Assembly (NCBI GenBank): GCA_963663995.1
Contig: OY760660.1
Location: 1,620,001 to 1,652,000, forward strand
Direction: 5' to 3'
Origin: Erysipelotrichaceae bacterium
GTDB taxonomy: Bacteria > Bacillota_I > Bacilli_A > Erysipelotrichales > Erysipelotrichaceae
Length of the DNA stretch: 32,000 bases
Translations under genes and position numbers: made by a program
Part shown: piece by piece, positions 1-32,000 of the stretch
Layout: each line of letters begins with the position of its first letter
Position numbering within the stretch: the first letter of the stretch is position 1
Notes under the pieces: generated by a model
Databases searched by the model: none
Told to the model about the DNA's origin: nothing
What the model saw: only the letters and a program-made list of their open reading frames with translations

Positions 1-2
1 AA

Positions 3-632
3 AGATATAAAGATTATTTAGTTGCACAAATAAATAAGTCTAATGTCTCAGTACACTTAGCTACTAAATTAACAACTGATGAGCTTAGAAAGTTGGAAGC
101 CGATTCAGTTATATTGGCATTAGGTGCTTCACCAAGTAAACCTAGTATTGATGGAATAGATGAACCTTATGTCTACTCAGCATTGGAAGCCTATGAAAAA
201 CAAAATAACATAGGTGAAAATGTTTTAGTTATTGGTGGAGGTCTAGTAGGTTGTGAAATTGCTGCATTATTAGCAAGTCAAAATAAAACGGTTACAGTAG
301 TTGAATTCACAGATGAAATCATCTCAAATGCTAATCGTCACGTAAAAGAAGGATTATTACAAAAAATGTCACAATACGATAATCTTGATGTATTGACATC
401 AACAAGTTGTACAAGAATCCAAAATAACAAAGCAGAATTAAATAGTGCAAATAAAAAACAAAGCATTCATGTAGATACTGTTATTTATTCAACAGGTATG
501 TGTTCTAGGAAAGATGAAGCAAATAGTATGTTTGGAATTATTCAAGATACAAATATAATTGGTGATGCAAATAAAGTTGCCACCGTCTGGGAAGCAACAC
601 ATGATGGTTATTTCTCAGCGCAAAAATTGTAG
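3..632 (+). CDS. FAD/NAD(P)-binding oxidoreductase, C-terminal part (5'-partial; NADH:flavin / 2,4-dienoyl-CoA-reductase-like)
   Basis: Frame 3 is open from the window edge, so the TTG 'start' at 93 in the track is an artefact of the window. It has a dinucleotide-binding motif VLVIGGGLVGCEIAA and a late IIGDA motif, typical of the pyridine-nucleotide-disulfide-type domain fused to OYE-like flavoenzymes. Confidence 0.7.
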   Translation, partial: RYKDYLVAQINKSNVSVHLATKLTTDELRKLEADSVILALGASPSKPSIDGIDEPYVYSALEAYEKQNNIGENVLVIGGGLVGCEIAALLASQNKTVTVVEFTDEIISNANRHVKEGLLQKMSQYDNLDVLTSTSCTRIQNNKAELNSANKKQSIHVDTVIYSTGMCSRKDEANSMFGIIQDTNIIGDANKVATVWEATHDGYFSAQKL

Positions 633-652
633 AAATTTTCAATTATTATTTA

Positions 653-678
653 TGCCGACTATTATGTCGGCATATTTT
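653..678 (+). terminator. Rho-independent terminator candidate
   Basis: TGCCGAC (653-659) pairs with GTCGGCA (666-672), followed by TATTTT, 20 nt after the stop at 632. Confidence 0.55.
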
Positions 679-729
679 GTAAGATGCAAAAATGGAAAGT
701 TTTTTCACATGCTATGCTTTAATATAGAT

Positions 730-1563
730 ATGATGAAAATAAAAGACTACCACACACATACAGAATTCAGTGATGATTCAGTTTATCCTATGGAAGAAGC
801 GGTTGTTGATGCGATTAATTTCGGTATAGAGGAATTATGTTTTACTGATCATGTAGATTATGGTGTTCATCCAGATTTCCATGATCCAAGTGCTAAAGTT
901 GTTAATGGAAAGAAAATTGCTAATGTAGATTATCCAGTTTATATCAAGCGAATTGATGAGCTACAAGTAAAATATAAAGATCAAATCGTTTTGAGGAAGG
1001 GATTAGAGTTTGGGATTCAAACACACACTATTGATCAATTTCAAAAAGTTTTCGATAGTTATGACTTGGACTTTGTTTTATTATCAATACACCAAGTACA
1101 CGATGAAGAGTTTTGGACATTCGAATATCAAGATTCAAAAACACAAGATGAATATAACTTAGGCTATTACCAAGAAATGTTAGATGTCATAAAGCTTTAT
1201 AAAGATTATAGTGTATTAGCTCATATGGATTTAATGCGTCGCTATGATAAAAATGGACATTATCCTTTTGAAAAAACAAAAGAGATCGTTACTGAAATAT
1301 TAAAACTCGTTATTAAAGATGGCAAAGGGATAGAAGTAAACACATCATCCTTTAAATATGGTCTAGATGATTTAATGCCATCAACTGATATTTTAAAATT
1401 ATATAAAGAACTAGGTGGACGAATTATTACGATAGGAAGTGATTCACATCGCAAAGAACATTTAGGTTCTCATATTAAAGAAGTTAAAGAAACATTGAAA
1501 GTATTAGGGTACACAGAATACTGCACATTTGAGAAAATGAATGTTATTTTTCATGCTTTATAA
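730..1563 (+). CDS. PHP-domain histidinol-phosphatase-family (HisJ-type) phosphoesterase
   Basis: The track ORF starts at 559, but that extension overlaps the previous gene and the terminator. The conserved N-terminus MMKIKDYHTHTEFSDDS (HxH metal motif) begins at ATG 730. FTDHVDY, LSIHQV and GSDSH motifs fit the PHP fold. Confidence 0.8.
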   Translation: MMKIKDYHTHTEFSDDSVYPMEEAVVDAINFGIEELCFTDHVDYGVHPDFHDPSAKVVNGKKIANVDYPVYIKRIDELQVKYKDQIVLRKGLEFGIQTHTIDQFQKVFDSYDLDFVLLSIHQVHDEEFWTFEYQDSKTQDEYNLGYYQEMLDVIKLYKDYSVLAHMDLMRRYDKNGHYPFEKTKEIVTEILKLVIKDGKGIEVNTSSFKYGLDDLMPSTDILKLYKELGGRIITIGSDSHRKEHLGSHIKEVKETLKVLGYTEYCTFEKMNVIFHAL

Positions 1564-1617
1564 CATATCTTTGCATCATTGATATAAGGCAAAAAAATGC
1601 TGTGGTAAAATTCTACT

Positions 1618-2343
1618 ATGGATTATATACAAGTCGATAAAACATCAAAAATTCCTATTTACAATCAAATAGCTGGATCACTTGAAGATGCCATTCTAAA
1701 TCATTTATTACCAAATGGTTACCATCTTCCAACTGAAAAGGAAATTGCTGATTTTTATAATGTCAGTATTGGTATTGTGAAAATTGCGTTTGCTTTATTA
1801 GAAGAAAGAAATCTCGTTTTAAGAATAAAAGGCAAAGGTTCATTTGTTAAAAATAGAGAAAAACATTTCTATAAACTCTCTGATTTAAGGTTAGATTTGG
1901 AAACACATATTCCATTTCACACTGCTTTGTTTGAAAAGAAAAACTCATCTAAATTAGATCCTTCCTATGCACGTTATTTTGATGATCCTAATTTATATCA
2001 CTGTATTCGTATTTTCCAAGATGAGTACACCGCTATAGTTATTGAAGAAAGTTTCCTAGTTACTGATATTACTCGACGTTTCGCAGGAAAAGTTAGAAGT
2101 GGTGAAGGGATCTCCAAATTAATCCATCTATCAGAAAGATATGATTTAAAAGATTTAAAAAATGTTATTTTTGTGCAATTAGCGGATTCAAAACTTTCTA
2201 AGATATTTTCAATAGGGATTGGTGAACCTGTCACTCGTATTGAAAGTATGGTTTATGATAAGTTCGACAAAATTGTCGCAATCTTAGTACGTTATTTCCC
2301 TAGTGAATATGTGGAAGTCGAAAGTGAGATTCGACATGCTTAA
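1618..2343 (+). CDS. GntR-family transcriptional regulator, HutC subfamily (wHTH + UTRA effector domain)
   Basis: N-terminal IYNQIAGSLEDAILNHLLPNGYHLPTEKEIADFYNVSIGIVKIAFALLEERNLVLRIKGKGSFV is a canonical GntR winged helix. Its ~240 aa length and C-terminal pattern fit UTRA. Confidence 0.85.
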   Translation: MDYIQVDKTSKIPIYNQIAGSLEDAILNHLLPNGYHLPTEKEIADFYNVSIGIVKIAFALLEERNLVLRIKGKGSFVKNREKHFYKLSDLRLDLETHIPFHTALFEKKNSSKLDPSYARYFDDPNLYHCIRIFQDEYTAIVIEESFLVTDITRRFAGKVRSGEGISKLIHLSERYDLKDLKNVIFVQLADSKLSKIFSIGIGEPVTRIESMVYDKFDKIVAILVRYFPSEYVEVESEIRHA

Positions 2344-3067
2344 CTTAAAATTTGATAGAAGAAAGAATAAATCATTACCTGAACAACTTTTAGAAGCCAT
2401 AAAAAAGGAAGTAACTCTCCATCATTTTGCGACTTATACTGAACTTGCTGATATGAAAGAGTTTGCTGAAAGATACCAAATTAGTTTAGAGGAAGTTAAA
2501 TGGATTTATGATGAGCTCATTAACGAAAAATGTGTTCTATTAAAAGACAATAAATATTACTTCACAGATTTTGAAATTCCAAGTATTTTCTTTGATGATG
2601 TTCATTCCATTTATGACATTATTGAAAAAAACAATTATAAGGCAACTTTTAGAGACTTAAATTTTGAAGTGTGCGAATTTCCAGATAGTGCAAAGGAAAA
2701 TTTTCCGAGCCTCGTTGGTTTAAGTGTTCATGTTGAACGACTTTTCTACGGCGATAGTCGACCTGTTTTATTGGCGAATTTCTATTACCCCTTAGATGTT
2801 TTCCCTAATTTAGATAAAGAGATATTTAAAGATAGACCGATTTGGGATTTGCTTAAGAGTAAATATGATGCGATTCCTGAATACGTGAAACAAAACTTTC
2901 ATGTAGTTTTATTAAAGGCAGAAGAAAAGCTTTTACTAGAAACTGATTTTGATTATGCACATAATGTTAAGAGTGTGATTAAAAGCCAAAAGGGAGATGT
3001 CTTGGAATATTCTGAAATCTATCTTAAAATAGATGAAATCAGTTTTAGATATGATATAAAAATTTAA
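2336..3067 (+). CDS. Second HutC/GntR-like regulator paralog with a divergent wHTH
   Basis: ATG 2336 (MLNLKFDRRKNKSLPEQLLEAIKKE...) lies in ATGCTTAA and overlaps the upstream stop by 8 nt. The architecture matches the upstream gene (LPEQLLEAIKK...FAERYQISLEEVKWIYDELINEKCVLLKDNKYYF, then a ~170-aa UTRA-like region), but the usual KGxGxFV wing is missing. The track start at 2303 is less likely. Confidence 0.65.
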   Translation: MLNLKFDRRKNKSLPEQLLEAIKKEVTLHHFATYTELADMKEFAERYQISLEEVKWIYDELINEKCVLLKDNKYYFTDFEIPSIFFDDVHSIYDIIEKNNYKATFRDLNFEVCEFPDSAKENFPSLVGLSVHVERLFYGDSRPVLLANFYYPLDVFPNLDKEIFKDRPIWDLLKSKYDAIPEYVKQNFHVVLLKAEEKLLLETDFDYAHNVKSVIKSQKGDVLEYSEIYLKIDEISFRYDIKI

Positions 3068-3077
3068 GAGGTCATCA

Positions 3078-3629
3078 ATGAAAGAAATATGTGTTGTTGT
3101 GGATATGATTAATGGTTTTATAAACGAAGGACCCTTATCAGACCCAAGTATTAACCAAATTGTTCCAAAAACAGTGGAAGTAATCGAAAGCTTTCTCCAT
3201 CAAAAAAAAGATGTATTAGCATTTCAGGATGCTCACACTGAAGATGCTTTGGAGTTTAAAAATTATCCACCACATTGTTTAAAAGGTACAAGTGAAAGTG
3301 ATTTAATACCCGAACTGAAACCTTTCGAAAAAGACATGATCCAAATCGAAAAGAACACAACAAATGGTTTCTTTGCCCCTGACTTTCAAAATTACTTAAA
3401 AGCAAATCCTGACTTAGAATCAGTAACGGTAGTCGGTTGTTGTACAGATATTTGTGTGCTTCAATTTGTTGAAACTTTAAAAACCTATTCACAAACTGTA
3501 AACAAAGATATTGAAGTTAAAGTTGTGAAGGATGCGGTTGATACGTTTGACATGGAAGGGCATGATAAAGAAGTCTTTAATGCTATATCAATACAGTTAA
3601 TGCAAAGTTGTGGAGTGATATTGGTTTAA
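3078..3629 (+). CDS. Isochorismatase-family cysteine hydrolase (nicotinamidase-like)
   Basis: VVVDMINGF (catalytic Asp region), YPPHCLKGTSESDLIPEL (resembles the PncA WPxHC block) and VVGCCTDICV (nucleophile Cys). GAGG lies 7 nt upstream of the ATG. Confidence 0.85.
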   Translation: MKEICVVVDMINGFINEGPLSDPSINQIVPKTVEVIESFLHQKKDVLAFQDAHTEDALEFKNYPPHCLKGTSESDLIPELKPFEKDMIQIEKNTTNGFFAPDFQNYLKANPDLESVTVVGCCTDICVLQFVETLKTYSQTVNKDIEVKVVKDAVDTFDMEGHDKEVFNAISIQLMQSCGVILV

Positions 3630-3642
3630 TTAATATGTATAA

Positions 3643-3670
3643 GGCTAATTAAGTAAAATTAGTCTTTTTT
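3643..3670 (+). terminator. Rho-independent terminator
   Basis: GGCTAATT (3643-3650) pairs with AATTAGTC (3657-3664, one G-U pair), with a 6-nt loop and then TTTTTT. Confidence 0.6.
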
Positions 3671-3751
3671 ATGACTTGTTAAAAAATTAAAAATGCATAC
3701 AATTAGTGTATATGTGGGTGGCATATTAATATAATTGTGAGAGGTGTTTGT

Positions 3752-4201
3752 ATGAAACAATATCGTCTACGTGATTATGTATTTGCCATGATTGCTATTG
3801 TTGTCGGTGGACAAGTATTGTTTAATTTGTCATTTAGTCTATTAGGACTACCGTATGCAATCCAAAATAATCTATTGCCAGAGGCTTTCCTAATATTGGC
3901 CGGTTATAGTGTTGCAGGTGCTTTAGTTTGGGCAATGTTTCGTTATTCAATAAATCGCAAACTATATAAAAGTACAGTATTTGCAACTTTATTTACGCTG
4001 CCTTTAATGGGTATTATGTTGGCCATCGGTATTACTTTCTTTGAGAGTAACAAACTTATACCACTGTCTATTGGACTTTTAGTATCAATTCTAGTTTATG
4101 CTTTCCTATTCATTAGAAAAGCACCATGGGTTTATTATTTCATGATGCTTTATGTGGATGTATTAGCTTTAATGATTGTATTATTTGATATCCAAATTTA
4201 A
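3752..4201 (+). CDS. Hypothetical polytopic membrane protein
   Basis: ATG 3752 is preceded by GAGAGGTG (the track's GTG at 3737 is less likely). About 149 aa with roughly five hydrophobic segments; no family recognised. Confidence 0.55.
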   Translation: MKQYRLRDYVFAMIAIVVGGQVLFNLSFSLLGLPYAIQNNLLPEAFLILAGYSVAGALVWAMFRYSINRKLYKSTVFATLFTLPLMGIMLAIGITFFESNKLIPLSIGLLVSILVYAFLFIRKAPWVYYFMMLYVDVLALMIVLFDIQI

Positions 4202-4996
4202 TTTGAATAGTTTAATAAAAGCTTTAGCTAAACCATCGTTGAAAAGGTCATCTGTGACAACATCAGCGATGGTTTTTACTTTGTCTTCAGCGTTACCCAT
4301 CGCGACTCCATAACCCACTAATTCAAGCATTTCAATATCATTTAAACCATCACCAAAAGCAAAACTATCTGTTTGTTTTAAACCAGCTTTATCGACAACT
4401 TTCATACAAGAAGATCCTTTTGTGTGACCTGGTAAATGAATATCTATTCTTAAATCACTTGGATCATAATAGGCATGAATTTCCCAGTCTTCAGGTAATG
4501 CTTTTTCAACATTTCGCATATCCCTTTCATTATCAAAAGATGCTGTGATTGCAGAGGCTTCTATCAATTTTAGATTAAAAGGTAAAGCTAGTTTTTCTAA
4601 ATCCTCTCTTTTTGCACCATAATGCATGGAATGCTTAATCGCAAACTCTTTATATTCATCGGCTAACCAATATCCATTAACACCTTGAAAAGAAGAACCA
4701 GCTCTGTTTTCCTTAAAAATATGATGTAAAAACTCTATTTGTTCTAAATTAAAAATATTATTTAATAAAATCTCGTTTTGATACTCTACATATTGACCGT
4801 TATTTAAAACAAAACCATCAAACCACTCTTTTTGAACAGTTATAGGTAAGCGTGCTCTTGAGGTTGCACAGATTAAAATATTCCCATTTTCTCGATACTG
4901 TTTAAAGGCGTTTATAGTATTTTGACTTGGCTCATTCATATTTTTTGAGTAATCTAACATCGTTCCATCAATATCAATAAAAGCAATTTTTGTCAT
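4181..4996 (-). CDS. Cof-type HAD-IIB sugar-phosphate phosphatase
   Basis: Motif I FIDIDGTML and motif IV GDGLNDIEML, with a cap domain between them; 271 aa. Confidence 0.85.
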   Translation of the reverse strand: MTKIAFIDIDGTMLDYSKNMNEPSQNTINAFKQYRENGNILICATSRARLPITVQKEWFDGFVLNNGQYVEYQNEILLNNIFNLEQIEFLHHIFKENRAGSSFQGVNGYWLADEYKEFAIKHSMHYGAKREDLEKLALPFNLKLIEASAITASFDNERDMRNVEKALPEDWEIHAYYDPSDLRIDIHLPGHTKGSSCMKVVDKAGLKQTDSFAFGDGLNDIEMLELVGYGVAMGNAEDKVKTIADVVTDDLFNDGLAKAFIKLFKLNLDIK

Positions 4997-5081
4997 ACAT
5001 CTCTCTCTTTCGATAGTTAGATTTTATCATGTGGATAATTTTAAAAAGGTTATTACGTAAAAATGGAAAGGTTTTTCAATT

Positions 5082-5113
5082 AAAAAAAGTTGAACTCCAT
5101 TTGAATTCAACTT
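5082..5113 (-). terminator. Weak rho-independent terminator for the small minus-strand ORF
   Basis: AAGTTGAA (5087-5094) pairs with TTCAACTT (5106-5113). An A-run lies on the plus-strand side, which is a T-run on the minus strand. The stem is AT-rich and the loop is 11 nt. Confidence 0.4.
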
Positions 5114-5127
5114 AGCAATTTTAAATA

Positions 5128-5361
5128 TTACTTTTTAAGATATGAGAGTAGTTCTTGAGTACCTGCAACTATTGAAACAGCTGCCATCGCAATCAATATG
5201 ATTAAACTTGCTCCTTCGTTTTGTTCAAAATAGATACTAACAAAGACAAGGATTGACAAGAGATAATATAGAACTACTTTAAGGATAGCCTTATTCTTTG
5301 AAGTTTGTGCTTTTTTATTATGAGGAGTATAAGGTCTTTGCAATCTGTAATTAAATAACAT
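5128..5361 (-). CDS. Hypothetical small membrane protein (77 aa, two hydrophobic segments)
   Basis: ORF with GGAAG just upstream and a hairpin downstream; no family recognised. It sits exactly at the truncation junction of the PTS IID remnant. Confidence 0.35.
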   Translation of the reverse strand: MLFNYRLQRPYTPHNKKAQTSKNKAILKVVLYYLLSILVFVSIYFEQNEGASLIILIAMAAVSIVAGTQELLSYLKK

Positions 5362-5389
5362 TTTCTTCCGGTAATGATATTCAAGATAG

Positions 5390-5602
5390 AGTGTTAATAA
5401 TAATCCAGCACTAACAATCGCAGATGGAGAAAGTCCAATTGTTATTCAAAGTGTTTTAGATGGAATCTTACCTAAACTAATTCCTCTTGGTTTAACTTCA
5501 GGCCTCTATTGGTTAATCAAGAATAAGAATTGGTCTGCCGTTAAGTGTATTGGATTATTATTAGTACTTGGCTTAGTAGGAGCTTTCGTAGGCTTCTTCT
5601 AA
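5390..5602 (+). pseudogene. 3' remnant of a mannose/fructose/sorbose-family PTS EIID gene (ManZ/AgaD-like)
   Basis: My translation of frame 2 gives SVNNNPALTIADGESPIVIQSVLDGILPKLIPLGLTSGLYWLIKNKNWSAVKCIGLLLVLGLVGAFVGFF*. This matches the conserved C-terminal ~60 aa of EIID proteins. There is no start codon, and a TAG at 5387-5389 bounds it upstream. Confidence 0.7.
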
Positions 5603-5626
5603 TCAGCACAAATTCTCCCTTCAACG

Positions 5627-5651
5627 AAAGAGTCTCGTAGAGACTCTTTTT
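5627..5651 (+). terminator. Rho-independent terminator retained behind the PTS remnant
   Basis: AAAGAGTCT (5627-5635) pairs with AGACTCTTT (5641-5649), with a 5-nt loop and a T-run. Confidence 0.7.
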
Positions 5652-5727
5652 GTGGAAGTTAGGCAGTAAATTTGTAATAATGTTATTGGTACTTAATTTT
5701 TTAATAATATATAAATAGGAGCGAAAT

Positions 5728-6450
5728 ATGTTTGAAATATTTGTGTGTGATACTTATGATGAAGTATCTAAAAAAGCCAGTGAAGTTGTTTTAGAAGTCT
5801 TAAAACAAGAGAAAGTTACTTTAGGACTTGCGACAGGATCATCTCCTGTAGGGATGTATAAGAACTTAGTGGATGCTTATAAAAATGGACAATCATTTGC
5901 ACATGTAACAAGCGTTAACTTAGATGAGTATGTTGGGATTGATCGAAATAATGAACAAAGTTATTATCACTTCATGTTTGAAAATCTCTTTAAACATGTC
6001 GATATGAAAGAAGAAAATATTCATCTACCATCCGGTACAGGTGAAATGAATGAAGTGACGAAAGCTTATGAAGAGTATTTGGAGAAACATCCACAAGACC
6101 TACAAGTATTAGGGATTGGATCAAATGGTCACATTGGTTTTAATGAACCTGGGACTTCTTTTGATTCAGTTGCACATGTGATTGAACTTAAAGAAGAAAC
6201 AAGAGAAGATAATGCACGTTTCTTTGCTTCAATTGATGAGGTTCCTAGTCATGCGATTACAATGGGAATTAAAGATATCATGAGAGCGAAGAAAATTGTT
6301 TTAATCGCAACTGGTGAAAAGAAAGCTAAAGCGATCTATGAGTTAATTCATGGTGAAATAACTGAAGATGTTCCATGTACGATCCTTCAAAAACATCCCC
6401 ATGTAGTCGTTATTGTAGACAAAGAGGCTGGGAAGCTTTTAGATAAATAG
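5728..6450 (+). CDS. nagB: Glucosamine-6-phosphate deaminase
   Basis: LGLATGSSP and GIGSNGHIGFNEPG motifs; 240 aa; AGGAG upstream. Confidence 0.95.
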   Translation: MFEIFVCDTYDEVSKKASEVVLEVLKQEKVTLGLATGSSPVGMYKNLVDAYKNGQSFAHVTSVNLDEYVGIDRNNEQSYYHFMFENLFKHVDMKEENIHLPSGTGEMNEVTKAYEEYLEKHPQDLQVLGIGSNGHIGFNEPGTSFDSVAHVIELKEETREDNARFFASIDEVPSHAITMGIKDIMRAKKIVLIATGEKKAKAIYELIHGEITEDVPCTILQKHPHVVVIVDKEAGKLLDK

Positions 6451-6465
6451 ATGGAGGGCAATTAT

Positions 6466-7605
6466 ATGATTATTCAAAGTACAAAAGTTTATCTTGAGGA
6501 AATGTGGACAGCTGCCCAAATTGAAATTAAAGATAAGAAGATTTCAGGAATATTCCCATATAAGACAAAAGAAGTAGATGTTGATTATGGAGACAATAAA
6601 ATATACCCAGGCTTCATTGATACCCATTGTCATGGAGCACTAGGTTTTGACACAAATGATGTTGATCCTGAAGGGTTAAAGAAATGGCTTAAAGGTGCAG
6701 CGGATGAAGGTATCACAGCTTTATGTCCAACCACGATTACACAAAGTGAAGAAGTATTAACACAAGCACTCATTAATGTCGCAAGTGTTGCGAACAGTGA
6801 TTACGAAGGTGCGCGTATAGCGGGCATTCATTTTGAAGGTCCTTATCTCAATAAGAAGTTTAAAGGAGCACAACCTGAATCACACATCGTTCAAGGTACA
6901 ATTAAACAATTTGATGAGTTCTATAAAGCATCTGCTGGTTTAATTAAAGTAGTGACAATGGCGACAGAAAATGATCCTGAACATACTTTAACGAAGCACA
7001 TGAATAAGTTAGATATCGCAGTTAACATCGGACATTCAGCTTCAACTTTTGAAGAAGCGCAATTTGCTCTCGCTAACGGAGCCAGTGGATTTACCCATAC
7101 TTTTAATGGAATGAGTCCTTTTAATCACAGAGCACCAGGACTTATGGGTGCATCAATGATTATTCGTGATGGTTATTCAGAAATTATTACAGATGGAGTA
7201 CATGTCAGTTGGCCAGCCATTAATTTATTGTTTAAGGCAAAAGGTAAAGATCATGTGGTCATTATTACTGATTCAGTTCAAGCGAAAAAAATTGGAGTGG
7301 GTCAGTATGTCTTTGGTGGACAAAATATTGAAATTAAAGAAAATGGTGGTGCCTACTTAGAAAGTGGTAATTTAGCAGGAAGCACATTATTATTCAATCG
7401 AGCCCTTCAAAATGTCATCGTACATGCACAAGTTGATGAAGTCAGTGCAATAAACGCGGCTACGATTAACCCTGCAAAAGTCTTAAAACTCAATCACCGT
7501 AAAGGTTTGATTCGGGCAAATTATGATGCCGATATTGTGGTCTTAAATGATAACTATGATGTGCTTGCGACTTATGTCGAAGGTTCATGTGCATATAAAA
7601 AATAG
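6466..7605 (+). CDS. nagA: N-acetylglucosamine-6-phosphate deacetylase
   Basis: FIDTHCHGALGFD and HFEGPYL motifs. ATG 6466 has GGAGGG 7 nt upstream (the track start 6451 is itself part of that SD). It immediately follows nagB. Confidence 0.9.
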   Translation: MIIQSTKVYLEEMWTAAQIEIKDKKISGIFPYKTKEVDVDYGDNKIYPGFIDTHCHGALGFDTNDVDPEGLKKWLKGAADEGITALCPTTITQSEEVLTQALINVASVANSDYEGARIAGIHFEGPYLNKKFKGAQPESHIVQGTIKQFDEFYKASAGLIKVVTMATENDPEHTLTKHMNKLDIAVNIGHSASTFEEAQFALANGASGFTHTFNGMSPFNHRAPGLMGASMIIRDGYSEIITDGVHVSWPAINLLFKAKGKDHVVIITDSVQAKKIGVGQYVFGGQNIEIKENGGAYLESGNLAGSTLLFNRALQNVIVHAQVDEVSAINAATINPAKVLKLNHRKGLIRANYDADIVVLNDNYDVLATYVEGSCAYKK

Positions 7606-7616
7606 GACTATATAAG

Positions 7617-7650
7617 AGATTCTCATATTACAATAGTGAGAATCTTTTTT
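7617..7650 (+). terminator. Rho-independent terminator after nagA
   Basis: AGATTCTCA (7617-7625) pairs with TGAGAATCT (7637-7645), followed by TTTTT. Confidence 0.7.
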
Positions 7651-7695
7651 ATTTGTGATGTTAAGTTATTAGTTGTATTATGTGTATGTACAGTG

Positions 7696-7716
7696 CAATG
7701 CATAGTATGTGCATTG
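7696..7716 (+). promoter_or_regulatory. Inverted repeat upstream of the antitoxin gene (candidate autoregulatory operator)
   Basis: CAATGCA (7696-7702) and TGCATTG (7710-7716) are perfect reverse complements separated by 7 nt. The repeat ends 13 nt upstream of the relB/dinJ ATG. Confidence 0.35.
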
Positions 7717-7728
7717 AAAGGAGATAAA

Positions 7729-8010
7729 ATGGCTACTAAAAATGTTACTATCCGCATGGACGTTGATTTAAAAGAATCCGCAGAAAAACTGTTTAGTGAA
7801 CTTGGTTTAAATATGACGACTGCAGTAACCATGTTTATTAAACAAGCAGTAAGGGAACAAAGAATTCCGTTACCGATATCGCTTAATGTGCCTAATGAAA
7901 AAACGATAGCCGCCATTGAAGAAGGAAGAAGACTTTCGAAAGATCCAAATTCAAAAACTTATTCATCATTGGGTGAAATCATTCAAGAAATTGAGAATGA
8001 AGAGATATAG
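7729..8010 (+). CDS. Type II antitoxin, RelB/DinJ family
   Basis: MATKNVTIRMDVDLKESAEKLFSELGLNMTTAVTMFIKQAVREQRIPLPISL is a canonical DinJ ribbon-helix-helix N-terminus. AAAGGAG lies upstream of ATG 7729; the track start 7636 is an upstream extension. Confidence 0.9.
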   Translation: MATKNVTIRMDVDLKESAEKLFSELGLNMTTAVTMFIKQAVREQRIPLPISLNVPNEKTIAAIEEGRRLSKDPNSKTYSSLGEIIQEIENEEI

Positions 8011-8275
8011 CCTTGTAAAAACATCGCAGTTTAAAAAAAATCTCAAATTATCAATAAAAAGAGATAAAGATTTGTCAAAACTAGAAAAAGCAATAGATAT
8101 TCTAACTAGTGGATACACCTTACCATTTGAGTATAAAGAACACATTTTAATTGGACAATACAAAGGTATACATGAGTGTCATATTGAGAATGATTGGCTA
8201 CTCTTGTTTGAGTATGATGAAATAGAATTTCATTTAATCTTACATGGCATAGGAACACATAGTGATTTATTCTAA
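7997..8275 (+). CDS. Type II toxin, YafQ-type RelE-superfamily mRNA interferase
   Basis: MKRYSLVKTSQFKKNLKLSIKRDKD...EHILIGQYKGIHECHIENDWLLLFEYDE...GTHSDLF matches the YafQ pattern (FKKDLK, DHxLxGxxxGxRECHI, DWLLIY, GSHSxLF). ATG 7997 overlaps the antitoxin 3' end by 14 nt. Confidence 0.9.
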   Translation: MKRYSLVKTSQFKKNLKLSIKRDKDLSKLEKAIDILTSGYTLPFEYKEHILIGQYKGIHECHIENDWLLLFEYDEIEFHLILHGIGTHSDLF

Positions 8276-8299
8276 AAAGATTTTATTAGAATCTTCTTT

Positions 8300-9373
8300 T
8301 TACATGTATTTATTTATGTCGATTTTTAATTCTTGTGTAATTTGCTTAATTTCATTCATATCTTCATCATTTATAACTAAACCATTTTGTTTTACAGACT
8401 CGAAATATTCAAACTCTTTCTCGCCGTGAACATAAATTCTATCTTGGCTTTGCGATTTTTGTGAGTCTTTAAGCTCTTGAATGAAAGTATTCAACTTGTT
8501 TTGAATCAAATCAGCTGGACCAAATATCTTTGGATCAATCACCATAAAGAAATGACTTACCCCTGCATGAACATGATCTTGAATATGATTTGATGTTTTC
8601 CCAAGGGATAAGATACCGGTCAAGTATTCGACTAAGAATGAAAAGCCATAACCTTTGTGTGAACCAGTTTCTTCACTCGCTCCACCTAAAGGTAGTAAGC
8701 CAGAAATTTCTTGATAAACAGCTTTTAGGACATCACTTGGATTAGTGCTTGCTTGATAGTTTTCATCTAAACCCCAAGTATCAGGGATGGATTTATTCTC
8801 TTTTTGGGCAACTTCGATTTTACCTAGAGGAACAGTTGATGTGGCCACATCAAAGTTAAATGGAATATCACCAGTTGGAATACTAAATGCAATCGGATTG
8901 GTACCTAACATAGCTTTAACACCGTGAGTAGGAACGACTGCAGCCATTGAGTTAGTCATCGATATACCAATAAGATTGTCTTGTACAGCTTGTAAAGAAT
9001 AATAACTGGCAAAACCATAGTGATTAGAATTTCTAACAGTCGTAAGACAAATTCCAGAAACTTTGGCTTTCTCAATTGTTTGTCTCATCGCAAAATTTGA
9101 AACTAACTGACCCATACCCGCATGGCCATCGATGACACAAGAAACAGGTGATTCAAAAACAATCTCAGGTTTTGCCTCACGATCAACCAAATGATTCTTT
9201 ATTTGTTGATGATACATCATTAAACGATTAATCCCATGCGTTCTCATTCCATAAGCGTCAGACATGACTAAAGTATCAGTAATTAGTTTTGCATCATCAA
9301 CTTCAAAACCATAACTTGTATATATTTTTTCTATTAAACATCTTAAAGATTCTAAAGAATAATTATTCATCAT
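8300..9373 (-). CDS. Ldh2-family (malate/L-lactate/ureidoglycolate-type) NAD(P)H-dependent dehydrogenase
   Basis: GMRTHGINRL, NSNHYGFASYY and GTNPIAFSIP motifs, characteristic of the Ldh_2 family; 357 aa. Confidence 0.8.
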   Translation of the reverse strand: MMNNYSLESLRCLIEKIYTSYGFEVDDAKLITDTLVMSDAYGMRTHGINRLMMYHQQIKNHLVDREAKPEIVFESPVSCVIDGHAGMGQLVSNFAMRQTIEKAKVSGICLTTVRNSNHYGFASYYSLQAVQDNLIGISMTNSMAAVVPTHGVKAMLGTNPIAFSIPTGDIPFNFDVATSTVPLGKIEVAQKENKSIPDTWGLDENYQASTNPSDVLKAVYQEISGLLPLGGASEETGSHKGYGFSFLVEYLTGILSLGKTSNHIQDHVHAGVSHFFMVIDPKIFGPADLIQNKLNTFIQELKDSQKSQSQDRIYVHGEKEFEYFESVKQNGLVINDEDMNEIKQITQELKIDINKYM

Positions 9374-10112
9374 TCAAGGTACCGATAAAAGGCTTTAAGT
9401 ATAGATCAGCTGATCGCGTCATTTCAACCGCAAAATCAGAACCATACTTACGGTTATAAAAACGTTTAACATATTCATCGAAACCGATTTGGTTTAATTC
9501 ACCAAGTTCACTTAGGCTTTCTCTTAAGTCATTTGAACTTAATTGTTGATATGTATTTTCATGGACAATGTATTTTTTATCAAAACGTTTTGGTTTTTTT
9601 CGATCGATTTGATGTTGAGTTGGATAACCATAAACTAACATTGAAATCGGAATCATTTTTTCACTTAAATTTAAAAGTTTACGAACATCTTCGATATTTT
9701 CTAAAATATCTCCAATATAAACAGACCCTAAACCAAAGGATTGAGCTGCAACAACCGTATTTTGAGCCGCAATCATAGTATCTTCAATTGCTAATAATAT
9801 ATCTCCTGAACCAGGTTTTCTAGGATTGAGTCCAGCTTCAATATAATAATCAAACCATCTTTGTGTATCTGCCACAAAGACACAAACAAGAGGAGCTGTT
9901 GTGATAAAAGTTTGATGATCACAACTTGCTGCTAAATCAGCTTTAAGTTTTTCATCAGTTATATTAATGATTGAATATAACATTTGATTTCCAGCGGTTG
10001 GTGCTTGAAAAGCTGCATTAAAAATGGCTTCTTTTATATCTGCTGAAATCTTCTTATCCTCAAAGATGCGTACTGATTTTCGATTACATAATGATTGATA
10101 TATTTCGTTCAT
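9363..10112 (-). CDS. NfsA-like NADPH-dependent nitroreductase-family flavoprotein
   Basis: N-terminal CNRKSVRIFEDKKIS...AAFQAPTAGNQMLYSIINITD matches the NfsA/NfrA pattern; 249 aa. Its 3' end overlaps the downstream Ldh2 gene start by 11 nt. Confidence 0.8.
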   Translation of the reverse strand: MNEIYQSLCNRKSVRIFEDKKISADIKEAIFNAAFQAPTAGNQMLYSIINITDEKLKADLAASCDHQTFITTAPLVCVFVADTQRWFDYYIEAGLNPRKPGSGDILLAIEDTMIAAQNTVVAAQSFGLGSVYIGDILENIEDVRKLLNLSEKMIPISMLVYGYPTQHQIDRKKPKRFDKKYIVHENTYQQLSSNDLRESLSELGELNQIGFDEYVKRFYNRKYGSDFAVEMTRSADLYLKPFIGTLNDE

Positions 10113-10173
10113 AAGTCACTCCTTAAACACTGTTTTCATCTTATCATAATGGAACGATTTATCAGTCTATCCT

Positions 10174-10182
10174 TGGTATAAT
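10174..10182 (+). promoter_or_regulatory. Extended -10 promoter element upstream of the GH1 gene
   Basis: TGGTATAAT (TGnTATAAT) lies 31 nt upstream of ATG 10213. No good -35 was seen. AAGGAGG is the RBS. Confidence 0.4.
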
Positions 10183-10200
10183 TGGAATGAATTACCATAA

Positions 10201-11661
<1,461 letters not shown>

Positions 11662-11666
11662 AAGGA

Positions 11667-11706
11667 AAAGCCCTCAATCAGGAAGCAACTGATTAAGGGC
11701 TTTTTT
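11667..11706. terminator. Bidirectional rho-independent terminator between the GH1 gene and ilvD
   Basis: GCCCTCAATCAG (11670-11681) pairs with CTGATTAAGGGC (11689-11700) with one mismatch. It is flanked by A-rich sequence on the left and TTTTTT on the right. Confidence 0.8.
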
Positions 11707-11726
11707 ATGTCTATAGGTTAGTAATA

Positions 11727-13406
11727 TTAATCAAATTCGTCTTTTAAGACAGCACCTGTACTTGCAGATGTGACTAAGTGTTGATAACGACGTAAATAAG
11801 AGTTCTTCATTTCAACAACTTTAGGACTTGGGACAAAGTTAGCTGCACGTTTAGCAAGCTCTTCATCACTGAGTTTTACACGTAAGATACGTTTAGGAAT
11901 ATCGATTTCAATGATATCACCTTCTTGAAGTAGTCCGATAGGTCCACCATCAGCCGCTTCCGGAGAAACGTGACCGATCGCAGCACCTGCTGTACCACCA
12001 GAGAATCGACCATCAGTAATTAAGGCAACATCTTTATCTAAACCCATCCCAATGATGGTAGCAGTTGGGGATAACATTTCACGCATACCTGGTCCACCTT
12101 TAGGACCCTCGTAGCGAACAACGACAACATCACCTTTAACGATTTTGCCATTGATGATTGCATCATAAGCTTCTTCTTCACCATCAAAGACACGGGCTGG
12201 CCCAGAGTGAACTAACATCTCTTTCTTAACACCAATTTCTTTAACAACAGCACCTTCAGGCGCTAAGTTACCACGTAGGATAGCGATACCACCAGTTTTT
12301 GAATAAGGTTCATCAATTGGGTGAATAACATTCTTGTCAGTAACAAATGAGAAATAACTGTTTTCTGCATGTGTTTTACCAGTAACAGTAGGAAGATCTC
12401 CATCCATTAAACCAGCTTTAATCAGTTGTCTAATAACCGCTTGCACACCACCCGCTTCATGAAGCTCAACGATACGATGTTCTCCACTTGGGTTTAGTTT
12501 ACAGATATTAGGAATTAAATTAGATAGTTCATTGAAATGTTCAAGTTGAAGATCCACATCAGCCATTTTCGCAATCGCTAATAAGTGTAGAACTGTATTC
12601 GATGATCCACCAATTGCCATATCTACTTTAATCGCATTCTTGAAAGCTTCTAAAGTCATGATATCTCTAGGACGTACGTCATTGTTAACAAGGTCCATGA
12701 TTTTTTCACCAGCTTCTTTAGCGAGTTGTTTACGTTGAGCATAAACAGCTGGGATGGTTCCATTACCAGGAAGAGCAACCCCTAGCGCTTCAGCTAAACA
12801 GTTCATTGTATTGGCGGTATACATACCGGCACATGATCCACAAGTAGGACAAGCATTTAAGGCTGAATATTCGAGTTCGTCTTCAGTTAATTTACCAACG
12901 GTAAACTCACCAACAGCTTCAAAACCACCTTTGATTAAATCAGAATCTTGATGATGAACACGGCCTGGAAGCATAGCGCCACCAGAAACATAGATGGCAG
13001 GGACATTAAGTCTTGCCATCGCCATCAACATACCAGGAACTGTTTTATCGCAGTTACCAATTAAGACCATACCGTCTAATTGATGACCAATCATTACAGC
13101 TTCAATTGAATCTGCAATAAGTTCACGTGATGCGAGAGGGTAGTGCATACCATAGTGGTTCATCGTGATTCCATCACATAAAGCAATAGAAGGGAATTCA
13201 ACTGGTGTACCACCAGCTGTCGCAATACCAAGTTTTACTTTTTCAGTTAACTCTCTTAAGTGAACGTGTCCAGGAACAATTTCATTGAATGAGTTAACCA
13301 CACCAATCATTGGTTTATGTAAATCTTTTTCTGTATATCCAATCGCATAAAGTAAACTACGATGTGGGGCTCGATTAGGGCCCTTTTTTATTTGATCACT
13401 TTTCAT
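11727..13406 (-). CDS. ilvD: Dihydroxy-acid dehydratase
   Basis: [20 protein letters not shown]-terminus, with [13 protein letters not shown] and [16 protein letters not shown] Fe-S motifs. ATG 13406 has GGAGA upstream; the track start 13436 adds 10 non-conserved residues. Confidence 0.95.
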
Positions 13407-13480
13407 ATTGTCTCCATTTAGAAATATGGGAATCATCCAAAATGAACGATTCCCACACTAATATTTCTTATTAAATAAGA

Positions 13481-14476
13481 TTATTTATTTTGATTCCATG
13501 CCATATTAGCACGTAATTCTTTGCCCACTTTTTCAATGAGTAGATCTTTTTCTTCAGCACGTTTGTTAGCGAACCAAGGACGACCATCTTCATTTTCTTT
13601 AATCCAGTTTTTAGCGAATTTACCTGATTGGATATCAGCTAATACATCTTTCATAGCTTGCTTAGAAGCATCTGAGATGATACGTGGACCAGAAACATAG
13701 TCACCATATTCTGCTGTATCAGAAACAGAATAACGCATACGTTCTAAACCGCCTTCATTGATTAAATCAACAATCAGTTTTAGTTCATGTAATACTTCAT
13801 AGTAAGCAATTTCAGGTTGGTAACCAGCTTCAACTAATGTATCGAAACCAGCTTTGATAAGTTCTACAGTACCACCGCAAAGAACAGCTTGTTCACCGAA
13901 TAGGTCAGTTTCTGTTTCTTCTTGGATTGTTGTTTCAACACAACCAGCAGGTAATGTACCAATACCATATGAATAAGCTAATGACTTAGCGAAAGCAGTA
14001 CCTGTTGCATCTTGATAAACAGCAACTAAACCAGGAACACCTTTTTTCTCAGTGAACATACGACGTACTAAATGACCAGGTCCTTTAGGTGCGCATAGGA
14101 ATACATCAACATCCTTTGGAGGAGTGATTAAACCATAGTGTAATGAGAAACCGTGAGAAACAACCAATGATTTACCAGCTGTTAAATTTGGTTCAACAAA
14201 TTCATCGTAAACTGCTTTGTGATTTTCATCAGGAATAAGTAGGTGAATATAATCAGCTTTTTCGCAAGCTTCTTTAATGGTTAATGCTTCTAAACCATCT
14301 GCTTTAACTTGATCAAAAGTTTTTGATCCTTCTCTTAAACCAACAACAACATCAAATCCATTGTCATGTAAGTTTTGTGCTTGAGCATGTCCTTGTGAAC
14401 CGTAGCCAATAACTGCGATCTTTTTTCCTTTTAGGATATCTAGATCAGCATCCTTCATTGTATAAATTTTTGCCAT
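13481..14476 (-). CDS. ilvC: Ketol-acid reductoisomerase (class I)
   Basis: [19 protein letters not shown]-binding motif; 331 aa; AGGAGA RBS. Confidence 0.95.
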
Positions 14477-14488
14477 TTTTTATCTCCT

Positions 14489-15544
14489 TTAGATCTTTCT
14501 AAGTATAGCATCTGTTAATTCAACAGTATTTAATGATTTTGGACCTGATTTAACAAGGTCTTTTGTTCCATAGCCTTCAACTAAGATTTCTTCAATCGCT
14601 GATTCTATGTTTTGTGCTTCTTCTTCAAGATTGAAGCTATATCTTAACATCATCGCAACCGATAAGATTGTCGCAATTGGATTCGCAATTCCTAAGCCTG
14701 CAATATCTGGAGCAGAACCATGAATAGGTTCATATAAACCAACGCCATCACCGACCGATGCAGATGGTAATAAACCAATCGATCCAGTCATAACAGCTGC
14801 TTCATCAGATAGGATATCTCCAAATAAGTTACCCGTCACAAGGACATCGAAGTCTGATGGATTAGTCACTAACTTCATTGCGGCGATATCGACGTAGAGA
14901 TGATTCACTTCTACTTCAGGATATTCTTTCGCAACTTCTAAGAAAGTTTCACGCCATAGTCTTGAAACAGCTAGGACATTACTCTTATCAACGTTAGTCA
15001 CTTTTTTCTTACGTGTCATTGCTGCTTTGAAAGCTACATGACAAATACGTTCGACTTCAGCTTTTGTGTATTGCATAACTGAATAAGCTTTATCACCTTC
15101 ATAGAACTGTTCACCAAAGTAAACACCACCCGTCAGTTCTCTGACAATTAAGCAATCAAAGTTTTCAATCAATTCCTTTTTTAAAGGAGAAGCTTCAACC
15201 ATTGATGGATAAGCTTTTGAGATACGTAAGTTAGCGTAAACGCCCATTTCCTTACGGATTTTAAGTAAACCTTTTTCAGGTCTTAAATCGCCCGGGACAC
15301 TGTCCCATTTAGGACCACCTACAGCACCAAGGAGTACTGCATCATTACTTAAGCACATTTTGACAACTTCATCTGTGAGTGGAACACCGTCTTGATCGAT
15401 TGAACAACCACCGATTAAGCCTTCAATATATTTGAATGTATGATTGTATTTTTCACCAATCTTATCTAAAACGCGTAGACTCTCACTAACAATCTCTGGA
15501 CCAATACCATCGCCTTTAAGAACAGCTATATTATATTGTCCCAT
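14489..15544 (-). CDS. leuB: 3-isopropylmalate dehydrogenase
   Basis: [12 protein letters not shown] signature; 351 aa. The ATG overlaps the leuD TAA by 1 nt (TAATG). Confidence 0.95.
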
Positions 15545-16083
15545 TATTTAATGAGTCCTAACTTTTTCGCATAGAGGAATAAACCACCTGCTCCAATAAT
15601 ATCTTTTGCACTACCTAAATCATTGAGTTGATAAGTTTGTCCACTTGTTAGATTTTTTAAGATGTAGCTGTCAGTATCAATTTCAACTTCATCATCTGTA
15701 TTAAAATCTTCAACGATTCTTACAGGTGTTTCATAAGGTGTAATAAATCCACCATCAACGGAATTACGATAGAAGATACGAGCGTAATCTTCAGCAATAA
15801 CACATTTCACACCCGCCATCGCTAGTGCTAATGGAGCATGTTCACGTGAGGAACCACAACCAAAGTTTTTACCTGTAATCATGACAGAATATTTACTTTC
15901 AAATCCATCACCTTCGATGAAAGGTTGTTTTTGTAGGATTTCTTCAGGTAAACCACTCATCGCATATTTACCGTAAAGTTTTGCTTCTTCACCCTCAACT
16001 TGATAGACAAGGTGTTTAGCAGGAATAATTTGATCGGTATCAATGTTGTCTGGAACAACATAAGCTAAGCCTTTAATAATCAT
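15544..16083 (-). CDS. leuD: 3-isopropylmalate dehydratase small subunit (short, type-2 form)
   Basis: [14 protein letters not shown] and [13 protein letters not shown] motifs; 179 aa. The start overlaps the leuC stop by 1 nt. Confidence 0.9.
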
Positions 16084-17390
16084 TATTTAAGCCCTCCTAA
16101 GAATTCACGAGGATCTGTAATATGACCCGTTAAAGCAGAAGCTGCTGCAGTATATGGAGAAGCTAAGTAAATAGGTGCTTCTTTTGAACCCATACGTCCA
16201 GGGAAGTTACGGTTTGTTGTTGAGATAACAACTTCAGTCGCATGTGTACGTCCAAATGTATCTTCAGGGCCACCTAAACATGCTGCACATGAAGGTAAAC
16301 CAATATCACAACCTGCTTCTTCTAAGATTTGATATAAAGTCTTATCTTTATAAGTAATGTTATGTAAGTTGTCTAAAACTTGTGATGTAGCAGGAACAGC
16401 GAATGTTTGAATAGCTACTTTCTTGCCATAGAGGATTTCACAAGCTGCAAAGAAGTCAGATGTTTTACCACCTGTACAACTTCCAATATACGCGCGAGTT
16501 AGTTCGATATGAGCTAAATCTTTTGCCTTAGCCCCATTCCCTGGTGAGTAAGGTTGAGCAACCATTGGTTCTAAATCTTCAGCATTGTATTCAATAACTG
16601 TGTGATATTTCGCATCTTCATCAGCTGTATAAACTGTAAATGGTTTATTGGATTTGTTAGTAACAAATTCAACCGTTTTACTATCAGCTGGAATTAAGCC
16701 GTTTTTACCACCTGCTTCAATCGCCATATTACAGATCGTCATACGTTCTTCCATATTGAGTGAAGAAATCGCATCACCATCAAATTGCATGGTTCTATAA
16801 GTAGCACCATCAAAGCCGATATCGTTGATAACCGCTAAGACAATGTCTTTACCCATAATATATTTAGGGAGTTTACCATTGAAGGTAAAACGCATAGTTT
16901 CAGGCACTTTTACCCAAAGTTTACCAGTTCCTAAGATATAACCACCATCGGTATTACCAATCCCAGAAGCAAACATTCCGAATGCTCCAGCTGAGCAGGT
17001 ATGTGAATCAGTTCCAAATAGAGTATCACCTGGTAATAAGTGACCTTCCTCCATAATCGCAACGTGACATACACCTTTATAGTTTTCAGTGAATGGTTCG
17101 TAATAGTTGGTTAAGTTTTGATCTAAAGCAAATTGCTTAACATATTCTAAGTTACGAATCGCGTGTACATTTTTTGTGAAGATATAGTGGTCAGGAATTA
17201 AGATAACTTTATCCTTGTCCCATACTTTGGCATCTTCACCAAATTCTCTCTTAAAAATCGAAATTGTCCCAGGACCTGTTACATCATGTGTTAATAAGTT
17301 ATCAACATCAATCCAAACGTTATCGCCTGGTTTAACAGAATCTTTGTGAGCACGATTTGCTAAGATTTTTTCAACAATGGTCATCCCCAT
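16083..17390 (-). CDS. leuC: 3-isopropylmalate dehydratase large subunit (short, type-2 form)
   Basis: GTDSHTCSAGAFG, IGSCTGG and NRNFPGRMG aconitase-family cluster motifs; 435 aa. Confidence 0.9.
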   Translation of the reverse strand: MGMTIVEKILANRAHKDSVKPGDNVWIDVDNLLTHDVTGPGTISIFKREFGEDAKVWDKDKVILIPDHYIFTKNVHAIRNLEYVKQFALDQNLTNYYEPFTENYKGVCHVAIMEEGHLLPGDTLFGTDSHTCSAGAFGMFASGIGNTDGGYILGTGKLWVKVPETMRFTFNGKLPKYIMGKDIVLAVINDIGFDGATYRTMQFDGDAISSLNMEERMTICNMAIEAGGKNGLIPADSKTVEFVTNKSNKPFTVYTADEDAKYHTVIEYNAEDLEPMVAQPYSPGNGAKAKDLAHIELTRAYIGSCTGGKTSDFFAACEILYGKKVAIQTFAVPATSQVLDNLHNITYKDKTLYQILEEAGCDIGLPSCAACLGGPEDTFGRTHATEVVISTTNRNFPGRMGSKEAPIYLASPYTAAASALTGHITDPREFLGGLK

Positions 17391-17392
17391 AC

Positions 17393-18955
17393 TTAGTTGT
17401 TCTCCTTTTTTAATAATTTATATTCTAATGAATCTACCAGTGCAAGTAAACTTGCTTCGATGATATTTGTCGAAACACCCATAGTATTCCACTCATCTTC
17501 TCCATCAGACGTTACTATTGTAACTCGAACGGTCGCATCTGTCGCTTCATTATGGTCTAAAACTCTAACAATATAGTCAGTCAGAATAACATCCTTAATT
17601 TCAGGATAGAATTCTTCTAAAACTAAACGTAAAGCTTTATCCAATGCATTAACAGGTCCATCACCTTCAGCGGAGACTAAGCGTACTTGATCGTTAATTC
17701 TAACCTTAACTGTACACAGAATATCTAAACCTAAAGTTGAGACATCACGTACTTCATAGTAAATGATATCGAAGGACGGATCAAACTTCTGTAGCAGCTT
17801 TTGAATGAGCAATTCAAGGGAAGCGGGGGCATTCTCATATTGATAGCCTTGTTGTTCCATATCCTTGATGGTCTCAATCAATTTCTTAGCTGTTTCAGAT
17901 TCTTTGTCCAAGCTCGGATCGTATTTATTTAAGAGTTCCATAATCGCTCCGCGGCCAGAAACTTCTGAAATAATAATATTTCTTTCATTACCCACCACAT
18001 CAGGTGAGCAATGTTCGAAAGATGAACTTGCTTTTAGGACACCATCGATGTGCATGCCACCTTTGTGGGCAAAAGCATTTTTACCAACATAAGGCATACC
18101 GTTATCTAAGTGAACATTGGCATGTTCAGCAATTTGTCGACATGTATGAGTTAAGTTTTTAAGTTGATCATCACTGATGACTTTAATTCCTTTTTTAACT
18201 TGTAAATTAGCAATGACATTACTAAGGTTGCAGTTACCTGTTCTTTCCCCAAAGCCATTGAGTACACCCTGTACATGAATAGCTCCATTATCGATTCCGG
18301 CATGGGCGTTCGCCACCCCAAAGCCAATATCGTTATGTGTATGGATACCAATTAAAGCATCTGGTAAAGCTGTGCAAACCGCTTTTGTTATTTCAGCCAC
18401 TTCTTCAGGGAAACAACCACCATTTGTTTCACAGAGAACCAAACGTGTTGCGCCAGCATTGTGAGCAGCTTTCAAACATTCAATCGCATATTCCGGATTG
18501 TTTTTGTAACCATCAAAGAAATGTTCAGCATCGAAGAAGACTTCTTTGTCATGTTCGCGTAAGTATTGAATACTATCGGCAATCATCTTTAAGTTTTCAT
18601 CAAGAGTCGTGCGGATAACATCAGTCACATGAAAGTCCCATGACTTACCAAAGATGGTGATGATATCACAGAAAGCATTGGCTAACTTATTTAAGTTATC
18701 ATCATCTTTTGCGCTAATACCTTTACGACGTGTGCTACCAAAGGCAACAATCTTCGCATTTTTAAGGACAGTATTTTCTAAGGCATCAAAGAATTCAATG
18801 TCTTTTGGATTTGAACCAGGATTACCAGCTTCAATATAATCAATCCCTAATTCATCTAATAGATGAACAGTTCTTAATTTATCTCTAAAGCTAAAGGAAA
18901 CATTTCTTGCTTGAGCGCCATCACGTAAGGTTGTGTCAAACAACTCTATCTTCAT
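17393..18955 (-). CDS. cimA: Citramalate synthase-like LeuA-family paralog
   Basis: 520-aa DRE-TIM aldolase (FDTTLRDGAQA, IGIHTHNDIGFGVANA) with a C-terminal LeuA-dimer-type domain. It sits next to a separate canonical leuA. The N-terminal pattern MKIELFDTTLRDGAQARNVSFSFRDKL...IEAGNPGSNPKD is what I recognise from the bacterial citramalate-synthase clade. The assignment is by recognition, not by search. Confidence 0.75.
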   Translation of the reverse strand: MKIELFDTTLRDGAQARNVSFSFRDKLRTVHLLDELGIDYIEAGNPGSNPKDIEFFDALENTVLKNAKIVAFGSTRRKGISAKDDDNLNKLANAFCDIITIFGKSWDFHVTDVIRTTLDENLKMIADSIQYLREHDKEVFFDAEHFFDGYKNNPEYAIECLKAAHNAGATRLVLCETNGGCFPEEVAEITKAVCTALPDALIGIHTHNDIGFGVANAHAGIDNGAIHVQGVLNGFGERTGNCNLSNVIANLQVKKGIKVISDDQLKNLTHTCRQIAEHANVHLDNGMPYVGKNAFAHKGGMHIDGVLKASSSFEHCSPDVVGNERNIIISEVSGRGAIMELLNKYDPSLDKESETAKKLIETIKDMEQQGYQYENAPASLELLIQKLLQKFDPSFDIIYYEVRDVSTLGLDILCTVKVRINDQVRLVSAEGDGPVNALDKALRLVLEEFYPEIKDVILTDYIVRVLDHNEATDATVRVTIVTSDGEDEWNTMGVSTNIIEASLLALVDSLEYKLLKKENN

Positions 18956-20448
18956 GATTGAGTACTTCCAATCGCAAGTAGATAAGCATCTATACTTGCT
19001 TCAACAATATCGCTACTTACAGCTCGTCCATAGTATTGTTTCTTTTCAAACTCGATTGTTATGTCAACTTTTGCGAGTGATTCAACATCATCGGTAACGG
19101 TTGATAATTGATAGGAATGCAGTGGATATTGTCCTTTATAGACTTTAGATATAGCGTTGTATAAAGCATCAACTGATCCAACACCTTTACCTTTTTCTGA
19201 AATAATATCACCATCAATATTTAAACTTATTTCAGCCAGAGATTCATCATTTTCACGTCTAGCGCTATAAGAAATCACTTTTGTTTCAGTTGAAGAATCA
19301 ATGGATCCATTAACGATAACCACTAAATCTTTATCGTGGATTTCTTTCTTCGTATCAGCTAAACGTTTGAATTGTTCAAACATTTGATCAATTCTAGTAT
19401 TGTCGTAACTAATGCCAAGTTTATTGATTCGATCAACAAAGGCATGACGACCTGATAAGGCTCCTAGTACGATTTCATTTTCAGGTAAACCAATCGATTG
19501 AGGACTCATGATTTCATAAGTTTCACGATTGGCTAGTACACCATGTTGATGGATACCAGATTCATGTGAGAAAGCATTCGCTCCCACAATAGCTTTATTC
19601 GGTTGAACATTAATACCAGATAAATATTGAACAAGCTGTGAAGTGTTATAAATTTGTTCAGTAGTAATGTTTGTGTACAAATCAGAATAGTAATCTTTAC
19701 GTGTTTTAAGGGCCATCACAACTTCTTCTAAAGCAACATTTCCAGCTCTTTCACCAATACCATTGATGGAACCTTCAATTTGTGTTGCCCCAGCATGGAC
19801 AGCAGCCAATGAATTCGCTACAGCCATTCCTAAGTCGTTATGACAATGCACTGAAATTTCGACATTTTCTATGCCTTCAACATGTGCGATTAAATATTTC
19901 ATTAAGTCTGCATATTCATTAGGTGTTACATAACCAACGGTATCCGGTACATTTAAGACAGTTGCGCCAGCTTTAATGACTGCACTAAAGATTTCGACTA
20001 AGAAATCACGATCACTACGAGTTGCATCTTCAGCTGAAAATTCAACATCATCACATAGTGTTTTTGCATAAGCAACTGATTCAATCGCTTTCGCTAAAAC
20101 TTGTTCCTTATTCATTTTGAGTTTGAATTCCATATGAATAGGGGACGTTGCTATAAAAACATGAATTCGATGTTTTGGTGCAGCTTTAATGGCTTCATAA
20201 GCTGTATCGATATCCTTTTTAATGGATCTCGCTAATGAACATAAAGTTGATGTCTTGAGGACTTTAGACATTTCGACTAAAGCTTCATAGCTTTTTGGTG
20301 AGGCAATCGCAAATCCACCTTCGATGACATCAACACCGAGTTTTTCTAACTGTAAAGCAATCTTTACTTTATCTTCCGTTGTGAAGTTAACACGAGGTGT
20401 TTGTTCACCATCACGAAGTGTTGTATCAAATAATTTAACTTGTCTCAT
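18952..20448 (-). CDS. leuA: 2-isopropylmalate synthase
   Basis: FDTTLRDGEQTP and VHCHNDLGMAVANSLAAV motifs; 498 aa with a regulatory C-terminal domain. Its TGA overlaps the cimA ATG (ATGA). Confidence 0.9.
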   Translation of the reverse strand: MRQVKLFDTTLRDGEQTPRVNFTTEDKVKIALQLEKLGVDVIEGGFAIASPKSYEALVEMSKVLKTSTLCSLARSIKKDIDTAYEAIKAAPKHRIHVFIATSPIHMEFKLKMNKEQVLAKAIESVAYAKTLCDDVEFSAEDATRSDRDFLVEIFSAVIKAGATVLNVPDTVGYVTPNEYADLMKYLIAHVEGIENVEISVHCHNDLGMAVANSLAAVHAGATQIEGSINGIGERAGNVALEEVVMALKTRKDYYSDLYTNITTEQIYNTSQLVQYLSGINVQPNKAIVGANAFSHESGIHQHGVLANRETYEIMSPQSIGLPENEIVLGALSGRHAFVDRINKLGISYDNTRIDQMFEQFKRLADTKKEIHDKDLVVIVNGSIDSSTETKVISYSARRENDESLAEISLNIDGDIISEKGKGVGSVDALYNAISKVYKGQYPLHSYQLSTVTDDVESLAKVDITIEFEKKQYYGRAVSSDIVEASIDAYLLAIGSTQS

Positions 20449-20457
20449 AAAGCACTC

Positions 20458-20919
20458 CTATTTCAAAAATAAACTGCCAGATTTAACTAATATCACATTT
20501 CCGAGTTTATGTAATTTATCAATGGTCTTTTTAGTGTTATCAATTGAATCAGTAATTTCTAAATAAATCCAATTATGTTTCACACCTAAGAAGGTCGCAT
20601 TAATGTCATTGAATTCTTTTGTATATGAATCTACACTTGTTTGAATACGTACTAAAGTGTGTTGACGACCAAGTTGAATATCTTCAGTAACGTCAGCGAC
20701 TTCAATAATATCTATCAGTTTTTTAAGTAACTTAACCACGTAAGCAACCCGTTCTTGATCATAGAAGAGTTCGATGAAGATTTCTCTCACATTTGGATCT
20801 TCAGTTTCACAAGAAGTTAAGTTATGGACACTGATGTCTCTCGAAAAGAATAAAGCTGTAATACGATTAATCACACCAGCATGATCTTGACATCGTACAG
20901 ATATAACACGTTGTTCCAT
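20458..20919 (-). CDS. ilvN: Acetolactate synthase small (regulatory, ACT-domain) subunit
   Basis: 153 aa. The N-terminal ACT-like pattern VISVRCQDHAGVINRITALFFSRDISVHNLT lies directly after ilvB. Confidence 0.8.
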   Translation of the reverse strand: MEQRVISVRCQDHAGVINRITALFFSRDISVHNLTSCETEDPNVREIFIELFYDQERVAYVVKLLKKLIDIIEVADVTEDIQLGRQHTLVRIQTSVDSYTKEFNDINATFLGVKHNWIYLEITDSIDNTKKTIDKLHKLGNVILVKSGSLFLK

Positions 20920-20921
20920 GA

Positions 20922-22598
20922 TTACTCTCCTCTCACATTATCTAAGGTATCAAATGGGGCAACCATTGGATAAACGTTAGATGTACTATCGACATGTACT
21001 TCAATCAGAGCAGGACCTCTGATTGCTAAAATATCACTAAGTGTTTCAATATCGGCATCCTTTTGAATTGAATAGAAAGGAATGCGATAAGCTTCAGCTA
21101 ATTTATCCCATAAAGGTGAATACTCATATTGAGTTTGTGAGTAGTTTTCTTTATAGAAAATTTCTTGCCACTGACGAACCATACCTAAAGTATTGTTGTC
21201 ATAGATAATAACTTTAATATTTAATTTATGAATATCTAAGAGTGGTAATTCATTAAGGGTCATTTGGAATGAACCATCACCTGTAATTAAAATAATATTG
21301 TTTTCAGGTTTCCCAAAGGCTGCACCAATCGCAGCAGGTAAACCATAACCCATTGTTCCTAAACCACCGCTAGAAACAAACTGACGAGTTTTCTTAGGGT
21401 GAAGATGTAAAGCTGCAAACATTTGATGTTGACCAACATCGGTAACAATGGTTGTATTATCATCAATACATTCATTAATCTTACGGCTAATTTTAATTGG
21501 ATGAAGTTTTGACTTAGAATCAGAGTTTAATTCTTTTTCTTGAGCTTTAACTTCTTTTTTCCACTCAGCAAATTTTGTGTTTTTAATTTCATTTTTTCTA
21601 ATGGATAGTTTCTTTAAGAAATCTTCAGAATCAGAATTAATACATAAAGTAGATTTAACATTCTTATTGTGTTCTGATGCATCAATATCGATATGAATAA
21701 TGTCTTTAGCATTTGGTAAGAAACCATCTACTTTACAAGTGATACGATCATCAAAACGAGAACCAATATTTAAGAGTAAATCACAGTTTTGAGTAGCATA
21801 GTTAGCACTGAATGTACCGTGCATCCCAAGCATTCCTAAATAATTATCATGACCTGCCGGGAAAGCACCTTTACCATGAAGGGTAGAAGTCACTAAGTAA
21901 TCAGTCCCATCAACAAAATCAAATAGGTAATCAGCAGCATGCATAGGAATCGTTACACCATTACCGATTAAAATTAAAGGCTTTTTAGCTCTGTTTAATG
22001 CTTCGATAACTTGGCTAATTTCATCATGATCAGCAGTTGGTAAAACGAATTTATCTTGGATGTGTTTTTCGATTTCAATGTCTCTTAAAATATCATCTGA
22101 GACTTCTTGAGCAAATACGTCTTTTGTTAAGTCTATTAAGACAGGTCCTGGTCGTCCACCTTGCGCAATTAAGAAAGCTTCTTCAACCACTTGAGGAATT
22201 AAAGTTGCATCCTTAATTAAATAATTGTGTTTAGTCACAGGTTGACTTAACCCTACAGTGTTAATTTCTTGGAAAGCATCACGACCTAAAACAGATTGAT
22301 CGACTTGACCAGTAATCGCAATTAAAGGAACTGAGTCTAAGTGAGCATTACCTAAACCAGTAATTAAGTTTGCTGCCCCTGGTCCACTTGTTCCTATACA
22401 CACACCTACTTTGCCAGTAACACGAGCATAGGCGTCAGCCGCATGTGCTGCCCCTTGTTCGTGACGTGTAAGGATATGGTGAATTGGGCTTTCTTCAATT
22501 TCATCATAGAGCTTTATGACTGCTCCACCTGGAATCCCAAAGATTGTATCAACACCTTTTCGTTCCAAACATTCTAGTAATAATCTTGCACCATTCAT
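20922..22598 (-). CDS. ilvB: Acetolactate synthase large (catalytic, ThDP-dependent) subunit
   Basis: MNGARLLLECLERKGVDTIFGIPGGAV N-terminus and the ThDP motif GDGSFQMTLNEL; 558 aa. Confidence 0.9.
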   Translation of the reverse strand: MNGARLLLECLERKGVDTIFGIPGGAVIKLYDEIEESPIHHILTRHEQGAAHAADAYARVTGKVGVCIGTSGPGAANLITGLGNAHLDSVPLIAITGQVDQSVLGRDAFQEINTVGLSQPVTKHNYLIKDATLIPQVVEEAFLIAQGGRPGPVLIDLTKDVFAQEVSDDILRDIEIEKHIQDKFVLPTADHDEISQVIEALNRAKKPLILIGNGVTIPMHAADYLFDFVDGTDYLVTSTLHGKGAFPAGHDNYLGMLGMHGTFSANYATQNCDLLLNIGSRFDDRITCKVDGFLPNAKDIIHIDIDASEHNKNVKSTLCINSDSEDFLKKLSIRKNEIKNTKFAEWKKEVKAQEKELNSDSKSKLHPIKISRKINECIDDNTTIVTDVGQHQMFAALHLHPKKTRQFVSSGGLGTMGYGLPAAIGAAFGKPENNIILITGDGSFQMTLNELPLLDIHKLNIKVIIYDNNTLGMVRQWQEIFYKENYSQTQYEYSPLWDKLAEAYRIPFYSIQKDADIETLSDILAIRGPALIEVHVDSTSNVYPMVAPFDTLDNVRGE

Positions 22599-22811
22599 TT
22601 TTTCATACCTATCCTTAATCTATATAATATTAACAATGAGTATATCATAAATCATCATTCTCAGTGTAATTTTTTTTCATATCGTTTACATATTGTTTCA
22701 TTTGTTTCAGATATAATTTAAACTTTTTTGATGCTCTCTTATATATATAGATAAATAGACTAAGTGGATGACATACTGAATACTTTCAACAGAGATCAAC
22801 TAAAGTTCATG

Positions 22812-22845
22812 AAAATAAAAAAACTTCTAAAAATTTTAGAAGTTT
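22812..22845 (-). terminator. Rho-independent terminator after the degV-family gene
   Basis: AAACTTCTAAAA (22821-22832) pairs with TTTTAGAAGTTT (22834-22845). The A-run on the plus strand becomes a T-run on the minus strand. Confidence 0.7.
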
Positions 22846-22853
22846 ATCATTAA

Positions 22854-23675
22854 TTAATTTTCATCCTTAATAATGAATTGAATTGCTACACAACCAGGAC
22901 CACCTTGTGTAATCATCACTGGACTCAACAACAATGTTTGAATATCAATGCCATCGATCTTCTCTTTAATGGCTTCAACAAACTGTGAAGCAACAGAAGG
23001 GTTATCAGCATGTGAGATATAGACTTTGAACTTTTCGCTCACATTGTTTTTCTTCATATCCTCAATGATTGAGTCAATGGCTTGTTTCCATGAACGAGCA
23101 ACACCAAATTTCTCTAGTTTTTCCATTCCTGGCTTGTGATAAACAATAGGTTTAATTTTGAGTAATCCACTCATTAGGGCTGCTATGGTTGAAAGTCTGC
23201 CATTTCTTTTTAAGAAATCAAAATCTACAGGAATTAAATAAGATTTACAATCTTCTAGTACTTTATCAAGTCTAGCTCTTAATTCACTATGATCTAATTT
23301 ATCGGATAGTCGTGCGGCAAGTTCAACCACATATTGTTGAGTACCTGCCAAAGTCTTCGAATTAAAGATGGTCATATTTGGATAATCAGTTTGTAATCCT
23401 GCAGCACTGACATATGTACTACTTAATCCTGATGTCATCGCAATGTAGAAACCATCTTTATTTTTATCAAAGGTTTCCATCACATCGCCAATGGCTGGTT
23501 GACTTGATTGTGGTATACCACCCGCAATTTCTTCAATATATTTCTTTGTATCTATTTCAAAGTAATCTCGATAGTTCTTTCCATTTATCTCTACTTGTAA
23601 TGGAATAAGATCAACATTTAATTCTTCTGCTCTTTCACGTGAAAGCATTGAACCTGTGTCAGTAATTATTTTCAT
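22854..23675 (-). CDS. DegV-family fatty-acid-binding protein
   Basis: MKIITDTGSMLS N-terminus and overall DegV/EDD-fold pattern. ATG 23675 has GAGG 6 nt upstream; the track's GTG at 23693 is less likely. Confidence 0.9.
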   Translation of the reverse strand: MKIITDTGSMLSRERAEELNVDLIPLQVEINGKNYRDYFEIDTKKYIEEIAGGIPQSSQPAIGDVMETFDKNKDGFYIAMTSGLSSTYVSAAGLQTDYPNMTIFNSKTLAGTQQYVVELAARLSDKLDHSELRARLDKVLEDCKSYLIPVDFDFLKRNGRLSTIAALMSGLLKIKPIVYHKPGMEKLEKFGVARSWKQAIDSIIEDMKKNNVSEKFKVYISHADNPSVASQFVEAIKEKIDGIDIQTLLLSPVMITQGGPGCVAIQFIIKDEN

Positions 23676-23987
23676 ATTTAACCTCGCGTACACTTATTAT
23701 ATACAAATATGCCATTAATTTGTGAATAATTCCTTATTTAAAGATAGTGGCGTATATTTAACTTTCGTAAATGCATTTTAAAAAAAATTGGTAGTCAAAA
23801 CTAAAATTATTACTATGATATAATAATAAAGATTAATTTACTAAAAGTAGTATCCATCAGCGTCTTTGTAAGACTGATTATATTAAAATATATTGTCAAT
23901 GATTATTAATGAAATAATCTCGTGTCTATGTTTACTATATTTAGTTATTGGTTTTGATAAACACACAAAAAATAGATAGGTTAAACG

Positions 23988-24416
23988 ATGAAAAATAAAA
24001 GTGGAATGACATTAGTTGAAATGGTAATCGCAATTGGATTATTAGGTATAATATCAGTCTCAATTTTTCCGTCATTAGTGGTTTTGTCTAAAATGAACTA
24101 TGTATCAAAGGAAAACTTAAGCTCTAATTACATTGCGCAAGATGTAAGTGAAAGATTATATAACTATAGTCAAACAATAGCTGAAGATGATCTAGTGAAT
24201 ACTTTAATAAATAATCAAGGATATTCGTTATCAAGCAATACTGGAAATAGTTATTTTTTGTCTAAGGATGAAGAAGATTTTAAGATTGATTTAGAAATAA
24301 ACTTAAGTGATGCATCAACTCATTTTGTAAAAGTCAATGTGTCTGTATCCTCACTAAATGAAGCGATTGATAATAAGAGCAGTCAAATAGAATCGATATT
24401 GCGTTTTGGTAATTAA
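23988..24416 (+). CDS. Prepilin-type minor pilin (class III signal peptide)
   Basis: MKNKSG/MTLVEMVIAIGLLGIISVSIF: a short basic leader, Gly at -1, Glu at +5 and a ~20-aa hydrophobic helix. It is first in a three-gene cluster with 2-nt and 10-nt gaps. Confidence 0.8.
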   Translation: MKNKSGMTLVEMVIAIGLLGIISVSIFPSLVVLSKMNYVSKENLSSNYIAQDVSERLYNYSQTIAEDDLVNTLINNQGYSLSSNTGNSYFLSKDEEDFKIDLEINLSDASTHFVKVNVSVSSLNEAIDNKSSQIESILRFGN

Positions 24417-24418
24417 AT

Positions 24419-24832
24419 ATGAAAATGGATCGAAAAGGTTTTACCTTAATTGAGTTAGTGATTGTGATCGCAATTGTTGGAATTGTTTCTTTGGGAATTG
24501 TTAACATTGTTTCTTATTCAATGAATATTGTTTCAAAAGAAACCGTAAATATTGATCAGCAGACAGATGTACGTATTGTGCTTGTCAATTTTGAAAAAGA
24601 TTTAAGAAGGTCTAATCAAGAAGTCACTAAAGTAGATGATTGTGTCTATGTAAATAGCATAAGTTATTGTTTGGATAACCACTCACTTACAAGAGATGAT
24701 ATCGTATTAGCAAATAATATTGAAGTCTTTGAAGTTTCAGTTTCTACAACTTTTATTGATATCAATGTAGTATCTATTGCTGATAAGGAGGGGAACACAT
24801 CAGCTGCAGATACACGAATATATTTAAGATAG
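24419..24832 (+). CDS. Prepilin-type minor pilin (PilW/GspJ/ComGF-like)
   Basis: MKMDRKG/FTLIELVIVIAIVGIVSLGIV is the canonical G/FTLIE cleavage-methylation motif, followed by FEKDLRRS. An alternative ATG at 24425 gives a 5-aa leader. Confidence 0.85.
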   Translation: MKMDRKGFTLIELVIVIAIVGIVSLGIVNIVSYSMNIVSKETVNIDQQTDVRIVLVNFEKDLRRSNQEVTKVDDCVYVNSISYCLDNHSLTRDDIVLANNIEVFEVSVSTTFIDINVVSIADKEGNTSAADTRIYLR

Positions 24833-24842
24833 GATAAAGCGT

Positions 24843-26453
24843 ATGAAAACATTAAAAAATAAACAGGGAATGGCACTTTTAACTGTCATGATTATCCTAT
24901 TAGTCATGGTAACCTTATTGGGTGCGTTGCTTATTTCATCAAAAAATAATTTGGACAGATCTATAGATACACAAGAACATACAACGACTTATTATGCATC
25001 TGAAGCAGGTATGACGATGGTCGCTAGTGAATTTGAAGAGAAATTAATTGCTTTGAGTGAACAAAGTCCTTCGCTTAGTGCCAGTGCATTTATGACCGCT
25101 TTAAATTCATATGTAAGTAGTCAAGGCAATCAAGATATTGAATTACAAGAGAATAATGGTGATATTCCAAAAGCGAGTGTAAGCATTGTCTATACAGGGG
25201 TAGAAGATGGATATGAAAGCTTTGAAATCACATCAGTTGGACATTATGGTGGATATGACAGAATTTTAGTGACTCAATATAAATTTGAGTATATTGAAGG
25301 CGAATCATCAACTGCTTTTCAGGTTGATAAAGCTGTAATGGTTAAAGAGAATATTGAATTGTCTGGAAGTGCTGAAGTTACAGGTGCACCAGTGTCTACA
25401 TACCAAACGACAAAAAACACAATTGATCTTCAATGGTCAACAAAAGTTCCTGCAATTGAATTGGATCCTAGTTTATTTAATAGCAATGATGAACTTATAA
25501 AAACTGATATTTTCAATGATTTGAAAAATATCAATAACAAAATAACTGAAGGTGGATTGGATGCAGTTAAACCATTAGCTAATATTTTTGAATTTCCGCC
25601 AATAGTAATGCCTACTTATCCAGATAAATCAACACTCGCAAAACTTCCTGCTTATTCAATAAAACTACCATGGGGAAGTGATTATTTTCAGTTAGTTTAT
25701 AACGATGGACGATTCATCCAAAATAGTTGGAATATAGATGGATCAGTTTATCGAATACCAGATGCAGCTTCGTGGTATTATGTCCCAGAATTTATTATAA
25801 GTGCAGGGAATGACTTTAGCATTGATGTAGGGAATACAGACAAATTCTTAGTTGTTGATAAGCTACAACTTAATGGACAAGTTAGCATTATTGGTGAAGG
25901 TACACTAACAATATTTGTAACCGGTAATACAGAAAAAACAGCAAGCAAATCTGATCAAAGTCGAGTAGAGCTTAACTATACAAGTTCTAATCATGTTGGA
26001 GCGATAGATCATCCTGAGAAGTTTATTGTTTATGTTAATGAAATGTATTATAAATCAGGTAATAAAACATATCCAATAAATATCTCAATTGGTGGATCAG
26101 CTAAATATTATATGTCATTAATGGGTGCGAATTTTAACTATGAGACTGGTGGAAGCGGATCTCTATATGGCTATGTTGTGACCGGTGGTGAAAGTGTAAA
26201 AATTAATGGTGCTGGAACGGTTGATACTACTTTATTTTATGTCCCTAATGCTGAATTTGAGATTGCTGGATCAGGATATATAAATGGGGCAGTTATAGCG
26301 AAAAGTTTTAATGGCACAGGAGCAAGTCGAGTTAATTTTAGTGCTGAAGCTTTTGATAATTTCCCATTTGAAGTGTTAGATCCAATTACAGGTGGTAGTA
26401 CTAGTTCAACACCTTCATTAACAATCATCAAAGGCTCAACTATTGAACAATAG
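24843..26453 (+). CDS. Large PilX/GspK-like modular minor pilin (536 aa, no Glu5)
   Basis: MKTLKNKQG/MALLTVMIILLVMVTLLGALLISS followed by ...YYASEAGMTMV (PilX_N-like). The C-terminal Gly/Ser/Asn-rich strand repeats end in LFYVPNAEFEIAGSGYINGAVIAKSFNGTGASRVNF. AGGA lies 8 nt upstream. Confidence 0.75.
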   Translation: MKTLKNKQGMALLTVMIILLVMVTLLGALLISSKNNLDRSIDTQEHTTTYYASEAGMTMVASEFEEKLIALSEQSPSLSASAFMTALNSYVSSQGNQDIELQENNGDIPKASVSIVYTGVEDGYESFEITSVGHYGGYDRILVTQYKFEYIEGESSTAFQVDKAVMVKENIELSGSAEVTGAPVSTYQTTKNTIDLQWSTKVPAIELDPSLFNSNDELIKTDIFNDLKNINNKITEGGLDAVKPLANIFEFPPIVMPTYPDKSTLAKLPAYSIKLPWGSDYFQLVYNDGRFIQNSWNIDGSVYRIPDAASWYYVPEFIISAGNDFSIDVGNTDKFLVVDKLQLNGQVSIIGEGTLTIFVTGNTEKTASKSDQSRVELNYTSSNHVGAIDHPEKFIVYVNEMYYKSGNKTYPINISIGGSAKYYMSLMGANFNYETGGSGSLYGYVVTGGESVKINGAGTVDTTLFYVPNAEFEIAGSGYINGAVIAKSFNGTGASRVNFSAEAFDNFPFEVLDPITGGSTSSTPSLTIIKGSTIEQ

Positions 26454-26575
26454 TTTGTTTTGAATTATTAATAATTTTCCTTAACATAAGAATTGATTAT
26501 TAATAAACGAATTCACTTAATAAAATAAAGATTATATTAAATGAACTTAATCGATAATAAGCGTATATTAAAGTT

Positions 26576-27160
26576 ATGGAAAACATTAAAGTAACAGCCC
26601 TAATAAACCATTACCCACAATGGTCAGAAGAATTTAAAGTACTAAGATCTTATATCAATACATTTGAATTAAATGAAGAAGTTAAATGGATGCAACCATG
26701 TTTTACAAAAAACAAGAAAAACATCGTTCTATTACATGGCTTTAAAGATTACTGTGCCATTCTATTCTTTAAAGGTGCACTCATTAACGACACACATAAT
26801 AAGCTCATTCAACAAACAGAAAACGTCCAAGCAGGACGTCAGTTAAGATTTAAAACGATGCAAGAAATCTTAGACCAAAAAGAAGTAATTCTCGATTATG
26901 TTAAACAAGAAATCGAAATAGAAGATAAAGGTCTAGAAGTCGAAAAAGTTGAACGTAAACCAATCGAAATACCTGTTGAATTAAAGGAAGTCCTAGACAA
27001 AGATAACTCATATAATGAAGCATTCAATAAACTAACACCAGGTCGTCAAAGAGCATGGATATTGCACATAGCAGATGCGAAACAATCAGCTACTAAGTAT
27101 GCTCGTATAGAGAAAATGAGAGACAAAGTCTATAATGGTAAAGGACCATTGGAGAGATAA
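26576..27160 (+). CDS. YdeI/DUF1801-family protein (YdhG-like N-domain + YdeI/OmpD-associated C-domain)
   Basis: EVKWMQPCFTKNKKNIVLLHGFKDYCAILFFKG (DUF1801 pattern) and PVELKEVLDKDNSYNEAFNKLTPGRQRAWILHIADAKQSATKYARIEKMRDKV (YdeI C-terminal pattern). Confidence 0.75.
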   Translation: MENIKVTALINHYPQWSEEFKVLRSYINTFELNEEVKWMQPCFTKNKKNIVLLHGFKDYCAILFFKGALINDTHNKLIQQTENVQAGRQLRFKTMQEILDQKEVILDYVKQEIEIEDKGLEVEKVERKPIEIPVELKEVLDKDNSYNEAFNKLTPGRQRAWILHIADAKQSATKYARIEKMRDKVYNGKGPLER

Positions 27161-27184
27161 TCACAAAACAAAAAGATGACAAAT

Positions 27185-27220
27185 AAAAACCCACATTCTT
27201 TGAAAGGAATGTGGGTTTTT
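27185..27220 (+). terminator. Rho-independent terminator after the ydeI-like gene
   Basis: CCCACATTC (27190-27198) pairs with GAATGTGGG (27207-27215), flanked by AAAAA and TTTTT, so it is potentially bidirectional. Confidence 0.8.
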
Positions 27221-27232
27221 GAAGCGCTTTAA

Positions 27233-27324
27233 AATATCGTGTGGGCGATTTTAGGGGGGTATTCAAATATCGTGTGGGAACTCTATAAGATATTGTGTGG
27301 GTGGGCTTTAAGGTTTGGTGTGGG
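27233..27324. repeat. Four direct copies of a (A)ATAT(C/T)GTGTGGG-type motif at the left end of the IS
   Basis: AATATCGTGTGGG occurs at 27233-27245 and again at 27266-27278 (identical). GATATTGTGTGGG is at 27289-27301 and the degenerate GGTTTGGTGTGGG at 27312-27324. Copy ends are spaced 33, 23 and 23 nt apart. Confidence 0.6.
27283..27302. repeat. Left terminal inverted repeat of the ISL3-family element
   Basis: CTATAAGATATTGTGTGGGT is the perfect reverse complement of 28738-28757. Confidence 0.7.
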
Positions 27325-27390
27325 AAAATAAAAAACCTTCGTGTTAATTTAGAGTTACGAGCTTTAAAAATAACACGAAGAAGGAATCTA

Positions 27391-28714
27391 ATGATCACAC
27401 AGCCCGATTTTATCACAGCCATGTTTAATGTAGAACTAGATGAAATAGAAACTCTAGATCGTTTAAACTGGACAATACTTTTCATTATCATATTCGACTC
27501 AAACTCACAAAACACACCTGTCAAGTGTGTGGTGCGAATGCCATATCTCATGGAACCAAAGAAAGACTTATTCATCATCCCAATATTATTGGTTTTGATG
27601 GTGTTATTCATTATCACGCTAGGCGTTATATTTGTAAGGATTGTCATCAAACATTTTTCGAAACCAATCCTTTTTCTTATCCAGGTTTTAATAATAGTTA
27701 CGCACTAATGAATCGAGTGATGCAATAGCTCGGAACACTCGATCTTAGTTATAAACGAATCGCGGAAGATAATCGTATTTCTGTAACGACTGTCCAATTA
27801 TATTTAGATAGTCATGTCGCAATCCCACGAACTTCTTTACCAGAGAATCTAGGGATTGATGAATTGCACTCGAAGATGGTTTATCGTGATTCTGCCTATT
27901 TATGTGCGCTTATCGACAATGAGAATAGATATCCTGTTGATATCTTAAATTCTCGTTCTAAAGCTCAATTAAATCGTCATTTCAGCCAGTATTCAAAGGC
28001 TGAAAGAGATAGAGTGAAATATGTGACCATTGATATTTGGGAACCCTATAAAGATGTCGCATTACGTCAAATTAAGAATTGTAGAGTAGCGGTTGATCCT
28101 TTTCATGTGGTCAAGAATCTATCTTTTGCCTTTACTAAAATACGAATCAATATTATGAATCAACACGCTCCTGGTTCAAGTGCGTACTACCTTCTTAAGA
28201 AGTGGCACAAATTACTCGATTTAAAAGAAGTGAACCTAGATAATCTACCTCAATATAATCCTTTGATCATAAATTAACCAAAAGACAAATTCAAGAAATG
28301 ATATTTAGTATCTCTGATAAACTCTTAGATGCTTATAATCTTAAAACAGCTTATCAATTCTTTAATGACACAGCTTCTTATGAAAATGCAGGTCCTTGGT
28401 TAGAGAGTCTTATTTATAAATTTCAAAATTCTGGGATTGTTGAATATGATGAATTTACTCGTATGTTAATTAATTGGAAACCTGAAATTATCAATTCTTT
28501 TCAACGTCCTCATAACGATCGTAAACAATCAAATGCTTTAGCTGAAAATATAAATAGTCACCTAAGAGCTTATATCTCTTTAGTTCGTGGTTCTCAAAAT
28601 TTTACTCGCTTTAGAAAAAGAGTTCTTTATGCGTTAAACTCAAAAATTCACTACGCTATCTCAAATCGAATTACCTCTGATAAACAAAATAAAAACCCAA
28701 AGAAAAAAGAGTAG
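27391..28714 (+). pseudogene. ISL3-family transposase, disrupted
   Basis: AAGGA RBS plus ATG 27391 (MITQPDFITAMFNVELDEIETLDR). The frame switches near 27460-27470 into ...KLDNTFHYHIRLKLTKHTCQVCGANAISHG...RRYICKDCHQTFFE (zf-ISL3). An in-frame TAG lies at 27726-27728. The frame then continues as LGIDELHSK...VTIDIWEPYKD...VAVDPFHVVKNL (DDE_Tnp_ISL3). A second frameshift near 28256-28262 leads into FDHKLTKRQIQEM...NALAENINSHLRAYISLVRGSQNFTRFRKRVLYALN. Confidence 0.8.
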
Positions 28715-28737
28715 AAATTTCAATTTTTCTACTCTTT

Positions 28738-28757
28738 ACCCACACAATATCTTATAG
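28738..28757. repeat. Right terminal inverted repeat of the ISL3-family element
   Basis: ACCCACACAATATCTTATAG, 23 nt after the transposase stop, is the perfect complement of 27283-27302. Confidence 0.7.
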
Positions 28758-28833
28758 CGTGTTTTTTTAAAACCACACGTTATTTTATATTGCTCTTATT
28801 TTGATAAGAAATCCTTTTAAACAAAAAGACTTA

Positions 28834-29178
28834 TTATTCTACAATGTCTTCTGGAGCAAAATCAGGCAAACCGTATGTTTTAGAACCGTAGGTACATGTG
28901 AACACAGTAATCGCACCATCAGCAACAGTTACATCACATTCAGAATCATCTCCATAAGTATAATCATCATCTGTAATGGCTGGGTCAGCTGTTACGTACT
29001 CCATGGCATATTGGCTATACAAAGCTCTTGAGTTAGCTGAATCTTTTGCTTCAGTTGCTCTTGAAATATAATTTGTAATACTTGGAATCAAGATAGCTGC
29101 TAAGATAGCTAAGATAGCGATAACAACGATTAATTCAATAAGCGTAAACCCTTTTTTGTTTTTTAATAATTTTTTCAT
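28834..29178 (-). CDS. Type IV major-type pilin (prepilin, 114 aa)
   Basis: MKKLLKNKKG/FTLIELIVVIAILAILAAILIPSITNYISRA: canonical leader, Gly-1, Phe+1 and Glu+5. Two Cys residues (SECDVTVADGAITVFTC) could form a D-region-like disulfide. A strong GGGAG RBS lies 8 nt upstream. Confidence 0.85.
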   Translation of the reverse strand: MKKLLKNKKGFTLIELIVVIAILAILAAILIPSITNYISRATEAKDSANSRALYSQYAMEYVTADPAITDDDYTYGDDSECDVTVADGAITVFTCTYGSKTYGLPDFAPEDIVE

Positions 29179-29203
29179 AAGTTTTCTCCCTATATTTAAT
29201 TAA

Positions 29204-29232
29204 ATTTTCTATCAATAAATTTGTTATGTCAA
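29204..29232 (-). promoter_or_regulatory. Candidate sigma-A-type promoter for the major pilin gene
   Basis: On the minus strand, TTGACA (29232-29227), a 17-nt spacer and GAAAAT (29209-29204), about 25 nt upstream of the ATG. The -10 matches only 4 of 6 positions. Confidence 0.3.
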
Positions 29233-29337
29233 TGAATAATCGACATTGTGTGAAAAAAGTATACTTTAGTACCATAATATAGATTTATTAGGCAATTATA
29301 TTAAATAAAATTTGCAAAATAAGTGTAAATAATACGA

Positions 29338-29651
29338 TCACTCTTTTATAAAATTGTTGGATGCTCGATAGGTTCCAATGTCCCACGTACAATAGAATGA
29401 AGCGATTCCAGTTGGTGCTTTGAAATTAGAAATTAAGACATAAGCATCATTTTTAGTCGCATCTGCTAAAGCGTATTCAGTGTAGATAACTCTTGTATTT
29501 GCCATGTCTCTTGTTTCTTTAGCTTGATCGATATATCAAGTTACACTAGGTATTAATATACTCGATAGGATTGAGAGAATTGCAATCACTACAATCAATT
29601 CTATAAGGGTAAATCCCTCTTTATTTTTTAAGGTTTTTTTAGGCTTGTCAT
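29338..29651 (-). pseudogene. Pilin paralog with a homopolymer frameshift and an in-frame TGA
   Basis: My minus-strand translation gives ...KKTLKNKEG/FTLIELIVVIAILSILSSILIPSVT*YIDQAKETRDMANTRVIYTEYALADATKNDAYVLISNFKAPTGIASFYCTWDIGTYRASNNFIKE*. The only ATG (29651, MTSLKK) is out of frame across an A7 run (plus-strand T7 at 29634-29640), and one extra A would restore the frame. The in-frame TGA is at 29538-29536, where the intact paralog has Asn. Confidence 0.7.
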
Positions 29652-29689
29652 AGAAACTATTATAGCCTAAATGCACTAGATAGTGTGAA

Positions 29690-30742
29690 TTACATTCCTA
29701 TTAATCTTTGCATTAAACCTGGATCAGATGCGTAAACATAGGCTGTATCTTTATCGATAATTTCTAACTTAACTAAATTGGCTAGACTATGTTCTAAGGT
29801 TGTCATGCCCAATTTTTGTCCTGTTTGAATCACTGAATTAATCTGAACGATTTTGTTTTCACGGATCATGTTTCCAACCGCATCTGTATTAAGTAGTATT
29901 TCATGTGCAGCCACTCGTCCACTTTTATCAGTTTTAGGTAGTAGTGTTTGTGAGACAACGGCTTTTAAACTTGTTGAAAGTTGAGATCTTACTTGATTTT
30001 GTTGATGGGGTTCAAATGAATCAATGACTCTGTTAATTGTTGATGCAGCTGAGGTGGTGTGTAATGTGCCGAAGACTAAGTGTCCTGTTTCAGCAGCTGT
30101 TAAGGCAAGTGCGATACTTTCGTGATCGCGCATTTCACCGACTAAGATGACATCTGGATCTTCACGTAGGGCGGATCTTAATCCATCCTTAAAGCTATGT
30201 ACATCTCGTTCAATTTCACGTTGGTTAATTAAACAATTCTTTTCTTTGTGGATGTATTCGATCGGATCTTCGAGGGTTAATATATGTGCTTTTTCATTGG
30301 TGTTGATATAGTCAATCATAGCGGCTAAAGTTGTTGATTTGCCTGAACCTGTTGGACCTGTAACTATGATGATGCCTTTGTTTGACAAGGATAATGACTT
30401 TAGGACTTCAGGAAGTTTAAGTTCTTCAATGGATGGAATATGATTGTTTAAGAGTCTTATCGCAATTGCGGGAACTTGTTTTTGTCTATAAATGTTTAAA
30501 CGATAACGATTTCCATCTTTATCACTATAGGCAGTATCAATATCATATCCATTTTGGAAGTGTTCAAACTGATCATCCGATGTCATTAATTTTATGAAAT
30601 TCAGTAAATCACTTTGACTTAATACGTTTTCATCCATGATGGTTAAATCACCAACTTGTCGAGTATAGACAGGCTTATTGGCGATTAAATGGATGTCAGA
30701 AGCTTTATTTTTCTGGGCGTAAGCTAAGATTTCTTCTATCAT
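29690..30742 (-). CDS. pilT: Type IV pilus retraction ATPase PilT
   Basis: 350 aa. Walker A GPTGSGKST, Asp/His boxes, and the PilT-type C-terminal block AHEILLNTDAVGNMIRENKIVQI (counterpart of the AIRNLIREGK signature). An AGGAGG RBS is present. Confidence 0.9.
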   Translation of the reverse strand: MIEEILAYAQKNKASDIHLIANKPVYTRQVGDLTIMDENVLSQSDLLNFIKLMTSDDQFEHFQNGYDIDTAYSDKDGNRYRLNIYRQKQVPAIAIRLLNNHIPSIEELKLPEVLKSLSLSNKGIIIVTGPTGSGKSTTLAAMIDYINTNEKAHILTLEDPIEYIHKEKNCLINQREIERDVHSFKDGLRSALREDPDVILVGEMRDHESIALALTAAETGHLVFGTLHTTSAASTINRVIDSFEPHQQNQVRSQLSTSLKAVVSQTLLPKTDKSGRVAAHEILLNTDAVGNMIRENKIVQINSVIQTGQKLGMTTLEHSLANLVKLEIIDKDTAYVYASDPGLMQRLIGM

Positions 30743-30753
30743 TTAAGTCCTCC

Positions 30754-32000
30754 TTAATCAACGGTGTAGAGTAGACGTATGGCTTCATCAATAGTTGTTT
30801 GACCTGCATTGACTAAATCCAATACTTCTTCTCTTAACATTCTCATTTTCTTTTCTGCAGCATAATTTCGTAGTTCTTCCATAGAAGCACCTTTAGAAAC
30901 CATGTCTTGAATTTTCTTATCGACTAACATCATTTCAAAGACCGCTGTACGACCATTATAACCCGTGTTATTGCAGTCAGAACATCCGCGACCATAGGAT
31001 GTTTCCTTTAATTCAGTTGATAGTAACATATTCTCTTCATCCGTAACTTTATGAACGGTTTTACATTTAGGACATACTTTTTTAACTAAACGTTGTGAGA
31101 TGACACATTTAACAGATGATGCGACAAGGAAGGGTTCAACACCCATATCTACTAAACGAACAATCGTTGATAAAGCGTCATTGGTATGGACAGTAGACAA
31201 GACTAAGTGACCAGTGATCGCAGCACGAATTGCAATTTCAGCTGTTTCACCATCACGAATTTCCCCAAGCATAATGATATCTGGGTCTTGACGCAAGATA
31301 GATCTAAGACCTGAGGCAAAGGTTAAACCAGATCTTGGATTGACTTGTACTTGAGTAATCCCATCAAACTTACGTTCAATTGGATCTTCAACTGTGACAA
31401 TCGCTTTTTTCACATCATTAATCTTCGCTAACATGGAATACAAAGTAGTGGTTTTACCAGAACCTGTAGGACCAGTGACTAAAATAATTCCGTGAGGCAA
31501 ACGAACCGCTTTAGAGATAATCTCTTCACTTTGTGGAGATAAGCCTAATGAGGATAGTTTATAAGATATATTTCGATCGGCACCTAATAAACGCAAAACA
31601 AGCTTTTCTCCATAGGGTGTAGGGATAGATGATACACGAATATCGATTTTTAACCCATCGGCCGCAAATTGGAAAGAACCATCTTGAGGAACACGTTTTT
31701 CCGCAATATTCATTCCTGAAATGATTTTAATACGTGAACTGATATGTTGATGTACTTCCGACGTAAAGTCAGTTTGGGCTTGTAAATCACCATCAACCCT
31801 AAAGCGTACATGGGTTGTATGTTCAGCAGGTTCAATATGAATATCTGATGCATTTTGATGATAAGCATCCATGATTAAGTTATTAACCAGTTTTACCACA
31901 GGTGCAGAGTCAATACTTGCAGCTAACGCGTCATCACTCGTTATATGGTTATCGAGATTTAAATCACTTTGAATATCACCTAAGATTTCATCATTTGTAC
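30754..32000 (-). CDS. pilB: Type IV pilus assembly ATPase PilB/GspE family (5'-partial, continues beyond window)
   Basis: The frame stays open to the right window edge (...DSAPVVKLVNNLIMDAYHQNASDIHIEP), so the track's GTG at 31899 is not the start. It has Walker A GPTGSGKTT and the tetracysteine motif CPKC...CSDC typical of GspE/PilB. Confidence 0.9.
   Translation of the reverse strand, partial: TNDEILGDIQSDLNLDNHITSDDALAASIDSAPVVKLVNNLIMDAYHQNASDIHIEPAEHTTHVRFRVDGDLQAQTDFTSEVHQHISSRIKIISGMNIAEKRVPQDGSFQFAADGLKIDIRVSSIPTPYGEKLVLRLLGADRNISYKLSSLGLSPQSEEIISKAVRLPHGIILVTGPTGSGKTTTLYSMLAKINDVKKAIVTVEDPIERKFDGITQVQVNPRSGLTFASGLRSILRQDPDIIMLGEIRDGETAEIAIRAAITGHLVLSTVHTNDALSTIVRLVDMGVEPFLVASSVKCVISQRLVKKVCPKCKTVHKVTDEENMLLSTELKETSYGRGCSDCNNTGYNGRTAVFEMMLVDKKIQDMVSKGASMEELRNYAAEKKMRMLREEVLDLVNAGQTTIDEAIRLLYTVD

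Follow-up and report, generated by a model that had tools for sequence, protein, structure and literature searches.

At the end of the window (the whole 32,000-nt stretch of DNA from an Erysipelotrichaceae bacterium that we analysed), a plus-strand and a minus-strand set of type IV pilus genes face each other, and the question is whether they are two parts of one broken operon or have different origins. Our reading, which we regard as probable, is that the minus-strand genes form the 3′ end of the canonical, retractile type IVa pilus (T4aP) operon of an uncultured, monoderm, Erysipelotrichaceae-like host, and that the plus-strand trio is an acquired cassette lying beside it. Monoderm type IV pili have been studied in few species, none of them Erysipelotrichaceae; the locus has no effect on the current understanding of how type IV pili work. 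An earlier inspection of this DNA (the sequence-only reading) had described both gene sets, and we found all of its elements in place: three plus-strand prepilin-like ORFs with their leaders, the first two of which match N_methyl and TIGR02532, and, on the minus strand, PilB, PilT, a decayed pilin paralogue and an intact 114-aa pilin with its ribosome-binding site. The features discussed below are as follows (related loci carry L numbers).

23722–23771, no strand: left-hand, degenerate copy of the ancestral spacer between ydeI and DegV; it keeps the DegV upstream region (spacer alignment; blastn breakpoint at 23728)
23988–24416, plus: minor pilin 1 (MIN1), 142 aa, MKNKSG/MTLVE, type-A (N_methyl, TIGR02532)
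24419–24832, plus: minor pilin 2 (MIN2), 137 aa, MKMDRKG/FTLIE, type-A (N_methyl 35.7 bits, TIGR02532)
24843–26453, plus: large tip-type minor pilin (BIG), 536 aa, MKTLKNKQG/MALLT (DUF7305; weak match to the GspK N-terminus)
26530–26582, no strand: right-hand copy of the ancestral spacer between ydeI and DegV; it runs into the start of ydeI (blastn, repeat, spacer alignment)
26576–27160, plus: ydeI-like gene, DUF1801 and OmdA (domain matches; same position in L081, L082, L085 and L086)
27185–27220, no strand: terminator-like hairpin (I14) bordered by runs of A and T, where the ydeI and pilin genes converge
27280–28760, plus: dead ISL3-family insertion sequence (inverted-repeat pair I2; Zn_ribbon_ISL3 and two DDE_Tnp_ISL3 fragments)
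28834–29178, minus: intact pilin, candidate major pilin (N_methyl)
29338–29676, minus: pilin pseudogene (two lesions); in relatives its orthologue is the first pilin after pilT
29690–30742, minus: PilT retraction ATPase (TIGR01420; PDB 3JVU)
30754–32000, minus: PilB/GspE-type extension ATPase, 5′ end cut (T2SSE, TIGR02533, TIGR02538)

The minus-strand pilus genes

The product of pilT (350 aa) scores 451.8 bits against TIGR01420, above the cut-off of 319.1, and its top-scoring PDB matches are true PilT proteins (3JVU, E 1e-96). The pilB frame runs open from 30754 to nt 32000, where the window ends before the 5′ end of the gene; 414 codons can be read, and the N-terminal domain lies outside. This part of PilB gives 430 bits with T2SSE and contains the motifs GPTGSGKTT and CPKC...CSDC. 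It also matches TIGR02533 (531 bits) and TIGR02538 (491 bits); as the gene is truncated by the window, neither score reaches its equivalog cut-off. In L081 and L082 PilB is full-length (557 aa) and has an MshEN domain; the partial protein is 87–91% identical to it. Profile searches keep both ATPases in the families to which the sequence-only reading had assigned them, the PilB/GspE-type ATPase by its visible portion.

The intact pilin gene encodes a 114-aa precursor, with a 10-aa leader and a mature part of 104 aa, behind a GGGAG ribosome-binding site; a promoter-like TTGACA-17-GAAAAT lies upstream (29232–29204). The protein gives 40.3 bits with N_methyl, is 56–60% identical to the second pilin of L081 and L082 and aligns over its full length with Thermus PilA5. 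On these similarities it is the candidate major pilin. Clostridioides difficile pilA1 has an upstream c-di-GMP riboswitch. In contrast, an Rfam search of the present locus at gathering thresholds found no riboswitch or other RNA element, including upstream of the pilin.

Set against its orthologues in L081 and L082, the pilin gene next to pilT shows two lesions: a 1-nt deletion in an A7 run (29634–29640), with the ATG at 29651 out of frame, and a GGA to TGA change at 29536–29538. Recoding of this in-frame TGA was ruled out, as the orthologues have GGA or GGT (glycine) and the other genes of the window end in normal stops. One of two ancestral tandem pilin genes has become a pseudogene here. 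The pseudogene, the 114-aa pilin, MIN1 and MIN2 all have the motif G/(F,M)T(L)(I,V)E, with G at −1 and E at +5; the N_methyl and TIGR02532 scores of the pilins exceed the respective cut-offs, and their class III signal peptides are short, of the T4a type.

The rest of the operon can be predicted from related loci. Eight of these share one colinear cluster of 11–12 genes, min1-min2-BIG-pilC-pilM-pilN-pilO-(pilD)-pilB-pilT-pilin(s), in which the minor-pilin genes head the operon immediately upstream of pilC, and pilD lies directly upstream of pilB on the opposite strand. The genes for PilM, PilN and PilO are upstream of pilB in L001, L003, L081, L082, L084, L085, L086 and L109. By synteny with all relatives, therefore, pilD, pilO, pilN, pilM and pilC are predicted just past nt 32000 in this genome; the sequence-only reading had guessed at such a position, which fits every relative examined. 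It had also proposed an AT-rich Bacillota as the source, and the nearest named relatives are indeed Erysipelotrichaceae MAGs. The locus and its relatives define a compact, conserved 11–12 gene T4aP cluster for the Erysipelotrichaceae.

The locus resembles ComG of Bacilli in having prepilin-type subunits, an ATPase of the GspE family and weak matches of ComGE/ComGF type at the N-terminus. However, PilMNO genes are present in all relatives, and a ComG pseudopilus was ruled out by the presence of PilT in the window and by the PilB score against NF041000 (ComGA), which at 275 bits is under the cut-off of 300 and much lower than the scores against the GspE/PilB models. The minor pilins are far under the ComGD, ComGE and ComGF cut-offs, and the ComGC match is likewise far under its own. 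The earlier view of a dynamic, PilT-containing type IVa-like pilus, as opposed to ComG, is therefore upheld.

The T4aP machine of Streptococcus sanguinis consists of 10 proteins (PMC6916266). The parts list here is the same with PilT added, PilC, PilD and PilMNO being taken from the relatives' loci: one or two tandem major pilins, three minor pilins (one of them large and modular), PilD, the platform protein, PilB and PilMNO are shared with the S. sanguinis pil locus. As in the monoderm T4aP of S. sanguinis, Clostridium perfringens and C. difficile, there is no secretin and the pilin leaders are short and T4a-type. Unlike in these systems, the gene order is specific to the lineage (the minor pilins come first and the pilins last, and pilD is on the opposite strand), and in the present genome one cassette sits outside the operon. 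The minor pilins have no sequence kinship to S. sanguinis PilA, PilB and PilC, and the large one carries a predicted beta-solenoid and not a vWA or lectin module. By analogy, once PilD had cleaved the pilin, its 104-aa mature form would be polymerised by PilB on a PilC/PilMNO platform, with PilT as the motor that retracts the fibre. The family assignments come from the present analysis, the pilus mechanism being carried over from established T4aP knowledge.

Origin of the plus-strand cassette

We compared the three-gene plus-strand unit (23988–26453) with two clades of related loci. Clade A comprises L001, L084 and L109, plus L108, in which the visible part of the cluster agrees; an M18 peptidase gene lies upstream where the contigs extend that far. 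Clade B comprises the four closest relatives, L081, L082, L085 and L086 (the last two serving as outgroups), in which ydeI-DegV-ilvB follows the cluster, the same as in the window. MIN1 is 51–54% identical to its counterparts in L001 and L084 (clade A) and 23–30% to those of clade B; the corresponding values are 45–49% and 34–40% for MIN2, and 51–59% and 30–31% for BIG. In contrast, PilT of the window is 71–86% identical to clade B versus 57–58% to clade A, and PilB 80–91% versus 67%. Because the cassette proteins are closer to the distant clade A and PilT and PilB are closer to clade B, the cassette is, judged by sequence affinity, xenologous and of a foreign type, and not a displaced piece of the native operon.

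The surrounding DNA tells how the cassette is placed. By blastn, window positions 15248–23728 and 26530–27173 are contiguous in L082 (12565/12569), and 23729–26529 is therefore an insertion. It measures 2.8 kb and lies in the short ydeI-DegV spacer, and both of its flanks align with the ancestral spacer as found in L081, L082 and L086. A direct repeat (D4; 23750–23771 and 26561–26582) has one arm in each spacer copy. The two copies are only ~60–77% alike, which leaves a ~50-bp target duplication of the spacer no more than suggestive. We propose that a cassette of the sequence type normally found at the operon head in the distant Erysipelotrichaceae clade was acquired here, either via horizontal transfer or as an ancient paralogue, and would have inserted into the ~96-bp divergent ydeI-DegV promoter spacer. 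With ~50 bp of the spacer apparently duplicated, both flanking genes would keep their upstream regions, and the convergent layout would be a by-product of insertion beside the 3′ end of the operon.

The sequence-only reading had noted an unrelated ydeI-like gene and a dead insertion sequence as separating the two units. Both are present, but ydeI, which is probably outside the pilus system, is from its position in close relatives the ancestral neighbour of the pilin genes and not a later separator. The insertion sequence is dead, since Zn_ribbon_ISL3 and DDE_Tnp_ISL3 are split over three ORFs (three or more transposase fragments). Its 23-nt inverted repeats (27280–27302 and 28738–28760) match at 22 of 23 positions; the flanks (27272–27279 and 28761–28768) show no clear 8-bp duplication, and four copies resembling the inverted repeat at the left end blur the true terminus. 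The element lies in the convergent spacer, interrupts no gene and is absent from L081, L082, L085 and L086. It would be a separate, later insertion in the terminator spacer.

These results bear on the claim of the sequence-only reading that one locus was split into two units. Had a rearrangement broken the native pilus operon, leaving its own minor-pilin genes as a separate convergent unit, the adjacency and convergence of the units would be expected, the minor-pilin genes would lie within the same operon in relatives, as they do, and the dead element between the units could have mediated the event. However, the cassette is 23–40% identical to the four close relatives and 45–59% to the distant clade, with PilT and PilB showing the opposite, and it sits cleanly inserted between ydeI and DegV, away from the insertion sequence, which lies across ydeI. 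We consider a split of the native operon highly improbable; in relatives the minor pilins head the operon, and the genes seen here are a 2.8-kb insertion of the other sequence type.

A second public assembly (L083) matches window positions 18142–27576 except for four 1-nt insertions, which rules out an assembly artefact of the window as the source of the gene order; the three cassette ORFs are intact, and the second assembly has the same arrangement. Base composition gave no trace of transfer (GC3 of 0.19–0.22 in the cassette versus 0.21–0.28 in its neighbours), and GC3 was dropped as a test of horizontal transfer because it is uninformative. No donor was identified, the nearest known cassette being only 66% identical at the DNA level. 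Homology reaching into the flanking DNA of clade-A loci was ruled out, as only the three coding regions align. Upstream of the cassette we found no promoter above the AT-rich background (31 promoter-like sites versus 34 expected).

One motor and possibly two tip cassettes

The cassette would be a self-contained priming and tip unit, with a GspK/PilX/ComZ-like cap pilin of 536 aa beside two small minor pilins. All four clade-B relatives carry a type-B cassette at the operon head. It is conceivable, if rather unlikely, that one PilB/PilT motor serves two interchangeable priming/tip cassettes, the native type-B one at the operon head and the acquired type-A one, and so produces two specialised fibres. 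Such fibres could differ in function, for example DNA capture versus adhesion or twitching.

It is also possible, though on the doubtful side, that the foreign cassette replaced the native type-B set, which was lost from the operon head, and is now the sole minor-pilin set; in functional terms two units would then encode the system. Operon-head minor-pilin genes are often damaged in relatives: an IS3 lies in MIN2 of L081, BIG is split in L082, and L109 has a deletion of MIN1, MIN2 and the N-terminal part of BIG. All three cassette ORFs here are intact, which suggests selection. The repeated disruption in L081, L082 and L109 could also belong to a system in decay that makes no pili any more and of which the genes are remnants, as could the two lesions of the pilin pseudogene and the dead insertion sequence in the locus. 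The system may be losing function. However, the frames of pilT, the 114-aa pilin, the three cassette genes and the visible part of pilB are intact and the ATPase motifs are conserved, the insertion sequence leaves every gene uninterrupted, and the lost pilin has an intact paralogue; in S. sanguinis, one of the two tandem pilins suffices (PMC6916266). We think it unlikely that the locus is a mere relic.

Returning to an acquired cassette, its ancestry is discordant with that of the motor genes, and this suggests that a tip/priming module is exchangeable as one unit. If this is true, three-gene minor-pilin/solenoid-cap cassettes would pass from one Erysipelotrichaceae lineage to another as exchangeable modules, independently of the motor genes, and their exchange would offer a simple route to changing pilus binding. 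Myxococcus xanthus has three minor-pilin/PilY1 clusters. As with the alternative minor-pilin sets of M. xanthus and cyanobacteria, a complete tip set is encoded here away from the core machinery and could prime a specialised fibre. In contrast to those sets, the present one is xenologous, having the sequence type of another clade, and is not a conserved lineage-wide paralogue.

The 536-residue tip-type pilin

The large cassette protein has a leader with G at −1, but T and not E at +5, as in GspK/PilX-type tip pilins. Its AlphaFold2 model (pLDDT 83) contains a helix (7–73), a sheet (96–151), a strand-rich region (165–500) and a final strand (525–530), that is, a predicted long alpha-1 helix, pilin sheet and beta-solenoid of ~340 residues; together with the final strand, this layout fits the topology of ComZ. 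Foldseek placed ComZ (6QVI) first (E 2e-7, probability 1.0), followed by DUF3494 ice-binding solenoids; an ice-binding relationship has been reported for ComZ itself (PMC6561018). The likeness to ComZ is at the level of the fold only (TM-scores 0.22), and a profile of 14 homologues detected no ComZ chain among PDB sequences at E ≤ 10. We predict a pilin of the ComZ/PilX type that carries a beta-solenoid, which suggests a pilus-tip cap, the solenoid of which would sit at the fibre tip.

Like ComZ of Thermus thermophilus and cyanobacterial PilX, it is a GspK-like pilin of about 500 aa without E5, is modelled with a large triangular-type beta-solenoid after the pilin sheet and then a short C-terminal strand, and is encoded beside small partner minor pilins (here MIN2 adjoins). 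Unlike ComZ, to which it has no detectable sequence similarity, it belongs to Pfam family DUF7305, and, unlike the hosts of ComZ and PilX, the host here is a monoderm Bacillota with no secretin to pass.

The main role of the pilus, or of cassette-primed fibres, could then be DNA uptake for transformation and not twitching or adhesion, given that ComZ, the closest solved structure, binds DNA as a tip pilin of the Thermus competence pilus (PMC6561018). Cyanobacteria have solenoid-bearing PilX tip pilins in two alternative priming sets, one of which makes competence pili (bioRxiv 10.64898/2026.02.12.705559). However, the ComZ likeness is one of fold, with a low TM-score, solenoid tip pilins also serve adhesion and motility (bioRxiv 10.64898/2026.02.12.705559), and no comEA or comEC lies within the window. 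DNA uptake as the main role seems to us rather improbable.

The solenoid-capped tip pilin known as ComZ or PilX from Thermus and cyanobacteria would, on this prediction, also occur in monoderm Bacillota as the uncharacterised DUF7305, a family of which we found no mention in the literature searched. A profile search of 1.84 billion representative proteins gave 798 matches at E ≤ 1e-10.

Gene content of the locus and of its relatives

An ORF map, read with the sequence, recovered everything that the sequence-only reading had listed, namely the pilus genes, the ydeI-like gene and the dead insertion sequence (IS):

23988–24416, plus strand: MIN1, a prepilin-like protein of 142 aa; leader MKNKSG/MTLVE, N-terminal methylation motif above threshold
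24419–24832, plus strand: MIN2, a prepilin-like protein of 137 aa; leader MKMDRKG/FTLIE, N-terminal methylation motif above threshold
24843–26453, plus strand: BIG, a prepilin-like protein of 536 aa; leader MKTLKNKQG/MALLT, DUF7305, weak match to the GspK N-terminus
26576–27160, plus strand: ydeI-like gene (DUF1801 and OmdA)
27280–28760, plus strand: ISL3-family element; 23-nt inverted repeats enclose a transposase broken into one Zn-ribbon piece and two DDE pieces
28834–29178, minus strand: intact pilin, 114 aa
29338–29676, minus strand: pilin pseudogene
29690–30742, minus strand: PilT; TIGR01420, 451.8 bits (cut-off 319.1)
30754 onward, minus strand: PilB/GspE ATPase; frame open to nt 32000, N-terminal domain outside the window

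BIG has the leader and the glycine at –1, with threonine at +5, and a six-frame motif scan of the window found no prepilin genes beyond these. The best solved relatives of PilT are bona fide PilT proteins.

We compared the window with pilus loci of four close relatives (clade B: L081, L082, L085 and L086), of four distant ones (clade A: L001, L084, L108 and L109), of an additional distant relative (L003) and of a second assembly of the same strain (L083). PilT of the window has a 100% identical counterpart in the protein database, encoded on a contig of 1,948,504 bp. Erysipelotrichaceae MAGs are the closest named relatives among the matches listed. Of the PilT homologues listed from outside Erysipelotrichaceae-like MAGs, most of the nearest (about 50% identity) belong to Gastranaerophilales/Melainabacteria. 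These are kin of the cyanobacteria, a group known for PilX tip pilins that bear a solenoid.

The relatives share a colinear cluster: min1-min2-BIG(DUF7305)-pilC(T2SSF)-pilM-pilN-pilO-pilD(opposite strand)-pilB-pilT, then one or two pilins. From this synteny, pilD, pilO, pilN, pilM and pilC are expected just past nt 32000, where the sequence-only reading had guessed they would lie if present. In all four clade B genomes the genes next to the end of the cluster are those that the window also has: ydeI (opposite strand), then DegV and ilvB-ilvN-leuA. As seen from blastn against L082, window 29032–31990 is colinear with pilin-pilT-pilB of that locus, and window 15248–23728 and 26530–27173 adjoin there (L082 positions 12565 and 12569), while the corresponding places of L082 contain neither the cassette of three minor-pilin genes (23988–26453) nor the IS. 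The ydeI-like gene, previously taken for an unrelated gene separating two halves of the locus, is thus an ancestral neighbour and did not split a locus.

We noted repeated damage in the pilus loci of the relatives. An IS3-family element lies within MIN2 of L081 (570–2227); BIG of L082 (2536–4113) is broken into 75 and 390 aa; and in L109 (8596–10916) MIN1, MIN2 and the N-terminal part of BIG are gone, pilC is split and there is no pilin gene after pilT.

Discordant ancestry of the inserted cassette

The cassette and the two ATPases of the window differ in their closest relatives.

Identity of window proteins to those of clade B and, for clade A, to those of L001 and L084
PilT: clade B 71–86%; clade A 57–58%
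PilB: clade B 80–91%; clade A 67%
BIG: clade B 30–31%; clade A 51–59%
MIN1: clade B 23–30%; clade A 51–54%
MIN2: clade B 34–40%; clade A 45–49%

The family assignments of PilT and PilB uphold the earlier interpretation as a PilT-containing pilus system, whereas its other part, one locus split in two, is contradicted by these identities. It is, accordingly, very improbable that the native operon was simply broken and that its own minor-pilin genes now form a separate convergent unit. The cassettes of L001 and L084 are 58–61% identical to each other (PilT 73%, PilB 85%), so the window cassette is about as close to L084 as that of L001 is. Minor-pilin genes of this clade A sequence type (type A) stand directly upstream of pilC, at the operon head, in L001, L084 and L108; the clade B type (type B) occupies that position in 4/4 clade B genomes, including two that are outgroups to the trio of the window, L081 and L082. 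Given the discordant identities and the presence of type B in all four genomes, parsimony argues that the type-A cassette of the window was acquired, whether through horizontal transfer or in the form of an old paralogue, and is not a relocated native operon. Its orphan position is so far known from the window genome only. Against clade A DNA solely the three coding regions align, at 62–66% identity, and GC3 of the cassette is not distinctive, which argues that the donor is unsampled or the acquisition old. A tentative possibility is that the cassette took over from a native set lost from the operon head, where related loci often show damage to these genes (MIN2 in L081, BIG in L082, the deletion in L109).

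The cassette unit is a 2.8-kb insertion in the divergent ydeI–DegV spacer of ~96 bp, and both flanks (23722–23771 and 26530–26582) still align with the ancestral spacer. About 50 bp of target may have been duplicated at insertion; this is suggestive only, since the two spacer copies are just moderately alike. If true, it would mean that both ydeI and DegV retained their upstream regions. The ydeI-like gene is 87% identical to that of L086 and 65–68% to those of L081 and L082, whereas PilT, PilB and, where compared, DegV of the window are closest to L081 and L082, a hint of a mosaic history of ydeI and of recombination near the insertion site. L083 equals window 18142–27576 apart from four 1-nt insertions (window 18155, 21373, 23117 and 25362), three of which fall in, and split, ilvB, DegV and BIG; they are probably long-read errors in L083, whose contig ends within the IS.

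The large tip-type pilin and a possible mechanism

An AlphaFold2 model of BIG, built on 14 homologues (mean pLDDT 83), has a long N-terminal helix (7–73), a four-stranded sheet (96–151), a strand-rich region (165–500) and, after a low-confidence linker, a last strand (525–530). Its top Foldseek match in the PDB was ComZ of Thermus thermophilus (6QVI; E 2e-7, probability 1.0, TM about 0.22), followed by DUF3494 ice-binding beta-solenoids; a profile of the 14 homologues detected no sequence-level link to ComZ among PDB sequences (E <= 10). In ComZ, itself reported to be related to ice-binding solenoids, the pilin domain is GspK-like and a solenoid interrupts it ahead of the last strand; such a protein is argued to fit nowhere but the fibre tip (PMC6561018). 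According to a 2026 preprint, cyanobacterial PilX proteins have the same solenoid architecture and a proposed tip-plug role, and cyanobacteria use alternative sets of minor pilins, two in number, to prime two kinds of specialised fibre (bioRxiv 10.64898/2026.02.12.705559). The DUF7305-type family is large (798 proteins at E <= 1e-10 when 1.84 billion representatives were searched with a profile); we found no mention of DUF7305 in the literature searched. The ComZ fold of the BIG model also suggests a possible role in DNA uptake, to which it is the sole pointer.

The locus represents a further type IVa pilus of the known monoderm kind. Its tip pilin resembles ComZ and PilX, and its orphan cassette of minor pilins is unusual and apparently xenologous. 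Counting the genes expected past nt 32000, it matches the parts list of the 10-protein machine of Streptococcus sanguinis, including tandem pilin genes, one of which suffices in that organism (PMC6916266). By analogy with type IVa pili (PMC6916266), PilD would cleave the prepilins, PilB would use PilC/PilMNO as the base on which to polymerise the 104-aa pilin, and the fibre would be retracted by PilT. The three minor pilins would form a GspI/J/K-like priming complex ending at the tip, where the solenoid of BIG may cap the fibre and supply a binding surface. The acquired cassette could then provide an alternative or a replacement tip.

Tandem pilin genes and other features of the window

Alignment with the orthologues in two relatives revealed two lesions in the pilin pseudogene. 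One base is absent at the A7 run 29634–29640, so that the ATG at 29651 no longer lies in frame, and at 29536–29538 TGA stands in place of a glycine codon, GGA. Taken alone, the frameshift could be a sequencing error, since L083 and the window differ by 1-nt insertions, three of the four in homopolymer runs; such an error is less likely for the substitution. A decaying, non-functional pilus system is doubtful, as every essential gene seen is intact.

The 114-aa pilin aligns over nearly its full length with PilA5 (6XXE/8QQJ, E about 7e-6), the major subunit of the T. thermophilus narrow pilus, and its N-terminal half can be aligned with Geobacter-type short pilins. A -10-like element, TTAGGCTATAAT, is conserved in the window (29655–29670), L081 and L082, where pilT ends or immediately beyond it and upstream of the first pilin gene, which suggests a putative internal pilin promoter.

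Window 27216–27324, where the dead ISL3 element has its left end, carries four close-set copies of a motif resembling the IS inverted repeat (...AAATATCGTGTGGG), whose GTGTGGG/CCCACA core also makes a hairpin at 27185–27220. These copies may serve as subterminal repeats that the transposase binds, or they may have been left by repeated insertions. Elsewhere, the window encodes a RelB antitoxin/YafQ toxin pair (7636–8275), and a GntR-HTH ORF (1618–2343) overlaps a UTRA-domain ORF (2303–3067); these are either two paralogues of the GntR family in tandem or a single regulator that has been duplicated or carries a frameshift.

Follow-up and report, generated by a model that had tools for sequence, protein, structure and literature searches.

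Loss of the glutamate at position +5 of the pilin (Glu5) is a hallmark of capping subunits (PMC13533445). According to the C-terminal β-strand addition model, the licensing strand is supplied in trans by PilC/PilY1 in Gram-negative pili and in cis in GspK, CpaL and ComZ, and PilK homologues of filaments lacking a tip adhesin can contain long insertions that separate the sheet from the donor strand (Ellison et al. 2026, PMC13533445). The middle module of CpaL/TadG of the Tad (type IVc) pili comprises ~470 residues and sits on the tip (PMC13533445). For ComZ of Thermus thermophilus (PDB 6QVI; Salleh et al. 2019) DNA binding has been shown (Lys98/Lys233; PMC6561018), and the β-solenoid of cyanobacterial PilX has been proposed to act as a tip plug (10.64898/2026.02.12.705559). 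Insertion before the last pilin strand is the design of ComZ, cyanobacterial PilX and CpaL (PMC6561018; 10.64898/2026.02.12.705559; PMC13533445). Outside Streptococcus sanguinis and Clostridioides, the capping and anchoring of the Gram-positive type IV pilus (T4P) tip are poorly studied.

The window analyzed here, a stretch of 32,000 nt from an Erysipelotrichaceae genome, contains an ATG-initiated open reading frame encoding 536 aa on the forward strand (24843-26453; ORF listing and translation). Taken as a whole, the translation, Pfam matches, AlphaFold models and family searches are best explained if this gene specifies an apical minor pilin of the PilK/PilX/GspK class, carrying an inserted DUF7305 β-solenoid and belonging to a monoderm type IVa pilus, and we consider this reading probable. 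Thermus ComZ and cyanobacterial PilX already exemplify such a design, and no new kind of system is involved; for the source organism, the result is a prediction of what occupies the pilus tip. The ORF is not a chance frame, since it has 14 close homologues (E 1e-96 to 1e-237), belongs to a family with 1,863 cluster representatives at E<=1e-3, and keeps the same gene neighbours in the same order in 10 related genomes.

The predicted protein starts with a prepilin-type leader (residues 1-9, MKTLKNKQG; 24843-24869) that ends in Gly-1; this residue, Gly9, is 98% conserved in the 82 family members sampled for conservation and Pfam matches. A prepilin peptidase would probably cleave after Gly9, to judge from the sequence. 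The leader is followed by the hydrophobic α1N segment (MKTLKNKQG/MALLTVMIILLVMVTLLGALLISS) of an α-1 helix comprising residues 10-72 (24870-25058; residues 7-72 in the structural model), in which Thr occupies position +5, counted from the residue after Gly9. Glu was found at this position in none of 71 parsed family members, and in a second set 164 of 165 proteins lacked it, the remaining one possibly having Glu. The YYxSEAG motif at residues 50-56 is typical of the end of PilX_N domains, and its Y51, E54 and G56 are nearly invariant in the family. These features bear out the first-pass annotation, made from the sequence by a model, which had described a PilX/GspK-like pilin devoid of Glu5; its placement of the peptide YYASEAGMTMV "about 35" residues downstream was approximately right, the peptide corresponding to residues 50-60, 41 residues past Gly9.

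The Pfam search identified a DUF7305 domain (PF23981) at residues 312-460 (25776-26222) with a score of 29.0 bits (gathering threshold 27). The domain, already guessed at in the first reading, was matched by 81 of the 82 sampled family members (best E 7.9e-20), and all 14 close homologues carry a precomputed PF23981 annotation. The PilX_N domain (PF14341) proposed at the same time was recovered in 54 of the 82 members (best E 1e-14), but the 536-aa protein itself gave no match at E<1. Its N-terminus also failed the N_methyl model, and produced only a weak match to the NCBIfam GspK model (20 bits, cut-off 130). Family members from Bacillaceae are named "PilX N-terminal domain-containing pilus assembly protein" at NCBI, and nine of the 82 relatives match pAdhesive_15 ("ice-binding-like adhesive domain"). 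The Pfam search of the protein revealed no match to DUF3494/ice-binding proteins, and phmmer found none among PDB sequences. A literature search returned no mention of DUF7305; the present analysis ties this uncharacterised family to a concrete candidate role.

In the AlphaFold model, a helix (residues 7-72) is followed by a sheet (96-151), a solenoid (160-500), a disordered segment (505-522) and a final strand (525-535). The pilin head (residues 73-155; 25059-25307), delimited by the model and the alignment, consists of helix 80-94 and strands 96-100, 110-121, 124-135 and 138-151, with S131, G133 and R140 nearly invariant across the family. There is no long helix beyond residue 94, in agreement with the earlier observation that no further hydrophobic helix follows the N-terminal one. 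The β-solenoid module spans residues ~160-500 (25320-26342) and, since it folds alone with a pLDDT of 91 and a pTM of 0.88, is regarded as an autonomous domain of ~340 residues. It has a pI of 4.7, contains no Cys and carries an invariant PNA motif (P468). A β-helix-like module had indeed been predicted, and the Gly/Ser/Asn-rich peptides quoted in its support correspond to residues 341-362 and 417-499; however, the division into a module formed by the last ~200 aa and an unrecognised central part of ~250 aa has to be abandoned, as both belong to a single domain. The YxPNA...G...G...A pattern that had been linked to TadG-like modules does not serve as a family signature, since its strict form is present in only 65 of the 177 family proteins and missing from ComZ. 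The suggested kinship with TadG was not confirmed: the protein has no Tad-family Pfam match at E<=1, and the accompanying machinery is of the PilB/PilT/PilC/PilM type.

Downstream of the solenoid there is a linker (residues 501-524, FDNFPFEVLDPITGGSTSS...; 26343-26414) that is predicted to be disordered (pLDDT <50 for residues 505-522) and includes a 91% conserved P508. The protein terminates with a short β-strand (residues 525-535, LTIIKGSTIEQ; 26415-26450), assigned by DSSP (mean pLDDT of 82 for residues 531-536), whose penultimate Glu535 is invariant in the 82 family members. In the larger set, Glu is present within the last five residues of 171 of 177 proteins, in 112 of them at position -2. 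We propose that this is a cis "Cβ" strand, which would complete the pilin sheet by pairing with it rather than with the solenoid; the solenoid itself appears to interrupt the pilin fold ahead of its last strand instead of being appended. The modular pilins PilB and PilC of S. sanguinis keep Glu5, and their extra module is attached behind a pilin fold that is itself complete. They, too, are Gram-positive T4aP subunits with a bulky, function-adding module (PMC8179133). The 536-aa protein differs from them in the absence of Glu5 and in the conserved terminal strand that follows its module; thus, of the initial comparison with modular pilins, the bulky module was retained, whereas the simple C-terminal graft was not.

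The closest solved structure is that of ComZ, which was the best PDB match of the full-length model in the structural check by AlphaFold and Foldseek (E 4.6e-8, probability 1.0, ~630 alignment columns), with a global TM-score of only 0.23. This check, foreseen in the first-pass annotation, recovered the N-terminal pilin-like helix, a small pilin sheet and the solenoid, i.e. an overall ComZ-type architecture of pilin helix and sheet, large solenoid and last strand. The next matches were ice-binding proteins, the same ones that the ComZ solenoid resembles (PMC6561018). Both proteins comprise a GspK-like pilin domain without the canonical Glu5 and a large solenoid (~340-380 residues) placed before the last β-strand; both have a C-terminal strand ending with Glu, and the gene of each lies beside that of a small partner pilin within a cluster of minor pilin genes (PMC6561018). 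The ComZ sequence that was matched ends with ...VLSYERR at residue 526. ComZ was also the first PDB match of the family sequence profile, but with an E-value of 0.028, colinear over residues 45-189; this comparison aligns the YYxSEAG stretch with AFYAAEAG of ComZ, and of the regions after the helix only the pilin head aligns with ComZ in the profile comparisons. The N-terminus of ComZ carries PilX_N. A query with a ComZ fragment retrieved only N-terminal pieces, and a further profile search yielded for the most part close relatives that were already known.

For the solenoids, such a similarity could not be demonstrated. For the Pfam and hhalign comparisons we used ComZ residues 8-192, 202-338 and 342-526, rebuilt from PDB alignments; this sequence did not match DUF7305 at E<=10, and hhalign (52% probability) aligned 30 columns, all in pilin strands. 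When the solenoid was submitted to Foldseek alone, the best match was the ice-binding protein 9LHR (E 3.8e-3, probability 0.96, TM 0.24-0.35), the DUF2807-type helix 3LYC reached a TM of up to 0.45, and ComZ appeared only with E 0.07-0.15 (probability ~0.2, TM 0.25). The solenoid has no close solved relative and its fold matches are weak; the test of a common fold family with ComZ came out against it, and the two solenoids are not demonstrably homologous. Moreover, ComZ is basic (pI 8.4) and contains 10 Cys, whereas the mature 536-aa protein is acidic (pI 4.4; family median 4.9) and contains none, and ComZ derives from a diderm with a secretin, whereas the host of the protein described here is a monoderm.

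Other capping subunits share some of these features. Like GspK/PilK/PilX, the 536-aa protein lacks Glu5, is encoded third in an I-J-K order and has a conserved terminal β-strand of ~10 residues (PMC13533445). The extra domain of GspK is α-helical and inserted mid-sheet, whereas the module found here is a β-solenoid, and proteobacterial PilK/PilX are small and receive their strand in trans from PilC/PilY1, whereas the 536-aa protein is proposed to supply its own. An N-terminal pilin-like domain, a tip module and a C-terminal strand acting in cis, all known in CpaL/TadG (PMC13533445), would recur here, but in combination with PilB/PilT/PilC/PilM/PilN/PilO/PilD (window and relatives taken together) instead of Tad machinery. 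The absence of PilY1 is shared with the genomes or loci encoding cyanobacterial PilX (10.64898/2026.02.12.705559); cyanobacteria, however, are diderms and possess several PilX paralogues, which serve distinct pili for competence and for motility, whereas a single copy is present in this monoderm T4aP locus.

Two small pilin genes precede the 536-aa gene on the same strand, and both products keep Glu5. Minor pilin A (142 aa; 23988-24416; MKNKSG/MTLVE; Pfam N_methyl) is a candidate member of the PilI/PilV/GspI/ComGE class, with weak matches, all below cut-off, to ComGE (E 1.3e-5) and, over residues 5-122, to PilV (E 1.7e-3). Minor pilin B (137 aa; 24419-24832; MKMDRKG/FTLIE; N_methyl and TIGR02532) is a candidate of the PilJ/PilW/GspJ/ComGF class, its matches to ComGF and GspJ reaching residue 73, also below cut-off. 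The putative PilI and PilJ assignments thus rest on sub-threshold matches and gene order. In the alignment of pilin B, Gly-1 and Glu+5 are invariant, two Cys are nearly so, and an IYLR motif is found at the C-terminus. PDB profile searches with both small pilins retrieved only the N-terminal helices of major pilins.

This arrangement is conserved. Pilin B lies directly 5′ of the orthologue of the 536-aa gene in nine of ten syntenic Erysipelotrichaceae loci, eight of which also contain pilin A; pilin A is found directly 5′ of pilin B in eight related Erysipelotrichaceae loci and in Evansella. Where the Erysipelotrichaceae contigs are long enough, the genes pilC-pilM-pilN-pilO-(pilD)-pilB-pilT-major pilin follow; the loci of the relatives thus include a gene for PilD. 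One of them, locus L005, contains no PilY1-like gene. Of three more distant loci, Evansella (L016) and L018 have two small pilin genes immediately ahead of the large gene, and in L017 one small pilin was called, followed by an uncalled gap of ~450 nt; L016 and L017 adjoin pilB/pilT/pilC/pilM. In the window, the machinery genes are located further downstream on the reverse strand. They encode a major pilin (114 aa; 28834-29178; MKKLLKNKKG/FTLIE) with an N_methyl match (E 1.9e-10) and PilA/GspG-type N-terminal matches, which is the orthologue of the pilin following pilT in the relatives; a PilT retraction ATPase (350 aa; 29690-30742; T2SSE E 4.7e-50), 57-60% identical to the relatives' PilT; and a PilB extension ATPase (30754-32000; T2SSE E 8.3e-129), which is cut by the right-hand edge of the window and is represented by the part aligning to residues ~146-561 of L005 PilB. 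The expected vicinity of pilin genes and pilT was therefore found both here and in related genomes.

On the basis of these data we propose the following role for the 536-aa protein. PilD would cut the prepilin after Gly9, and the hydrophobic α-1 helix would place the subunit at the filament apex, a position consistent with the lack of Glu5, since no subunit needs to dock above it. Together with the PilI-like and PilJ-like small pilins, the protein would form a GspI-J-K-type initiation complex that primes the polymerisation of the major pilin by PilB and stays at the tip during PilT-driven retraction. Strand 525-535 would fold back in cis and complete the pilin sheet, giving the "β-strand addition" licensing signal. 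The solenoid exposed on the tip would serve as a plug and probable adhesin in place of the PilY1-type adhesin missing from these loci, and it is a plausible specificity determinant of the pilus. By analogy, the protein may resemble PilC/PilY1, but in this proposed role (plug and donor strand) only, as the hallmarks of PilC/PilY1 are absent: the N-terminus is of the pilin type rather than a Sec signal peptide, and no β-propeller appears in the model or among the fold matches. If the proposal is correct, many Bacillota share the design of Thermus ComZ and cyanobacterial PilX, namely a Glu5-less cap with a solenoid and its own strand, and no separate PilY1-type adhesin.

A more far-reaching version can be formulated, which we regard as doubtful. 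It holds jointly that the PilX_N-DUF7305 proteins of Bacillota unite PilK and PilY1 in a single polypeptide, that the invariant Glu near the C-terminus (Glu535; YERR in ComZ) makes the decisive contact of the cis licensing strand, and that the acidic solenoid is a lineage-specific adhesin with a non-DNA ligand. Within this combined version, the terminal Glu might take the place of Glu5 through a buried salt bridge, either to the nearly invariant Arg140 in the pilin sheet or to the N-terminal amine of the PilJ-like neighbour. Were it true, the three genes would constitute a minimal monoderm model in which licensing and tip adhesion are separable by simple truncations.

Several other explanations of the locus have to be considered. 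The gene might be intact in a genome where the pilus system is decaying, leaving the protein without a current role, an idea suggested by the state of the downstream region. Compared with the gene order of all relatives, the pilB-pilT-pilin block has been inverted here; it abuts a decayed ISL3-family transposase (27525-28714, forward strand; three ORFs with a Zn_ribbon_ISL3 and two DDE_Tnp_ISL3 pieces) located at the rearrangement junction that splits the pilus locus. A second major-pilin paralogue (29338-29689, reverse strand) is disrupted, with its start codon one base out of frame in an A7 run and an in-frame TGA, and tblastn comparison detected none of pilC, pilM, pilN, pilO and pilD within the window. 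However, all three minor pilin genes, the major pilin gene and pilT are intact, the pilB frame is open to the window edge, and a simple inversion would put pilD-pilO-pilN-pilM-pilC just past base 32000. A split locus is also compatible with function, as the minor-pilin trio of Evansella lies on the strand opposite to the machinery genes, and we consider decay improbable. We attach equally little probability to the view that the 536-aa protein is no filament subunit but a surface protein held in the membrane by an uncleaved signal-anchor, or a factor that assists assembly from the base of the pilus, and is encoded alongside the pilins by chance. The failure of its N-terminus, taken alone, to match the N_methyl and PilX_N models would fit this view, as would the statement of the ComZ authors that ComZ is not a predicted PilD substrate (PMC6561018). 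Against it stand the conservation of Gly-1, the PilX_N helix pattern of the relatives and the loss of Glu5 typical of capping subunits (PMC13533445), as well as the position of the gene, third after two Glu5 pilins in the GspI-J-K order, in Erysipelotrichaceae and Bacillaceae alike.

The remaining explanations concern the solenoid. Bacillota usually take up DNA by means of ComG pili. The protein could nevertheless be a functional equivalent of ComZ, i.e. a DNA receptor at the tip of a retractile pilus used for natural transformation; ComZ is both the closest solved structure and the top PDB match of the family profile, the two share their architecture and an adjacent partner pilin (PMC6561018), and the presence of PilT makes retraction possible. 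The difference in pI (4.4 for the mature protein and 4.7 for its solenoid versus 8.4) argues against a simple transfer of the DNA-binding function, the solenoids show no demonstrable homology, and no competence genes were found within the window, so this explanation appears unlikely, if somewhat less so than the two preceding ones. Still less credible, in our opinion, is an enzyme displayed at the tip, for instance a tailspike- or pectinase-type polysaccharide lyase or hydrolase that would degrade matrix or host glycans. β-Helices are common among glycan-degrading enzymes, and weak fold matches to the Klebsiella phage K2-2 tailspike, a pectin methylesterase and a "putative pectinase" (3LYC) were obtained, but all of these, unlike those to ice-binding proteins, had E>0.1. 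The most conserved positions of the family are mostly Gly, Pro and hydrophobic residues, no conserved cluster of Asp, Glu, Lys, Arg or His is present inside the solenoid, and, besides PilX_N, the Pfam matches of the protein and its relatives are confined to DUF7305, DUF2807 and pAdhesive_15, families that are either of the adhesin type or uncharacterised. The apical minor pilin with an inserted, probably adhesive solenoid is therefore the reading that we prefer.

Some additional observations were made on this region. The disrupted pilin paralogue was recognised by tblastn with the L005 pilin (29637-29350, 47% identity), and orf55 within it matches pilin C-termini of the relatives; reading its TGA codon by genetic code 4 or 25 was rejected, as all other genes are normal in table 11. 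A promoter and terminator scan of positions 23600-29800 revealed no enrichment over shuffled sequence, and megablast against plasmids gave no match. A public contig (L015) aligns with the window over 4.4 kb with zero mismatches and two 1-nt indels; an extra C in this contig splits the 536-aa gene, and the intact reading of the window fits the family consensus.

The large pilin gene occupies 24843-26453 (+), exactly the position and length (536 aa) claimed by the first-pass annotation; ORF listing and translation of the window place its ATG at 24843 and its stop codon at 26451-26453. The product begins MKTLKNKQG/MALLTVMIILLVMVTLLGALLISS, and counting from the residue after Gly9 bore out the reported Thr, not Glu, at +5. 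The motif YYASEAGMTMV was found at residues 50-60, as were both quoted Gly/Ser/Asn-rich stretches (residues 341-362 and 417-499). Sequence comparison identifies the ORF as a real gene, since it has 14 close homologues (E 1e-96 to 1e-237; PF23981 in 14/14) and a large family: an exhaustive profile search yielded 1,863 cluster representatives at E<=1e-3, of which 218 reached E<=1e-30, the top matches being mostly ~450-600 aa long and many aligning over most of the query. A public contig, L015 (ena:ERZ21862665:ctg3621l), differs from the window by two 1-nt indels, with zero mismatches over 4.4 kb. Its extra C splits the large pilin gene (L015:6705-8316) into calls of 177 and 366 aa, so only a 366-aa fragment (P0001) is present in the database; several neighbouring genes are split too. 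The family consensus sides with the unbroken reading of the window, and the indels look like a homopolymer-type error of long-read assembly.

The close relatives are without exception from Erysipelotrichaceae metagenome-assembled genomes. Family members with names are all Bacillaceae (Evansella, Litchfieldia, Aquibacillus, Salirhabdus), labelled "PilX N-terminal domain-containing pilus assembly protein" or "DUF7305 domain-containing protein". By its Pfam match the protein is assigned to DUF7305 (29.0 bits against a cut-off of 27, residues 312-460), of which no mention was found in the literature searched. A DUF2807 match was sub-threshold, and the sole NCBIfam match, to the GspK N-terminal region, was weak, scoring 20 bits where the cut-off is 130 (residues 8-62, E 3.5e-4). 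Among 82 diverse aligned relatives, Pfam detected DUF7305 in 81, PilX_N (PF14341) in 54 and DUF2807 in 13, while nine matched pAdhesive_15 ("ice-binding-like adhesive domain"). Two columns are fully invariant over these 82 members, the PNA-motif Pro468 and the penultimate Glu535; Gly9, Tyr51, Glu54, Gly56, Ser131, Gly133, Arg140 and several solenoid glycines are near-invariant. Glu occurs among the last five residues in 171/177 family proteins (at position -2 in 112 of these) and is missing at +5 in 71/71 and in 164/165 parsed members. By several defining features, the protein belongs to the PilK/PilX class.

The AlphaFold2 model, built on a 14-sequence alignment (mean pLDDT 82.9 for the full protein), comprises helices at residues 7-72 and 80-94, sheet strands at 96-100, 110-121, 124-135 and 138-151, a beta-rich region at 160-500, a disordered stretch at 505-522 (pLDDT below 50) and a final 11-residue strand at 525-535. 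Residues 155-505 modelled alone gave a pLDDT of 91 and a pTM of 0.88 with unchanged strands, so a single autonomous solenoid domain is predicted to span both the centre and the Gly-rich last third of the protein. The previously proposed C-terminal beta-helix module is thus retained as a solenoid, but the separate "unknown" centre is not, as both fold as one domain in the model. The Foldseek search that the first-pass annotation had called for returned ComZ, the solenoid-bearing pilin of Thermus thermophilus (PDB 6QVI), as the top PDB match of the full model (E 4.6e-8, probability 1.0, ~630 columns, TM 0.23). It was followed by ice-binding proteins, structural neighbours reported for the ComZ solenoid as well (PMC6561018). 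The solenoid alone gave weak matches, none of them at E<=1e-3: ice-binding proteins reached E 3.8e-3 (TM<=0.35) and ComZ E 0.07-0.15, and 3LYC, a DUF2807-type helix, had a TM of up to 0.45.

In ComZ, a GspK-like pilin, the solenoid is an insertion that follows the penultimate strand and precedes the last one. The protein binds DNA as well as the neighbouring pilin PilA2, and its authors argued that it is a tip subunit (PMC6561018). ComZ also ranked first, with a marginal E of 0.028, when the family sequence profile was compared with the PDB, and the alignment was colinear through AYYxAEAG/AFYAAEAG, the ItSxG strand and the solenoid start; the matched ComZ sequence terminates ...VLSYERR, at residue 526 in a chain of 534. 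What the two proteins share is an architecture, not a close relationship: against a ComZ sequence reassembled from printed alignments, hhalign aligned 30 columns at a probability of 52%, Pfam found no DUF7305 match in the reassembled ComZ, and the solenoid-alone match was weak; membership of the ComZ solenoid family is not demonstrable. The mature large pilin has a pI of 4.4 (solenoid 4.7, family median 4.9) and zero Cys, whereas ComZ is basic (pI 8.4) with 10 Cys. Because charge differs and solenoid homology is lacking, the DNA-receptor function of ComZ was not transferred. Public assemblies break the ComZ-like genes of Thermus-type contigs (L012:1622-3329 and L014:6001-7841) into three ORF calls, so the database gives only N-terminal ComZ fragments (PilX_N); the pieces from the solenoid have no Pfam annotation.

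In the window, the large gene is immediately preceded by two small pilin genes. Pilin A (23988-24416 (+), 142 aa, MKNKSG/MTLVE) and pilin B (24419-24832 (+), 137 aa, MKMDRKG/FTLIE) both keep Glu5 and match N_methyl. Past the helix, pilin A has weak, sub-cut-off matches to ComGE/PilV and pilin B to ComGF/GspJ, which together with gene order suggest that the trio comprises PilI-like, PilJ-like and PilK-like subunits. Two Cys (C75, C84) are nearly invariant across the pilin B family, as is an IYLR motif at the C-terminus; this is a conserved Cys pair in a minor pilin of a monoderm. The large pilin, the tip candidate, contains no Cys. Pilin B directly precedes the large gene in nine of ten syntenic Erysipelotrichaceae loci, and pilin A is also present in eight. 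The complete order is seen in L005, which reads pilin - pilin - large pilin - PilC - PilM - PilN - PilO-like - PilD (opposite strand) - PilB - PilT - major pilin, with the pilC start overlapped by the large-gene stop and no PilY1-like gene in the locus. A comparable unit occurs in three distant family members. In Evansella cellulosilytica, the PilX_N+DUF7305 gene and its two small pilin genes are divergent from pilB-pilT-pilC-pilin-pilD-pilM; in L018, two small pilin genes precede the large one; and in L017 a single pilin call is followed by ~450 nt without a gene call, the large gene and then pilC-pilM-...-pilB-pilT-pilin.

Identity with PilY1 or TadG was rejected, and the protein is not a modular pilin of the Streptococcus sanguinis type. 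The locus of the distant family member L017 (1-2067) additionally holds genes for a 497-aa pilin that combines N_methyl and VWA domains and for an N_methyl protein of 492 aa, both resembling the S. sanguinis modular pilin PilB, so some Bacillota would have modular pilins alongside a solenoid tip cap. In the published framework, a C-terminal strand of ~10 residues completes the PilK-class sheet and licenses PilI-J-K assembly; it is supplied in trans by PilC/PilY1 and in cis by GspK and CpaL, and where filaments lack tip adhesins, the authors note, a large insertion often precedes the donor strand of the PilK homologue (Ellison et al. 2026, PMC13533445). All cyanobacterial PilX homologues share the insertion seen in ComZ, which was proposed to serve as a "tip plug" replacing PilY1 (10.64898/2026.02.12.705559). 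The large pilin matches this pattern in its Glu5-less PilX_N-type helix, third place in the I-J-K order, locus without a separate adhesin, large inserted module, flexible linker and conserved terminal strand. Because it fits the PilK-class pattern point by point, we read it as the probable cap at the apex of a retractile T4aP in a monoderm, and as the primer of that pilus, likened in mode of working to ComZ, cyanobacterial PilX and CpaL. From the observed sequence, family, synteny and predicted fold we infer that it would be cleaved by PilD, located at the tip and completed by its own strand in cis, with the solenoid possibly serving as an integral plug or adhesin. RefSeq already has a name for the family, and both the architecture and the logic behind it have been described in print; new here are the invariant Glu at the penultimate position and the placement of Bacillota DUF7305 proteins in the cap/strand framework.

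Compared with every related genome, the window carries the pilB-pilT-pilin block inverted, and the span 26454-28833 separates this block from the minor-pilin genes; the span holds a DUF1801/OmdA gene (26576-27160), following the large gene, and a decayed ISL3 transposase broken into three ORFs (27525-28714). L015 has the same DUF1801 junction, so the rearrangement is not an assembly artefact of the window. The inverted block contains the major pilin gene (28834-29178), a disrupted second major-pilin paralogue (29338-29689 (-)), pilT and pilB, which extends past the window end. pilC/M/N/O/D were not found within the 32,000-nt window and, given a simple inversion, would lie just past base 32000. 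The disrupted paralogue, situated between pilT and the intact major pilin, has its ATG one base out of frame within an A7 run (A8 would restore MTSLKKTLKNKEGFTLIE) and an in-frame TGA between ...IPSVT and YIDQAKE; a pseudogene, a phase-variable tract prone to slippage and a sequencing error are the candidate explanations.

Housekeeping genes (ilv/leu operon, nagA/nagB, GH1) make up the remainder of the window, and no competence genes were found within it. Two adjacent HMGL-like synthase genes (17393-20448 (-); 520 and 498 aa, 4-base overlap) head the ilv/leu cluster; they probably encode citramalate synthase/isopropylmalate synthase and have no relation to the large pilin gene. A RelB-antitoxin-domain ORF (7636-8010 (+)) and an overlapping downstream ORF of 119 aa (7916-8275) suggest a small toxin-antitoxin pair amid metabolic genes.
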